Position numbers and translations under genes: made by a program. From a bacterium (GTDB taxonomy: Bacteria; UBA8248): a DNA stretch of 64,000 bases. The stretch is taken from positions 512,001 to 576,000 of the forward strand of contig CBDBEV010000001.1 in NCBI GenBank assembly GCA_965204535.1, in the 5' to 3' direction. The notes beneath the pieces are model-generated. The model saw only the letters and a program-made list of their open reading frames with translations. It had not been told where the DNA came from and did not search any database. This document shows, piece after piece, positions 1 through 64,000 of the stretch (its first letter is position 1; each line of letters opens with the position of its first letter).

Positions 1-82
1 CGAGCGAGACGCCGTGCAGGATTTGCTTCTTGCCGTAGCCGGAGACGATTCCCTCGACTTTGAGCAGCGTATCCCCGGCCAT
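1..82 (-). CDS. livF: Branched-chain amino acid-type ABC ATP-binding subunit (LivF-like), 5' part only
   Basis: The ATG at 82 reads MAGDTLLKVEGIVSGYGKKQILHGVSL, a typical LivF N-terminus. It follows the livG-like gene and runs off the window. Confidence 0.8.
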   Translation of the reverse strand, partial: MAGDTLLKVEGIVSGYGKKQILHGVSL

Positions 83-85
83 GGC

Positions 86-793
86 TCAAGCCCCGAAATA
101 AGCGGTGAGTACCGCCTCGTTCCGCCGGACCTCGTCCGGCGATCCTTCGGCGATCTTCTCACCCATGCTCAGAACGACGACGCGTTCGCAGTTGTTCATG
201 ATCACGTCCATGTTGTGTTCGATGATCAGAAAGGTCCTGCCTTCCTCATTCAGATGATGGATCAGTTCCAGCAATTTCTTCTGCATCATGGGACTGACGC
301 CGGCGGCCGGCTCGTCGAGCAGAATCAGCCCCGGATCGAGCATCAGGACCTGGATGATGGAGAGGAGGCGCTGCTGGCCGAAGGAGAGGTCGCTCGCGTA
401 TTCGTCCTGTAAGTCGGACAGGCCGACGAACTCGAGAAGTTCATGGGCCCTGTCGCTCGCGGTGGTGTTTCGCGTCGGCAGGGTGGCGTTCTCCAGCAGG
501 GTCATCTTGGGGAAGATGCGCGTCACCTGGAAGGTGCGGCCGATTCCCTTTCGGGCGATCTGGTAGGGCGGCAGACCCGTCACGTTCTCTCCGCGATAGA
601 GAATGCGCCCGCCGTCCAGCGGCAGATATCCCACGATGGTATTGAACAGGGTCGTTTTGCCGGAGCCGTTGGGGCCGATCAGGCCGACGATCTCGCCCTC
701 TCCGACGGAAAAGCCGCACCCGGCGAGCGCATGGACGCCCCCGAAGCTTTTCCGGACGTCGTGGATCTCGAGGATCGGACTATCGGCGGTCAT
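86..793 (-). CDS. livG: ABC transporter ATP-binding protein (LivG-like)
   Basis: Walker A GPNGSGKT, GIGRTFQ, signature LSFGQQR, Walker B LLDEPAAG, C-terminal V..AYFG. Confidence 0.93.
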   Translation of the reverse strand: MTADSPILEIHDVRKSFGGVHALAGCGFSVGEGEIVGLIGPNGSGKTTLFNTIVGYLPLDGGRILYRGENVTGLPPYQIARKGIGRTFQVTRIFPKMTLLENATLPTRNTTASDRAHELLEFVGLSDLQDEYASDLSFGQQRLLSIIQVLMLDPGLILLDEPAAGVSPMMQKKLLELIHHLNEEGRTFLIIEHNMDVIMNNCERVVVLSMGEKIAEGSPDEVRRNEAVLTAYFGA

Positions 794-854
794 GCTCTTC
801 CCCCCGGGTAGCTCGAACAGTGTCCCGTGGTGCTACGGGTTTTCGCCTCCATCG

Positions 855-1826
855 TCAGATCCACCTCGTTTTCGGCAGGATCCCCATCTCCTTGAGGCGG
901 ACCAGGATGCCGTCGGGCATCCAGATAACCAGGCAGACCATAACGAAACCGAAGATGGTGATGTTGGCCTGTCCGAGGTGCAGCCAGACATAGTCGCTGA
1001 TGAGCTGAAGCGTGAAGGCGCCGATCACCGCACCGAGGACGGTCCCCAGCCCACCGAACATGGCCATTACGATGGACAGCATGGTGTACTTGATATCGAA
1101 AGCCGCGAACGGTTCGATGTAGTGCAGAAAGGTGGCATGGATGCCGCCCGCCGTTCCGGCGAAAAAGGCGCTGCCGACGAACACGCTGACCTTCACGGCG
1201 GTGGTATTGACCGCGAGACCGCTCGCCGCGGCCTCGTCTTCGCGAACGGCGATCAGCGACAGGCCGAAGTACGAGCGGGCGAAGAACATGGTCGCCAGCA
1301 CGATGCAGACCGCGAGCGCGAAGATGGCGTAGTACTTCTGGTTCAGGTTTCCCGCGAGGACGGGCATGCCGGCGCCGCCGCGCGTGAGCGGCGTCAGGTA
1401 CTTGGTGGATATGAGCACCCGGGCGCCCTCGGCCAGCGCCAGCATGGAGATCGCGAAATAGGCCCCGCGAATGCGCAGCAGCGGATAGCCTATCACCGCC
1501 GCGACGAGGGCGGAGACGAGCCCGCCCGTCAGGTAGCCCGGGATCAGTCCCATCTTGAAGTCGACGAAGCCGATGACCGAGGCGTACATGCCGAGCCCGA
1601 CGAACAGGACGAAGCCGAAATTGATATAGCCGGAAAAGCCGGAGAAGAAGTTCCAGGCGCCGGCGAGGCAGGTGTAGTAGAGGATCAGGAACAGCAGGGA
1701 GATCGCCGCCGGGTCCAAAAAGAGCGGCGCGGTAGCCACGAGGACCGCGTAGGCTGTCAGACCCACGGCGCCGACGATAGGAATCGCGCGTCTCCAGGTC
1801 ATGGCCGGATCAATCCTCCACGCCAT
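855..1826 (-). CDS. livM: Branched-chain amino acid ABC permease (LivM-like)
   Basis: Multi-TM protein with GYINFG, LRIRGAYFAI, AVREDEAAA and GGLGT motifs. The start could be at 1802. Confidence 0.9.
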   Translation of the reverse strand: MAWRIDPAMTWRRAIPIVGAVGLTAYAVLVATAPLFLDPAAISLLFLILYYTCLAGAWNFFSGFSGYINFGFVLFVGLGMYASVIGFVDFKMGLIPGYLTGGLVSALVAAVIGYPLLRIRGAYFAISMLALAEGARVLISTKYLTPLTRGGAGMPVLAGNLNQKYYAIFALAVCIVLATMFFARSYFGLSLIAVREDEAAASGLAVNTTAVKVSVFVGSAFFAGTAGGIHATFLHYIEPFAAFDIKYTMLSIVMAMFGGLGTVLGAVIGAFTLQLISDYVWLHLGQANITIFGFVMVCLVIWMPDGILVRLKEMGILPKTRWI

Positions 1827-2685
1827 AGCCGAGCAACCCCCGCCGCCGGATGGCCAGAATCAGCACGATGATCAGGTAGGGCAGCACCTGCGCCATGCGC
1901 GTCGTCAGGAAATAGGTGCCGACGCTCTCGACGATGCCGAAGATATAGGCCCCCAGAAATGCGCCGGGCAGACTCCCGAGGCCGCCGATGACGACGATGG
2001 CGAAGGCCTTGGCCACGTAGATCAACCCCATTTGCGGATAAATCGTCCACACCATCGCCACCATGGTCCCGCAGGCGCCCGCGAGCGCGATGCCGAGGCT
2101 GAAGGTCACCGTCATGACTTGTTTGACGTTGATGCCGCAGGCTTGCGCCAGACTCCGGTTCTGCGCGGTGGCTCGGATGGCCTCGCCGTATGCCGTGAAC
2201 CGGAGGAGGGCGAAGAAAGCGGCGAGCAGAAGCAGCGCCAGCACGAAGGCGACGAGATATATCTTGCTCGTGGTGAGGAACCCGACCGTGATCGGCTCGC
2301 CCAGATAGTCAACCGAGCGAAAGGTCGGCGTGAAGACCACCTCCGCCGTGTTCCAGAGGATCATGGAGATCCCGAAGGTCAGCATCATCGGCGGCATCAG
2401 CCCGCGGACGGCGACGACGTTGATCAGGAAATGCCCCAGTCCGAAGCCGATGGCGAAGAGCACCGCTATGGTGAGGGGCAGCGCCAGCAGCGGATTCATG
2501 CCGAGGAAAGCCCAGGCGCCGAAGGTGGTGAAGGCTCCGAGCATCACGAATTCGCCGTGGGCCGCGTTGACGACCCCGCAGACGCCGAAGATCAGGCTCA
2601 GACCGATGGCCACCAGCGCGTACATCGTCCCCAGGATGATCCCGAACGCGATCAGCTCGCCGAGGGCGCCGAGGGTTTCGAACAT
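1810..2685 (-). CDS. livH: Branched-chain amino acid ABC permease (LivH-like)
   Basis: YALVAIGLSLIFGVCGVVNAAHGE, G.AIRATAQN and GGLGS motifs. Start placed at MFETLG (2685) rather than the longest ORF start at 2754. Confidence 0.9.
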   Translation of the reverse strand: MFETLGALGELIAFGIILGTMYALVAIGLSLIFGVCGVVNAAHGEFVMLGAFTTFGAWAFLGMNPLLALPLTIAVLFAIGFGLGHFLINVVAVRGLMPPMMLTFGISMILWNTAEVVFTPTFRSVDYLGEPITVGFLTTSKIYLVAFVLALLLLAAFFALLRFTAYGEAIRATAQNRSLAQACGINVKQVMTVTFSLGIALAGACGTMVAMVWTIYPQMGLIYVAKAFAIVVIGGLGSLPGAFLGAYIFGIVESVGTYFLTTRMAQVLPYLIIVLILAIRRRGLLGYGVED

Positions 2686-2803
2686 GCCGGGTTTCCCTAA
2701 CGAAGGGTGGTTGGCCGAAGCCGGCGACCCGGTGCAGCCGCCGGGAGCCCGCATCGTGGCGGACTCCCGGCGGTATGCAACGGTTCCGACGGGGCGCTTT
2801 CGC

Positions 2804-4090
2804 TTACATGGCTTCCCACTTGAAGGGGTGCACGAACTTGGCGGAGGCGATCTTGCTCGGGTAGATCACCTCGGGCACCACCTTGCCGTTCTTGATCTGG
2901 TTCTGCAAAGCGAGTCGCGTGCCGCCGACCTGCAGCCCGGAGTCGGGATGACCCAACGGGTTCACCCGGAAGCGTCCGAACACGGTGGCGCGGTCGAGCG
3001 AGAACATGGCGTCGCGGATAGCCGAGCGATTCTCCACCGAGCCGGCCTGTTTGACCGCCTCCTCGAGAATCTGGCAGCCGCCGTATCCGGCCGCCGCGAG
3101 CCAGTCGGGCGCCTTGTTGTACTCCTTGGCAAAGGCGTCGACGAACTTCTTGTTGCCGGGCCAGTCGGCCGTCGGGAGCCATTCGGTGTCGCTGCAATGC
3201 CAGGCCGCGTTCTTCCCGAGCGCCTGATTGAAGTCCACGTGGCCGAGAGCGGACATGTACCAGATCGCCTTGGGCGCCCATTTCAACGACAGGGCGGCCT
3301 TGGCAATCAGGATGGAGTCGGCCGAGTAGCCGCCCCCGCAGAGCACCTCGGCGCCGGCGTCCCGGGCCTTGCGGACCAGCGGCACCATGTCCTGAATCCC
3401 GATGGGATAGGCTTCGTCGAGGACGAGGTCGAGGCCCGCGTCCAGTATCCGCTTCCGCACGCCCTCCGCCGCGGCGATAGGCATCGCGTCGTCGATGTGC
3501 AGCAGGGCGACCTTCTTCATCCCGGCGTTCTTGCACATCACTTCCATGCCGGCGAAGCGGTCGCGGCTCGGTACCATGAGCTGCACCTGCCAGTTAAGCT
3601 TCTGGCCCAGCCATATCTTCTGGCTGGAGGCGGTGGCGCTGACGGTGGGAATCTTCGCCGCGGCGACGATGGGCCGCACCGCCAGGTTGATGGAGCTGGC
3701 GTAGGGGCCGAGCAGCAGGTCGACCTTCTGGTTGTGGATGAGATGAAGCATGAGCCGCGCGCCCTGGGTGGGGTCGCTCGTATCGTCGAGAACGGTCAGT
3801 TCGACCTTGCGCCCGTTGATGAGCCCGGGCTCGCTGTGCGGAAGCTTCTCGTTGCCGTAGCTGTAGCCCTTCTCGTTGATGTGCTTGGCCCAAAGCTTGT
3901 AGCCTTCGACGCAGTAGAGCGCCTCGCGGGAATACCGCCCGGTGAGCGGCATCGGGCAGCCGATCTTGATGGGCTTCGCGGCGCGGGCCGACGTCAGGAT
4001 TCCCGGTGCCGCCAAGGAACCGAGGCCGGCCAAAGAACCAGCGGTCGAATACTTCAGGAACTCGCGTCTCGTGATCGTGCTCTTGGACAT
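2804..4090 (-). CDS. ABC substrate-binding protein (LivK/Leu-Ile-Val-binding family), Tat-exported
   Basis: Twin-arginine signal TRREFLK, KPIKIGCPMPLTG, DDTSDP, LLGPYAS. RBS GGAGG upstream. Confidence 0.9.
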   Translation of the reverse strand: MSKSTITRREFLKYSTAGSLAGLGSLAAPGILTSARAAKPIKIGCPMPLTGRYSREALYCVEGYKLWAKHINEKGYSYGNEKLPHSEPGLINGRKVELTVLDDTSDPTQGARLMLHLIHNQKVDLLLGPYASSINLAVRPIVAAAKIPTVSATASSQKIWLGQKLNWQVQLMVPSRDRFAGMEVMCKNAGMKKVALLHIDDAMPIAAAEGVRKRILDAGLDLVLDEAYPIGIQDMVPLVRKARDAGAEVLCGGGYSADSILIAKAALSLKWAPKAIWYMSALGHVDFNQALGKNAAWHCSDTEWLPTADWPGNKKFVDAFAKEYNKAPDWLAAAGYGGCQILEEAVKQAGSVENRSAIRDAMFSLDRATVFGRFRVNPLGHPDSGLQVGGTRLALQNQIKNGKVVPEVIYPSKIASAKFVHPFKWEAM

Positions 4091-4313
4091 TTCCGTTCCT
4101 CCCTGATGGGTGCGATTGGACCGTTACGCTCTGCGGGACATCACCGATGGACGTTCGAACGGGCAACATCTCACGCCGCAATTCAAACGCCGGGCGGTTC
4201 GTTACGCCCCGCACGATGGATTAAAAAGCCGATATGGATACCTCATGCTACCACCGGGACCCCGCCGAAGCAAACGAAAGCGCGGAGGGGTTGTTGAAAA
4301 AGCCCCCTGAAAA

Positions 4314-4608
4314 GGGGCTGTTGAAAAACCCCTATCCGCCTCATCCTGAGTAGCGGCCCCTCGACTTCGCTCGGGACAGGCTCCGCCGTTCCCCGACACC
4401 CCTCATCCTGAGTAGGCGCGTAAGCGCCGTATCGAAGGTCAAACGCGATTGATGAATGAGCGTTTGCTCTCGTTCCCGCGCGAGTTCCTCGCCCTTCGAT
4501 ACAAACGCTCCTTTCTCAGTCGCGTTTTACCTTCGGCGGCTACTCAGGGTGAGGAAAGAGGCGTTGGCGGTTTGCAGGGGTCGCAGACGAGGCTTTTTCA
4601 ACAGCCCC
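4314..4608. repeat. MITE-like element with 15-bp terminal inverted repeats and internal palindromic repeats
   Basis: GGGGCTGTTGAAAAA (4314-4328) pairs with TTTTTCAACAGCCCC (4594-4608). Inside are two CTCATCCTGAGTAG copies and an inverted CTACTCAGGGTGAG. An extra left-end copy sits at ~4287. Confidence 0.75.
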
Positions 4609-4811
4609 GGCGCATACGAAATTTCCAATCTTGCGCTTCATTGGCGAATTAGGTAACATTTTTCCATATCTTTTCTTCTTTATACCTGAAACAAATTCGA
4701 ATATCTGAGAGCGGAGTTACGCGTCCGCGTTCAGCACGTCTCCGTATGGGGGTGAGTGCATATTCGTGGATTTTCACTCACTAAAACGTAGTCAATAGGA
4801 GGACTTGCGAT

Positions 4812-5852
4812 ATGAGGTGCGCGTGGAAACGAATCAATATCATCATGCTCGTTGCGGTTGTGGCGGTCTGGGCCTTTGGCGCAGGCGTATCGGAAGCGGC
4901 CAAGCACAAACTCGTCGTGGGATCGGGCGGCGGCAACATCGGGGCACCCATCCACGTCGCCAAGGTGAAGGGGTACTTCACGCAAGAAGACCTTGCGATC
5001 GAACACAAGATATTCTCCTCCGGCGCGGCCATGGTCGAGGCGCTCGCGGCGGGCGGCGTCGAGTTGGGCCACTCGGGGGATCTGCCGTTTGTCTCGCTGG
5101 CTGCCGCCAACGTGCCCGCATGCATCATCGCCCAGAACGGGCAGGACAAGGATTATCTCGAGATTTTCGTCGGCAAGGACCTGGGCATGACGAAACCCAC
5201 CGACTTCTACGGGAAAAAGGTCGGGTTGCGGTTTGCATCCGCGGCCCACATTCTGTGGATCAACTTTCTTCAAAAATACAACCTGGACGCCAAAAAGATC
5301 CGGGTGGTGAACCTGACGCCGAACGATCTCATCGCCGCCTACAAGAACAAGGACGTGGACGGCGGGGTGGTCTGGTATCCGCATCTGACGACCGCGGAGC
5401 AGGTCCGCCCGACGCATTTTGCGCATTCCCAGTTGCTCAACAAGTTCGGCAAAATGGCGAAGCCCGCCAACATCCACCTTTCCTTCACCCTCATCAGCGC
5501 GCGGAAAGCGGCGCTTAAGAACAAGCCGGACGCCATGAAGGCGTATATGCGGGCGATGCTGAAGTCCTACCGGTTCATGAACGATTCGGGAAATCGCGCA
5601 GAGTTTCTGAAAATCCTGGGCAAGGCATACAAAATGTCCGCTCCCGCGATGAAACCCATTCTTGACAACACTTTCTACAGGCTTGAGATTACGGATGAAA
5701 TGGTGAACGCCGAACAAGCGGTGGCCAATAATATGAAACGGGTCGGCAGGAAGCTCAAAAGAACGCCGAACATAAGAGAATTCGTCTATACGGATCTCCT
5801 GAAGTCGGTCGCGAAGGATCTGGCGAAGACCGAAGGGGCCTGCAAGCTTTAG
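4812..5852 (+). CDS. ABC substrate-binding protein (SsuA/TauA/NMT1 family)
   Basis: Signal peptide, AKVKGYF..EDL, FSSGAAMVEAL, GKKVG, VVWYP. AGGAGG RBS. Confidence 0.88.
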   Translation: MRCAWKRINIIMLVAVVAVWAFGAGVSEAAKHKLVVGSGGGNIGAPIHVAKVKGYFTQEDLAIEHKIFSSGAAMVEALAAGGVELGHSGDLPFVSLAAANVPACIIAQNGQDKDYLEIFVGKDLGMTKPTDFYGKKVGLRFASAAHILWINFLQKYNLDAKKIRVVNLTPNDLIAAYKNKDVDGGVVWYPHLTTAEQVRPTHFAHSQLLNKFGKMAKPANIHLSFTLISARKAALKNKPDAMKAYMRAMLKSYRFMNDSGNRAEFLKILGKAYKMSAPAMKPILDNTFYRLEITDEMVNAEQAVANNMKRVGRKLKRTPNIREFVYTDLLKSVAKDLAKTEGACKL

Positions 5853-5904
5853 GGGGACAGTCTCACTTTACCGGTTTGGGGTGTCTGTATCGTGAACTTC
5901 CGAT

Positions 5905-6717
5905 ATGACGGTTAATCTGCAGGTACATCGGGTCTCGAAAGAATTCGTCGACCGGCGCGCCAGGTCTACGGTGCGGGCGCTGGATGAAATAAACCTCGAG
6001 GTCGAAAAAGGCGAAGTCATCTGCATCCTCGGTCCCAGCGGATGCGGAAAATCCACCCTACTGAACATCATCGCGGGATTCCTCCCCCCCTCGGGGGGGG
6101 AGGTTCGCGTCGACGGGCACCCGGTCATCGAGCCGGGACCCGACCGGGGTTTCGTCTTCCAGGAATTCGCCCTTTTCCCCTGGCGGACGGTGCTCGAAAA
6201 TATCGAATTCGGTCCTGTCCTGAAGGGGATGGAAAAAACCGGCCGCCACACCCGCGCGCGGGAGCTCATCCAGCGCATCCACCTTACGGGATTCGAGGAC
6301 AAATACCCCTTCGAGCTTTCGGGCGGAATGAAGCAGCGCGTCGGGATCGCCCGGGCGCTGGCGAACGACCCCGAGGTGCTGCTGATGGACGAGCCTTTTG
6401 GGGCATTGGACGCCCAGACGCGCCGGGTGATGCAGGAAGAGCTCCTGAAGCTTCTCGGTGAAACGAAGAAAACCGTCCTCTTCGTGACCCACGCCATCGA
6501 CGAGGCCATCGTTCTGGCCGACCGGGTGTTGATCATGACGGCCCGACCGGGCCAGGTGAAGGCCCTTCTCGGCGTCGACCTCCCCCGTCCCCGGGAGAGG
6601 ACTTCTCCTGAATTCAACGAACTGTACCGGACGATGGACGACCTCATCCGGGTCGAGGTGGAGAAGGCGTCGGAAGTGCAGGATTCGGATTCCGCGGCTC
6701 CGGGAGAGGGCGCATGA
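5905..6717 (+). CDS. ABC ATP-binding protein (SsuB/TauB family)
   Basis: GPSGCGKST, FQEFALFPW, LSGGMKQR, LMDEPFGALD. Confidence 0.93.
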   Translation: MTVNLQVHRVSKEFVDRRARSTVRALDEINLEVEKGEVICILGPSGCGKSTLLNIIAGFLPPSGGEVRVDGHPVIEPGPDRGFVFQEFALFPWRTVLENIEFGPVLKGMEKTGRHTRARELIQRIHLTGFEDKYPFELSGGMKQRVGIARALANDPEVLLMDEPFGALDAQTRRVMQEELLKLLGETKKTVLFVTHAIDEAIVLADRVLIMTARPGQVKALLGVDLPRPRERTSPEFNELYRTMDDLIRVEVEKASEVQDSDSAAPGEGA

Positions 6718-7484
6718 ACAGAAGAATGGCAACGCGCGCCGCCTCTATCGGCGGATTGGTTATCCTCTGGTTCGTGGTTACGCATTACAAGCTGGTCAAT
6801 CCGCTCTTCTTGCCGCCACCCAGGGAAGTCTGGGAAGGAGCGGTCGATCTTATTCAGGCGGGTGAGTTGCGGGAACACATTGCCGCCAGCCTATGGCGGA
6901 TGTTCATGGGTTTCGTCGTCGGCTCCTTTACCGGCGTCGTCATCGGAATTCTGATGGGCCAGTTCCGGTTCTTCCACGCGGCCGTGGGGCCATTGGTCGA
7001 AATCATCCGGCCCATTCCCGGCCTGGCCTGGATCCCGGTGGCCCTTATCTGGTTCGGTATCGAAGACGCCTCCAAGGTATTCATCATATCCATGGGCGTG
7101 TTCCTCGCCGTCGTCACCAATACCTTCGTGGGGGTCCGCTCGCTGGACCCCGTTCTGGTGCGCGCCGCGCGCAGTCTGGGAGCCAACCGCCGGGACGTTT
7201 TCTTCCGCGTGGTCCTCCCCGGAACCCTCCCTCACATCTTCACCGGTTTTCGGCTGGGCGTTCAGGTTTCCTTCGCCTTGCTGGTTGCGGCGGAGCTGGT
7301 GGGTTCCACGTCGGGCCTGGGATTCCTGATCCAGGACGCCCGGAATTATTTCCGTGGGGATTTGGTCATCCTGGGCATGGCCGTCATCGGCGCCCTGGGA
7401 TTCAGCATCACGCGCCTCGTGGAAATCACGGAGAGGTGGTTTCTCCGCTGGCATTCCACGAGCCGGGAAGGCGCTTTCTACTAG
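6714..7484 (+). CDS. ABC permease (SsuC/TauC family)
   Basis: RPIPGLAWIP, EAA-like VRAARSLGA, AAELVGSTSGLG. ATGA overlap with the ATPase gene. Confidence 0.92.
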   Translation: MNRRMATRAASIGGLVILWFVVTHYKLVNPLFLPPPREVWEGAVDLIQAGELREHIAASLWRMFMGFVVGSFTGVVIGILMGQFRFFHAAVGPLVEIIRPIPGLAWIPVALIWFGIEDASKVFIISMGVFLAVVTNTFVGVRSLDPVLVRAARSLGANRRDVFFRVVLPGTLPHIFTGFRLGVQVSFALLVAAELVGSTSGLGFLIQDARNYFRGDLVILGMAVIGALGFSITRLVEITERWFLRWHSTSREGAFY

Positions 7485-7492
7485 GAGAGACG

Positions 7493-8266
7493 GTGCAAAC
7501 GCAATCCGTGTCAGGCCGCTTTGGAATATCCGCCGTCTCGGTGGCGGGCTTCGTCGTCCTCTGGCAGCTCTCCGTCACCCTCGGGCTGGTGGACCCGCTC
7601 ATCCTGCCCTCCCCCTGGATGGCCATCCAGTCCGGGATCAGGCGCGCCGAGGGGGGTGAGCTTCTCCGCCACATCATCGCCTCGGTGCTTCGTATCACCG
7701 AGGGGTTCTTCCTGGGCTCCGCCCTGGGCGTCCTGCTCGGTTTGCTCATGGGTCAGGTCCGAATCATCGGCGATGCGCTCGAACCGATCGTGGACATATT
7801 CCGGCAAATTCCCGAGGTTGCGTGGATTCCCCTCGCCATCCTGATGTTCCAGATGGGGGAGGGTTCCAAGGTTTTCATCATCACCTACGGCGCGTTGTTT
7901 CCCGCCATCATCTGCACCTTCGACGGCGTCAGGATGACCGAGCCCGCCATCATCCGTGCGGCGCGCTCCTTGGGCGCGAGCCGGAGCCAGCTTTTCTGGC
8001 GGGTCACGCTGCCCGCCACCCTCCCCCACATCATGACCGGGCTTTGGATCGGACTCGGCTATGCTTTCCGCGGGCTCATCGCGGCCGAGTTGGCGGGGGC
8101 GCAGGAGGGAATCGGGTTCATGATCATGCTGGCGCGCGAAGACAACCTGACCGCGGACGCTTTCATGGGCATGGCGCTCATCGGGGTGATTGGCTTTTGC
8201 GCCATTTACGGCCTGGGCGCTGTCCGCAACCACGTTCTCCGCTGGCACGAGAGCACGCAGGAGTAA
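7493..8266 (+). CDS. Second ABC permease (SsuC/TauC family)
   Basis: GTG start after an AGGAG RBS. RQIPEVAWIP, IRAARSLGA, AAELAGAQEGIG. Confidence 0.9.
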   Translation: MQTQSVSGRFGISAVSVAGFVVLWQLSVTLGLVDPLILPSPWMAIQSGIRRAEGGELLRHIIASVLRITEGFFLGSALGVLLGLLMGQVRIIGDALEPIVDIFRQIPEVAWIPLAILMFQMGEGSKVFIITYGALFPAIICTFDGVRMTEPAIIRAARSLGASRSQLFWRVTLPATLPHIMTGLWIGLGYAFRGLIAAELAGAQEGIGFMIMLAREDNLTADAFMGMALIGVIGFCAIYGLGAVRNHVLRWHESTQE

Positions 8267-8546
8267 GGTTTTTCATTCGGCCCGTCCTCTCCTTCGGTTC
8301 GGACGCAGCGGCAAGACCCCGTCGGGCGTTAGTCCTCGCCAGTCATACTGGGGCGATACGCGCAGGGCCAACTCGTGAAACAGGGGGAGGTAGCGGAATC
8401 TCACAGACGTAGGAAATCCCCTGGTGTCTGAAAACGGGCGTAAGCTGAGGCCAAATTGAATCATGGGCCTGAATGATTCATTTGTCATACGAAAGTTGAA
8501 AAAAGGATTACGGGCTTCGACGCCAAACCAAAGCTTTTTCGCCCGA

Positions 8547-8580
8547 TTGACCTGCCATATTCTCAGTGTTACATTGAGAA
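8547..8580 (+). promoter_or_regulatory. Candidate sigma70 promoter overlapped by an imperfect palindromic operator
   Basis: TTGACC(8547)-N17-TACATT(8570). The palindrome TTCTCAgTGTtACAtTGAGAA (8560-8580) lies in the AT-rich spacer upstream of the TAXI cluster. Confidence 0.45.
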
Positions 8581-8903
8581 TTCTTTAATATCTTTATACT
8601 TTTGACCACGCCATGAACCATCCACCTGCGCTTTCCGAACCGCGAAAAAGGGGTTCTCGATGGACGCGAAACATGCGTGGTTTTTCCCGGCCGCTCGCGC
8701 CGGTGACGATCCCGAATCCAATGATAAAAAACCCCGAGCGCGAATCCGCCCCCGGATATCTTTCGGAGGGAAGAGTTTTCGATGCCCCGATGCCCCGCCG
8801 CTACTCCGGCGTATTGAATTGCGCATCCGGGAAGCCTGACAAAGACGCGGAAGGCGCCGATGCGCTTTCCTTTTCCAGAACCCAGAAACAGGGGAGGTTG
8901 GCT

Positions 8904-9941
8904 ATGTGGCGCAGCAGAAGCAGCAAGGAGGGTCTCGTTCAAAACCGAACCGTGAGAAGTTGCGGGTGGCTCCTGGTGCTGGCGATATTCGGCTTTGTCG
9001 CCGTTCTCTCGACCCCCGTATTCGCCATGGACAAGCAGCTTACCTTCATGTCGGGTGGTGCTAAGGGCTCCTGGTACCGCTACCTGACCGCGATGAGCGA
9101 ATGCATGCGGAAAAACAGCGACATCAAGGTCACCGTCGTCCCGACCTCGGGGGGGATGGAAGCGTTCCGCAAGCTCCAGGCGGGCAAGGCCGACGTGGGG
9201 TTCACCTTCCAGACCGTGGCCTTTCCGGCCTGGGCCGGCAAGGGAAGCTGGAAGGGAAAGAAGCTCCAGGAGTTGCGCGCGGTCGGGTTCGGGATTTCCT
9301 CATCGATATTCCATTTCGTGGTCCTGAAAAGCTCCGGCATCAAGAAACTGGCCGATTTGAGCGGAAAGAAGTTTTCGCCCTGCCCCATCGGCACCACCTG
9401 CTACGCGTCCGTCGGCTCCTTTCTCAAACACATTGGTCTCTACAACAAGATCAAGGTCAGCAACCTCTCCCACGGCGAGCAGGTCAGCTACCTGAAGGAC
9501 GGCAAGATCGACGGCTACGCCCTTCAGGGGGGTCTGCCGAACCCCTCGGTCACCGAGGCGGCCCTGACCCGGCCCGTCCGGCTGATCAGCGTCGATCAGG
9601 GGGTGGATTTCAGCGGTTTCCTGAAGGAATTTCCCGGCTTCGAGCCCACGACGATTCCGAAGGGGACCTACAAGGGCGTGGACTACGACGTGTCCACGAT
9701 GGGCCTGAGCGGTGTTCTGGTGGCGAACAAGAACACCTCGCCTGACTTGATTTACCAGATGACGAAGACGCTCTGGGGTAAGTCCTGCGTCGGTTACCTG
9801 ACCAAGAACAACCGCGGCCTGGCCGGCATGAAAAAAGCCAATCCGACCGAAGGGCTGGTGATTCCGGTTCACGCGGGCGCCGCCCGGTACTGGAAGGAAA
9901 GAGGGATCAAGAACATGGCGCCTGCAGAGGGCTCGATGTAA
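8904..9941 (+). CDS. TAXI-family TRAP transporter solute-binding protein
   Basis: SGGAKGSWY, TSGGMEA..LQAGKAD, LKDGKIDG, P.HAGAARYWKE. GGGAGG RBS before ATG 8904. Confidence 0.9.
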   Translation: MWRSRSSKEGLVQNRTVRSCGWLLVLAIFGFVAVLSTPVFAMDKQLTFMSGGAKGSWYRYLTAMSECMRKNSDIKVTVVPTSGGMEAFRKLQAGKADVGFTFQTVAFPAWAGKGSWKGKKLQELRAVGFGISSSIFHFVVLKSSGIKKLADLSGKKFSPCPIGTTCYASVGSFLKHIGLYNKIKVSNLSHGEQVSYLKDGKIDGYALQGGLPNPSVTEAALTRPVRLISVDQGVDFSGFLKEFPGFEPTTIPKGTYKGVDYDVSTMGLSGVLVANKNTSPDLIYQMTKTLWGKSCVGYLTKNNRGLAGMKKANPTEGLVIPVHAGAARYWKERGIKNMAPAEGSM

Positions 9942-10072
9942 TTCGGGCGGGTGATAATCGCGTTTATCTCCCCGGGACGCGGAACTCGGGGTTGTTGAAA
10001 AACCTTCTCGGTGAGGGAGATAAAAGAAAGCCTTCCTGGGAGGGCCTGTCACTACGAGGTGAGTCTTCGCTT

Positions 10073-10142
10073 GTAGGGGCCGCATATATGCGGCCCGTCG
10101 CTGGAGGGCGAAAAAACAGGGTCGCATATATGCGACCCCTAC
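10073..10142. repeat. GTAG-type REP doublet (REPIN-like)
   Basis: GTAGGGGCCGCATATATGCGGCCC followed by GGGTCGCATATATGCGACCCCTAC. A related copy is at 24028-24055. Confidence 0.7.
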
Positions 10143-10349
10143 ACCCTCTCGCATCATTCGAGACCAAACCGGAACGCCGTCATTCCGGCGCATGCCGGTG
10201 ACGCCCGATAGGTTGGCTAGGTGGACGCGAAACGTATCGTCAATTCCGACCCGCAAGACTTTTTCACCCCCTGGGGGGAAAGTCGGCGAAGGACTTGAAT
10301 CGGGGTTTCCCGATCTTCTGCGGGACCCAAGAGGGCGGAGCCGTGTGCG

Positions 10350-11444
10350 ATGAGTTTTGAGAGGAAGACACTCGGGGTCGCCGTCATCGGCGCGGGGCGG
10401 ATGGGGACCCATCGCGCCCGAATGGCGTCCAAACATCCCGCGGTCCGGTTCCTGGCGATTTCGGATATCGACCCCGACCGCGCCAAGGCACTGGGCGAAG
10501 AGGTGGGAGCGCATTTCACCACAGGCGACAACGAGGAGGCGATATCCCACCCCGACGTCACCGCCGTCATCGTGTCCACACCCGAACCCAGGCACGTCGA
10601 GCCGATTCTGCAGACCATCGAGCGCGGAAAACGCGTCGTGGTCGAGACGCCCCTGGCCTTGAGCCTTGACGATGCGGACAGGCTTATCGATGCTTCCGCG
10701 CGCAGCGGCGTGGAACTGCACGTGAACTACAGCAAGCGCTACTCGCGCCACTACTTCCTCGGCAAGGAGCAGGTCGTGGAAGGCCGGCTGGGGCGGATCC
10801 TGGGCGGAACGGCCCGGGTGTACAATTCACGCGCGCAGGCCTTCGAGATCCTGAAGCGAACGGACGAGGTCACCCCGGTGGTCGACGTGCTGGTCTACTC
10901 GGTGGACATGATCTGCTGGCTCATGGAGGGGATCCGCCCCGTGGAGGTTTTCGCCCGCGGCCACGGGGTCGTTTTCGAAGAGGCCGGCTACCCCGGAATC
11001 GACGATACGACCTGGGCGATTCTCACGTTCGAGGACGGCGCCGTCTTCAGCCTGGGAATCTGCTACGCCCTGCCCTACAAATATCCCACGCTGGGGCAAG
11101 GCACCCGCCTCGAAGTCATCGGAAAGGAGGGGGTCCTGCTTTTCGACGAGGACAAGAAGGAGAACCTCCTCTATACGGAGAAGGGATATCCCCACGTCTA
11201 CGTCCCCGATCACCACATCAACACCGCGTTCCTGGGAACCAACTCCGCGGGCGATTGGGCGCTCGATCATATGTTCGGGCCCGTCGCCCACGAGACGCGC
11301 GCCTGGCTCGATTACCTTTCGACGGGGAATCCCTGCCTGCATCCGACCGCCAGAGAAGCGCGGCAGACGCTGGAAATCACCCTCGCGATCGACGAGTCCG
11401 CCCGGACCGGAAGGGCGATTGAACTGCCCTCGAGAGTCATCTGA
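10350..11444 (+). CDS. Gfo/Idh/MocA family oxidoreductase
   Basis: Rossmann motif VAVIGAGRMG, VIVSTPEPRH, and ETP at the usual EKP position. Confidence 0.88.
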   Translation: MSFERKTLGVAVIGAGRMGTHRARMASKHPAVRFLAISDIDPDRAKALGEEVGAHFTTGDNEEAISHPDVTAVIVSTPEPRHVEPILQTIERGKRVVVETPLALSLDDADRLIDASARSGVELHVNYSKRYSRHYFLGKEQVVEGRLGRILGGTARVYNSRAQAFEILKRTDEVTPVVDVLVYSVDMICWLMEGIRPVEVFARGHGVVFEEAGYPGIDDTTWAILTFEDGAVFSLGICYALPYKYPTLGQGTRLEVIGKEGVLLFDEDKKENLLYTEKGYPHVYVPDHHINTAFLGTNSAGDWALDHMFGPVAHETRAWLDYLSTGNPCLHPTAREARQTLEITLAIDESARTGRAIELPSRVI

Positions 11445-11508
11445 GAATCCCCCACTGCGCATATGACGCCCCTGACGCCATACGAACCATGCCTGCGGAA
11501 CGCATGGG

Positions 11509-13458
11509 ATGGAGAGGTTAGCCGTGCGCGATGACGCCCAGAGAAATTGGCTCGACCGCTTCGTCACCCGGACCACGGCCATTCCGCTGCCCCGGGACTT
11601 GCGCTCGAAGGGACTCCGCACCGTCGTAACGCTGGTTTCCGTCGCGTTTTCCCTTCTCTATATCTACTATGCCGGGTTCGGGTATTTCTCGCCCGAGAGC
11701 TTCATCTCGGGATACCTGGGTTTCACATTCGTCCTGGTATTCATCCTTTTTCCGGGGTCCGATAAAGCGCCGCGCGACCGGATTACCACAGTCGACGGGA
11801 TTCTGGTGTTGAGCACCGTCGCGGTCACTTACCATTACAACGTCTACTTCCCCATCCGCTACATCGAGCGATTCGGCGAGGCGCTCGTACACGACGTAAT
11901 TTTCGGCATCATGGCCATCGTTCTGGCCCTGGAGGCCTGCCGCCGCACGCTGGGCCCCGCCCTCCCGCTGATCTCGCTCGCCTTGATCGGATATTCCCTT
12001 TTCGGCCCCTACTTTCCGGGTCATCTGACGCACCAGGGAATCAGCCTCTGGGATACCGCGGCATGGCTCTACAGCAACCAGTCGATCTACGGCGTCATCA
12101 CGCGCATCTTCGCGAGTTTCGTATTTCTCTTCATCGTGTTCGGCGCGATTCTGGAGATGTCGGGAGGCAAGGAGCTCTTCCTCAATCTCCCGCTCTCGAT
12201 TATCGGGCGGACGCGGGGAGGCTCGGCGAAGCTCAGCGCCGTGGCGAGCGCGCTCTTCGGCATGATTTCGGGGAGTCCCACGGCGAACATCGTGGGCACC
12301 GGAACGCTCACCATCCCGCTGATGAAGCGCTCCGGGTTCCCGCCGCACGTCTCGGCCGCTTTCGAGGCCACGGCCTCGACCATCGGGGTGACCATGCCCC
12401 CGTTGATGGGCGCGGCCATATTCCTCATGGCGGATTTCACGGGAATCCCCTATCTGGAAATCGTCAAAGTATCCATACTGCCCTCGCTGTTGTTCATGCT
12501 CTCCCTCCTGGCGGTGGCCCACGTGTACGCCAGGAAGGCGGGCATCGAGGGATTGCCGCCCGAGGAGCTGGGGGATCCCTGGGAGATACTCAAAAACTAC
12601 TGGACCTTCGCGGTTCCCCTGGGTCTCATCTTCTACATGCTCGGCTCGGGCTACAGCCCGGATTACGCCGTGTTCGTCGCTATTCTGGGTGTGGCGGGGG
12701 CGAGTCTCCTCTCCAGGCACACGCGCCTGACGATTCCCCAATGGGCGAAAATCCTCGAGGTCGGCGCCCGGAGGTCGCTCACCGTCGGCGGACTGGCCGG
12801 ATGCCTGGGCATCATCATCGGGATCGTGTTCCGAACGGGAATCGGAACCAAGCTCTCGATTCTGGTGGTCGATCTGTCCGGCGGATATCTCATTCTGGCC
12901 GTCTTGCTGACCGCCCTGGTGACGTTCGTGCTGGGGATGGGCGTCTCCTCCATCACGGCCGACTACCTCCTCCTTTCGGTGCTGATCGCGCCTGCGCTGA
13001 TAGAACTCGGCGCGACGCCGATGGCGGCCCACCTTTTGATCATCTGGTATTCGCAGACTTCGAACCTGACGCCTCCAGTCTGCGGCGGCGCCTTCACCGC
13101 GGCCGCCATCGCAGGCGCCCACCCCTGGCGGACAGGGTTTTTCGCCTTCCGGATCGGGCTGTTCATCTACCTCATTCCCGTCGCCTTCGTTTTCGGCGAC
13201 CTCCTGAATCCGGGGCTGAACGTCTCCTTCATCTGGACGCTTTCGACGGCGGCCCTCTCGGCGATTTGCTTCGGCGGCGCCGTCATCGGCTACCTGACGG
13301 GCCCCCTGAATATATGGCAGAGGTTCCTGCTCGCGGCGGCGACGATCGCCTTGTTCGAACCGCATCTGCTCCTGGATTTCATCGGTATGGTTCTCCTGGC
13401 GCTGGTGGCAGGGTGGCAAATTCTCGGGAGAAGAGGGGCGAATCAGGAGGCCGCATGA
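11509..13458 (+). CDS. TRAP transporter fused permease (4TM/12TM, TAXI-associated)
   Basis: LEACRRTLG, GGSAK, GMISGSPTAN, MPPLMGAAIFLMA, LGMG, TPPV. Confidence 0.92.
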   Translation: MERLAVRDDAQRNWLDRFVTRTTAIPLPRDLRSKGLRTVVTLVSVAFSLLYIYYAGFGYFSPESFISGYLGFTFVLVFILFPGSDKAPRDRITTVDGILVLSTVAVTYHYNVYFPIRYIERFGEALVHDVIFGIMAIVLALEACRRTLGPALPLISLALIGYSLFGPYFPGHLTHQGISLWDTAAWLYSNQSIYGVITRIFASFVFLFIVFGAILEMSGGKELFLNLPLSIIGRTRGGSAKLSAVASALFGMISGSPTANIVGTGTLTIPLMKRSGFPPHVSAAFEATASTIGVTMPPLMGAAIFLMADFTGIPYLEIVKVSILPSLLFMLSLLAVAHVYARKAGIEGLPPEELGDPWEILKNYWTFAVPLGLIFYMLGSGYSPDYAVFVAILGVAGASLLSRHTRLTIPQWAKILEVGARRSLTVGGLAGCLGIIIGIVFRTGIGTKLSILVVDLSGGYLILAVLLTALVTFVLGMGVSSITADYLLLSVLIAPALIELGATPMAAHLLIIWYSQTSNLTPPVCGGAFTAAAIAGAHPWRTGFFAFRIGLFIYLIPVAFVFGDLLNPGLNVSFIWTLSTAALSAICFGGAVIGYLTGPLNIWQRFLLAAATIALFEPHLLLDFIGMVLLALVAGWQILGRRGANQEAA

Positions 13459-13495
13459 AGTTCCCGGATATGGCTGAACCAATGTTCCGTGGAGG

Positions 13496-15547
13496 GTGTA
13501 TCGGTTGTTTACGTTAGGCGTCGACATCGGTGGAACGTTCACCGACCTCGTGGCGGTCGATCCCGAGCGCGGCGAGGTGCGGACGGGTAAGATACCCTCG
13601 GTTTCGGATGAACCCGCAGGCGCCATCCTGGCGTGCCTGCAGGATCTCGGGATCGAAGGCGAGGAACTGGAGCGGATGATCCATGGAACCACCGTCGCCA
13701 CCAATGCGCTCCTGGAGCGGCGCGGCGCCGTGACGGCGCTGGTGACCACGCGCGGGTTCCGGGACGCCGTCGAAATCGGAAGATGCCGGCGGCTGGTCGA
13801 GGGCGGCATGTTCAACATCGGGTTCCGCCGCCCGCCGCCTCTGGTTCCCCGAAACTTGCGCGAGGAGGTGGACGAGCGCCTCCGGGCGAACGGAAGCGTC
13901 GAAGCCTCGCCCCGGCCGGAAGAGTTTCAGAGCGTAGCGGAAAATTTGAGACGAGAGGGTGTCGAGGCGGTGGCGGTGTGTTTTCTTCACTCCTACGAGA
14001 ATCCGGCTCACGAGGAAGCCGTCGGGCGGTGGTTGCGGGACCGGTTGGGGCCTGGGGTCTACATCTCGCTCTCAAGCTCCGTGAACCCCCAGTACCGCGA
14101 GTTCGAGCGGTTCTCCACAACGGTGGTAAACGCCTATGTCGGTCCGGCGGTGGGGCGGTATCTCTCGAAACTGAGAGACGAAGATATCGGGAAGCTGGAC
14201 AACGCGAACATTTACATCATGGGTTCGGCCGGCGGCGTGATGGATATCGACACGGCGGAGGACTTTCCGGTGCGGACCATCTTTTCGGGCCCTGCCGGCG
14301 GGGTCACCGCGGGGCGCTTTATCTCAGACGAACTCGAACTGCCGAATCTCATCACCTGCGACATGGGCGGAACGAGCGCGGACGTCGCCCTGCTCCTCAA
14401 AGACCGGATTCTGTACGCCGGAGATGCCGTCATCTCGGGGGTACCCGTCCGCGCCGCCCAGCTCGAGATTAAAACCGTCGGCGCGGGAGCCGGGAGCATC
14501 GTGTGGGTCGACGTCGACGGGGCGCTTTGCGTGGGACCCAGGAGCGCGGGTTCCTCGCCGGGTCCCGCCTGTTATGGATTCGGGGGAGAGGAGCCCACCG
14601 TCACCGACGCGAACGTCATCTTGAACCGGATCGGAGACGGCGCCCTTCTCGGCGGGAAAATACGGGTGGACGCCTCGCTGGCGCGGGAGGCGATGGCCCC
14701 GGTGCGGGAGGGGCTCAATTTCGGCTCGCTCGAAGAACTGGCCGAAGGGGCATTGAAAATTCTCGTGGCCCGGACGGTTCGGCTCATCCGCGAGATCTCG
14801 CTCGAACGGGGATTCGACCCGCGCGAATTCGCTTTCGCGGCCTTCGGCGGAGCAGGTCCCATGCACGCCGCGGCCATCGCGGATGAACTCGATATGGAAA
14901 CGGTCGTGGTTCCGTCTCACCCGGGGAATTTTTCCGCCCTGGGGCTCGTGATGGCGAAGATGCGCCGGGATGCGACCGCCACCTACCTCGAACGCTCCTC
15001 CACCCTCGACTTGGCGGATTTGCGCGGTCGGCTCGCAGAGATGGCCAGGGGGGTCGAGAGTCGCCTCCTTGCCGACGGCGTGCGGGAAGAAAGCATCTCT
15101 TTGTCGTGTTTTCTGGAGATGCGCTGTCTCGGGCAGGCTCACGAGATTCCCGTTCCCCTGGGGTCGTCACCGGAGCGGGTGGATCTGCCGGCCATCGAGG
15201 GCGCCTTCGGCAAGATTTATGCCGAGCGCTACGGCCGCGACCCGGACCCCGCGACCGAATGGGAGGTGATCTCGATCCAGATCATCGGCGAGGGAGAAGT
15301 CCGGGCGTATCCGGCGAAAACCTGGCGGGCAAAGCGCGGAGGCGGCGAAGGCCATAAGGAGATCAGGAAAGTCTGGTTTGAGGGGAAGTGGCGCGAAACT
15401 TCCGTATATGAGCGAAACGAGGTCGGGACTGGAGCGGTTGTGGAAGGTCCCGCCATCATGGAGGAGAGCGGAGCCACGACGGTGATTCCTCCCGGGTGGC
15501 GCGCTGCGGCCCACGAGAGCGGGCATCTGTTGCTGCGGCGCCTGTAG
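13496..15547 (+). CDS. Hydantoinase/oxoprolinase A subunit (ATP-binding)
   Basis: GVDIGGTFTD, HGTTVATNALLER, SGPAGGV, DMGGTS, FGGAGPMHA. Confidence 0.92.
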   Translation: MYRLFTLGVDIGGTFTDLVAVDPERGEVRTGKIPSVSDEPAGAILACLQDLGIEGEELERMIHGTTVATNALLERRGAVTALVTTRGFRDAVEIGRCRRLVEGGMFNIGFRRPPPLVPRNLREEVDERLRANGSVEASPRPEEFQSVAENLRREGVEAVAVCFLHSYENPAHEEAVGRWLRDRLGPGVYISLSSSVNPQYREFERFSTTVVNAYVGPAVGRYLSKLRDEDIGKLDNANIYIMGSAGGVMDIDTAEDFPVRTIFSGPAGGVTAGRFISDELELPNLITCDMGGTSADVALLLKDRILYAGDAVISGVPVRAAQLEIKTVGAGAGSIVWVDVDGALCVGPRSAGSSPGPACYGFGGEEPTVTDANVILNRIGDGALLGGKIRVDASLAREAMAPVREGLNFGSLEELAEGALKILVARTVRLIREISLERGFDPREFAFAAFGGAGPMHAAAIADELDMETVVVPSHPGNFSALGLVMAKMRRDATATYLERSSTLDLADLRGRLAEMARGVESRLLADGVREESISLSCFLEMRCLGQAHEIPVPLGSSPERVDLPAIEGAFGKIYAERYGRDPDPATEWEVISIQIIGEGEVRAYPAKTWRAKRGGGEGHKEIRKVWFEGKWRETSVYERNEVGTGAVVEGPAIMEESGATTVIPPGWRAAAHESGHLLLRRL

Positions 15548-15580
15548 GATGGGCAAAGGCGGGATTCATTCTCCCTTGAG

Positions 15581-15923
15581 GGGGTTGTTGAAAAAGTCCT
15601 CTCCGCCTCATCCTGAGTAGCGGCGGAACCGCGTATCGAAGGATGCCCTCTCGCCCGGCGCGAGGCGTTCGACCCCCCTCGCCGAAAGGCAACCCCCCCT
15701 ACCCCCCCTTGTCAGGGGGGTATAAAAAGGCGACGCCCGCCGTCGGTAGAGGGGCTTTTGTTTTTGTCAGAGGGGTATAAAAAGGCGATGCGCCCCCGCC
15801 GGGCTGAGGGGGTTTTGCTCTTTTTTGCCCCCCTGACAAGGGGGGGTAGGGGGGGTTGGTTTTATGGGATTTCCCTTTCAAGGGGGTTGCCATTACCCGC
15901 TCAGGGGCTTTTTCAAAAAGCCC
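15581..15923. repeat. MITE-like shell (same termini as 4314-4608) holding two other repeat families
   Basis: GGGGTTGTTGAAAAAG...CTTTTTCAAAAAGCCC. It contains CTCATCCTGAGTAG..CGTATCGAAGG and the inverted pair CCCCCTTGTCAGGGGG / CCCCCTGACAAGGGGG. Confidence 0.7.
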
Positions 15924-16070
15924 ATCGGGGCTCCGTTTCTTGCCAAATGATGCTCGGCGGGAGGTTGTAGTGCGGCGAGAGGATTCGAATATCTGGATTT
16001 CGAACATTTTCGGGGCCGGCCGGAAACTTTTCCGGGAATTGCGGCCTGCCATGAACGAAGAGGTGGAGAG

Positions 16071-17360
16071 ATGACTTCAAAAAAGGGGACAGATTTCCTC
16101 GAAAGGGCACGTTCTAGCCTCCCGGGCGGCTGGCTGGGGGACCTGACGCTTCCTGACGAGATGATGCTTATCGCTTCCCGCGGCGAGGGCAGCCGCCTTT
16201 ACGACGTGGATGGACGCGGTTACCTCGATTTCACGATGGGCGGGGGTTCCCTGATTCTGGGTCACGCCCATCCGGCCATCCTCGAGGCGGTGCGAAGGCA
16301 GATGGAACTCGGTTCGACTTACTATACGCTGAGCGATCGCTCCATCGAGTTGGCCGAGGAACTGGTGAAGGCGATTCCCTGCGCGGAACTGGTGCGTTTC
16401 GCTTCCACGGGCGGGGAGGCCACGTTCTACGCGCTGCGGCTGGCGCGCGCCTTCACCGGCAAGGAGAAAATTCTGAAATTCGAAGGGAGCTACATCGGCC
16501 ACAGCGATTACGGAATGATGAGCGTTTCCCCTCCGCGCCCGAACCTGTATCCGTCTCACCACCCCGATTCGGCCGGGATTCCCGCAGCAGTCCAGGAACT
16601 GGTCATCACGGCGCCCTTCAATAACGCCGATATCGCCTGCGGGCTGGTGGAAGAGCACGCCGGGGAACTCGCCGCCGTCATCGTCGAGCCCGTTCAGCGC
16701 TCCATTCCCCCGGCCCCGGGTTTTCTCGAAGGGCTCCGCCAGGTGACGGCCGAGCGCGGGGTGCTGCTCGTATATGATGAGGTGGTCACCGGGTTCCGGC
16801 TGGCCTACGGCGGGGCGCAGGAGTATTTCGGCGTCGTTCCCGATCTGGCGGCTTACGGCAAAGCCGTCGCGTGCGGATTTCCCTTGTCGGCGGTCGCGGG
16901 AAGAGCGGACGTGATGGAGTTGGCGGACCCCGTCCGAAAGGGGGAGCCGGAGTACGTCTACATCAGCGGTACGCTCTCGGGTAATCCGGTGTGCGCCGCC
17001 GCAGCGCTCGCCACCCTGGAGGAATTGTCCCGGCCCGGCGTCTACGACGGCTTGCGCAACATGGGGGACAGGTACCGCGGCGAGCTTGCGGCGTTGTTCG
17101 ACGAACACGGAGTTCCGGCCCGGGTGGAGGGAGTCGGGCCCTTTTTCCAGGTATTCTTCACGCCGAATCCCGTCACGGATTACCGGTCTCAGATTCAAGC
17201 CGACCGGAAGCGGTTCGAATCATTCGTCCGAAAAATGTTCGCGCAGGGCATTTTCATGAGCCGCAGGGCCAAGAACTATCTTTCCACGGCCCACGGCGAA
17301 TCGGACCTGGGCGAGTTCTTGGAAGCCGCGCGAGCCGTATGCGCCGGAGGCCTCGATTGA
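16071..17360 (+). CDS. Class III PLP aminotransferase (glutamate-1-semialdehyde aminomutase-like)
   Basis: GSRLYDVDG..YLDF, ILGHAHP, DEVVTGFR, PLP lysine in PDLAAYGKA, GTLSGNP. Confidence 0.9.
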   Translation: MTSKKGTDFLERARSSLPGGWLGDLTLPDEMMLIASRGEGSRLYDVDGRGYLDFTMGGGSLILGHAHPAILEAVRRQMELGSTYYTLSDRSIELAEELVKAIPCAELVRFASTGGEATFYALRLARAFTGKEKILKFEGSYIGHSDYGMMSVSPPRPNLYPSHHPDSAGIPAAVQELVITAPFNNADIACGLVEEHAGELAAVIVEPVQRSIPPAPGFLEGLRQVTAERGVLLVYDEVVTGFRLAYGGAQEYFGVVPDLAAYGKAVACGFPLSAVAGRADVMELADPVRKGEPEYVYISGTLSGNPVCAAAALATLEELSRPGVYDGLRNMGDRYRGELAALFDEHGVPARVEGVGPFFQVFFTPNPVTDYRSQIQADRKRFESFVRKMFAQGIFMSRRAKNYLSTAHGESDLGEFLEAARAVCAGGLD

Positions 17361-17362
17361 TC

Positions 17363-19423
17363 ATGAGCGACAACCGGACGATTCATGAGAGCGCCTCGGC
17401 CGACGCCGTTACGATCTCGGTCATTCAGGAACTCCTCGTCTCCGTGGTCCGCGAGATGCGGGTTACTTTTTCGAGAAGCGCCTTCTCGTCCATCATCAAC
17501 GAGGGACACGATTTCTCCTGTGCCCTTCTCTCGCCGGAGGGAGATTTGGTCGCCCAGTCGGAAGATCATCCCGGCCACATCTTCCCGATCTCCTACGCCG
17601 ACCGAGCGGTTTTCGAGCGCTACGCAGGCGACGTTCATCCGGGCGACGTTTTTCTCCTGAACGACCCCTATATCTGCGGAACCCACATGAACGACATGGC
17701 GATGTTCTGCCCCCGGTTTTTTGAGGGGCGCGCGCTCGCCTTCCCGGCGCTCCGCGCGCATTGGGGGGACGTCGGCGGCTCGGTGGCCGGCAGTCTCTCC
17801 GGTGACGCCTCCCACATCTTCATGGAGGGAATGATCGTCCCGCCCATCCGGCTCTATTCCCGGGGCGAGCTGAACCAGGAATGCCTGGAGGTCGTTCTCC
17901 GGAACATGCGGGGCCGCGAAGACAGGCATGGCGACCTGATGGCCATGCTCGGCACCTGCCGGCTGGCGCAGCGTCGCCTGGACGAAATCGAGGAGCGGTA
18001 TGGACGCGAAACGCTCCAGGCGGTGAACGATAATCTCATAGGCAGGGCGGAGAAACGGATGCGGGCGGCCATCAGCGCGCTCCCGGACGGAACATTCCAC
18101 TACGAGAACTATATCGACAACAGCGGGACGGGCGCCGAGCCGCTCAGAATTTCACTTCGCCTGCAGATTAAAGAAGATCAAATCCACTGTGATTTCAGCG
18201 GGACTTCCGGGCAGGTGAAAGGGCCTACGAATGCGGGCCCCGCCACGGTGGCCACGTCTTGCTTCATGGTGCTGAAATCGCTCCTGGATCCGGCGCTTAG
18301 CGTAAATGCGGGTTGTTTCCGCCCGCTCACGATGGAAGCCCCGGAAGGGTCTATTCTCAATGCGGAATTTCCCGCTCCGTTCGGGGGCGCTTCCGACGTG
18401 CGGCGCACGATTGAATCGTGCGTTCTGGGCGCGGCGGTTCAGGCGATGCCCGACCTTGCGGCGGGCGACACGAAGGGGGCGGCCAACCATTGCTACATCG
18501 CCGGCAGCCAACCAGACTCGGGCGAGGCCTTCCTCTACTATGAATATCCGGCGGGGGGCACGGGCGCTCTCGCGGGAAGCGACGGGGACCACGCCATCCG
18601 AACCTATACCGAAGGGGACTTCAACGCCGTCCAGCCGGTAGAGAGCCTGGAAGCCACGCTTCCGGTCCTCGTGGAGGAGAGCGGCCTTCGGGTCGGCTCC
18701 TGCGGCCACGGGGAGTGGCGCGGCGGTTTGGGAATGGAGCGGAGGGTCCGCCTGGAGACCGGCGGCGCGGGTCTCACCGTTTTGACGGACCGCGTGATCA
18801 TTCCGCCCTACGGGGTGGACGGCGGTACCTCGGGTGGAGGAAACCGGTTCACGGTGCACCGGGAGGGTTCAGAGGTGGAGCCTTCAGGCGTCCCCGGAAA
18901 GGCCACGGCCTTTCCGCTCAGGGAAGGCGATGCCGTCGTGCTGCGCTCCGCGGGTGGAGGAGGCTGGGGAGATCCGCTCGTCCGCACGCCTGAGGCGGTG
19001 CTGGCCGACCTCAGGCTGGGATACATCACGGTGGAGGATGCGCGGGAAGTCTATGGCGTGGTCCTGAAAGACGGGGCGATCGATGCGGCCGCGACCACCT
19101 CTGCGCGGGAGCGGCTCAGAAAATCCAGGATTTATCTCACCGTCCGCCTGAATGACGAGGACGCCTGCGGCGGCGCCAGGCGGCTTTGCCCGATGTCTCC
19201 CGAGACGGCGAGCGAAGGCGGATTTTCAGAGGGGATGCTCGTAGAGTATGTTCCGGCGCGGGGAGCGCCGCTCAGAGCCTGGGTTAAGATCACGCCGGGG
19301 CTGGCCACGGGGGAGACTCCCCTCGGACCCGTCGCGGCGAGCATCCTGAAACTACGGGAGGAGGAGCGAATATGGCTCCGGCCGATCCTGACGCCCTATT
19401 CGCACCCCCCGTTGGCCTCGTGA
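17363..19423 (+). CDS. Hydantoinase B/oxoprolinase subunit with C-terminal extension
   Basis: RSAFSSII.EGHDFS, PGDVFLLNDPY.CGTHMND, RAHWGDVGG, GGGGWGDP. Start at MSDN (17363). Confidence 0.92.
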   Translation: MSDNRTIHESASADAVTISVIQELLVSVVREMRVTFSRSAFSSIINEGHDFSCALLSPEGDLVAQSEDHPGHIFPISYADRAVFERYAGDVHPGDVFLLNDPYICGTHMNDMAMFCPRFFEGRALAFPALRAHWGDVGGSVAGSLSGDASHIFMEGMIVPPIRLYSRGELNQECLEVVLRNMRGREDRHGDLMAMLGTCRLAQRRLDEIEERYGRETLQAVNDNLIGRAEKRMRAAISALPDGTFHYENYIDNSGTGAEPLRISLRLQIKEDQIHCDFSGTSGQVKGPTNAGPATVATSCFMVLKSLLDPALSVNAGCFRPLTMEAPEGSILNAEFPAPFGGASDVRRTIESCVLGAAVQAMPDLAAGDTKGAANHCYIAGSQPDSGEAFLYYEYPAGGTGALAGSDGDHAIRTYTEGDFNAVQPVESLEATLPVLVEESGLRVGSCGHGEWRGGLGMERRVRLETGGAGLTVLTDRVIIPPYGVDGGTSGGGNRFTVHREGSEVEPSGVPGKATAFPLREGDAVVLRSAGGGGWGDPLVRTPEAVLADLRLGYITVEDAREVYGVVLKDGAIDAAATTSARERLRKSRIYLTVRLNDEDACGGARRLCPMSPETASEGGFSEGMLVEYVPARGAPLRAWVKITPGLATGETPLGPVAASILKLREEERIWLRPILTPYSHPPLAS

Positions 19424-19911
19424 GCGGGCTGACAAACTTACCCGTCGTCGGGCTCGGCCGCTGTACGGACAAGCTGTATATCGAATCAAAGAAGATGACC
19501 GATGATTACGGGACCACCCTGAACCTGCACCTTGCGGCCATGTTCGAGGAGGTGACGGACACGCGCATGCGCGGTGGCCGCCGGCCCGTCGAGAATTTGT
19601 ATCATTTGGGCGTGCTCGGGCCGAATACGGTTCTCGTTCACATGATTCACGTGAGCGAGCGGGAAATCGACATGTTGGCCGAAAAAGAGGCGCGGGTGAT
19701 TCACTGTCCCTCGACGGCGCTGAAGATTTCCTACGGCAACGCGGCGTTCGCAAGATTCCCGGAGATGCTGGCCAAAGGAGTCAATGTCGGAATCGGAAGC
19801 GACGCTTCGGATTGCTCGAACTATGCCGACATGATTCGCGTCATGTACCTCGCCGGCGTGCTGCCGAAGGATTACCGCTACGACCCCGACGCCGGTTCCC
19901 AGAAAGGATGA
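19420..19911 (+). pseudogene. Internal fragment of a metal-dependent amidohydrolase (AtzA/MtaD-like)
   Basis: LGVLGPNTVLVHMIHV, HCPS and VGIGSD are present. The N-terminal HxH region and the C-terminus are missing; only ~160 codons remain. Confidence 0.75.
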
Positions 19912-19975
19912 CGGCGGAATCGACCTGGATCAGGTCACCTCGATCACCATCGTTGACGTGGTCGACTATCATTGA
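19892..19975 (+). pseudogene. 3' remnant of a HigB/RelE-like toxin gene
   Basis: Reads PVPRKDDGGIDLDQVTSITIVDVVDYH*, the characteristic HigB-type C-terminus. It has no start and ends just before the higA RBS. Confidence 0.75.
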
Positions 19976-19988
19976 GGAGGTTTCGAAC

Positions 19989-21086
19989 ATGATCGGACCA
20001 GCCAATGCGTACCAACCGGACTACGCAGTTGCGCCCGGAACGATACTTGCCGAACGCCTGGAAGCGCATGACATGTCGTATGCGGATTTCGCCCGCCGGT
20101 GCGGCCGTTCACCCAAACTCATCAGCGAAATCGTCGCGGGAAAGGCCCCGGTGGAACCGGAGACGGCCCTTCAATTCGAGAAGGTAACGGGAGTGGCCGC
20201 TCATATCTGGCTTGGGGTCGAAGCCGATTACCGACTCCACCGGGCGCAGGAAGCCGAAAGAATACAAGCGGAAAAATCCGCGGAGTGGGCGAAGCGCTTT
20301 CCCGTAAACGCTCTGGTCAAGCGCGGGGTGATGGAAAAGCCGCCCTCAGCCGCTGCCAAAGTGCCGGGTCTGCTCGCCTTTTTCGGCGTCGGATCGGTCG
20401 AAGCCTGGGACGTCAAATATGGAGCGGCAAGCGTCAACTACCGGCATTCTCCGAGCTTCAAGAGCGACCAATACGCTCTGGCGATCTGGCGCAGGTTGGG
20501 CGAGCTGGAAGCCGAACGGCAAACTTGCGCCGAGTTTAACGCGGCGCGTTTCAAACGAGCCCTCGTTCAAATCCGTGCGCTCACACGCGAACCATTCGGC
20601 GAAGCGATCCGGAAGGCGGGCGAATGTTGTAACGAGTCGGGCGTCGTCCTGGCCTTGATTCCACCTTTGCCCAAGGCCGCTATCAGCGGCGCGGCGTGGT
20701 GGCTGTCGAGCCAAAAGGCGGTGATCGCCTTGAGCGCCCGCCACAAGACGGACGATCACCTTTGGTACACCTTGTTCCACGAAGCCGCGCACATCCTGTT
20801 GCACAGCAAGAAAGAAGTTTTCATCGATTCGAAAGAAAACGGCGCAGAAGCGCATGAAGCCGAAGCGAACCGGTGGGCTTCTGATTTCCTGATCCCGAGC
20901 GAGGACTGGAAGCGGTTCGTCGAAGCCGGTCCGAAAAGTGTCACTATTGTACGGCGATTCGCCGAGGAGCAGGGCATCGCCCCGGGAATCGTGGTCGGCA
21001 GGCTGCAGCACGAACGCCGTCTGCCCTGGGGGCATCCTCTGAACAGGTTGAAGAAGCGCCTTAAATGGGCCAATGCTGATAGTTGA
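19989..21086 (+). CDS. higA: HigA-type XRE HTH antitoxin fused to an ImmA/IrrE-like metallopeptidase domain
   Basis: PDYAVAPG.IL.E, HTH ending ISEIVAGKAPV.PETA, WYTLFHEAAH (HExxH), EAEANRWA. GAGGAGG RBS. Confidence 0.88.
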   Translation: MIGPANAYQPDYAVAPGTILAERLEAHDMSYADFARRCGRSPKLISEIVAGKAPVEPETALQFEKVTGVAAHIWLGVEADYRLHRAQEAERIQAEKSAEWAKRFPVNALVKRGVMEKPPSAAAKVPGLLAFFGVGSVEAWDVKYGAASVNYRHSPSFKSDQYALAIWRRLGELEAERQTCAEFNAARFKRALVQIRALTREPFGEAIRKAGECCNESGVVLALIPPLPKAAISGAAWWLSSQKAVIALSARHKTDDHLWYTLFHEAAHILLHSKKEVFIDSKENGAEAHEAEANRWASDFLIPSEDWKRFVEAGPKSVTIVRRFAEEQGIAPGIVVGRLQHERRLPWGHPLNRLKKRLKWANADS

Positions 21087-21235
21087 CCGAAGGTGGCGAT
21101 AGGCGCGCACGGGATACAGGGTCACGGGAAGGTCTGCGCTCCCCACCCCCGTTGCCGCGGTGCGGACGGCGGTGCTATTTTCAGCGGACCGGTATCACTC
21201 GCTTTCAGAAGCAGCTTTCCAGGAGGAGCACCCAC

Positions 21236-21595
21236 ATGAAAGTCCTCATCAAGAGTCCCTGGGAGTCGGACGAGTCCACCAAGGCGTCGTTCGCCTTTTT
21301 GCACGCGAACGCATTCGCCGAAGCCGGCCACGAGGTGCGGCTGTTCCTGCTCGGCGAGGCGGCGAACCTGATGAAAGACGAGGTGATGAACGCGATTACG
21401 CCCGTCGGCTGGCCGCCCCTCAGGGAGACGTTCGCGCAAACGGTAGAACACGCGATTCCCGTCAACATATGAACGGCGTGCGCGCGGGTCCGTGCGGTCA
21501 GCGAAGCCGACTTGGAAGGCAAGAACGCGCGTTTCGTGACGCCGCCGGACCTGGTGGCCCTCGTGGAATGGGCGGACAAGGTGCTGAGCGAGTAG
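21236..21595 (+). CDS. DsrE-family protein, probable selenoprotein (UGA at 21470-21472, UxxC)
   Basis: AGGAGG RBS. The DsrE-like sequence GHEVRLFLLGEAANLM continues past the TGA as U-T-A-C-ARVRAVSEADLEGKNARFVTPPDLVALVEWADKVLSE*, giving 119 aa. Confidence 0.82.
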
Positions 21596-21682
21596 CTCGA
21601 TTCCGACCAATAGAAGGGTAATGCCGCCGTCCGCTTTTTTATTACTCCCTATCGGGTCACTACTTCCCAAGGAGAGGGGAAT

Positions 21683-22410
21683 TAACTCCCCCCTTGAGGG
21701 GGAGTCGAAGAGGCAGAGCGGTTTGTGCGAAGGCCGATTCGGTGGGGGGACATGCCACCGAAAAAACTCCCCCCACCGGTTCGGTTTCGGGCAAAACCCC
21801 CTCACCTCACCGACTCCCCCTCAAGGGGGGAGTTGATCCTTTTTTGTCGGGGGAGGGGTCTTTCTTACCCCCCTGACAAGGGGGGGGTAGGGGGGGGTTG
21901 CTCCTTTGACAAGGGCTTTTTCACCCCCCCCTTGTCGGGTCTGTTGGAAAACCCTCCGGTGGGGAAGGAATCCCGATCATCGAATTGTTCACCGTAGGGA
22001 CAGGCCCCCGTGCCTGTCCGTGGCCCCCGTGCCTGTCCGCCGATCCTGTAGGGACAGGTCGCGACCTGTCCCTACGGAACCACCGCGCCAGTCCGTAATC
22101 ACTCCCCCCTTGAGGGGGAGTCGAAGAGCTGAAGGCGTAAGCCCGAAAGCGATTCGGTGGGGGGTATAATTCGGAATGGCAATAAAACGCATTTTACCCC
22201 CCACCGAGTCAGCCTTCGCACAAATCGCTCGGCTTCCTCGACTCCCCCTCAAGGGGGGAGTGAAATTCAACGCGCTCCCTCAGGAGACTTTTTCAACAAC
22301 CCCCTCAAGGGGGGAGTGGATTTCTTTTACTTTTTGTTTGGCAAAACCCTTAAGTGGTCGATCCCGGTGGAGAAAGAGGTCGTAGGGACAGGTCGCGACC
22401 TGTCCCTACG
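21683..22410. repeat. Dense cluster of at least four palindromic repeat families
   Basis: About five ACTCCCCC(C)TTGAGGGGGAGT-type palindromes, CCCCCTGACAAGGGGG, two perfect 28-nt palindromes GTAGGGACAGGTCGCGACCTGTCCCTAC (22048-22075, 22382-22409) and MITE-type ends. Confidence 0.85.
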
Positions 22411-22482
22411 GGTAGCAGCTCCCCGGCAAAAAACTTGAACGGAGGCCGAAACGGGGGTAACCTGTCCGCGACTCGATAACGT

Positions 22483-23973
22483 ATGGAGGCGCGCATGGAC
22501 ACGGGGGCGGAGCCGCTCGCTCAGGCGGAGGGCGGGAGGCCTTTCGCGGGATACGATCTGGATTCGCGTTTTTATGACGAGATGTTCGACGCAGAGGGCG
22601 CTCCGCACGATGCGTGCGGGCGTCTGAAAGACGCGCTCGCCGAACTCACGCCCGAGGACCTGGAAAAACTCCAGGAGGGCGTCTACCGCCGCTTTCTCTA
22701 CGAGGGCATCACCTTTACGGTCCTCGACGCGGAGGAGGCCACCGAGCGCATCATCCCCATCGACTGCGTGCCCCGGCTGCTGACGGCGGCGGAGTGGGAC
22801 CACATCGAACGCGGCCTCAAGCAGCGCCTCGCCGCGCTCAACCTGTTCCTGAAAGACGTCTACGGCGAGGGCCGCTGCCTGCGCGAGGGGCTCGTGCCCG
22901 TCGACCTCGTGCTCGGCTGTCCGCAATACCGCATGGAGATGCGCGGCCTCAAAGTCCCCCACGACGTCTACGTCGCCGTGTGCGGGACCGACATCGTCCG
23001 CACCCACGAGGGGTTCGCCGTCCTGGAGGACAACCTGCGCGTTCCCTCGGGCGTCTCCTACATGCTCGCCTGCCGGAACGCCATCAAGGACGTGCTGCCC
23101 AGGCTCTACCGCGAGCACCGGGTGCGCGAGGTGGCCGATTACGCCGAGCATCTCCATTCGGCGCTCGTCTCCCTGGGCCACTCGCCGCGGGAGCCGAACG
23201 TGGCGGTGCTCACGCCCGGCATCTTCAACTCCGCCTACTACGAGCACGCCTTCCTCGCCGGCGAGATGGGCGTCGACCTCGTGGAGGGCCAGGACCTGAT
23301 CGTCCGCGACGCCGCCCTCTACGCGCGAACGACGGCGGGGCTTCGGCGGATCGACGTGCTCTACCGCCGCGTGGACGATGATTTCCTCGACCCCCTCACG
23401 TTCCGGAGCGACTCGGCCCTGGGCGCGGCGGGGCTTTTCCACGCCTACCGTGCGGGGAACCTCGTGCTCGCCAACGCGCCCGGTACCGGCGTGGCGGACG
23501 ACAAGAGCATCTACGCCTACGTGCCGAAGATCATCCGCTATTTCCTGGGCGAGGAGCCGATACTCGCCAACGTCGAGACGCACCTTTGCCGCGAGCCCGA
23601 AGGGCTGGCCTACACGCTGGAGCACCTGGGCGAACTCGTGGTGAAGGAAGTCGGCGGCTCGGGCGGCTACGGGATGCTGGTCGGCCCCCACGCCACGGCG
23701 GCCGAGCGCGCGGAATACGCCGGGCGGCTGCGCGCGGACCCGGCGAATTTCATCGCCCAGCCCACGCTCGCGCTCTCGCGCTCGCCGTGCTTCGTCGAGG
23801 GGGGCATCGAGCCGCGCCACGTGGACCTGCGCCCCTTCGTGCTCCAGGGGCGCGAGGAGCAGCACGTGGTTCCGGGCGGGCTGTGCCGCGTCGCGCTCCG
23901 GCGCGGGAGCCTCGTGGTGAACTCCAGCCAGGGCGGGGGCTGCAAGGACATCTGGGTGCTGGAGGATTCGTAA
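22483..23973 (+). CDS. Circularly permuted type 2 ATP-grasp protein
   Basis: YDEMF, LEDNLRVPSGVSY, LTPGIFNSAYYEH, NAPGTGVADDK, VVNSSQGGGCKD. Confidence 0.93.
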   Translation: MEARMDTGAEPLAQAEGGRPFAGYDLDSRFYDEMFDAEGAPHDACGRLKDALAELTPEDLEKLQEGVYRRFLYEGITFTVLDAEEATERIIPIDCVPRLLTAAEWDHIERGLKQRLAALNLFLKDVYGEGRCLREGLVPVDLVLGCPQYRMEMRGLKVPHDVYVAVCGTDIVRTHEGFAVLEDNLRVPSGVSYMLACRNAIKDVLPRLYREHRVREVADYAEHLHSALVSLGHSPREPNVAVLTPGIFNSAYYEHAFLAGEMGVDLVEGQDLIVRDAALYARTTAGLRRIDVLYRRVDDDFLDPLTFRSDSALGAAGLFHAYRAGNLVLANAPGTGVADDKSIYAYVPKIIRYFLGEEPILANVETHLCREPEGLAYTLEHLGELVVKEVGGSGGYGMLVGPHATAAERAEYAGRLRADPANFIAQPTLALSRSPCFVEGGIEPRHVDLRPFVLQGREEQHVVPGGLCRVALRRGSLVVNSSQGGGCKDIWVLEDS

Positions 23974-24159
23974 GGGTCGATTCTGACCGGGAAGGGAGGA
24001 ATCGCCGACCGGGGAGGGGCGGTTTTTGTAGGTCGGACATATATGCGACCCCTACAGTCCAACGGCTCGGTTGACCCGGAATGACGGCCAAAACGGAAAA
24101 CGGGAGGACACACGGGTCCTCCCCTACGGGCATCAACAGGTCGTGAAGGAGAGAGAATC

Positions 24160-25134
24160 ATGCTGGCTCGGGTCGCCGCCGATTTCTACTGGATGGGCCG
24201 CTACGTCGAGCGCGTCGAGCAGACGGCGCGTCTCCTCGAATACCAGCTCAACCGGCTCGTCGACCGCTCCGTCGACGAGCTGGCCGTGGGGTGGGCGGCG
24301 ATATACCGGGCGCTGGGCCAGCCCCCGCCCGGAGCGGTTTCGGACGCCGAAGAAGCGGAGGCGTATGTCATTCCCGACGCCTACACGCTCGCGGGCAACC
24401 TCGTGGAGGAGGGCGCGCACCCCGACTCCATCCTCTCGTGCTGGCGTCAGGCGCGCGAGAACGGCCAGCGCGTGCGGGCGCAGCTTCCGCTCGCGATATG
24501 GACGCGGCTGAACCAGGGCTATCTCTGGATGCGGGAGGTGAATTTCGCCGGGGAGTGGGAGCAGGCCCCGGCGCGGCTCGCGCTCGACATCATCGACCGC
24601 ATGCGGCTTCTCGCGGGCGTCGTTCACTCGACGATGCCGCGCGACGACGCCTGGCGCTTTCTCGAACTGGGCCGCTTCATCGAGCGGGCGCAGCACCAGG
24701 CCGCGCTCCTGGAGGCATGGGTCGAGTTCACGCGCGCCAGGGAGGGCGCCGCCGCGCTCTCGTGGGCGGATCTGCTTCACGTGTGCCGCGCCTACGAAAC
24801 CTACTGCCGCCGCCATTCGATGAAGGTTCAAAGAGAGAACGTGCTCGGTTTCCTCGCCCGGGACCCCGAGCTTCCCCGCTCGCTCCGCTTCTCCGTGCAG
24901 CGGATCGAGGAGGCGCTCGCCGGCATCGACCCGCTCGGCGCGCGCTACCCGCTCGCGCCGCCGCACCGGATGGCGCTTCGCCTCACGGCGGCCATCGAGA
25001 TGGATGCGGCGGGTTCGGCGGAGGTGGATCCGGGCGCGTTCTGCCGCGCGGTAGGGAGCGACACCCGCGCGCTCCACGACCTCGTGATGGCGGCCTACGT
25101 CAACCGCTCCCTGGCCGAGGAGGTTCCGGCGTGA
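24160..25134 (+). CDS. Alpha-E domain protein (DUF403)
   Basis: MLARVAADFYWMGRYVERVEQTAR, ARENG, LGRFIERA, PRSLRF. Confidence 0.92.
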   Translation: MLARVAADFYWMGRYVERVEQTARLLEYQLNRLVDRSVDELAVGWAAIYRALGQPPPGAVSDAEEAEAYVIPDAYTLAGNLVEEGAHPDSILSCWRQARENGQRVRAQLPLAIWTRLNQGYLWMREVNFAGEWEQAPARLALDIIDRMRLLAGVVHSTMPRDDAWRFLELGRFIERAQHQAALLEAWVEFTRAREGAAALSWADLLHVCRAYETYCRRHSMKVQRENVLGFLARDPELPRSLRFSVQRIEEALAGIDPLGARYPLAPPHRMALRLTAAIEMDAAGSAEVDPGAFCRAVGSDTRALHDLVMAAYVNRSLAEEVPA

Positions 25135-25994
25135 TAGTGAGCTACACGGTCGAGCACGCCATGCGCTTCGATTACGCGGAGCCCGTGCAGGCTTCGGTGA
25201 TGACGCTCTACCTGTGCCCGCTCCGCGACCGCGCCCAGACCCTGTGCGAGTTCTCGCTGCGCACCGACCCCGAGGGCCGGCTCTTCGAGTTCACCGACCC
25301 GTTCGGCAACACCGCGCACTTTCTCGACCGTCCCCGCTCGCACCCGCGCTTCGAAGTCAAGGCGCGCTCGCGCGTGGAGGTGGGCCCCCTGGCGTCCGCT
25401 CCCGAGCGACTCGCGCCCGGCGCGTCAGAGGCGCTTTCGAGCGCCGTCCGCACGCCCGAGCTCTGGCCGCTGGCGCACCCGAGCCGCTTCGTTCGCCCGA
25501 GTCCGGCGCTGGATGCGTTCGTGGCGAAGCACGGCATCGCCCCGGAGGACGACCCCCTCGTGAGCGTGCGCGCGCTTTGCGCGAAACTCCATGACGTCTT
25601 CGAGTACATTCCGGGCCACACCCGGGCGGATTCGCCCATCGAGGACATCCTCGAGACCGGGCGGGGGGTCTGCCAGGACTACGCGCACGTGATGGCCGCC
25701 ATCGCGCGCGGCTGGGGGGTTCCGTGCCGCTACGTGTCGGGCTATCTGGGGCCCGAAGCCGCCGGCGCGGCCACGGGCGAGAGCCACGCCTGGGTGGAGT
25801 GCTGGTTTCCCGGCGCGGGGTGGACGGGCTTCGACCCGACGAACAACACGGAGGGAGACGAGCGCCACGTCCGCGTGGCGGTGGGCCGCGACTACGCCGA
25901 CGTGCCCCCGAGCCGGGGCGTGTTCCGGGGAAACGGCGGCTCGACGCTCACCACCGAGGTGAAGATAGAGCGGCATGCGGGCGGTCGGGACTAG
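25131..25994 (+). CDS. Transglutaminase-family protein
   Basis: GTG start overlapping the alpha-E stop. Catalytic triad motifs GVCQDYAH, SHAWVE, GFDPTN, plus GRDYADV. Confidence 0.92.
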   Translation: MIVSYTVEHAMRFDYAEPVQASVMTLYLCPLRDRAQTLCEFSLRTDPEGRLFEFTDPFGNTAHFLDRPRSHPRFEVKARSRVEVGPLASAPERLAPGASEALSSAVRTPELWPLAHPSRFVRPSPALDAFVAKHGIAPEDDPLVSVRALCAKLHDVFEYIPGHTRADSPIEDILETGRGVCQDYAHVMAAIARGWGVPCRYVSGYLGPEAAGAATGESHAWVECWFPGAGWTGFDPTNNTEGDERHVRVAVGRDYADVPPSRGVFRGNGGSTLTTEVKIERHAGGRD

Positions 25995-25999
25995 CGCAC

Positions 26000-26185
26000 G
26001 GGGCGGTGGAAAAAGTCCCGCTTGCCAGGGGATAAAGGCAACCCCCCCCTACCCCCCCTTGTCAGGGGGGTAAAAAAAGAAAGCCCCCCTCTCAGGGGTC
26101 AAGAAAAAGCAAAAGCCCCTCTACCGGCGACGGGCGTCGCCTTTTCATACCCCCCTGACAAGGGGGGGTAGGGGGGGTTGGTTTT
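26000..26185. repeat. Palindromic repeat (same family as 15690-15860)
   Basis: GGCAACCCCCCCTACCCCCCCTTGTCAGGGGGG with the inverted copy CCCCCCTGACAAGGGGGGGTAGGGGGGGTTG. Confidence 0.75.
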
Positions 26186-26254
26186 CTGACGCGCGGTGAC
26201 CGGGCGCCGAAGATTCGCTCATCGGGTTTCCGCGTCGAATTATCGAATCGTCGA

Positions 26255-27148
26255 ATGGAGGGAAAAATGCGATTTTTATCAAAGAAACTATGTGCAATCA
26301 CCGCCGCGCTGGCGGTATGCGCGATCTTGAGCATGGCGGGTACGAGCGCCGCCCAGGAGGCGAAGCCTTCGGGCTGGTACATGGGCGCTAGTGTTGGACT
26401 CAACAAGACTTCAGGAATCGAGCAGGCGGGCTGGAACCGCGACAACGTCTGCTATCCCGGAGATGACTGCAGCCGCCTGGAAGGCGGCAGGCCCGGCGGC
26501 TACCGGTGGTATTACGATCTCGATGCGGAAGAGGGAGCCGCGCTGGAGATTTCTGTCGGCCGCACCCTGGGCGCGTTCCGCCTGGAACTCGCGCTGGCCC
26601 AGCGGAAGAACGACCTCGATCAGAAATTCACCGGCATCACCTATCTGGACGGCTCTTCCCGGACGCCCGCCGCAAGCAGCGACTACCAGCAGAGCACCTC
26701 CTCCGCCGGGGTCGACGATCTGACGACGCGCACCCTCTCGCTGAACGCCTACTACGACTTCTCCCTCCCGGAGAGCCGCTTCACGCCTTATCTGGGCTTG
26801 GGCGCAGGCGTTTCCTTCGTCGAGGTCGGCGGGGTGTATTACGAGGGCCGATACTCGTGCAAGCCCTCCGCGCCCGACTGCGACAGGCCCGAGCAGTACG
26901 ACGGCCTCCAGGACGAGGACTTGACCGACACGGTCTTGTCCGCGCACCTGCACGCCGGTCTCGACTACCGCGTGAGCGAGCGGGTGCTTCTCGGCTTAAA
27001 GCTCACCTATTCCATGGTGGGCGACATGAAGGACGTCAAGGGCGAATATATCGAGCATGCCATTTCCGGCCTTCCCAACTTCACCACGATCAGCGGCATG
27101 AACCACTGGTCGGTGATGTTCGGCGTGAAATATTTTTTCGGGGAATGA
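26255..27148 (+). CDS. Outer-membrane beta-barrel protein (OMP_b-brl/Opa-like)
   Basis: Signal peptide, GWYMGASVG, NAYYDF, TPYLGLGAG, terminal strand FGVKYFF. Two Cys pairs lie in predicted loops. Confidence 0.82.
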   Translation: MEGKMRFLSKKLCAITAALAVCAILSMAGTSAAQEAKPSGWYMGASVGLNKTSGIEQAGWNRDNVCYPGDDCSRLEGGRPGGYRWYYDLDAEEGAALEISVGRTLGAFRLELALAQRKNDLDQKFTGITYLDGSSRTPAASSDYQQSTSSAGVDDLTTRTLSLNAYYDFSLPESRFTPYLGLGAGVSFVEVGGVYYEGRYSCKPSAPDCDRPEQYDGLQDEDLTDTVLSAHLHAGLDYRVSERVLLGLKLTYSMVGDMKDVKGEYIEHAISGLPNFTTISGMNHWSVMFGVKYFFGE

Positions 27149-27210
27149 TGGGGGGTCTCCCGGACCACGATAACGAGATAAGCGGCGCACACGAGTTGAG
27201 GATATGACTG

Positions 27211-28284
27211 ATGACCGGAATCTGGACGAATAGCGACGAAAAATGGGAGTGGGGCAAACCTCGCGCATTCGAGGACGAGGCCACTTTGCATGAACTCATC
27301 AAAGAGAATCCGCAATTCCTGCCCTTAAGCGGTTCTCCTCGCCTCGTGGTTCTGGGTTCTGAAATCCAGTTGGGAAACGGATACGCGGACATCCTTGCGG
27401 TCGAATCCTCTGGTCGTCCCGCGATCATCGAAGTGAAGCTGGAGCGCAACCCCGAGGCGCGGAAAGCCATCGTGTCGCAGATTATCGCGTATGCGGCCTT
27501 TCTCCAGGGATTCAGTATTGAGGATCTTGAGCGGGGTCCTCTTCACAGGTTTCTTACAGATGCGGGCCATGTGTCCATATTCGACGCGGTGAAAGCCCAA
27601 GATCAGGAAGGGGCGGTGGATGCCGATTCGTTCACGGCCTCGTTGCAGGACTACCTTCAGCGAGGCAGCTTTAGATTGGTTCTTGTGTTGGACGACGTTC
27701 CAACCGAACTGGAAAGAGTCGTCGCTTATCTGGATGCAATCACCGTCCAGGCGTTGACGATCGATCTGATCACGCTCAAGGTCTATGAAGTAAATGGCGC
27801 GCAGGTCGCTCTGCCCCAGCGTGTCTCGCCCGATCTAAGTGCATCTGTCCCGTCTGAGGGATCAAGACCTGCTGCGTCCCGAGGAAAGCTCACTGATGGC
27901 TCTGATGTATTTCGAGCATCAATCGAAGAGACTACCGGCGAGACCCGCAAGGCGTTCGATGAATTGATTGCATGGGCGGAAGGGTTGGACTCGTTGCCGA
28001 ACGTGCGTCTCTCCACTTATATGGGCGTCGAAGGCGAACGCTTCACCCTCCTGCCTCGCATCATGCCGGACAATGCCGGCTTCGTGACCATCTGGAATGA
28101 CAAGCATCAGCCCTATATATCTGTGTGGCGGACGGTGTTCGAGCGACGCGCTCCCAAGGCGCTCGAAACTGTGGAACAAGCCGTCCAGCCAGGCAGAATC
28201 GGGCAGGGAAATGTGCTTAAGGAAATCACGCCTGAAATCCTCGAAGCGTTGACGCAGGCGTATCAAGAGGCGAATGGGGACTAA
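27211..28284 (+). CDS. PD-(D/E)xK (NucS-like) endonuclease domain protein
   Basis: EATLHELIKENP, ADILAVESSGRPAIIEVKL, QIIAYAA. GC content is lower than the flanking genes. Confidence 0.65.
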   Translation: MTGIWTNSDEKWEWGKPRAFEDEATLHELIKENPQFLPLSGSPRLVVLGSEIQLGNGYADILAVESSGRPAIIEVKLERNPEARKAIVSQIIAYAAFLQGFSIEDLERGPLHRFLTDAGHVSIFDAVKAQDQEGAVDADSFTASLQDYLQRGSFRLVLVLDDVPTELERVVAYLDAITVQALTIDLITLKVYEVNGAQVALPQRVSPDLSASVPSEGSRPAASRGKLTDGSDVFRASIEETTGETRKAFDELIAWAEGLDSLPNVRLSTYMGVEGERFTLLPRIMPDNAGFVTIWNDKHQPYISVWRTVFERRAPKALETVEQAVQPGRIGQGNVLKEITPEILEALTQAYQEANGD

Positions 28285-28391
28285 GCACACCCCCCACCCG
28301 CGTTGACATACCCTCATCCAGCCTACAGAATGCGCTCGTGCGTCACCGGCTGGATTGATTCTCCGATGAGACGAAAAACGGAAGGTGAACC

Positions 28392-29531
28392 ATGAGCAGG
28401 GACTTCATGCGCTCGCGCGTCCAGGGCGGCCCTCTGGGCGATATCCTCGAAAAGGTCGAAGCGGGACTGCGCCTCTCCTTCGAGGAGGGCGTGCGCCTCT
28501 ACGAGGCCGAGGACATCAACGCCGTCGGCTACCTGGCGAACATCGCCCGCGAGCGCCTGCACGGGAACCGCACCTACTACAACGTGAACAGCCACATCAA
28601 CTACTCGAACATCTGCGTGCTGTGGAAGGCGTGCAAGTTCTGCGCGTTCGGCAAGAAGGAAGGCCAGCAGGACGCCTATGCGTATTCGCTGGAGGAAATC
28701 TTCAAGATGGCGGAGACGCTGGGCCGGGGCCGCACCGAGTTCCACATGGTGGGCGGCCTGCATCCCGATCTCCCCTTCGACTACTATCTCGAAATGATCC
28801 AGGGCATCAAGGAGATCCACCCCCAACTGCACCTCAAGGTCTTCACGGCGACGGAGATACGCTTTCTCGCCGATCACATCGCGAAGATGAGCGTCGAGGA
28901 GACGCTGGATCATCTCGTGCGCTCGGGGCTCGGTTCGCTCACGGGCGGCGGGGCGGAGATTTTCGCCGAACCCACGCGCTCGAAGATTTGCAAGGGCAAG
29001 CATTCGGGCGAGGACTGGCTCGAAATCCACCGCATCGCCCACAACAAGGGCATCCGCAGCACGTGCACCATGCTCTACGGCCACGTGGAATCGAACGAGG
29101 ACCGCGTGGACCACATGCTCAGGCTCCGGGACTTGCAGGACGAAACGGGCGGCTTCACCACCTTCATCCCGCTCGCGTTCCATCCCGAGAACACCCAGAT
29201 GGACGACATCCCCCCCACGGGCGGGATGCTCGACGTCCGGAACTACGCGGTCGGCCGCCTTCTGCTCGACAACATCCCCCACATCAAGGCGTATTGGATC
29301 ATGGTGGGTCAGCCCGTCGCGCAGATATCGCAGCGCTTCGGCGTGGACGATCTGGACGGCACCGTCGTTCAGGAGAAGATCTACCACATGGCGGGTGCCA
29401 AGACGCCGCACGAACTCACCGTGAACGACATCCGCCGCCTCATCCGTGAGGCGGGGCGCGAACCCGTCGAGCGCGACACGCTCTACCGGGAAGTCACGCG
29501 CCAGGGAGATCAATGGGCAGTCCACGCCTGA
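28392..29531 (+). CDS. mqnE: Aminofutalosine synthase (radical SAM)
   Basis: HINYSNIC..CKFCAF, EFHMVGGLHP, GGGAEIF, TMLYGHVE, HIKAYWIM, EKIYHMAGA. Adjacent to mqnA. Confidence 0.9.
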   Translation: MSRDFMRSRVQGGPLGDILEKVEAGLRLSFEEGVRLYEAEDINAVGYLANIARERLHGNRTYYNVNSHINYSNICVLWKACKFCAFGKKEGQQDAYAYSLEEIFKMAETLGRGRTEFHMVGGLHPDLPFDYYLEMIQGIKEIHPQLHLKVFTATEIRFLADHIAKMSVEETLDHLVRSGLGSLTGGGAEIFAEPTRSKICKGKHSGEDWLEIHRIAHNKGIRSTCTMLYGHVESNEDRVDHMLRLRDLQDETGGFTTFIPLAFHPENTQMDDIPPTGGMLDVRNYAVGRLLLDNIPHIKAYWIMVGQPVAQISQRFGVDDLDGTVVQEKIYHMAGAKTPHELTVNDIRRLIREAGREPVERDTLYREVTRQGDQWAVHA

Positions 29532-29539
29532 GCACCCCC

Positions 29540-30330
29540 ATGAAGCTCGGCACCGTACCCTTCCTGAACGCCAGGCCCCTCACCATCGCGCTGGAGGGAA
29601 ACCCGGCGGTCGAACTCATCGTCGAACCCCCCTCGAAGCTGGCGGAAATGCTGGAGCGGGGAGAACTCGACGGCGCGCTCGTCTCCTCGTTCGCCCTTTT
29701 CGGGATGCGGGGCGCGCGCTTCGCACCCGGCGTCGGCATCGCGAGCAAAGGCCCGGTGGAGAGCATCCGGCTCTATTGCCGGAAGCCTGCGGATTCGCTG
29801 CGCCGCGTGGGGCTGGACAGCTGGTCGCTCGCCGCGACGAACATGGCCCGCGTCTATCTCAAACACCGCTGGGGGGCGGAGCCCGAGTTCGTCCCCATCG
29901 ATCCCTTGAGACCACCGCGTGCGGACGAGTCGCTCGACGCATTCTTGCTCATCGGCGACAACGCGCTCAGGGAGCCGCCGGGCGATCACTACGTGCTCGA
30001 CCTGGGGGAAGAGTGGCAGAATTTCACCGGGCTTCCCTTCGTCTACGCGCTCTGGGTGTTCCGGCCGGGCGCGGGAGACGCGGAGGCCGCGGCGCTTCTG
30101 CAAAGCGCGAAAAAAGAGGGCGTGGGAAGAATCGAGGAGATCGTGAACGGGGCGCTTCCGCCCGGCGTCGACAGGAACACGGCGTGGTGTTATCTCACCG
30201 AGTGCATCCGCTACGACGTGGGCGATGAGGAACTGGGAGGCCTGGGGCGTTATTATGAGTTTCTCGTCGAGGACGGCCTGGCGCCCGAAGGCTGGGAGCC
30301 CCGCCTCATTGATGAGCCGGGCGCCCGCGT
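29540..30330 (+). CDS. mqnA: Chorismate dehydratase domain (no stop codon; reads in frame into the amidase)
   Basis: VPFLNARPL, GIASKGPVESI, LLIGDNAL, DLGEEW..FTGLPFVYALW. The end coordinate is approximate. Confidence 0.88.
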
Positions 30331-30367
30331 GGAGGTAGTGGAAGAGAACGCCTCAAAGGAGGACGAC

Positions 30368-31783
30368 ATGAGCGACGACCTTTGCTTCGCGAGCATACAC
30401 GACCTCTCGGGGATGATCCGCAAGAAGGAAATCTCCCCCGTCGAGGTGGCGGAAGCGCACCTGCGCCGCATCGAGGCGCTGAACCCCAAGCTGTTCGCCT
30501 ACCAGACGGTCACGGTGGAACTCGCCTTGGAGGCGGCGCGCGCCGCCGAGGCCGAGATAATGAGCGGCCGGTGGCGCGGCCCCATGCACGGTATCCCGTA
30601 CGGGGCGAAGGACATCGTCGAGACGGCGGGCGTGCTCACCACGCACGGCTCTTCATTTCACCGGGACAACGTGCCGCGTGCGGACGCGGAGATCATCAGG
30701 CGTCTCAAGGACGCGGGCGCCGTGATGCTCGGCAAGACGGTCACGCACGAGTTCGCGGCTGCTGCGGTGAGCATCAACCCCCACTACGGCACGGTGCGGA
30801 ACCCCTGGGATACGGAGCGCATCGTGGGCGGTTCGAGCGGTGGCTCGGGCGCGGCCTGCGCGGCGGGCCTGGCGCCTTGCGCCATCGGCACGGACACGGG
30901 CGGCTCCATCCGCAACCCCGCCTCCCTGTGCGGGGGCGTGGGCCTAAAGGCGACCCACGGCCGGGTGAGCCTGCGGGGCATCTGCCCCAACGCCCTGAGC
31001 CTCGATCACGCGGGGCCCATGACGCGGGCGGCCCGCGACGCAGGAATAATGCTCCAGGCGGTGGCGGGCTATGACGCGAAGGATTCGAAATCGCAGAACG
31101 TCCCCGTTCCCGACTACACCGCAGGCATAGAGGACGGCGTACGCGGTAGCCGGATACTCGTGTGTCCTGATTTTCACGGGGGCGTCGAGGTGGATTCGGA
31201 GATCACGGCGGCGTTCGAGGCGGCTGCCGAAGTGTTCCGCGCTTTGGGCGCCGAGGTGGAAGAAGTCTCCTTCGCGCACCATAAGAGGCTCATGGATTTC
31301 TTTCCCCTCATCTCGGGGCCGGAGTTCAGCGAGTTCCACAGGCCGTTTTATGAGCAAGACCCGGATGGCTATGGCGAGGACGTGCGCGAGCGCCTGGAGT
31401 GGTCGTTCGAAATCGCGCCGGATGATTACGTGCGCGCGCTCAGGGAACGCGTTCTGGCGCAGCGCGAGGTCGCCGCGTTTTTCGAGGGCGCCGACGCCCT
31501 CATCCAGCCCGCCATGCCCTGCGTCGCCCCGCCGATTGCGACGCTCACCGCCCGGATGAACGGGCGCGACGTATCCTACAAGAACATCCACAGGCCGTTT
31601 CTGGCGCCGCACAACGCCACGGGCTTCCCGGCGCTCGTCACCCCGATGGGCCGGAACTCGGAGGGGATGCCGATGTCCCTTCAAATCGCGGGCGGCCCCT
31701 GGCGCGAGACCGACGTCCTGCGCGCCGCGCACGCGTATGAGGAAGCCACGCCCGAACTCAGGAACGAGCGACCGCCTTTTTAA
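30368..31783 (+). CDS. Amidase signature family protein (GatA-like)
   Basis: HGIPYGAKD, GGSSGGSG, GTDTGGSIRNPA. It has its own AAGGAGG RBS before ATG 30368. Confidence 0.9.
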   Translation: MSDDLCFASIHDLSGMIRKKEISPVEVAEAHLRRIEALNPKLFAYQTVTVELALEAARAAEAEIMSGRWRGPMHGIPYGAKDIVETAGVLTTHGSSFHRDNVPRADAEIIRRLKDAGAVMLGKTVTHEFAAAAVSINPHYGTVRNPWDTERIVGGSSGGSGAACAAGLAPCAIGTDTGGSIRNPASLCGGVGLKATHGRVSLRGICPNALSLDHAGPMTRAARDAGIMLQAVAGYDAKDSKSQNVPVPDYTAGIEDGVRGSRILVCPDFHGGVEVDSEITAAFEAAAEVFRALGAEVEEVSFAHHKRLMDFFPLISGPEFSEFHRPFYEQDPDGYGEDVRERLEWSFEIAPDDYVRALRERVLAQREVAAFFEGADALIQPAMPCVAPPIATLTARMNGRDVSYKNIHRPFLAPHNATGFPALVTPMGRNSEGMPMSLQIAGGPWRETDVLRAAHAYEEATPELRNERPPF

Positions 31784-31816
31784 TCTTTAATTACTTAGAT
31801 TTTTTGGGGATCGGAT

Positions 31817-33706
31817 ATGCGTAACTCGACGTTTGATAGCACGAAGAAATCGTTGTTTGACAGTACGAAGACATCATTGCAGGAATTGCTGAACAATTCG
31901 GAAAGTGGAGCCCTACAACTTCCAGATTTCCAGCGTGGTTGGGTGTGGGGTGATGATGATATCCGAGGTCTTTTGGCTTCGATTTCGCAGTCGTTCCCCG
32001 TAGGCGCGTTGATGACGCTCAAGACTGGTGGCGAGATTAACTTTAAACCACGTCTAATTGAAGGTGCTCCACCCCAAGCTCAATCGACAACACCCGAGGC
32101 GCTGCTTCTTGATGGACAACAACGTATCACGTCACTGTTTCAAACGACAATTAGTCAATCTGTTGTCGAAACGGTTAATGCAAAAAAGAAAGAAATCAGA
32201 CGTTGGTATTATATTGATATGGAGAAGGCCCTTGATGAGGATAGAAATCGCGAGGAGGCAATTATCGGTTTGCCGGATGATAAACGCCTGACCAGCAATT
32301 TTAAACGAGAAATACATCTCGACTTGTCAACACCTGAATTTGAATATGAACAATTGATGTTTCCAGTAAATCGAATATTTGATGATCGCGACTGGCAGTA
32401 TGGATTTGAAGACTATTGGCGCGAGCGTGGTGATGATAGTAAGCGTGATCTCTATCGGAAATTCTATGAAAAAATTATTCGTGCATTCGATCACTACCAA
32501 CTACCTGTGATCATCCTTGATAAGGGAACACCTAAACAAGCGGTCTGTCTGGTCTTCGAAAAGGTAAACACCGGGGGGAAGAAACTTGATGCTTTCGAGC
32601 TTCTGACTGCAATCTATGCCGCAGATGAATTTGAGCTACGAAAAGACTGGTATGGTGATCCAAAAACTGGTGATGAGGGCCGTCTACACCGTTTACGAAA
32701 GCGCCACCCGCTAGAAGAAATTGCTAGTACGGACTTTTTGCAGGCACTAGCGCTACTTAGCACTCGTGACCGGCGACGTTTGGCTGACCAGGCAGGCAAA
32801 ACGGGAAGAGATTTGCCACCCATCTCATGCACACGTTCTGCAATTCTTGACCTTCCTCTCAGTGACTATAAGCATTACGCAGATCAAGTCGAGCTTGGTT
32901 TTGATCTCGCCGCTCGTTTCCTCGGAACTCAAAAGATATACCGAGTCAAAGATGTCCCCTATAAAACGCAGATAGTACCCCTCGCCGCTATCCTTTCGGA
33001 GCTCGGTGATCTCTGGGATCAAGAAACAGTAAAAGCTAAAATCCGACAATGGTTCTGGTGTGGCATCTTTGGAGAGCTTTATAGTTCTGCAGTAGAGACC
33101 CGGTTCGCCAATGACTTTGTGGAGGTCCGCGCTTGGATTGATGGGGGTCCAGAACCTGAGACAGTCAAGGAAGCGAGTTTTTTACCCGACCGCCTTGACA
33201 CAATGCGCACACGTCTATCCGCAGCTTACAAGGGCGTTCACGCTCTATTGATGAGCAAAGGAGCGCGAGATTTTCGATCTGGTCAAACAATCGACGACAC
33301 AGTCTTCTTTGATGAGCGAGTCGATATACACCATATTTTTTCACAGAAGTGGTGCGAGGGCAAAGTTGACGCAAAAATCTACAATTCGGTTGTGAACAAG
33401 ACTCCGCTGACGCGTAAGACGAATCAGATTATAGGGGGTGACGCGCCCTCAAAATATCTCTCAAAACTCGTTGCTAAAGATTCGATTGATGACACAACCC
33501 TCGAAGAATGCCTTGAATCTCACTTGATTGATCCTTTGCTCTTGCGAAGTGATAATTTCGACCAATTTTATAGTACCCGTAAGAAAGAGCTTTCCGAACT
33601 AATTTGCGAAGCAATGGGCAAGTCTGCTGACGAAGATGTGGGCTTAGATGAAGATGAAGGGGATGAAGTCTTGGAACCTGAAGATGTGTTGGAAACCACG
33701 GTATAA
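31817..33706 (+). CDS. GmrSD-like restriction endonuclease (DUF262 plus HNH-like DUF1524)
   Basis: LPDFQRGWVW, LLDGQQRITSL, VFEKVNTGG, DIHHIF..N..N. Markedly AT-richer than its neighbours. Confidence 0.85.
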   Translation: MRNSTFDSTKKSLFDSTKTSLQELLNNSESGALQLPDFQRGWVWGDDDIRGLLASISQSFPVGALMTLKTGGEINFKPRLIEGAPPQAQSTTPEALLLDGQQRITSLFQTTISQSVVETVNAKKKEIRRWYYIDMEKALDEDRNREEAIIGLPDDKRLTSNFKREIHLDLSTPEFEYEQLMFPVNRIFDDRDWQYGFEDYWRERGDDSKRDLYRKFYEKIIRAFDHYQLPVIILDKGTPKQAVCLVFEKVNTGGKKLDAFELLTAIYAADEFELRKDWYGDPKTGDEGRLHRLRKRHPLEEIASTDFLQALALLSTRDRRRLADQAGKTGRDLPPISCTRSAILDLPLSDYKHYADQVELGFDLAARFLGTQKIYRVKDVPYKTQIVPLAAILSELGDLWDQETVKAKIRQWFWCGIFGELYSSAVETRFANDFVEVRAWIDGGPEPETVKEASFLPDRLDTMRTRLSAAYKGVHALLMSKGARDFRSGQTIDDTVFFDERVDIHHIFSQKWCEGKVDAKIYNSVVNKTPLTRKTNQIIGGDAPSKYLSKLVAKDSIDDTTLEECLESHLIDPLLLRSDNFDQFYSTRKKELSELICEAMGKSADEDVGLDEDEGDEVLEPEDVLETTV

Positions 33707-33717
33707 GGAGAACAACC

Positions 33718-34509
33718 TTGCCGAAAGCGCGCGTGAACGGTATCGACATCCACTACATCGAACGAGGCGAAGGAACGCCGCTGCTTGCGGTGCACGGGTT
33801 CCAGAACTCGCACTTCAGTTTTACCCCTCTCTTCGACTGGCTCTCGGCGCGCTTCCATGTCTACGCGCTCGATTTGCGCGGCCACGGCGATTCGGACAAG
33901 CCGCGCGGCCCCTACACCATCCAGACCTTCGCGGACGACGTCGTGGGCTTTCTGGACGCGCTCGGCATCGAGCGGGCGGATTATCTTGGCCACAGCATGG
34001 GCGGGCGCACGGGCACCATGGTGGGTATTCAGCACTCAAATCGCCTGAGCCGCCTCATGCTCTCGGCCTCATCCGCAGGCCCGCCCTCGGGCGCGTACCG
34101 TCAGATGTTCGAGGAGCACTTGAAGGTGGCTGAAGTAGAAGGCATGGAAGTGCTGCACGAATTCAAGCTGCACCGCGACGAAGTCCCCGAAGGCCTGCGC
34201 GAAGGCCCCTTGGCGGCCGAGTACAGGCAGAATTTCCTCAAGAACACGCCGCAGACGTTCGCCGATACCGCGCACGCGCTGTTCACGATGCCGGTTTTAA
34301 GGGACGAGCTCCACAGAATCTCCGTCCCCACCTGGGTGTGCCACGGGGAGAACGACGCGGGTCCCATCGATTTTAGCGAGGTGTACGCGAAGCACGTGCC
34401 CGATTGCACGACTTCCATCATCCCCGATGCGGGCCACAGTTCCTTCTGGGATCAGCCGGGAGCCTTCATCGCGGAGATGGAGAAGTTTCTTAAGAAAAAC
34501 CCCCTCTGA
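33718..34509 (+). CDS. Alpha/beta-fold hydrolase
   Basis: TTG start after AAGGAG. HGF, DLRGHGDS, nucleophile elbow GHSMGG, GEND, AGH. Confidence 0.9.
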   Translation: MPKARVNGIDIHYIERGEGTPLLAVHGFQNSHFSFTPLFDWLSARFHVYALDLRGHGDSDKPRGPYTIQTFADDVVGFLDALGIERADYLGHSMGGRTGTMVGIQHSNRLSRLMLSASSAGPPSGAYRQMFEEHLKVAEVEGMEVLHEFKLHRDEVPEGLREGPLAAEYRQNFLKNTPQTFADTAHALFTMPVLRDELHRISVPTWVCHGENDAGPIDFSEVYAKHVPDCTTSIIPDAGHSSFWDQPGAFIAEMEKFLKKNPL

Positions 34510-34818
34510 TTCGTCTTTTTGGAGGGCTGTTGAAAAAGCCCCCCTCCTCAGAGGATAAAGGCAACCCCCCCTACCCCCCCTTTTGATATACGGTATCGCA
34601 TTCATTGCCTGTGATTTCGATGCAACTTATTGATATTATACTTGTTATCTATTTTATTCAACATCGAGCAAAATCTGTTAGTCGTTGCTTGTAATCAAAC
34701 CGAAAGCGGATTGATTCCAACACCCGCGCATCCATTCGAGCGAACGTCCGTAAGCGTTCGGGCGGGCCGTGATGGTAGTGCCTTGAAGCAGTAGTTCGGG
34801 CCGGGATGGGGGATGATT

Positions 34819-35691
34819 TTACCGGTTGAGGACTTGCTTCCAGTTTCTGCGCAAGGGTCGTAGCCAGATGTCCTTTTTCGGTTGGGCTCGTTTCGTGTAC
34901 CTGTCGTAGCGTCCACGCCCCTGGGTCATACCGACGTGGACCCACCCCGAAGCCCTGTAGACGGCGCCGGTGTAGCGCGGCGTCTCGACGAAGGTCTCGA
35001 CGAGGACGGGGGTCGTGCCATAGCGCTCGGTCCAGTCTTCGGGCAGGCGCCTGCGGATGATGGCGAGGAGATGGGAACCGAGGTTGGGGATCCTGATCCA
35101 GGGCAGGATGAGGAACCTCGGGTTGTCGACCACGAGGGGGAGGTTCTTCTCGCGCAACTGCGGCGTCCAGCCGATGAAGGCGTCGCGCGGGGCGAGCTTC
35201 CACGCGGCGGTGGAGAAGCCGAGCATGGCGAGGGGCCTGCCGTCGCGGTCGTGGACGGCGTAGCGCATCTGGGCGCCGACGAGGGTCTTGTAACCGAGGT
35301 AGTGGTAGCGGGCGACGAACTCGTTCCAGAGCCTGCCCTCGCGGGTTCCGCGCACGGCGACGCGCATATCGAGGGGGCGGACCTCATCGAGGGTCTCAGG
35401 CGCCGGGATGAGGGGAGGTTCGGTGTCGGGTCCGAAGACGACCGGGCCGGGCCGGTTCTGCCGCCACTTCGGAGGCGGCAGCGTGATCAGGCCGTCCTTG
35501 TGCATGGCGAGCATGGTCACCCGGGCCATCATGTCCTTGAGCCCGCCGTCGGGCTTGTACCAGCCGATGCGGCGGCAGAACTCCTTCGACAGCGCGTGGC
35601 GGTTGAGCGCAGGAGGACCTGCGATCAGCGCGCGCAGCAGCGCCATCTCTTCTGTCGTGAAGTCGCGTCCGTAGTAGCGGCACCCGGTCAC
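34819..35691 (-). CDS. DUF4338 (DruA-like) domain protein
   Basis: LWNEFVARYHYLGY, AAWKLAPRDAFIGW, RFLILPW...NLGSHLL, LVETFVE, YRASGW..VG.TQGRGR. GTG start directly after tnpC. Confidence 0.85.
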   Translation of the reverse strand: MTGCRYYGRDFTTEEMALLRALIAGPPALNRHALSKEFCRRIGWYKPDGGLKDMMARVTMLAMHKDGLITLPPPKWRQNRPGPVVFGPDTEPPLIPAPETLDEVRPLDMRVAVRGTREGRLWNEFVARYHYLGYKTLVGAQMRYAVHDRDGRPLAMLGFSTAAWKLAPRDAFIGWTPQLREKNLPLVVDNPRFLILPWIRIPNLGSHLLAIIRRRLPEDWTERYGTTPVLVETFVETPRYTGAVYRASGWVHVGMTQGRGRYDRYTKRAQPKKDIWLRPLRRNWKQVLNR

Positions 35692-35695
35692 GGCG

Positions 35696-38050
35696 TCATC
35701 CCGGCGCCGTGAGGGCGCGCCTGCGCTCCTCATTCATCGACCAGGGCAACCACGCGGAGAGGTCCCCGGGCGGGCGGCCGCCGCCCTCCGCGCAGGCGGT
35801 GAGCCATGCCTCCAGCCAGCGGAGAGTGTCGATGCCGTTTAACGAGAGCGTGCCGAGGACCGTATACATCATCGCCGTGAACCCGGCGCCGGCCTCGCTG
35901 TCGGAGCCGAACGAGAGCCGCCTGCCGATCACGGGGCCCCTGAGCACTCTCTCCGCAAAATTATTATCCATCGGTACCGAGGGGCGTTCGACGAAGACGC
36001 TCAGCCCCTCGCGGTGGTTCAGCAGCGAGCGAAGCGCCTTGCCCTCGCGCGCCTGTGCCGGCAGGGCCGTCAGTTCCCGTGTAGCTTGCGCGAACAGGCT
36101 CTCGAGGGCCTTCTTGAGCGCGTCATGCGCCGCTTCGAACGCCGCGTCCTGTCGTTGGGCCCCCGGGTCGTAACGGGCCAGGCGCGCCTCGTTCAGGCGG
36201 TAGAGCAAGGCAATCCGCTCGATCCATCTCTCGCACCACGGCGTCAGCCGCTCCTCGCCGGCGGCGCAGTGGATATAATCGCGCCGGACGTGAGACCAGC
36301 ACCATGCGAGAGTCACCAGACCCCCGGGAATGCGCGCCAGCTTCTTGTAGGCATTGTAGCGGTCGCAGACGAGGACCGTATGGGAGCCGGACGCGCCGAA
36401 GAGCTTCATCGCGACCTCAGCACTCCGCGAGGGGTCGACGTGGAAGTAGACGGAGTCTGCGCTTACCGAGGTCCATAGCCAGGCGCGGCTCGAGCGGCCC
36501 TCCTCGCGAAGCGACTGAACGCGCCACGTCGTCTCGTCCCCGTGACGCACCGCCGCTTCGTTCTGGCGGTCGAGGATCGCCGCAGCCGGCGGCTCGAAGA
36601 GCGGCGTGAAGCGGTGCGTGCTGTCGCCCAGTGTGCCTGCCGAGACCGGAAGCCCCTGGTCGGAGAGCCATTCGGCGACCCGGCGCAGCGGGCGGAAGCA
36701 GGCGTAGCGCTCGAACAGGAAGCGCGCCCACACGCTCGTCCCGTAAGGCGTGCCCGCGAACAGGCGCGGCGCAGGCGGCGCCGACACTTCCACCGGAGAC
36801 GACGCGCACTCGCATCTCCTGCGCCATCTCGGACGGCGGATGACGCGCTTGTAGGCCGAGACTTCAATCTCGAAGATGGAGGAGACCTCGGCGCCATTGA
36901 CCACGTAGGGCTTCCCGCAACCGGCGCAGACGCGCGCACCGGCCGGCGGGTTGCGAACTTCGGTCCTCTCATCGAGCGCGGGACGCGAGGTGCGGCCATG
37001 GCCCCGGGCGCCGGGCTGACGACCGCGCCTGCGCTCAGAGCGCGGCCTCTCCTGCCGTTCGCTCTTGCGCCCGAACAGTCTTCTCGCCAGCACCGCTCCG
37101 GTGGCGCGAAGCTTCGCGAGCTCGGCCTCCAGCCGCGCCCGGCGAGCCTCCGACTTGCGGAGCGCCCTGCGAAGACGCCCGTTCTCCCTCGACAGCGACC
37201 TGAGCGCCGTCTTCTGGCGCCGCGACCTCCCCAGGGCCTTGCGCAGTTCCTCATCTGCACGAGACGGCGACTTCGAGCGCGCCGCCTCGAGAGCGCGCAG
37301 CAACCGCGCCTTCAGCCGTTCGGTCGCAATACCTGCGGCCCCCAGGGAGACTTCAAGACGGTAGACCTCCGCAGACAGCGACTCGACCACCTCCGCCTGG
37401 TCGCGCAATCGCCTCAACTTCCTGTAGAGCCCGATGGCCTCCTCGTCCAGGCTCCGAATGGTCTCCTTGTCGGTCGCCGACTTCTGCTTCTCCAGGGCCA
37501 GACGATCTTCGAGCCGGGCAACTTCCTTCTCCCGCCGGCCGACCTCCTTGCGCAGGGCATGAATCGTCTCCTTGCGCTCCTCCAGGGCCTTGCGCAGCCG
37601 CCCCGCCTCCCCCGGCGACGGCACGCCCGAGAGCTCCTTGCGAAGCCGGACGACCTCCATGCGCAGCGACATGAGCGGGCTGCGCTTGCGCGGATCGACC
37701 CCCGCCTCCGCAAGCAGCTTCTCCAGCCGCGCCACTTCCGCCTTGAGCGACAGCGCGTCCTTCGCCGCGCGGCGGGCTTCCTTCGCCTCCCCGGCGGCCG
37801 CCTCGAGCTTCTTCCGGCTGGCGTCGAGATGCCGCTTCAGCTTGCCCGCACGGGAGCGGGAATCCACTTCCGCCCAACGCAACTCCTCGCAGCGCGCCTC
37901 CGCCGCCTCCGCGCGCGCACGCTCGCGCTCGTACAGCGAACGCCAGTACGCCTCTGCGGTTGTGGACAACCCGGGGGAATGAGGCCATGGCTCATCCGGC
38001 CTCTCGGCCAACGCCAACTCCGTCTCGACAGCTTCTGCGCGAATCTTCAT
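35696..38050 (-). CDS. tnpC: IS66 DDE transposase with a long N-terminal coiled coil
   Basis: LFGRKSE, zinc ribbon CAGCG..CEC, HGDETTW, LVCDRY, CWSHVRR, DNNFAERVLR. Confidence 0.93.
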   Translation of the reverse strand: MKIRAEAVETELALAERPDEPWPHSPGLSTTAEAYWRSLYERERARAEAAEARCEELRWAEVDSRSRAGKLKRHLDASRKKLEAAAGEAKEARRAAKDALSLKAEVARLEKLLAEAGVDPRKRSPLMSLRMEVVRLRKELSGVPSPGEAGRLRKALEERKETIHALRKEVGRREKEVARLEDRLALEKQKSATDKETIRSLDEEAIGLYRKLRRLRDQAEVVESLSAEVYRLEVSLGAAGIATERLKARLLRALEAARSKSPSRADEELRKALGRSRRQKTALRSLSRENGRLRRALRKSEARRARLEAELAKLRATGAVLARRLFGRKSERQERPRSERRRGRQPGARGHGRTSRPALDERTEVRNPPAGARVCAGCGKPYVVNGAEVSSIFEIEVSAYKRVIRRPRWRRRCECASSPVEVSAPPAPRLFAGTPYGTSVWARFLFERYACFRPLRRVAEWLSDQGLPVSAGTLGDSTHRFTPLFEPPAAAILDRQNEAAVRHGDETTWRVQSLREEGRSSRAWLWTSVSADSVYFHVDPSRSAEVAMKLFGASGSHTVLVCDRYNAYKKLARIPGGLVTLAWCWSHVRRDYIHCAAGEERLTPWCERWIERIALLYRLNEARLARYDPGAQRQDAAFEAAHDALKKALESLFAQATRELTALPAQAREGKALRSLLNHREGLSVFVERPSVPMDNNFAERVLRGPVIGRRLSFGSDSEAGAGFTAMMYTVLGTLSLNGIDTLRWLEAWLTACAEGGGRPPGDLSAWLPWSMNEERRRALTAPG

Positions 38051-38180
38051 GCCGACATCATTAGCACATGTCGAATCGCGTTACCAGTCGCCCGGGAAAA
38101 TTCTATCCGATGGAGGCGATGCGCCCGGCGCCGGGTCCATCACGGCCCGCCCGAACGCTTACGAACGTCCTGGAAGCGAC

Positions 38181-38223
38181 GGCCGGGTAGGCGGGGGCAT
38201 TGCTGCGCACCGCCTACCCGGCC
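38181..38223. other. Strong hairpin (14-bp stem), function unclear
   Basis: GGCCGGGTAGGCGG pairs with CCGCCTACCCGGCC. Confidence 0.5.
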
Positions 38224-38472
38224 TAACGACGTAACGATTCGGTGGCAGGGTGACGGCCGCGCTGAAACCGGCGGCTGCATGAAGTATTGTCCGAAAGGAG
38301 TCAGACCTGTGCCCTCACCACTTCGGCAGTGGCAGGTGATTCAGGCGGTTCCGGTGAATCAGCAGCATTCTCGCTGACCGTGGGGGACATCGGCCCGCGT
38401 CGTTGACACTCACTCAGGAGAGCTGCGGTCCGCGCCGGCACCGGAGATCGCTTCAGGCAACACCGTGAACCC

Positions 38473-38496
38473 GGCGCCTTGACTTCACAAGGCGCC
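38473..38496 (-). terminator. Possible terminator downstream of the adhesin gene
   Basis: GGCGCCTTG-acttca-CAAGGCGCC about 90 nt after the adhesin stop. There is no clear U-tract. Confidence 0.35.
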
Positions 38497-38584
38497 AGGT
38501 CCCGTTGAAAAAGTCCGCATCACGGGGATCGATCCGGCGAACGGGGTTTTCCACTCCACGGCCTGCGCTACCCCCGGTCCGCTA

Positions 38585-41500
38585 CTACCACCGCTTCGAG
38601 CCGCGCAGCAGGAGGCCGCCTTCGGGTCTCCCGCCGCCGGCCTGTTCGGTGAGGCTCGCCTCGAGGCTCACCTCCGTGGCCGCCCCGGGCTTCCAGCGCG
38701 CGCCCGCGCGCCAGGTCTCCGCGTTCCCCGAGACCGCCACGCCCGTATAGGGCGTCAGCAGCCCCCGGGGGGCGTCCAGGCCCCAGGCCGCCTCGGCCTC
38801 GAAGCCCGCGGCGCCCGGCTCGAACGCACCGGCAGGCGCCAGGCCCGCCGCCTGCGACCAGAGCCGCTCCGCACCGCCGGCGGAGGCGCCCCAGGACGAG
38901 CCCGCCCGGAGCGAGAGCCCGCGCCCGTCCGAACCCGGCGCGTACCCCACCGAGGCGCTCACGCCCCATTCCTCATAACCGCCCTCGTTGTGGGCGATGA
39001 GGCCGCGCGCTCTCACCTCCGCCGTCAGGGCGCCCGAGGACCAGCGCAGGCCGCCGCCCGCCTCGACGCCCCCGCCCGTCTCCGCGTCGCCCGAATCGTT
39101 CCGGAACCCTATCTCCAGCGAGGGCGTCAGCACCGCATCGCCGAACTTGTACGAGCGCGAACCCTCGAGGGCGAGCCGCACCCGGCTCGTCCCCGCTTCG
39201 GTCTCCGCCAGGCCCGCCGCGGCGTCCGAGCGCGTGTCCGTCACGAGGACGTCCGCGCGGAGGGCGAGCTCGAACCCGCCCGGCCCGCGCGCGGGCAGGA
39301 GGACGCCGCGCGCGCCCCCCGCCGCCATTCCCATCTCGACGTCGGCGTCCATCGACTCAGCCCCCTCGGGCGTGAGCGTCATCCCGCCCGAGCCCAGGCC
39401 CACCACGCCCCAGAGCGAGAACGACCCGCTCACACGGTAGCGCGCGTAGGGGTAGACGCCCGTGAGCGCGCTCTCCACCTCGCCCGCGCCGCCCGCGCCG
39501 TCCGCCCTGTACGAGCCGTCGCCCGAACTCCGCGCGAGCGCCACGCCCACCAGCCAGCGCGCCCGCTCGTAGTCCGCGCCCAGCGCCGCCGTCGTCACGT
39601 CGCCCTCGAGCGTGAGGACGCCCTCCTTGCCGCTGAACGAGGAGCGCGCCCCGCGGCCCCACACCGACCAGCGCCCCGGGGAGGCGCCCGCGTCACCCGC
39701 CGAGGCCATGTGAAACGAACTGCCCAGGAGGAGTTCGCTCATCGAGACCTCGCGCACCGTGAGCGGCGCGTCTTCCCCTCGCTCGAGCCGGGCGCCGGCC
39801 TCGCGCCGGTAGCGTTCCGCCAGGCGCGCGAGGAGCGCCTCGCGGCCGGCGGAGCCGTCCAGGCCCAGTTCCTGCCCGCCCAGCACCATCCCCGCCGCCC
39901 CGGCGCCGCCCTCGATGCGCGCGCTCACCGCTTCCACCACGTTCTCCGCCGCCGTCCGCCCGAAGCGCGCGAGCCACGCCCCCGGCATCGGGTCGTCGTT
40001 CGCGATCACCCCCTTCGCCTCGCGGTGCATCGCGCGCAGGAACGCCCCCTGCGGGTTCGAGAGCTTGAGCACGAACGTCTCCCTGCCCTCGTCGACCGCG
40101 TCGTCGAGCAGCGCCACCGGGACCGTCTTCGCCGTCTCGCCCGCCGCGAAGACGAGCGTGCCCGACGCGGCCGTGTAGTCCGCCCCCGCCGCCGCCGTGC
40201 CGTCGGCCGTCGCGTAGTCCACCGAGACCTCGTGCGACGCCGCGCGGTTCAGCGTCACCGCGAAGTCGAGCGAGGCGTCCTTGCCTTCCTTCGCCCGGGC
40301 GTCCTCGACCCGGACCCGCACCGGGCCGCCGATCTTCGCGACCGGCGCGTTCGCGAGCGCCCGCCCGCCGGACGCGCACACCGCGCCGGCTTCGGCGCAG
40401 CCGCGGCCGTCCGCCAGCGTCACCGTCACGTCGCGCCACGCATCGGGTTTCACCTTCACCCGCCACAGGCCCGCCTCGACCCGCTCCACCTTCCGCGCCT
40501 GGCCGGCGCGCACCTTGAACGACGCCGGGGACGGCGCCACCGCGCCCCCGCCCAGCGCCTCGCTGAAGCGCACGCTCAGCCAGAACGCCGCCTCACCGTC
40601 ATGTTCGGCCGGGACCCCCTCGAACGCCGCCGTCAGCGGCGGACCCGCGCGCGCCACCGTCACCGCGTAAGTCCTCACCGTCCCGTCGGCCGCCGTGACC
40701 TCCACCGCGAGCGCGTTGTCGCCCACCGCGAGCGCGATCGCGCCGCTCGACCCGCCGCCCGCCACCGCGGACAGGTCCGTCCCCTTGCCGGCCTTCACCG
40801 CCGCGCCCGCGTCGTTCGCCGTCGGCGTCAGCCTGGCGTGGGTCGCGCCGTACGCCACCCGCGCGGTGTAGCTCGTGGTCGCCGGCGAGAACGCCGGGCT
40901 CAGCGCGAGCGCGCCGTCGAACGACGCGCCGTCGCCGCTCGTGCTCCCGGTCAAGGCGCGCAAGCTCGCGTCGGAGGACGCCTGCTGCTGCTGCGCCCCG
41001 TCGTCGGTAATCGTCACCTCCACCGAGGACGTGGCGCCCGCGCTCAGCCCCGAAGGCAGGCTCCCCAGCGCCACCGTGAACGTCTCGTCGTCCCCGTCCT
41101 CGTCGTCGTTCGTCGGGATCGCGCCCGTGGCCGACGTGAAGCCGGCGGGCAACGCGATCGACGCGAGCGTCCCGTGGTCCCCGTCCTCCGACGTGCCCCG
41201 GGTCACGGTGAGCGGGATCGTCACGTCCGCCGCCAGCGCCTTCGCCAGCACCGCCGTCACCGTGACCGGGGAGCCCTCCGCCACCGGGTTCGGGGCGGCC
41301 GACAGCGAGACCGCGACCGCGGCCGGCGCCCCGGTCACGTCGATGCGGTAGGTCTTCCGGCCGCTCGAACCGACCGCCATCACCCACAGCTCGGTCGTGC
41401 CGCCGTCCGGCGCGAGCGCCAGCGCGACGGCCGTGCCCGACGGCCGCACCCGCGCCGGGCGCGTGAACGTCGTCGCGCCCCAGCGCGAGCCCGCGAACAC

Positions 41501-44500
41501 GCTCGCCTCGCCGCCCCAGCGCGGCGCCAGCGTCACGCCCGCCGTCCCCGCCGGCACCGACGCCCGGTAGAACGTCACCCCCGGCGCGAACGCCGGGCTC
41601 AGCTCCACCGCCCCCGAACCGGCCGTGAGCGCGAGCCCGCACAGCGGTCCCGCCCCGGCCTCGCAGGCCGGCCGGGCCAGCACCTGCGTCTCCGGCTCCT
41701 TCGCCGCGTCGCCCCGCACCACCGTCAGGGTGTACTTCCGCACCGCCGTCACCTTCGGCACCGACACCTCGATGATGACCGGGTTCTCGCCCTCCTTCAG
41801 CGGCACGTCGACCGCCGGCGTGCCGGAGTCCACCCGCTTCCCGTTCACCTTCACCGCCGCCGACGCGTACTTCACCGCCGGCTTCACCGTCACCCGCTCC
41901 ACCGCGAGCGGCACCCGCACCTCGTAGCTGCTGCTCTTCGCCTCGAGCGCCACCTCGCCCTGCGCCACCCGCTGCGCCGGGTCCGGCGAGGTCACCGTCA
42001 GCGCGCGCAGGTCCAGGCCCCCCGGCCCCGGCAGCGCCAGGTTCGGCGCCGTCAGCCGCGGCGCGTAGGAAGACGCGCGAAGCTCCAGGCGCGGCCCGCC
42101 CCCCCGCAGCACGCACAGCTTCGCCGTCGCCTCCCGCCCGCCGGGCGGGATCTCCACCCTCCCATACCCGGTGATGGGCGAGGGCAGGGTCCGGGCGGCG
42201 GCGGTCCCGCCGCACGCGCCCCACGACGCCGCCCCGACGCCATTGAGGCCGAGGTGCACCGTCATCCCCGGCGCGCTCGGCCGGTCGAGCCGCACGGTCA
42301 CCGTCACCGTGCCGCCCGCCGCCACGGCCTGCGGGTCCGCCTCCACGACGAGCGCCGTCGGCGGGTTCGGCCCCTGCACCCGCACCTTGACGCCCGCCGC
42401 CGTCAGCGCCGGGTCGTGGGTCCCCGCCGTCACCGTCATCGTCCGCCCCGCGCCCGCCGCGGTCGCGCACAGCTTCACCGTCGCCTCCCGCTCGCCGGCG
42501 GCAACCATGTCGGCCGTGCCGTGCTCCCAGGCGCAGTCCGGGCCCCAGCGCGCCGCGCCGCCGTCGCCCGCGGTGTCGAACCACACATCCATCGCCTTCA
42601 TCGCCGGGGCGTCCAGCCGCGCCGTCACCGTCACCGCGCCGCCATGCGCGAGGGCGACGGGGTCCACGCTCAGCGTCAGCGACGCCGGCGGCGCCGGCGC
42701 CCGCGGCGTGCCCGCGCCGGTGGACCAGCGAACGGGGGTCTCATGGGGATAGGCTAACGGACGCACCCGCACGTCGTAGGCCGTGCCGTTGGCCAGCCCC
42801 CCGATCGTGTACGCCGTGCCGGTAGCGTACAAGGTCTGGGGCACGCCATTGACAATCCGCGCGCGCCCGGGCGCCACCCAGCCGGTCGAGGGGTCGCCCG
42901 GCGTCGTCGCGTCCGCGTCCGGCGCCGAGGACACCTTCCACTGCACCTCGTAGCTATGGTTCGGCCCCCACGGCCTGTTCCACGTCAGCGCCAGCGACCC
43001 GTCGCCCGTCGCCACCGACAGCACCAGGCCCGCGCTCGGGCCGGCCGAGACCGGGGTCCTGCCCGGGGCGTCGTCGTCGGCGATCCTCACCGTCACCGAG
43101 TTCGGCGTGCCCGCCGACACCGACGAGGGCAGCGTGCCCAGCGACACCGTGAAGGTCTCGTCCTCGGTGTCGTCGTCCTGCGCCGTGGTGAGCGTGCCCG
43201 TGCCCGTCGTGGACCCGCCGGCAATCGCGATCGACGCGAGCGTGCCGATGTCGCCGGACTCCGCGCTGCCCAGGCTCACCGTCACCGGGATGGAGACGGC
43301 GCCCGTCAGCGCCGCCGACAGCGTCGCCGTCACGGTCACCGAAGACCCCTCCGCCACCGGGTTCGGCGCCGCCGACAGCGAGACCGCCGGGGTCGTGGCG
43401 GGCGGGGTCGTGCCCGAGGCCGCCCGCGTCACCGTCACGGTGTAGGCGACCTTCGTCGTGCCGTCCTGCGCCGTCACCTCGACCTTGATGGCGTTCGCGC
43501 CCTCCGAGAGCGCGATGGCCGTGCTCTCCGTGCCGCTGGTCACCGCCGAGAGGTTCGTCCCCTTGCCGACCTTGATCGAGGCGCCCGTGTGCGCCTTCGT
43601 CGGCGTCAGCTTCACGTGCGTGACGCCGTTGGCCACCGAGGCGGTGTAGGCGGTCGTGGACGCCGAGAAGGTCGACGGGCTCAGCGTCAGCGCAGTGAAG
43701 GTCGAGCCGTCCGTGCTGCTCTTCGCCGTCAGGGCGCTCAGGTTGGCGTTGGAGGACTGGGTGGACTTCTTGAGCACCACCAGGTAGTTGGTGCTCTTGC
43801 GCGCGTTGTTGTCTCGGATCTCCACCGACACCCAGGTATCCCCGCTGGCGGCCAGGGTCACCGTCTTCGACGTGCCCGAGGAGGCGAGCTTGGACCCCGC
43901 CTGGGTCAGGATGCTGTCGTAGTCCGGCGTCGTCGAGGCGACCTTCGTCTCGATGAAGTGGCCCTCGATCCAGGTGGGGGTGACCGAGGCGCTGGTGGCC
44001 GTGGGCGCCACGGTCCCGGTGTACATCGTCGTGCTCGTGGCGAAGGCCGGGCTCAGCGTGACCGCGCTGCCGCCCACCGTCAGCGACAGCCCGACCAGGC
44101 TGTCCGTGTTCGCCTCGTCGTCCCGGATGGTCACCGTCACCGAGTTCGGCGTGCCCGCCGACACCGACGAGGGCAGCGGCGTCCCCAGCGACACCGTGAA
44201 GGTCTCGTGGTCGGCGTCGGTGTCCTGCGCCGTGGTGATGGTGGCGCCGCCGAAGGTGAGCCCCCCGAGGACGGTGATGCTGGTCAGCGTGCCGATGTCG
44301 CCCGCCTCCGCCGAGCCCCGCGTCACCGTCACCGGGATGACCACGTCGCTGCCGAGCGCCGCGGACAGCGTCGCCACGATGGTCGCCGACGAGCCCTCCG
44401 CCACCACGTTGCTCTGGTCGACCGACAGCGAGACCGTCGGGGTCGCGGCGGGCGGGGTCGTGCCCGAGGCCGCCCGGGTCACGGTCACGGTATAGGTCCG

Positions 44501-46969
44501 CTTCGTCGTGCCGTCCTCGGCCGTGACCTCGACCTTGATCGCGTTCGCGCCCTCCGAGAGCGCGATGGCCGAGGTCTCCGTGCCGCTCGTCACCGCGGTC
44601 AGGCTCGTGCCCTTGCCGACCTTGATGGAGGCGCCGGTGTGCGCCTTCGTCGGCGTCAGCTTCACGTGCGTGATACTGTTCGCCACCGAGGCGGTGTACG
44701 AGGTCGTCGTCGCCGAGAAGGTCGACGGGGTCAGCGCGAGCGCCGAGAACGTGCCCGCCGCGCTCGCCGCGCTCTTCACCGTCAGACCGCTCAGCTCCGA
44801 GTTGGTGGATTGGGTGGCCCCCTTGACCGCGCCGTTGACGCGGATCTTCAACTCGACCGAATTGGTTCTCCAGGCGGTGCCGGCACGGCCGTGGCGCGTG
44901 TCCCCGATGCTCCAGCCCGATGCGCTGCCCGAATCCTCGTTGTTGGTCCTCGTGGTCCGCAGCGACCCGGTGGTGGCGCCGCTCCTGTAGACGACCACGA
45001 AATACGAGGTGCTCGCGGCGAGCGACGTGTTCGACGGCGCGGCAAAGGCGACCGCGCCCGCCCCGACCGTCGACGGGACCGTGAGGCTCGCGAGCTTCGA
45101 GTCCGGAGCGCCGGCGCCGGTCGCCGACCACAGCTCCGCCCGCAGGTTCGCAGGCGTGCCCACCGCGGCGGCGAAGTCGATCTCGAGGCTCGCCAGCGTG
45201 TAGCCGGCGGTGGCGCTTCCGGTCGTGAACTTCTGGGCGACCGGATTGCTGCCGACCGTGACGGTGGGCGTGAACGTGGTCTGCCCGAGATTGCTCACCA
45301 GCGCGTTGGCGGAGGCGGGCGCGGCGGTCGAGGTGTCGGCGATGGTTATCGTCGTCTTCTCGCTCGCGCGGACCACCGTGTAGGGCTCGCCGGTGACTTT
45401 CTGCAGGAACCAGGTCGCGGTCTCGGCGCCCTCCGTCGTCCCGTCCGCCACCGCGGCCAGCGTGAAGGTCGCGGTCGTGGCGTTGGCCGGCAGCGCCAGC
45501 ATCCGCGAGCCCGCGCGCCCGGTCAGCCCGCTGAAGGTGTAGTCCTCGGGATTGTTGGACGAGCTCGGGGTCGTCGCCAGGACGGCGACCCTGCTGGCCG
45601 TGGTCAGCGCGGGCGAGATGTTCACCGTCAGCGTGACGCTCGCGCCCTCGTTGACGCTGTAGGTCGTCGAGGCGAAGCTCACCTGCGGGGTCGTCGCGGC
45701 CGCGCAGGACGCGGCGATTTTCAGGGAGACCGGCGTGCCGGCGGTCCAGCCCGGGTTGGTGCTGGTAAGAATCTGGCTGGGAGCAATACCGATTGAATAC
45801 CCGGTCGTGCCGACGCAGAACTTCAGCGCCCGGAGCGCGGCATTCGGGGCAGCGTTGAAACTCACCCCCAGACCAAGGCCGGAGGAGGCCGCTATTTCGG
45901 TGAAATGATATGCGGTGCCGCCAACCGTGAAGCTGTTGTCCGTCAGCCGCGTATCGCAGTTGGTCTTGGACGTGCACCCGATCACATTGTTACCGCTCGC
46001 CGGCGTCAGCGTCGCCGACCAGGGCGCGGTGGTAGTCGAGGACGCCCGGGTCACGGTGACGGTATAGGTCCGCTTCGTCGTGCCGTCCTCGGCCGTCACC
46101 TCGACCTTGATGGCGTTGGCGCCCGCGTCCAGGGCGATGGCGCCGCTCTCCGAGCCGCTGGCCACCGCGGTCAGGCTCGTGCCCTTGCCGACCTTGACCG
46201 TGGCCTTGCCGGTGGCCTCCACCGTCGGCGTCAGCTTCACGTGCGTGACGCCGTTGGCCACCGAGGCGGTGTAGGCGAGGGTCGCCTTGGCGAAGGTCGA
46301 CGGGCTCAGCGCGAGCGCCGAGAACGACGCCGTCGCGCTCGTCGCGCTCTTCGCCGTCAGGGCGCTCAGGTTCGCGTTGGTGGACAGCGCGGCCCCCCTG
46401 GCCGAGCCGTTGACGCGGATCAGCCGGGTCTCGGTCCAGGTCGACCAGCCGCTCGGGGGGTTGCCGCCGCTGCCCGCGCCGAAACGGCTCGTGTCGGCGA
46501 CGCTCCAGCCGGTCGCGGCGCCGCTGTCCTCGTTGTCGCTGGCCGTGTTCAGGATCTGGAATTGCATGTTGGTGGCGGGGGACCGGCTCGCGGCGCCGCC
46601 GATGACGAAGTAGTAGGTGGTGTTCGCCGCGAGCCGGGTGCCCGCCGGCGCCGCGAAGACGATGTTGGCGGGGGTGGCGCCGCTGGCCGTGATGGTGGCC
46701 GGCACCGTCAGGTCCGCGAGCTTCACGCCCGGGTTGCCGGTGACGTCCGACCAGAGCTGCGCCCGGAGCTCGCCCGGTGCGGCCTCGGGCTGGTTGGTGC
46801 GCGCCTCGATGCTGGTCAGCGTGTAGCCGGCCGTGTGGCTCCCGGTGGTGAACGCCTGGGCGTGCCACCGGTTGGCCCACACCCGGCCCCCGCCGGCGGC
46901 CGCGGTCTGCCCGACGGTGCTCACCAGCACGTCGGCGGAGGCGGGCGCGGCGGCGAACGGGGAGAACAT
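38585..46969 (-). CDS. Giant autotransporter-type adhesin (cadherin-like beta-sandwich, Calx-beta and FN3 repeats); 5' end disrupted
   Basis: 2794 aa. Repeated NANLSALT...IKVEVTAEDGTTKRTYTVTVTR modules, DDTEDETFTVSL Calx-beta motifs, FN3 (LTW..YEVQWK..GLANGTAYDVRV) and a C-terminal barrel ending RGSKRW. The signal peptide WRRLALLPVLALLLGMFSPFAAAPASA begins upstream of the ATG with no standard in-frame start. Confidence 0.88.
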   Translation of the reverse strand: MFSPFAAAPASADVLVSTVGQTAAAGGGRVWANRWHAQAFTTGSHTAGYTLTSIEARTNQPEAAPGELRAQLWSDVTGNPGVKLADLTVPATITASGATPANIVFAAPAGTRLAANTTYYFVIGGAASRSPATNMQFQILNTASDNEDSGAATGWSVADTSRFGAGSGGNPPSGWSTWTETRLIRVNGSARGAALSTNANLSALTAKSATSATASFSALALSPSTFAKATLAYTASVANGVTHVKLTPTVEATGKATVKVGKGTSLTAVASGSESGAIALDAGANAIKVEVTAEDGTTKRTYTVTVTRASSTTTAPWSATLTPASGNNVIGCTSKTNCDTRLTDNSFTVGGTAYHFTEIAASSGLGLGVSFNAAPNAALRALKFCVGTTGYSIGIAPSQILTSTNPGWTAGTPVSLKIAASCAAATTPQVSFASTTYSVNEGASVTLTVNISPALTTASRVAVLATTPSSSNNPEDYTFSGLTGRAGSRMLALPANATTATFTLAAVADGTTEGAETATWFLQKVTGEPYTVVRASEKTTITIADTSTAAPASANALVSNLGQTTFTPTVTVGSNPVAQKFTTGSATAGYTLASLEIDFAAAVGTPANLRAELWSATGAGAPDSKLASLTVPSTVGAGAVAFAAPSNTSLAASTSYFVVVYRSGATTGSLRTTRTNNEDSGSASGWSIGDTRHGRAGTAWRTNSVELKIRVNGAVKGATQSTNSELSGLTVKSAASAAGTFSALALTPSTFSATTTSYTASVANSITHVKLTPTKAHTGASIKVGKGTSLTAVTSGTETSAIALSEGANAIKVEVTAEDGTTKRTYTVTVTRAASGTTPPAATPTVSLSVDQSNVVAEGSSATIVATLSAALGSDVVIPVTVTRGSAEAGDIGTLTSITVLGGLTFGGATITTAQDTDADHETFTVSLGTPLPSSVSAGTPNSVTVTIRDDEANTDSLVGLSLTVGGSAVTLSPAFATSTTMYTGTVAPTATSASVTPTWIEGHFIETKVASTTPDYDSILTQAGSKLASSGTSKTVTLAASGDTWVSVEIRDNNARKSTNYLVVLKKSTQSSNANLSALTAKSSTDGSTFTALTLSPSTFSASTTAYTASVANGVTHVKLTPTKAHTGASIKVGKGTNLSAVTSGTESTAIALSEGANAIKVEVTAQDGTTKVAYTVTVTRAASGTTPPATTPAVSLSAAPNPVAEGSSVTVTATLSAALTGAVSIPVTVSLGSAESGDIGTLASIAIAGGSTTGTGTLTTAQDDDTEDETFTVSLGTLPSSVSAGTPNSVTVRIADDDAPGRTPVSAGPSAGLVLSVATGDGSLALTWNRPWGPNHSYEVQWKVSSAPDADATTPGDPSTGWVAPGRARIVNGVPQTLYATGTAYTIGGLANGTAYDVRVRPLAYPHETPVRWSTGAGTPRAPAPPASLTLSVDPVALAHGGAVTVTARLDAPAMKAMDVWFDTAGDGGAARWGPDCAWEHGTADMVAAGEREATVKLCATAAGAGRTMTVTAGTHDPALTAAGVKVRVQGPNPPTALVVEADPQAVAAGGTVTVTVRLDRPSAPGMTVHLGLNGVGAASWGACGGTAAARTLPSPITGYGRVEIPPGGREATAKLCVLRGGGPRLELRASSYAPRLTAPNLALPGPGGLDLRALTVTSPDPAQRVAQGEVALEAKSSSYEVRVPLAVERVTVKPAVKYASAAVKVNGKRVDSGTPAVDVPLKEGENPVIIEVSVPKVTAVRKYTLTVVRGDAAKEPETQVLARPACEAGAGPLCGLALTAGSGAVELSPAFAPGVTFYRASVPAGTAGVTLAPRWGGEASVFAGSRWGATTFTRPARVRPSGTAVALALAPDGGTTELWVMAVGSSGRKTYRIDVTGAPAAVAVSLSAAPNPVAEGSPVTVTAVLAKALAADVTIPLTVTRGTSEDGDHGTLASIALPAGFTSATGAIPTNDDEDGDDETFTVALGSLPSGLSAGATSSVEVTITDDGAQQQQASSDASLRALTGSTSGDGASFDGALALSPAFSPATTSYTARVAYGATHARLTPTANDAGAAVKAGKGTDLSAVAGGGSSGAIALAVGDNALAVEVTAADGTVRTYAVTVARAGPPLTAAFEGVPAEHDGEAAFWLSVRFSEALGGGAVAPSPASFKVRAGQARKVERVEAGLWRVKVKPDAWRDVTVTLADGRGCAEAGAVCASGGRALANAPVAKIGGPVRVRVEDARAKEGKDASLDFAVTLNRAASHEVSVDYATADGTAAAGADYTAASGTLVFAAGETAKTVPVALLDDAVDEGRETFVLKLSNPQGAFLRAMHREAKGVIANDDPMPGAWLARFGRTAAENVVEAVSARIEGGAGAAGMVLGGQELGLDGSAGREALLARLAERYRREAGARLERGEDAPLTVREVSMSELLLGSSFHMASAGDAGASPGRWSVWGRGARSSFSGKEGVLTLEGDVTTAALGADYERARWLVGVALARSSGDGSYRADGAGGAGEVESALTGVYPYARYRVSGSFSLWGVVGLGSGGMTLTPEGAESMDADVEMGMAAGGARGVLLPARGPGGFELALRADVLVTDTRSDAAAGLAETEAGTSRVRLALEGSRSYKFGDAVLTPSLEIGFRNDSGDAETGGGVEAGGGLRWSSGALTAEVRARGLIAHNEGGYEEWGVSASVGYAPGSDGRGLSLRAGSSWGASAGGAERLWSQAAGLAPAGAFEPGAAGFEAEAAWGLDAPRGLLTPYTGVAVSGNAETWRAGARWKPGAATEVSLEASLTEQAGGGRPEGGLLLRGSKRW

Positions 46970-47141
46970 CCCGAGCAGCAGCGCGAGGACGGGGAGCAGC
47001 GCGAGGCGGCGCCACGCGGACGCGGCCCGGGACCGACGGAGCGGCGGCGCGGCCGGAAAGACAGCGCGCCGGAGAGGTCAGGCGGGAGGACGGGACGCGC
47101 GAGCGGGCCACGGGCTCAGACCCCCTCAGACGCGGACGCAA

Positions 47142-47197
47142 CTCGGCTCTCGGCTCTCGGCTCTCGGCTCTCGGCTCTCGGCTCTCGGCTCTCGGCT
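47142..47197 (-). repeat. Heptanucleotide simple sequence repeat (AGCCGAG)8
   Basis: Eight exact CTCGGCT units on the + strand. Confidence 0.97.
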
Positions 47198-47271
47198 CTT
47201 CTCTAATCGGGACGAGCAAGTCAAGTTCCTCTGCCCTGGTTTTTCCGGATCTTTCCGCCTTGGCTTTAGAC

Positions 47272-47447
47272 GATGCTCCATGGGGGTCTCGCTTCTCTAC
47301 GTGATCGGCTCCCGGTCCGGGGCCGTCAACAGGATGGGGTCGGAGAACGAGGTGGAACAATCTCTCATACGCCCTCGCACCGTCACCGACGGAGCGGAAC
47401 TGAGCCGACAGCGAACTCACCTCGTCCCTCGTCCCCACGGGAGCATC
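47272..47447 (-). ncRNA. Bridge RNA/seekRNA of the IS1111-type element (boundaries approximate)
   Basis: Closing stem GATGCTCCCGTGGGG/CCCCATGGAGCATC and inner stem ACGAGGTG/CACCTCGT. Guides TCGGCTC and TATGAGAG match the target; ACCCCATC and TAGAGAAG match the donor junction. Confidence 0.85.
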
Positions 47448-47506
47448 CTCTGCCATAGCGGAAGCTACTGTAATTTTCGGATTCTTCTCCTTTTGGATTC
47501 CCGATG

Positions 47507-48547
47507 TCAGGAGGCTACGTCATCCACGCCGTCGCGTTTCCAGCGGAACTCACTGCCGTCCATCCATATGCGGTGCATAATGACGCCGAGCCGGCGGGCG
47601 AGCGCAACCTTCGCGCGCGCCTTGCCGCGACGCTTCGCCACACCCATCGCCCAGGCTTTCAGCCACGACCACCGCGTCGTGCGCCCGAGCAAGGCGTTGG
47701 CGGCTTCGTAGAGCGCCGCGCGCATCATCGCGTCGCCGCACTTGGAGATTCTTCCCGTTCGGTCGACCTCTCCGGATTGCCATTTGCGAGGCACAAGCCC
47801 GAAGTGCGCGCCCACCGAGCGCGAGCGCGCAAAACGCGACGGCACGTCGACGCTCGCCCGGAAGGTCAGCGCCGTCACCGGACCCACGCCGGGGACCGTC
47901 ATCAGGCGACGGCAGACCGGGTCGACGCGCACCGCCTCCAGCATCATCCTGTGCAGCCGGACGTATTCCGCCAGCAACGCAGAGCGAGCCCGCAGCATCG
48001 GCGCCACCAGGCGCGCCAACTCCGGGCGATCCGCGACCAGACCCCCTACCCGCGCCTCCAGCCCGCGGCGGGAGACCTTGCCCATCTTCAGTCCGAAGTT
48101 GCGCAACGTGCCCCGGATGTGGGCCTCGGCGTCGCACAACTGCTTCAGCATGAACCTGCGGTTGGCGAGGAGCATGCGTTTCTCCTGGCTCGACACCGTC
48201 TTCACGTGCACCGGGCGAATCAGGTTCGCGCGAACCAGCTGGGCGATCCCGCGCGCGTCGTCGCGGTCGCTCTTGTTCACCGTGGCCGAGAGCACCGCCT
48301 TCAACTGCCGCGTCTCGGCGCAAACCACCGGGAGCCCGGCCTCGGCCAGGCCGTCATGGAGCCACTGCGACAGCGGCCCCGCCTCGAGGCAGATGCGCTT
48401 CACGCCGAAGTCCAGCCCGGTGAAGAACGCCGCGAGGGCCGCGGGTTCGCTCGCGACCTTCGCCTCCCGGACGATCCCGCCGTCCACGTCCACCACGCAC
48501 ACACTCGTCCACTCCAACGACACGTCGAGTCCTGCAAAGTAGTTCAT
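47507..48547 (-). CDS. IS110-family recombinase/transposase
   Basis: DEDD RuvC domain (GLDVS, LEAG, KSDRDDA) and Tnp domain (VPGVGPVTA, QSGE, GRISKCGD). AGGAGG RBS before MNYF. Confidence 0.95.
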   Translation of the reverse strand: MNYFAGLDVSLEWTSVCVVDVDGGIVREAKVASEPAALAAFFTGLDFGVKRICLEAGPLSQWLHDGLAEAGLPVVCAETRQLKAVLSATVNKSDRDDARGIAQLVRANLIRPVHVKTVSSQEKRMLLANRRFMLKQLCDAEAHIRGTLRNFGLKMGKVSRRGLEARVGGLVADRPELARLVAPMLRARSALLAEYVRLHRMMLEAVRVDPVCRRLMTVPGVGPVTALTFRASVDVPSRFARSRSVGAHFGLVPRKWQSGEVDRTGRISKCGDAMMRAALYEAANALLGRTTRWSWLKAWAMGVAKRRGKARAKVALARRLGVIMHRIWMDGSEFRWKRDGVDDVAS

Positions 48548-48944
48548 GGCTGCTCCTCCTGCGGGCGAGAGACACCGGAGCCATCCCGGCCTCGCCTCGA
48601 TCATATGACAGAGGAACATCCGCTACACGCGGTAGTTCGAGGGCCAACCCGATTACCCCATCTCTTATATTATGGTTATGAGATGATGCCACGCCTGCAA
48701 TTGTCAAGTCCATTACCCATGCCCCCTGATAAGTCCCGGCGTTTACCGGGAAGCGCGAACGCCGGAACGCCGGGTTCGGTTTGTCCTCCTCCGCCCGAAG
48801 CCGTTTCAGCCTGCTGCCGGCATCCTGCCATGGTTCATGATCCCCAACTCCTCGCCACCCTCCGCCGGCGGGACGACCCGCCGGGAGGGGGGCCGCGATG
48901 AAGCGGACCGGGAGGGACCGACTTCGCTTCCCCCGGTTCCGCCC

Positions 48945-49208
48945 CTACCACCGCATCGAGCCCCTGAGCGCCACGCCGTGGACGGAAGCGCCCCCGTCCC
49001 TCTCGCGCAGGTCGCCCTCGAGGCTCATGGTGAGGGACTCGGCGAGCCGGAAGCGCCCGCCCGCGCGGTACGTCTCCCCGCTCCCGGTGAACGTGAAGCC
49101 GGTGTAGGGCGTCAGGAGTCCGCCCCAGGCGTCGAGGCCCCAGCCCGCCTCGGCGTCGAAGCCCGCCACGGGGTCGAACGCTCCTCCCCCTTTGATGCCT
49201 CCCTTCAC
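48945..49208 (-). pseudogene. C-terminal remnant of an autotransporter beta-barrel gene
   Basis: GFDAEAGWGLDAWGGLLTPYTG...YRAGGRF...SLEG...LRGSMRW parallels the last ~80 aa of the 2794-aa adhesin. Confidence 0.75.
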
Positions 49209-49573
49209 AAACTGGTGATGGTCCGGGCCGGTGGTTCCGCGAACCGCCGCTAATCGTTATTATCAGAAGAGAAAGGGCCGACACCCCTCAAAGGGCTGCT
49301 TTGGTAGGGGTTGCTGGGGAACTGCTGCGACACGATTCCCGAGGCGCAGGCCAAGTCGGGGTGCCGGCTGCTTTCATAAAGCGCGAGCAGGGGCTGCCCG
49401 TTGTTCCCCCTCCCGGCTCGAGGACTCAAACTCACAACCGGGAGGGGTACTATTTTGCTCTCACGAAGGAAGCAACCAACGGACAACCCCCTTTTCGCTC
49501 TACTTGAGATTTGCTGCCCGCCCGGCCCCGGGGCTAAAGCCCCGGAAGCCATAGGCGTCATTGCGCTTCGCCG

Positions 49574-52279
49574 CTACTGCTCCAGGTACGTCCCGAAGCC
49601 GCCGATCAGGCTGTGGGTCACGTCGTCGGCCGTGTCGTCCGCCGTCCCCATGTCGAGGGTCCCGCTCACCCCGAAGGTGCCGATCACCGCGGTCGGGTAC
49701 TTCTTGGCAGCGTCGGCGTTCTCCGCCATCGCCTCGGAGAACCGGCCATGCCAGAACCCGTTCATCGGGTACTCCGCAGAGCTGTCGGTGGGGTCTACCG
49801 TCGGCGTGCCCATCCGGGTGTCGTAATACGTGAAACTCCGGCTGGTTGCGGAGTTCACCGCACCGTACGACAGGATGACCTCGCTCAGCTCCCCCGTCAG
49901 CCTTTCGCCGCCGGAGACGATCTCGTAGATCCTGCCCTCGACGGTGCCCAGTTCGGTAGCCGTGCCGAACTTCGCCGTCAGCTCCGCCTTGGCGTCGAAC
50001 GGCTGGACCGCCTCCTTCGCCCCGGTCATCCCGTGAAGCCCCGCGGCCGAACCCCGGTACGTCGCATTGCCGGTCAGAGCCGTTATGACACCATCGGCAA
50101 TCGTCGAACCGAAGGCGTTGCCGGACGCGAATGCGCCGAGGCGTTCGTCTTGGTTGTTCGCGGTGGAGCCGCCCAGATCCAACCAGTACCCGAAGACCAT
50201 GTAGTCGGGATCGCCCGCCTCCGGCACCGCAGCCGCAGAGCCGGTGACACGCCAGCCGCTGCCGAGCGACGTGATCGTCGCGGTTGCCGCCGCCCCGGTG
50301 CTCGTGTACGAGCAGTCGGCCGGCGCCGTGCAAGCGAAGGTGACGCCGGTGCCGCTGTAGGTGACCCCGTCCTTGGTGAATTTGCTCCCCGCGAGGGTCG
50401 TGATGGTGCCCGCGGTGCTGAGGTCGAACGTCCCCGACACCGTCCCCGAGGAAGCCTGAACGCCGCTGATGTTGCCCGCCTTCACCGCCGCCTTGCGCTT
50501 GGACGGATCGTAGTCGGTGTAGATGTGGACGGCCCGCGTGCCCTGGGTCAGCTCGACGCCGGTGAAGCGGCCGAGCGTCGGCAGGTCCCGCTGCGTCGCC
50601 TGTGCCGTCGTGACCGCCGGGTCCGGCGTCCTCAGGTGCTCGGCAGCGTACTTGCCGAAGCGGTACACGCGGTCCTTGCCGATCTTGTGCTCGATCCGGG
50701 CTCCATAGGCGTTGTTGCCGATCTGGTCGTTGTCGTTGGTGTTGTACTGCCAGAGGCCGTCAACCGAGTTGTCCCGAGTGCCCGTGCCGTCGGTATTCGG
50801 GGTAAGGGCCTTGGCCGCGCCGACGGTGACGTGGGTATCACGTTCCTCGTCACCGGCGTCCTCGATCAGGTTACGCACCAATGTGATGCGCGCCTTCTTC
50901 TCGGCGTCGGCCAGGCCCTGTCCGCTCGCGACCTTGAACAGTTCGAGCGCGTACATCGTGGACGCGGCGACCGCTGCCGTCGCCGCCGCCTTCGCTTCCA
51001 TGTACCTGGCATTCGCGCCGTCATCGCCGGTGTCCTTGGCCATGGCGGTGCGCTGCTGCATCTGCGCCTTGTCACGCTCCGCACGCGCAGTCTCGGCCGT
51101 CACGTCGTCGGCCTTCGAGGCCATGTACGCGGCCTCCGCGGCCCTCGCGGCAGTCTCGGCCGCCGCCGCCGCCGCTTCGGCAGCCGTCGCCGCCGCCTCC
51201 GCTTCCGTGGCCTTCTTGTCGGCCCCGGCGTAGTCCGTCCGCGCCATCTTGGCCTTGTTCGCGGCTTCACGCGCCTTCGTTGCCTCCGCCTGGGCCATAT
51301 CCGCCTTGGCGCGCGCCGAGTCGGCGTGCTCCATGGCGGCGTCCTTGGCCACCTTCGCCGCTTCCTGCGCCTGCTCGATGCGCAGCCGGTTGAGACCGGC
51401 AACCGTCACGCCGGCCTGACGGGCCAGTTCCTCCGCGTCCGCGAGCTTCATCTCCGCCTCGGCCTTCTTGCCCTCGGCGGCCTCCTTCTCGGCCTCCGCG
51501 TCGGCCGACGTCGTGTCCTCCTGCGCATTCTCGGAAGCCGTCTCGGCAGCCATCGCCGCCGCCTCGGCAGCCGTCGCCGCCTCGTCGGCGTCCATGTACG
51601 CCTCCGAATCGGCGCCCAGCATCTCCTTGACCTTGTTCGCCGCCGTGCGCGCCTTCGTCGCCGCCGTGCGCGCAGCCATCGCCGCTGTCGATGCCGCGGT
51701 CTTGGCCTCGGCCAGCTTCCCGGCCTCCTCGGCCGCGGCCGTCACATGACCGGCGAACGTCATGACGGCCGTGTTCGCGGCCATCGCCTTCGCCTTCTCG
51801 GCTTCGGCCTCCGCCTTCTTGGTTTCGGCGATGGCCTGCTGCCGCTTGGCCTCGGCAACGCCCGCTTCCGTCGCCTCCGCCGCCGCCGCGGCGTCGGACG
51901 CCGCCTTGGCCGCCTCGTAGGCCGCCTTGGCCGCCTCGTAGGCCGCCTTGGCGTCAGCCAGGCGATCCATCGCACGCGTGTAGTTGGGAACGTCGTTGTC
52001 CCGCTTGTCCTCAAGGTCGTCGAACGCGCTCTGCGCCGCATCGCGCTCTGCCATCGCCGCATCGCGCGCAGTCATCGCCGCCGCGGCCGCCGCGGCCGCC
52101 GCTTGCCGGGCCGCGCTCAACTGCTCCGCCAGGGTCGGGTCCGGGTCAACGACCGGCGGATCCGGGTCCGGCGCAGCAGCACCACCGCCGCCACCGCCGC
52201 AGCCCGCCAGCGTCAGCGCGAAGACCGCCGCCAGCGCGAAAGCGTAAAACTTGTTAATATACTTGTCTTTGAACATCAT
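49574..52279 (-). CDS. Surface lipoprotein with Ala-rich coiled-coil stalk and TbpB-like C-terminal barrel (copy A)
   Basis: Lipobox LAGC, Gly7 tether, ~400-aa Ala/Glu/Lys-rich helix, and C-terminal GNATYRGSAAG..AELTAKF..WHGRF..IGTFG..IGGFG. Confidence 0.85.
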   Translation of the reverse strand: MMFKDKYINKFYAFALAAVFALTLAGCGGGGGGAAAPDPDPPVVDPDPTLAEQLSAARQAAAAAAAAAMTARDAAMAERDAAQSAFDDLEDKRDNDVPNYTRAMDRLADAKAAYEAAKAAYEAAKAASDAAAAAEATEAGVAEAKRQQAIAETKKAEAEAEKAKAMAANTAVMTFAGHVTAAAEEAGKLAEAKTAASTAAMAARTAATKARTAANKVKEMLGADSEAYMDADEAATAAEAAAMAAETASENAQEDTTSADAEAEKEAAEGKKAEAEMKLADAEELARQAGVTVAGLNRLRIEQAQEAAKVAKDAAMEHADSARAKADMAQAEATKAREAANKAKMARTDYAGADKKATEAEAAATAAEAAAAAAETAARAAEAAYMASKADDVTAETARAERDKAQMQQRTAMAKDTGDDGANARYMEAKAAATAAVAASTMYALELFKVASGQGLADAEKKARITLVRNLIEDAGDEERDTHVTVGAAKALTPNTDGTGTRDNSVDGLWQYNTNDNDQIGNNAYGARIEHKIGKDRVYRFGKYAAEHLRTPDPAVTTAQATQRDLPTLGRFTGVELTQGTRAVHIYTDYDPSKRKAAVKAGNISGVQASSGTVSGTFDLSTAGTITTLAGSKFTKDGVTYSGTGVTFACTAPADCSYTSTGAAATATITSLGSGWRVTGSAAAVPEAGDPDYMVFGYWLDLGGSTANNQDERLGAFASGNAFGSTIADGVITALTGNATYRGSAAGLHGMTGAKEAVQPFDAKAELTAKFGTATELGTVEGRIYEIVSGGERLTGELSEVILSYGAVNSATSRSFTYYDTRMGTPTVDPTDSSAEYPMNGFWHGRFSEAMAENADAAKKYPTAVIGTFGVSGTLDMGTADDTADDVTHSLIGGFGTYLEQ

Positions 52280-52350
52280 TTAGTGAGTCCTCCTCCTAGC
52301 AATAACCAAGGGACAAAACGACGGGCGGCCCCCGCGAGCCCTTCTTCTCC

Positions 52351-52377
52351 GCCCCGCCCCCCTCCAGGGGGCGGGGC
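52351..52377 (-). terminator. Intergenic hairpin just after the copy B stop (terminator or mRNA-stabilising stem)
   Basis: 11-bp stem GCCCCGCCCCC/GGGGGCGGGGC with no U-tract. Confidence 0.4.
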
Positions 52378-52387
52378 CGTCTTGCCG

Positions 52388-55093
52388 CTACTGCTCCAGG
52401 TGCGTCCCGAAGGCGCCGATCAGGCTGTGGGTCACGTCGTCGGCCGTGTCGTCCGCCGTCCCCATGTCGAGGGTCCCGCTCACCCCGAAGGTGCCGATCA
52501 CCGCGGTCGGGTACTTCTTGGCAGCGTCGGCGTTCTCCGCCATCGCCTCGGAGAACCGGCCATGCCAGAACCCGTTCATCGGGTACTCCGCAGAGCTGTC
52601 GGTGGGGTCTACCGTCGGCGTGCCCATCCGGGTGTCGTAATACGTGAAACTCCGGCTGGTTGCGGAGTTCACCGCACCGTACGACAGGATGACCTCGCTC
52701 AGCTCCCCCGTCAGCCTTTCGCCGCCGGAGACGATCTCGTAGATCCTGCCCTCGACGGTGCCCAGTTCGGTAGCCGTGCCGAACTTCGCCGTCAGCTCCG
52801 CCTTGGCGTCGAACGGCTGGACCGCCTCCTTCGCCCCGGTCATCCCGTGAAGCCCCGCGGCCGAACCCCGGTACGTCGCATTGCCGGTCAGAGCCGTTAT
52901 GACACCATCGGCAATCGTCGAACCGAAGGCGTTGCCGGACGCGAATGCGCCGAGGCGTTCGTCTTGGTTGTTCGCGGTGGAGCCGCCCAGATCCAACCAG
53001 TACCCGAAGACCATGTAGTCGGGATCGCCCGCCTCCGGCACCGCAGCCGCAGAGCCGGTGACACGCCAGCCGCTGCCGAGCGACGTGATCGTCGCGGTTG
53101 CCGCCGCCCCGGTGCTCGTGTACGAGCAGTCGGCCGGCGCCGTGCAAGCGAAGGTGACGCCGGTGCCGCTGTAGGTGACCCCGTCCTTGGTGAATTTGCT
53201 CCCCGCGAGGGTCGTGATGGTGCCCGCGGTGCTGAGGTCGAACGTCCCCGACACCGTCCCCGAGGAAGCCTGAACGCCGCTGATGTTGCCCGCCTTCACC
53301 GCCGCCTTGCGCTTGGACGGATCGTAGTCGGTGTAGATGTGGACGGCCCGCGTGCCCTGGGTCAGCTCGACGCCGGTGAAGCGGCCGAGCGTCGGCAGGT
53401 CCCGCTGCGTCGCCTGTGCCGTCGTGACCGCCGGGTCCGGCGTCCTCAGGTGCTCGGCAGCGTACTTGCCGAAGCGGTACACGCGGTCCTTGCCGATCTT
53501 GTGCTCGATCCGGGCTCCATAGGCGTTGTTGCCGATCTGGTCGTTGTCGTTGGTGTTGTACTGCCAGAGGCCGTCAACCGAGTTGTCCCGAGTGCCCGTG
53601 CCGTCGGTATTCGGGGTAAGGGCCTTGGCCGCGCCGACGGTGACGTGGGTATCACGTTCCTCGTCACCGGCGTCCTCGATCAGGTTACGCACCAATGTGA
53701 TGCGCGCCTTCTTCTCGGCGTCGGCCAGGCCCTGTCCGCTCGCGACCTTGAACAGTTCGAGCGCGTACATCGTGGACGCGGCGACCGCTGCCGTCGCCGC
53801 CGCCTTCGCTTCCATGTACCTGGCATTCGCGCCGTCATCGCCGGTGTCCTTGGCCATGGCGGTGCGCTGCTGCATCTGCGCCTTGTCACGCTCCGCACGC
53901 GCAGTCTCGGCCGTCACGTCGTCGGCCTTCGAGGCCATGTACGCGGCCTCCGCGGCCCTCGCGGCAGTCTCGGCCGCCGCCGCCGCCGCTTCGGCAGCCG
54001 TCGCCGCCGCCTCCGCTTCCGTGGCCTTCTTGTCGGCCCCGGCGTAGTCCGTCCGCGCCATCTTGGCCTTGTTCGCGGCTTCACGCGCCTTCGTTGCCTC
54101 CGCCTGGGCCATATCCGCCTTGGCGCGCGCCGAGTCGGCGTGCTCCATGGCGGCGTCCTTGGCCACCTTCGCCGCTTCCTGCGCCTGCTCGATGCGCAGC
54201 CGGTTGAGACCGGCAACCGTCACGCCGGCCTGACGGGCCAGTTCCTCCGCGTCCGCGAGCTTCATCTCCGCCTCGGCCTTCTTGCCCTCGGCGGCCTCCT
54301 TCTCGGCCTCCGCGTCGGCCGACGTCGTGTCCTCCTGCGCATTCTCGGAAGCCGTCTCGGCAGCCATCGCCGCCGCCTCGGCAGCCGTCGCCGCCTCGTC
54401 GGCGTCCATGTACGCCTCCGAATCGGCGCCCAGCATCTCCTTGACCTTGTTCGCCGCCGTGCGCGCCTTCGTCGCCGCCGTGCGCGCAGCCATCGCCGCT
54501 GTCGATGCCGCGGTCTTGGCCTCGGCCAGCTTCCCGGCCTCCTCGGCCGCGGCCGTCACATGACCGGCGAACGTCATGACGGCCGTGTTCGCGGCCATCG
54601 CCTTCGCCTTCTCGGCTTCGGCCTCCGCCTTCTTGGTTTCGGCGATGGCCTGCTGCCGCTTGGCCTCGGCAACGCCCGCTTCCGTCGCCTCCGCCGCCGC
54701 CGCGGCGTCGGACGCCGCCTTGGCCGCCTCGTAGGCCGCCTTGGCCGCCTCGTAGGCCGCCTTGGCGTCAGCCAGGCGATCCATCGCACGCGTGTAGTTG
54801 GGAACGTCGTTGTCCCGCTTGTCCTCAAGGTCGTCGAACGCGCTCTGCGCCGCATCGCGCTCTGCCATCGCCGCATCGCGCGCAGTCATCGCCGCCGCGG
54901 CCGCCGCGGCCGCCGCTTGCCGGGCCGCGCTCAACTGCTCCGCCAGGGTCGGGTCCGGGTCAACGACCGGCGGATCCGGGTCCGGCGCAGCAGCACCACC
55001 GCCGCCACCGCCGCAGCCCGCCAGCGTCAGCGCGAAGACCGCCGCCAGCGCGAAAGCGTAAAACTTGTTAATATACTTGTCTTTGAACATCAT
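52388..55093 (-). CDS. Surface lipoprotein (copy B)
   Basis: Identical to copy A except the C-terminus, GAFGTHLEQ versus GGFGTYLEQ. AGGAGG RBS. Confidence 0.85.
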   Translation of the reverse strand: MMFKDKYINKFYAFALAAVFALTLAGCGGGGGGAAAPDPDPPVVDPDPTLAEQLSAARQAAAAAAAAAMTARDAAMAERDAAQSAFDDLEDKRDNDVPNYTRAMDRLADAKAAYEAAKAAYEAAKAASDAAAAAEATEAGVAEAKRQQAIAETKKAEAEAEKAKAMAANTAVMTFAGHVTAAAEEAGKLAEAKTAASTAAMAARTAATKARTAANKVKEMLGADSEAYMDADEAATAAEAAAMAAETASENAQEDTTSADAEAEKEAAEGKKAEAEMKLADAEELARQAGVTVAGLNRLRIEQAQEAAKVAKDAAMEHADSARAKADMAQAEATKAREAANKAKMARTDYAGADKKATEAEAAATAAEAAAAAAETAARAAEAAYMASKADDVTAETARAERDKAQMQQRTAMAKDTGDDGANARYMEAKAAATAAVAASTMYALELFKVASGQGLADAEKKARITLVRNLIEDAGDEERDTHVTVGAAKALTPNTDGTGTRDNSVDGLWQYNTNDNDQIGNNAYGARIEHKIGKDRVYRFGKYAAEHLRTPDPAVTTAQATQRDLPTLGRFTGVELTQGTRAVHIYTDYDPSKRKAAVKAGNISGVQASSGTVSGTFDLSTAGTITTLAGSKFTKDGVTYSGTGVTFACTAPADCSYTSTGAAATATITSLGSGWRVTGSAAAVPEAGDPDYMVFGYWLDLGGSTANNQDERLGAFASGNAFGSTIADGVITALTGNATYRGSAAGLHGMTGAKEAVQPFDAKAELTAKFGTATELGTVEGRIYEIVSGGERLTGELSEVILSYGAVNSATSRSFTYYDTRMGTPTVDPTDSSAEYPMNGFWHGRFSEAMAENADAAKKYPTAVIGTFGVSGTLDMGTADDTADDVTHSLIGAFGTHLEQ

Positions 55094-55351
55094 TTAGCGA
55101 GTCCTCCTGAATACACAGTAGAAAAAAGGATTTTCAGTGAATTTCCGCCTTTCTCCGATTAACCTCCTTTCGTCAGCTTTCATTTCGGGCCTTCACAAAC
55201 TGGTGATTCGTATTTTCGGCCGCCTGAAACGCGGCGGACTTGAACCCTTTCATGGTCCGGGCCGGCAGTTCCGCGAGACACATGTTCCTGCGGCATGCGC
55301 CCGCCTTTCACTGCCTCCAAAGGCGATCCGACTCCCACCCGGCCTTGCCCG

Positions 55352-55539
55352 CCGTTAATCACTATTATCAGACAGTACAATACCTCTCAAGGCCATGTCA
55401 AGCGCAATTCCGGGGTCCCCGGAGGGGTTTCGGGCGCCGTTTTGCGCCTTTTTTCGCTCATTTGCGGCCCATATGCGCCCCGAAACGCCTCTCCCGGCGG
55501 AAAGCGGGGCTTATGAAATCCGATAATAGTGATTATCGG
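55352..55539. promoter_or_regulatory. Leftward sigma70 promoter flanked by inverted dif/lox-like sites (candidate invertible promoter)
   Basis: Sites 55352-55372 and 55519-55539 are inverted copies (19/21 identical) with GATAA-TAGTGA-TTA(T/A)CGG architecture. On the minus strand, TTGACA(55401-55396)-N18-TACTGT(55377-55372). Confidence 0.6.
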
Positions 55540-55617
55540 ATGTTAATCATCGTAAAGATGTGGTAAAAAAACCGATTCGGGCGGGCGATTCCTGGTCGTC
55601 CGCCTTATATATGTTGC

Positions 55618-56652
55618 ATGGAATCGGGACGGCAACTCCACGAACGTGAATCGCCGCCGGAACTTCAGGGCGCCGGCCGAACGACAGATCACGGAGAACC
55701 ATGGGCGAAACCCGCGGCGCCGGGGAGACGCTCCCCCCTGGAAAAACCCGACGAGAGTCACTCACCGCACCCCGGTTCGTTCCGGGCGTCGGCTGATCTG
55801 GTGCGCGCCTCGATCGCCGGGAACACGCGCCGCGCCTACGAGGCGGCGCTGCGCGGCTTCGAGGAATCGGGGCGCCCCGAGACCGACGCCGGGGTGGCGG
55901 CCTACCTCACGGGGCTCTACGGGAAGGGCCGCTCGGCGGCCTGCGCCTCGATGGCGGTCGCGGCGCTGCGGTTCCGGGCGAGGCTGGGCGGCCGCTCCTC
56001 CCCGGTGGGTCCTTCGGCGCTGCGCGCCCTGGCGGGCTTCAGGCGTCTGGGCTCGGAGCGGGGCCGGGGCCCGGTGGCCGGGGTGCGCTGGGAGGAGGCG
56101 GACCTCGCGGCGGCGCTGGCCGAGGGGACGGGGACCCTGGGCGGGCTGCGCGACGCCGCGGTCGTGGCGGTGGCGAGCGACGCCCTGCTGCGGGTGTCGG
56201 AGGTCGCGGCGCTCGACGTCGCGGACGTGGACCTCGGGGAGCAGACGGTGCGGATACGGCGCTCCAAGACGGACCAGGAGGGTGTGGGCGTCGTGCAGTA
56301 CCTCGGAGAACCGACCGTGGCGCGCGTAGAGGCCTGGCTTCTGGGCGCAGGCCTGACGAAGGGGCCGCTCTTCCGGGGCGTGTACAAGGGGGGACGGCTT
56401 CGGCCCGGGCGCCTGACGGACAGGAGCATCCGGAGCATCATCGCGCGGTGGGGGAAGGCCGCGGGCGCCGAGGGGCGCGTGAGCGGCCACAGCCTCCGGG
56501 TGGGGGGCGCGCAGAGCCTGGCCTCGGCGGGGGCGTCGCTGGTCGAGATGCAGCTCGCCGGGCGCTGGCAGTCGCCGGCCATGCCGGGACGCTACGCGCA
56601 GGGACAACTCGCGAAACAGGGCGCCGTGGCGAGGCTGCGATACGGCCTGTGA
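55618..56652 (+). CDS. Cre-like tyrosine recombinase
   Basis: NTRRAY, LRD...LLRVSEV (R), RSKTDQ (K), SGHSLRVG (HxxR), GRW (W), RY (Y). The catalytic set is complete. Confidence 0.92.
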   Translation: MESGRQLHERESPPELQGAGRTTDHGEPWAKPAAPGRRSPLEKPDESHSPHPGSFRASADLVRASIAGNTRRAYEAALRGFEESGRPETDAGVAAYLTGLYGKGRSAACASMAVAALRFRARLGGRSSPVGPSALRALAGFRRLGSERGRGPVAGVRWEEADLAAALAEGTGTLGGLRDAAVVAVASDALLRVSEVAALDVADVDLGEQTVRIRRSKTDQEGVGVVQYLGEPTVARVEAWLLGAGLTKGPLFRGVYKGGRLRPGRLTDRSIRSIIARWGKAAGAEGRVSGHSLRVGGAQSLASAGASLVEMQLAGRWQSPAMPGRYAQGQLAKQGAVARLRYGL

Positions 56653-56695
56653 GGTCCGCCGCGTGCGGGACGCCCGTCTACTCCCGGATATCTCT

Positions 56696-57397
56696 CTACC
56701 GCCTCTTCTTTCTCCGGGCGGCTCTCTCCCCGGACGTGGAAGTCCACCTGCGGGCGGAGGCCCACTTCTCGAGATCTTCGAGCAGGTAGCGCACCCGGTA
56801 TCCGGTGCGAAGAAAATCCGGCCCCTCTCCACTCACGCGGTAGCGCTCCAGCGTCTTGGGCGAGAGGTTGAGCCAGGCGGCCGCCTCCCGCGTGTTCAGG
56901 TGGTTCTCCCCCGCGCGCTCATCGACGTCTTCTGCGGCGTCCCACGTCCCGTCGAACGGGTCGGGCAAGTGCGCGAGCCTCTCGCGTATGGCGCGGACCT
57001 CCTCTCGCGTCGCGTTGGCCGCCATCCAGGCGCGCACCCGGTCGAAGGTCTTGAGATACGGCGAGGCGCCCCGGCGCAGCCTCCCCACGAAGGAGGGGTT
57101 CCCCACGGCCTCCTCGCCCAGGATCGAGACCTTGGTCCCGCTCACCGCGAGGAACGCCTCGACCTCGGCCCGCAGGAGCGGTCCCAGGGGCGGATACCCC
57201 ATGAACGCCAGCACCCGGTCCGCCGTGTCGACCCGCAGGGGCCGCCCCCGGGCGTACAGTCCCACGAAGCCGGGAACCCCCAGCGCGCCCACCCCGAAGC
57301 GCCGCGCGCTCATCCCCCGGCGCGCGCGCCAGAGCGCAATGCTCCGGCGCAGCCGCTCGTCCAGCGGGGCGCCGGTATCGTCGTCGAAGGCGGTCAT
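56696..57397 (-). CDS. DNA-binding protein: two tandem HTH-like modules plus a C-terminal excisionase-type (HTH_17) domain
   Basis: Internal repeat (GMSARRFG..ALG.PGFV...TADRV / GTKVSILG..AVGNPSFV...TFDRV) and LNTREAAAWLNLSPKTLERYRVSGEGP. Confidence 0.75.
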   Translation of the reverse strand: MTAFDDDTGAPLDERLRRSIALWRARRGMSARRFGVGALGVPGFVGLYARGRPLRVDTADRVLAFMGYPPLGPLLRAEVEAFLAVSGTKVSILGEEAVGNPSFVGRLRRGASPYLKTFDRVRAWMAANATREEVRAIRERLAHLPDPFDGTWDAAEDVDERAGENHLNTREAAAWLNLSPKTLERYRVSGEGPDFLRTGYRVRYLLEDLEKWASARRWTSTSGERAARRKKRR

Positions 57398-57597
57398 GGC
57401 GCGCGAACATAAGGAAAGAACGAGCGCCCGTTCAATCGTTGTCTCTAGCGCGGAAGGTACACCCGGGAAGAGTCCGCGACCGCTCCTGCGAGCGGATCGC
57501 TCACTGGTTCAGCCTGAAATCAAGGGCGTTTCCCGGAAAACGAAGGTCGCCGGAGAACGTGCAGCGAGGCGCTGCGGAAAAAAAGGAACAATGCCGC

Positions 57598-57783
57598 TCA
57601 CACCGCGGCGCCCTGTTTCGCGAGTCGTCGCTGCGAATGGCGCTCCGGCATGACCGGCGATTGGCGGCGCCCGGCGAGTTGCATCTCGACCGGAGAAGCC
57701 CCTGCCGCGGCAAGGCGCTGCGCGCTGCCCGTCCGCCGGATGTGTCCGCCGCCCCGACCTTCCACGCCCGCGTCCGTTCGCAC
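57598..57783 (-). pseudogene. Degenerate 3' fragment of the Cre-like recombinase
   Basis: AGVEGRGGGHIRRTGSAQRLAAAGASPVEMQLAGRRQSPVMPERHSQRRLAKQGA aligns with the recombinase C-terminus. The catalytic W and Y are lost. Confidence 0.85.
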
Positions 57784-58162
57784 ATTCCCGGTCGGTTTTC
57801 AACGCTTTCCGCAGCAAGTCATCCCACTCTCCATTCTTTTCCTTCCCTCCCTCGCGGGGAAACCTGAATTTATTTTCCGCATCACTGCGCAGCGTGTCGC
57901 GCACGCGGGCGCAAACCCGGCGGGAACGTCACCGGGACGCTAAAGTTGATGATTGCAGTGCGATTATTTTTGCTTTATGTTCGCTCGCCATGAAAATTCC
58001 CGAGCGCCGGACACACGGCTTTGGAGGGGCGATTGGGATGCGGCGTCGCCGTCTTCCGCGGCTTGCGGCGCCCGGATCCGAAACCACTCGCCGGGACAAG
58101 GCGCCCGGCGCATTCACGAACAGGCCCCGGCTTCCGGGGCCGATCATGAAGAAAAAGGAGAG

Positions 58163-58396
58163 ATGCGCATGAACGAGACTGACAGGAACTACCTGAGCAC
58201 CCGGCAGGCGGCGGAGTGGCTGGGCCTCTCGCCGAGGACGCTGGACCGCTACCGCGTGACCGGCGAGGGACCCGTCTTCCACCGCTTCGGCTCCCGGGTG
58301 CGCTACCTGCTCGCGGATCTGGAGGCGTGGGCCAAGTCGCGGCGGCGGGCGTCGACGTCGGACGACGGAGTCGCCGCAGGGAGGATGACGCGATGA
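58163..58396 (+). CDS. Excisionase-like HTH_17 DNA-binding protein
   Basis: YLSTRQAAEWLGLSPRTLDRYRVTGEGPVFHRFGSRVRY. AAGGAG RBS; first gene of the tra operon. Confidence 0.85.
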   Translation: MRMNETDRNYLSTRQAAEWLGLSPRTLDRYRVTGEGPVFHRFGSRVRYLLADLEAWAKSRRRASTSDDGVAAGRMTR

Positions 58397-58689
58397 AGGG
58401 ATTCTTCTGGAGCAGGCACGTCCTCGCCGCGCTCCTCTGGGCGCTGTGGGGATCCGGCGCCGCCTGGGCGACGTCGGACACGACGTTCGCGGGTCCGCTC
58501 GGGACGGTGACCGGGATCGTCTCGGGCACGGGCGGACAGCTGGCTGCCGCGCTCGCGGTAGGCGCGGCGCTCGTGGGTTCGGTGCTCCGCTTCAACGCGG
58601 CCCAACTCGCGGGCGCAGTCGGCGTGGGCATCGCGGCGGGCGCCGGGACAGGCGTCGTCACCGGTCTGGTCGGAACGGCGATCGTATGA
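58393..58689 (+). CDS. traA: Conjugative pilin (TraA-like)
   Basis: Signal peptide plus two hydrophobic helices, directly upstream of traL. Confidence 0.65.
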   Translation: MKGFFWSRHVLAALLWALWGSGAAWATSDTTFAGPLGTVTGIVSGTGGQLAAALAVGAALVGSVLRFNAAQLAGAVGVGIAAGAGTGVVTGLVGTAIV

Positions 58690-58698
58690 GGAGGGCGA

Positions 58699-58992
58699 AT
58701 GAGCGATCAGGCGAAACACGCCATCCCCTCTCGCTTGGACGACCCGGAGCGCTGGCTGTTCTGGACCCTGGACGAGGCGGCGGCGCTGCTGGGACCGGCG
58801 CTCCTGGGACTGGCGGCGAACGCCTTCCTGACGGGGCTCTTGGCCGGTCTCGCGGGCTGGGCATTGCTGCGCCGCGCGAAGCGGGGCGGCGGGGCGGACG
58901 TGGCGATCTGTGCGCTCTACTGGTTCCTGCCCGGCTTCGCGCTCGGGCTCAGGGGCGCGCCGCCGAGCCACCTGCGCCGCTTCATCGGATGA
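58699..58992 (+). CDS. traL: Conjugal transfer protein TraL
   Basis: IPSRLDDPERWLFWTLDE, LYWFLP, PPSHLRRFIG. Confidence 0.9.
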   Translation: MSDQAKHAIPSRLDDPERWLFWTLDEAAALLGPALLGLAANAFLTGLLAGLAGWALLRRAKRGGGADVAICALYWFLPGFALGLRGAPPSHLRRFIG

Positions 58993-59008
58993 GGAGGCTC
59001 CAGGGGAG

Positions 59009-59566
59009 ATGAAACGCGAACTGATGGAAGCCGAGCGCAGGCGCGTCCGGGACGGGCGCGCGGCGCTGGCGATACTTCTTGGCCTCTCGCTCCTGGCCAA
59101 CCTGGGACTGAGCTTGGGCCTCGCCTCTGTGGAGCGCATGACGGTGCTGGTGCCCGCGGTGGCGGGGCCGGCGTGGGAGGTCGGCGGCGGGCGGACGGGG
59201 ACCCGCTACCTCGAGGACATGGGGCGGACCGTGGCGGTGACGCTGCTGACGCTCACGCCCGAGAACGCGGAACACGCCCGCGAGGCGGCGGCGCGGCTCT
59301 CTCATGCCTCCGCGCGCGGCGCGGTCGGCGCCTGGGTCGCGGCCGAGGCCGGTCGCATGGCGCGGCGCGACCTCTCGACGGCGTTCTACCCCGGGCGGAT
59401 CGAGGCGGACCCCGGGAGGCTGACGGTCGTCGTGGGCGGAGAGCTCGCGACCTGGGTGGGGCGCGAGCCGGTCTCGCGCGAGCGGAAGCGCTACCGGCTC
59501 GTCTTCCGCGTGGACGCGGGCCGGATCGGCCTGCTTCGCTTCGAGGAACTGGAGGAGAATAAATGA
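59009..59566 (+). CDS. traE: Conjugal transfer protein TraE
   Basis: One TM segment, TVLVP, YLEDM, LTLTPEN, STAFYP. Lies between traL and traK. Confidence 0.85.
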   Translation: MKRELMEAERRRVRDGRAALAILLGLSLLANLGLSLGLASVERMTVLVPAVAGPAWEVGGGRTGTRYLEDMGRTVAVTLLTLTPENAEHAREAAARLSHASARGAVGAWVAAEAGRMARRDLSTAFYPGRIEADPGRLTVVVGGELATWVGREPVSRERKRYRLVFRVDAGRIGLLRFEELEENK

Positions 59567-60306
59567 CGCAATTGACGAGAAGAGGGGACGCCATCCCTCG
59601 CGCGCCGATTCAGGCGCTGCTCCTGGCCGCGATCTTTCTCTGGGCGGCGCCGGCGTCCGCGATGCAGATACTGGACGCCGCAGACCATGCGGAGCTCGTA
59701 GCCGAGATATCCGACCGCGCGGTGAGCCGGATAACGCTCGCCGGCGACCGGGTGGCGCGCGTGGTCCGGGGGCCGGACGGTTTCATGGTGGAACACGACA
59801 AGGCGCGCGGGGACCTCTACCTGCGTCCCCTGGAGGGCGCGAGCGGGGGCCGCGCGCCGGTGACGCTGTTCATCGGGACGGCGAAGGGCTTCACCTACCG
59901 GCTGACGCTGAGGACCGCCGCGCGCGATTCGGCGCAGATCATGATCCGGAACGCCGCCGCTACGCCACCGGGAAAAAACCTGAGGTCGGACAAGGGCCGC
60001 GTGGGAGCGATCGTGGCGCTGGTCCGCGCGGTCGTGCGGCGTAAAGTTCTCCCCGGCTATGTGATTCACACGGCATCCGGAACGCCGCGCCCAGAGGGCC
60101 TCGCGCTCCTGGAAACCTGGCGCGGGCGGCGGTTTATCGCGCACGTCTACGAGATGGGTTCCATTCCCGGGGACGACAACCAAACCATCATGGAAGGCCT
60201 CGCGCCGGGCGTAGCCGCGATCTGGGCGGGGAAGCCTGCGAGCGGTCCCTCGGACGGACGGCTCGTCGTGACCGTGCGCGAGGCCGGGCGTGGAGGGAGG
60301 CCGTGA
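59563..60306 (+). CDS. traK: Conjugal transfer protein TraK (F-type secretin-like)
   Basis: Signal peptide, IS..AVSRI, GDLYLRP, PVTLFIGT.KGFTYRL. Confidence 0.85.
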   Translation: MTQLTRRGDAIPRAPIQALLLAAIFLWAAPASAMQILDAADHAELVAEISDRAVSRITLAGDRVARVVRGPDGFMVEHDKARGDLYLRPLEGASGGRAPVTLFIGTAKGFTYRLTLRTAARDSAQIMIRNAAATPPGKNLRSDKGRVGAIVALVRAVVRRKVLPGYVIHTASGTPRPEGLALLETWRGRRFIAHVYEMGSIPGDDNQTIMEGLAPGVAAIWAGKPASGPSDGRLVVTVREAGRGGRP

Positions 60307-61529
60307 TGAGCGGTGCGGAAAAAACGACAATCGACCCCGAAAGCCGGAAGATCAGGAGCCGCCAATTGCTCCTGTTCTCGAGCCTGGCGGCTGCCGTGCT
60401 CTTCGCCTTCGCGGCCTGGTTCTCGGCGGGAGGCGGCGGGGCGCCGCCGCCACGCGGCGGGGTCCGGGCGGAACTCGCGGGCGCCGGGTCCGCGGAAGCC
60501 GTCTGGGTCAGGCGATCGGAATCCCGGATCGGCCAGATGGAGGCGCGGCTTCGCGATTTGGAGACGAAGAACCGGCGCTCGGAGGAGGAGAACGCGCGGC
60601 TCAGGGCGCGCCTCGCCAAGGGCGCGGCGGACGGGCGGATGGTGATCGACCGCCAGGCGGCGGCGATCGACGCGTTGCGCCAAAAACTCGACGCCCGCCC
60701 CGTCGCGCCCGTCTCGGCGAAGAAACCAGGGCCAAGTGCCGGGGGCAACAGCGCGCCGTCCGGCGGGAGAGCCTCATCGGCGAACCCGCCCATGATCCGG
60801 GAGTTTCATACCGGCACGGGAGTCGAGGGTACGAACGCCCCTGACAGGGGACCACGCCCCCTCTCCTCCTGGCTGCCCGCGGGCGCCTACGCGGAGGCGG
60901 TGGTGCTGGCGGGCGTGGACGCCTCGGCGGGCGTGTCCTCCCAGGGCGACCCGCGGCCCGTATTGTTTCGCCTCACGGGCAGGGCGCGGAGCGCCGCGGC
61001 GGAAGGCATAGCGATGGAAGCCGACGTCGAGGGGTGCACGCTGACGGGCGCCGCCTACGGCGATCTGTCGTCCGAGAAAGTCTACGTGCGGCTCCAGACC
61101 ATGACCTGCGCCGGGCTGGAACCCGGGACCGTGATCGAGACGAAGGTCTCGGGCTTCGTGGCGGGCGGCGGCAAGGCCGGCGTGCGGGGTCCGGTGGTGA
61201 GCCGCGAGGGAGCGCTCGTGGAGAAGGCCTTCCTCGCGGGCCTGGTATCGGGCGCGGGCGAGACCGCCGCCAACGTGCTCCAGGCGCCTGCCGGGACGGC
61301 GGGGGCCGAGAACGCGGCGAGCCTGGGCGATCTGGGACGCGCGGGGCTGGGCGCGGGCGCCGGGTCGGCCGGCCGCCGGGTGGCGGACTACCTGATCCGC
61401 CGGGCCGAGCAGTACCAGCCCGTTATCCAGCTGCAGACGGGAACGCGGGTCACGGTCGTGTTCATCGAGGGGACCCGGATCGACGGGCAGGATGAGAAGA
61501 AGAGCAACAACCACGGGAGGAATAAATGA
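60303..61529 (+). CDS. traB: Conjugal transfer protein TraB (VirB10-like)
   Basis: TM segment plus coiled coil, LPAGAY.EAVVL.GVDA, GDLSSEKVYVR, GVRGPVVSREG, RAEQYQPVI. Confidence 0.92.
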   Translation: MMSGAEKTTIDPESRKIRSRQLLLFSSLAAAVLFAFAAWFSAGGGGAPPPRGGVRAELAGAGSAEAVWVRRSESRIGQMEARLRDLETKNRRSEEENARLRARLAKGAADGRMVIDRQAAAIDALRQKLDARPVAPVSAKKPGPSAGGNSAPSGGRASSANPPMIREFHTGTGVEGTNAPDRGPRPLSSWLPAGAYAEAVVLAGVDASAGVSSQGDPRPVLFRLTGRARSAAAEGIAMEADVEGCTLTGAAYGDLSSEKVYVRLQTMTCAGLEPGTVIETKVSGFVAGGGKAGVRGPVVSREGALVEKAFLAGLVSGAGETAANVLQAPAGTAGAENAASLGDLGRAGLGAGAGSAGRRVADYLIRRAEQYQPVIQLQTGTRVTVVFIEGTRIDGQDEKKSNNHGRNK

Positions 61530-62023
61530 GAACGAATATCCAACAAAGAACCGGAATACCCTTGCGAGCGTTCGCCATGTTCCTTGGAGTCCTGCTGCTC
61601 ACGGGCTGCGCGGGAGGGAGCCACGTGGGCGAGAGCTGGCAATGCCCCATCGCGCAGGGCGTCGCCTGCCAGAGCGTATCCGAAGCGGACCCCGCTGTCG
61701 CGAGCGCAGGAGAAGACCTGAAAACCACAGGCCCCTCCCCGGGCCGTTCCGTTGAAACCACCGGAAGTACGGCCCTGAGCGACCTCCTCTCCTGGCTCAT
61801 GAAACTCTTTTCAGGCGAAGAGGCCGAGGAGGTGGCCACGGCAGAGCCGCTGATCGTTCCACAGCCGGCGGAAGAGACTCCGGTAGAGACGAACGAAAAC
61901 CTCCGCACGGAGGAGCGGATCGCGCGGATATGGATAGCGCCCTACGTGGACCGAGGCGGCGTCTATCGCGAAGGCCAATGGGTGCGGACGGTGATAAGGC
62001 CCGCGGGCTGGAGGCTGCCGTGA
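61526..62023 (+). CDS. traV: Conjugal transfer lipoprotein TraV
   Basis: Lipobox LTGC, WQCP..QGVACQSV, RIWIAPYVD. Confidence 0.9.
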   Translation: MRTNIQQRTGIPLRAFAMFLGVLLLTGCAGGSHVGESWQCPIAQGVACQSVSEADPAVASAGEDLKTTGPSPGRSVETTGSTALSDLLSWLMKLFSGEEAEEVATAEPLIVPQPAEETPVETNENLRTEERIARIWIAPYVDRGGVYREGQWVRTVIRPAGWRLP

Positions 62024-64000
62024 TGAAGCGCCTGCAGGATCTGTTCGGGGGAAACGAAGCGCTGAAACCCTGGACGCTCCCGGCCACGCCCGCCCCGCTC
62101 GTGGACCTGCTCCCCTGGCGGGCCTGGGACGAGTCGGGCGGGTTCTACGTGAACGCAGGCAACTGCGGCTTCGTCCTGGAACTCCCGCCCTTCGCCGGCG
62201 TGGACGAGGGAACCTTGGACGCCCTGGCGGGAACCCTGGCCGATTCGGCGCCCGATCGCTCGGTGGTGCAGGTGATCCACTGGACGAGCCCGCGCTACGG
62301 CGCCGCTATCGCGGAATGGGCCGGCCCGAGGGAGGCGGCGGGCGGGCTGCAGGCGGTGATGGCGAAACGCCGCGCGGCGCTGTTCACCGGCGCGGGCTGG
62401 CGTCCGCTCCACGCGGGCGGGCCGCCGTTCACCCTGAACGACTGTCGGGTGTTCCTCGCGGCCTGTCTGCCGGGGCGGCCGGGACCGGCGGCGGAGACCG
62501 CGCTCGGCGGCTTCCGCCGGGCGATCGAGGGCGCGCTCGCCTCGATCGGGACCTGGGCGCGGCGGATGGAGCCGGACGAATTGCTCTCGCTCGCGGCGGA
62601 ACTCACGGCCCCCGACCCTGAAGGGCTCCACGACGGCGGGCTCGAACGCCCCGGGAGGCGCTGGTCGCCGCGCGATCCGATTCACCTGCAATGCGCGGCG
62701 CCCGGACGCGCGATGAGCGTGGCGCCGGCGGGCCTCGTCTTCCACCATCCGGACGGGGCGGACGTGGCCGTGCGCGTGCTCTCCGCGCGCGCATACCCGG
62801 AGGTCTGGCCCGGCTGGCGGGGCAATGCGCTGATAGGCGACTTCTATCGCGACTTCCTGCAGCCCGGCGCGCCGGTCCTGACCGCGCTCACCGTGATGAT
62901 GGGCGAGGCGGCGGACGGGGAGCGCGCGTTCCTGAAATCCGCGCGCGCGACGCAGCAGGCGGGGACGGGGATCGCGCGCTACCTGCCGGGGCTGCCCGAG
63001 AAGGCGCGGGACTGGCGCTTCGTGACCGAGCGGCTGAAAGAGGGCGAACGCCTGGTCCGGGCGGGCTACGCCGTCTGCGTCTACGCGCCCTTGGACGCGA
63101 TAGACGAGGCCGAACAGGCGGTGCGCGCCATCTACCACGGACAGGGCTGGCGGCTGGGGGCGGAGCGTTACGCCCATCTCCCCGCCTGGCTCGCCTGCCT
63201 GCCCATGGCCGCGGCGGGCGGACTCGACGCCGACCTCGCCCGGATGGGCCGGATGAAGACGCTGCTCACCTCATCGGCCGTCAACCTCGCGCCCGTGCAC
63301 GGGGAGTGGCGCGGACAGAGAACGACTCCGGACGCGCCGCCGGCGCTCCTGCTCCTGGGGAGGCGCGGGCAGCCCGCCCCCTGGTCTCCTTTCGCGAACG
63401 AGGCGGGAAACTACAACGTGGCCGTGACGGGAAAGTCCGGCTCCGGCAAATCCGTGCTGATGCAGGAACTGGTCGCGGGCATCGCGGGCGCGGGAGGCGA
63501 GGCCGTCGTGATCGATGACGGACGATCCTTCCAGCACACGGCGGAAGCGCTGGGCGGCGCATTCATCGCCTTCGGCAAGGACCCCGCGCGGCTCAATCCC
63601 TTCGCCATGATCGATGCGGAAACGGCCGCGAGGGACGGCGACTACAGGGAGGAGTGCTTCGCCATGCTGGCCTCGGTCATAGGGCGCATGTGCCGGAGGC
63701 GCGGGCGGATTGACGACATCGAGGCGGCGCTTATTGATGAGGCCATCGCGCGCGCCTGGGAGGAAGCGGGCAACGACGCGGACCTGGAACTGGTGCAGAA
63801 AGGACTCGAGGCCGTAGGCGACAGGCGCGCATCCGACCTGGGCGTAGCGCTGGGACCCTGGTGTCCGGGCGGCGCGATGGGGCGGCTGTTCGAGGGGGGC
63901 GGGACGCCCGCGCTCGACGCCGCGCTCACCGTGTTCGAACTCGCGGAGCTCAAGGGCCGCGGCGACCTCCAGGGCGTCGTGCTCATGCTGGTCGTCTTCC
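62023..64000 (+). CDS. traC: Conjugal transfer ATPase TraC (VirB4-like), truncated by the window end
   Basis: MKRLQDLF...DLLPWRAWD..YVN..GFVLE, NYNVAVTGKSGSGKS (Walker A, ~63430), VIDDGRSF, LNPF. Confidence 0.92.
   Translation, partial: MKRLQDLFGGNEALKPWTLPATPAPLVDLLPWRAWDESGGFYVNAGNCGFVLELPPFAGVDEGTLDALAGTLADSAPDRSVVQVIHWTSPRYGAAIAEWAGPREAAGGLQAVMAKRRAALFTGAGWRPLHAGGPPFTLNDCRVFLAACLPGRPGPAAETALGGFRRAIEGALASIGTWARRMEPDELLSLAAELTAPDPEGLHDGGLERPGRRWSPRDPIHLQCAAPGRAMSVAPAGLVFHHPDGADVAVRVLSARAYPEVWPGWRGNALIGDFYRDFLQPGAPVLTALTVMMGEAADGERAFLKSARATQQAGTGIARYLPGLPEKARDWRFVTERLKEGERLVRAGYAVCVYAPLDAIDEAEQAVRAIYHGQGWRLGAERYAHLPAWLACLPMAAAGGLDADLARMGRMKTLLTSSAVNLAPVHGEWRGQRTTPDAPPALLLLGRRGQPAPWSPFANEAGNYNVAVTGKSGSGKSVLMQELVAGIAGAGGEAVVIDDGRSFQHTAEALGGAFIAFGKDPARLNPFAMIDAETAARDGDYREECFAMLASVIGRMCRRRGRIDDIEAALIDEAIARAWEEAGNDADLELVQKGLEAVGDRRASDLGVALGPWCPGGAMGRLFEGGGTPALDAALTVFELAELKGRGDLQGVVLMLVVF

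Follow-up and report, generated by a model that had tools for sequence, protein, structure and literature searches.

Spacer-matched, lox-like sites bound an invertible promoter-like segment beside predicted surface-lipoprotein genes in a likely sponge symbiont

Background

A pair of lipoprotein genes and a gene for a Cre-like tyrosine recombinase flank a short intergenic segment in the bacterial genome studied here, and the segment is bounded by two inverted sites: does it flip, and what would its flipping change? The window, i.e. the whole stretch of 64,000 nucleotides that was analysed, comprises positions 512001-576000 of contig C2 in a genome of 4.56 Mb assembled in two contigs (G000:C2:512001-576000). 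An initial annotation had proposed an invertible promoter that toggles between the lipoproteins and the recombinase itself, carried on a conjugative element, and had named repressor operators and a resolution site as alternatives. The host is likely a sponge symbiont of a Nitrospinota-like lineage. GTDB records labelled 'Nitrospinota bacterium' contain recombinases 75-89% identical to that of the window, together with the same site pairs, and the public DNA sample with the largest labelled share (0.31) is a sponge metagenome. A metagenome scan for the pattern returned 0 matches.

Results

The two sites are identical at 19/21 positions when 55519-55539 is compared with the reverse complement of 55352-55372. 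The left, cargo-side site (55345-55378; core CCGTTAA-TCACTA-TTATCAG at 55352-55371) and the right, recombinase-side site (55513-55546; core CCGATAA-TAGTGA-TTATCGG at 55520-55539) possess spacers, TCACTA (55359-55364) and TAGTGA (55527-55532), that are reverse complements of one another, and 168 bp separate the starts of the cores. This confirms the inverted pair with a shared asymmetric 6-bp spacer, about 170 bp apart, that had been noticed initially. The inverted repeats bound an intergenic segment of 162 bp (55365-55526), as in an inverton, and in the window this segment directs its putative promoter toward the lipoproteins (ON). Throughout the family, GATA adjoins the 8-bp A-N6-T core and a T occupies position -13 in 62/64 arms; the inner 6-7 bp of the arms are strongly conserved, the middle positions are variable, and the promoter-side arm deviates from a 13-bp palindrome. 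GATA and the T at -13 fit a lox-like site of 13-8-13 layout, the promoter-side arm of which has likely been overwritten by the -10 box.

A weight matrix derived from the paired sites scores >=20 in the 4.56-Mb genome only at paired sites, except for one match at window position 49247; weak matches (>=11) outside pairs number 32, versus 39.5 in locally shuffled genomes. The exception is a lone third site (49247-49266) with a different spacer, TCGTTA, which is in direct orientation with the left site and adjoins the remnants of a collapsed leader and of an adhesin gene. Given a matching spacer, both lipoprotein genes could be excised between this site and the left one.

On the minus strand of the segment, TTGACA (55401-55396) and TACTGT (55377-55372) are separated by 18 nt and point left, a predicted sigma-70 promoter (55372-55401, minus strand) whose -10 box extends into the outer portion of the adjoining site arm. 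TTGACA is invariant in 17/17 copies of this genome, and a TAnnnT hexamer stands 16-18 nt from it in 17/17 of these and in 41/41 copies of relatives with an exact TTGACA, which is absent from 3/44. A consensus promoter scan of 55000-55800 gave one candidate only, formed by two other hexamers within the segment, and the promoter reading rests on conservation instead: the TTGACA-N18-TACTGT that had been reported as facing the lipoprotein pair is present, and it is conserved across copies. The anti-promoter strand of the segment carries a terminator-like hairpin with a T run (55432-55459, plus strand), conserved in the alignment, which would face the cargo in the OFF orientation. Outside the left site, a conserved leader of 258 nt (55094-55351, minus strand), 85-95% identical at paralogous loci, includes the ribosome-binding site of the lipoprotein gene; outside the right site, a GC-rich hairpin of 12 bp whose T tail is weak (55579-55615, plus strand) precedes the recombinase ORF.

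The exact promoter-plus-site pattern occurs in 17 copies genome-wide, i.e. 16 intact pairs and one pair split at the break of contig C1. At 16/16 intact loci the two spacers are reverse complements of each other, and 13 different spacers occur among these loci; shuffling the spacers 100,000 times gave a mean of 1.37 matches and a maximum of 9, versus 16 observed, a comparison that overstates independence because paralogous loci are related. In relatives, 49 distinct places entered the count and 44 gave a pair: 43/44 pairs are spacer-matched, with 18 spacers, and the remaining pair has a 1-base mismatch. Four of the five places without a pair in this main count have matched pairs with variant promoters or arms, and one has none. 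Taken together, spacers match at 59/60 pairs of this genome and its relatives, and in both the inner arms move with the segment while the outer arms and the spacer sense remain with the flanks. Insulation between switches is incomplete because three spacers are each common to two loci of this genome. The core varies among loci yet stays identical between partners, as strand exchange by tyrosine recombinases requires; an operator would have no need of such matching.

The distribution of the switch follows that of the enzyme among 22 genomes of the same genus: 10/10 genomes with the exact promoter-site pattern possess a close recombinase homolog, the pattern occurs in 0/10 genomes without a homolog at E<=1e-40, and two further genomes have a homolog and no exact pattern. 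It was found in 0/19 other genomes of the family. A related switch with a matched 7-bp spacer lies about 590-760 nt ahead of a recombinase match in a genome of another family (G044, locus L016). Upstream of more distant homologs, inverted matched pairs were found at 0/60 loci (L083-L142), a search that may miss divergent systems because it assumed 7-bp arms, a distance of 1.1 kb and AT-rich sites; loci from G013, G020 and G022 likewise gave no pair under the pair criteria used. One switch, with a collagen-repeat protein as its cargo, is accompanied by two tandem recombinase genes (L164 and L165).

The conserved flanks, leader on one side and recombinase on the other, served as the reference for scoring orientation. 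Two of the 17 copies in this genome, the window and C2:2391340, face their cargo (ON) and 15/17 face away (OFF); 4/44 copies of relatives are ON, and 55/61 counted copies in total are OFF, counts that give no rate and stem from contigs, which drop rare variants. At the window locus itself, the ON form of the right site is seen in the reference and in a contig of run X1 (55483-55624, 0 differences, 36 nt inside the segment). Runs X4 and X5, from one other sample of another study, contain a 380-nt contig that joins 55370-55420 (+) to 55522-55680 (-), each of the two pieces showing 0 differences; over the longer stretch 55522-55850 the same flank has 1 difference. This contig is the window locus flipped and not a paralog, because the closest paralog differs from the window at 17 positions in 55521-56078, a stretch of spacer and flank, and at 6 others in the end with the promoter. 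Both orientations occur at this locus, between samples, and the initial proposal of an invertible segment bounded by lox-like sites is borne out by a flipped junction of the exact locus. Both junctions within one run were found in none of the 6 runs, a search of contigs only in which X1 may be the source sample. The flipped joint of X2 was not counted (its right flank has 11 differences and is partly paralog-like), the contig of X3 is the paralog and was not counted either, and no junction was found in X6.

The Cre-like recombinase ORF (55618-56652, plus strand) starts 79 bp to the right of the right site, its true start codon being uncertain, and encodes the catalytic residues R-K-H-R-W-Y, with a conserved core from about 55792. 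Its Pfam match is Phage_integrase. Among its solved relatives, 17/18 are Cre or Cre-derived, the best being Cre itself (E 1e-14), and 8/8 full-length paralogs of this genome retain R, K, H-x-x-R, W and Y, in keeping with the intact Cre-type recombinase that had been placed about 80 bp from the sites. An identity as XerC/XerD acting on dif was rejected: the profiles score 39 and 28 bits versus cut-offs of 335 and 330, and many paired sites exist instead of a single dif. The FimB/FimE-type profile NF007371 scores 22.9 bits versus 222. Eight of the 17 switches adjoin an intact recombinase; action in trans is likely because two have a truncated one and seven have none. The window's recombinase, or its seven paralogs, likely flips the segment.

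Elements that could separate switch and enzyme are frequent. A T7-8 run follows the recombinase-side site at 9/16 loci, with a clear hairpin ahead of it at seven. At the eight loci with an intact recombinase, the interval between site and gene contains a T7-8 run at 6/8, a clear hairpin at four and a fixed TATACT -10 box at 6/8; both loci with a truncated recombinase have CATACT. The window's class (2 loci) possesses the 12-bp hairpin with the weak tail in place of a T run, and there some read-through toward the recombinase could occur. Downstream of the enzyme lies an HTH_17 (excisionase-like) gene (56696-57397, minus strand), which is also found behind several paralogous recombinases. Beyond it, 57603-57775 is an inverted remnant of a recombinase 3' end (79%), and this too recurs at several paralogous loci.

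The window's switch faces the gene of a 901-aa lipoprotein (52388-55093, minus strand) with the lipobox LAGC, an Ala-rich helical stalk and a C-terminal barrel that is predicted to be TbpB/NHBA-like. A second copy of the gene (49574-52279, minus strand) has 2 differences in 2706 nt; the tandem copies (49574-55093) represent either a recent duplication behind the ON switch or an assembly artefact. The protein has no Pfam or NCBIfam match, the Pfam domain TbpB_B_D gave no match in the cargo, and sequence searches of Pfam and PDB with an alignment of 14 cargo proteins gave nothing useful. A single-sequence fold reached a pLDDT of 31.8. The C-terminal 280 residues, modelled at a mean pLDDT of 72, match the barrels of NHBA, the TbpB C-lobe, PmSLP and fHbp at E 2e-4 to 3e-3 (best 2.4e-4), with PsbO barrels interleaved at similar scores. 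A Slam (DUF560) translocon is encoded in the genome (PF04575, 104 bits versus a cut-off of 22), and Slam cargo share such a C-terminal barrel according to PMC8406197. The cargo is thus predicted, from these models, to be a Slam-type surface lipoprotein.

Thirteen switches of this genome face lipoprotein genes with the same signal peptide, one of them frameshifted; the other four face two proteins that end like the lipoproteins, one adhesin-like protein of 1253 aa and, in one case, no clear cargo. Identity between cargo proteins ranges from 27 to 90% (median 39%), and switches of relatives also face Calx-beta/cadherin-like and collagen-repeat proteins. The frameshift of the lipoprotein gene at C2:376567 lies in a Gly-rich run after the lipobox and may be a mutation, slippage or an assembly error. 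The last 382 residues of the window's lipoprotein (52391-53536) are 91-95% identical to those of proteins with quite different N-termini, on contigs of up to 9.4 Mb, which suggests that the C-terminal domain may recently have been transferred between organisms.

An F-type conjugation cluster with traL, traK, traB and traV starts to the right of the switch (58393-64000, plus strand) and runs on past the window with traU, N, F, H, G, a coupling protein and a TrwC relaxase. This agrees with the conjugative setting proposed for the switch, next to which lies a full F-type cluster with the relaxase and coupling protein of a conjugative element. The far end of the cluster yielded no matching site. 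Contig C1 (1.59 Mb) starts and finishes inside the spacer of one switch, which mixed orientations in the reads could cause. The cassette at this break is an insertion: its flanks lie 220 bp apart in genome G002, where the cassette is absent, and the insertion point is an array of REP-like palindromes. This spacing of the end flanks, together with loci only 93% alike, led us to discard an origin of C1 by circular excision from the locus with the same spacer on C2. REP-like palindromes have about 556 matches genome-wide, and most non-conjugative cassettes lie within 600 bp of one; such a repeat is found <600 bp from a cassette end in 11/17 cassettes, whereas 12% of random positions, in a control not limited to intergenic DNA, lie within 1 kb of one.

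The remainder of the window contains a multi-copy element of 3.4 kb (34750-38162) that carries genes for an IS66-family transposase and a DruA-domain protein, and of which at least 13 further copies exist, about 95% alike and some of them in tandem. At 38585-46969 lies the gene of an adhesin-like protein (2794 aa) that combines domains of cadherin-like, Calx-beta and fn3 type; an IS110 element lies upstream. The cumulative GC-skew minimum of C2 falls at C2:567494 (window 55494), inside the invertible segment, and likely results from the divergent gene blocks on either side.

Discussion

The explanation that we regard as very probable is that the segment flips by means of a Cre-like enzyme, its predicted promoter driving the surface-lipoprotein genes in one orientation (ON) and firing away from them in the other (OFF). 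Strand exchange would likely take place within the 6-bp spacer, which has to match between partners. Each switch would flip locally, and recombination across most loci would be suppressed since the spacers differ across the 17 loci. Transcripts of the OFF form would likely end at the hairpin beyond the right site. The recombinase, likely expressed from its own fixed promoter, would act in trans on switches without an enzyme. With ongoing switching in a population, the outcome would likely be phase variation of a family of lipoproteins and adhesin-like proteins that are presumably exposed at the surface.

The two orientations can also be read as fixed strain differences, left by a rare or historical site-specific inversion and not by frequent phase variation. 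Orientations that differ only between samples, and the 55/61 copies that are OFF, agree with such a history. It accounts poorly for eight intact recombinases in one genome, for spacers kept matched at 59/60 pairs and for a contig that begins and ends inside a spacer, as mixed orientations could cause, and we hold it to be quite improbable. A different matter is the self-resetting proposed initially, in which the OFF promoter transcribes the recombinase, which then flips the segment back ON; it would be compatible with flipping by the Cre-like enzyme as an extra feature. At every locus with a recombinase, the OFF promoter is indeed directed toward it, and the hairpin of the window's class has only a weak T tail. 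However, hairpins, T runs and a separate TATACT mostly intervene (T7-8 run and TATACT at 6/8 loci with an intact recombinase, a clear hairpin at four), an intact enzyme is missing at 9/17 switches, and the prevalence of OFF copies is the opposite of what a reset to ON would lead one to expect. Self-resetting is therefore doubtful, and we consider it unlikely.

The two alternatives named at the outset explain less. Plasmid dimer resolution is Cre's own task, and the sites might be lox/dif-like resolution or attachment sites of the conjugative element, with inversion as a by-product: a full F-type tra cluster starts at this locus, 6 kb to the left there is a lone third site, and one cassette is an insertion absent from G002. 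Yet resolution calls for a single site in each replicon and not for two inverted ones that enclose a conserved promoter facing a conserved leader, the far end of the tra cluster has no matching site, and seven switches lack an adjoining recombinase, all of which makes this reading very unlikely. Still harder to credit are palindromic repressor operators of Fur type. One site overlaps the predicted transcription start, and TbpB-like proteins, which the cargo is predicted to resemble, are often metal-regulated. An operator, however, has no need of a locus-variable central 6-mer that matches its inverted partner, it leaves the flipped junctions unexplained, and the motif is almost restricted to these loci; moreover, GATAAT-N4-ATTATC differs from the 7-1-7 spacing of a Fur box. 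Bound recombinase could nevertheless damp the promoter.

Beyond the flipping of single switches by the Cre-like enzyme, we put forward, tentatively and as a possibility rather than an expectation, a heterospecific-lox switchboard: mobile Cre-like cassettes, having multiplied to 16-17 per genome and each with its own spacer code, would be flipped independently by one family of enzymes without scrambling the chromosome, and about one Slam-type lipoprotein would be shown at a time, amounting to antigenic variation in a sponge symbiont. Lipoprotein switches are ON at 1/13 loci in this genome and at 1/7 in G002; a strict rule of always one ON fails, with 0/4 in G011 and 0/1 in G008.

These data are evidence, at the level of sequence and with one flipped junction recovered, that phase variation affects surface proteins at multiple loci in uncultured bacteria that likely live in sponges. 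A role of such variation in the defence of symbionts against phages or cells of the host thereby becomes testable. The data also point to a Cre-type enzyme that likely serves natively to invert promoters, with spacers that have diversified in nature and match between partners, and they supply genome engineering with a new recombinase and dozens of natural variants of the target. A literature search of titles and abstract openings, with subscription papers mostly outside its scope, found no paper that treats invertible promoters in Nitrospinota or in symbionts of sponges, and the main text of an inverton survey (PMC11602134) contains no mention of 'nitrospin' or 'sponge'.

Among known systems, XerCD/dif shares with the switches the dif core ATAA-N6-TTAT. 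In contrast to dif, the outer arms here are without conserved XerC/XerD motifs, the enzyme scores far below the cut-offs, and 35 sites exist versus one. The fimS element of Escherichia coli with FimB/FimE is, as described in PMC11868660, a short promoter-bearing segment beside a recombinase; the window resembles it in having the recombinase on one side of such a segment and a surface-structure gene on the other, and differs in a recombinase far below FimB/FimE-type cut-offs and in its many loci. Resemblance to Cre/loxP and other Cre-type systems (Dre, Vika, the YR series) extends to the sequence, a likely 13-8-13 layout, G-A-T-A next to the spacer and matched spacers; PMC10250229 gives this layout and motif for active Cre-type sites and states that spacers need to match. 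Unlike Cre/loxP, the present enzyme is likely a native promoter invertase rather than a resolvase, the outer half of the arms is degenerate, and one arm is overwritten by a -10 box.

The modules on Bacteroidales integrative and conjugative elements likewise combine, as described in PMC8748976, an invertase with a neighbouring invertible promoter, variable downstream cargo and a mostly OFF state (4/96 ON), features shared by the window's switch on its putative conjugative element. Those modules have their own promoter consensus and glycan or resistance cargo, whereas here a predicted sigma-70 promoter with TTGACA, in a switch of Cre-like type, occurs in 16-17 copies per genome, many of them off the conjugative element. 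In the mpl genes (P35 family) of Mycoplasma penetrans, as outlined in PMC8593674, a surface-lipoprotein family is phase-varied by a tyrosine recombinase that inverts promoter-like segments, and in these respects the present family is alike. It differs in its Gram-negative, predicted Slam-type lipoproteins and adhesin-like proteins, in loci scattered over the chromosome, and in eight Cre-like copies with lox-like dyad sites and locus-specific spacers. Invertible promoters as such are known; what is new is a Cre/lox-type, spacer-coded, multi-copy form with other cargo and in another host group.
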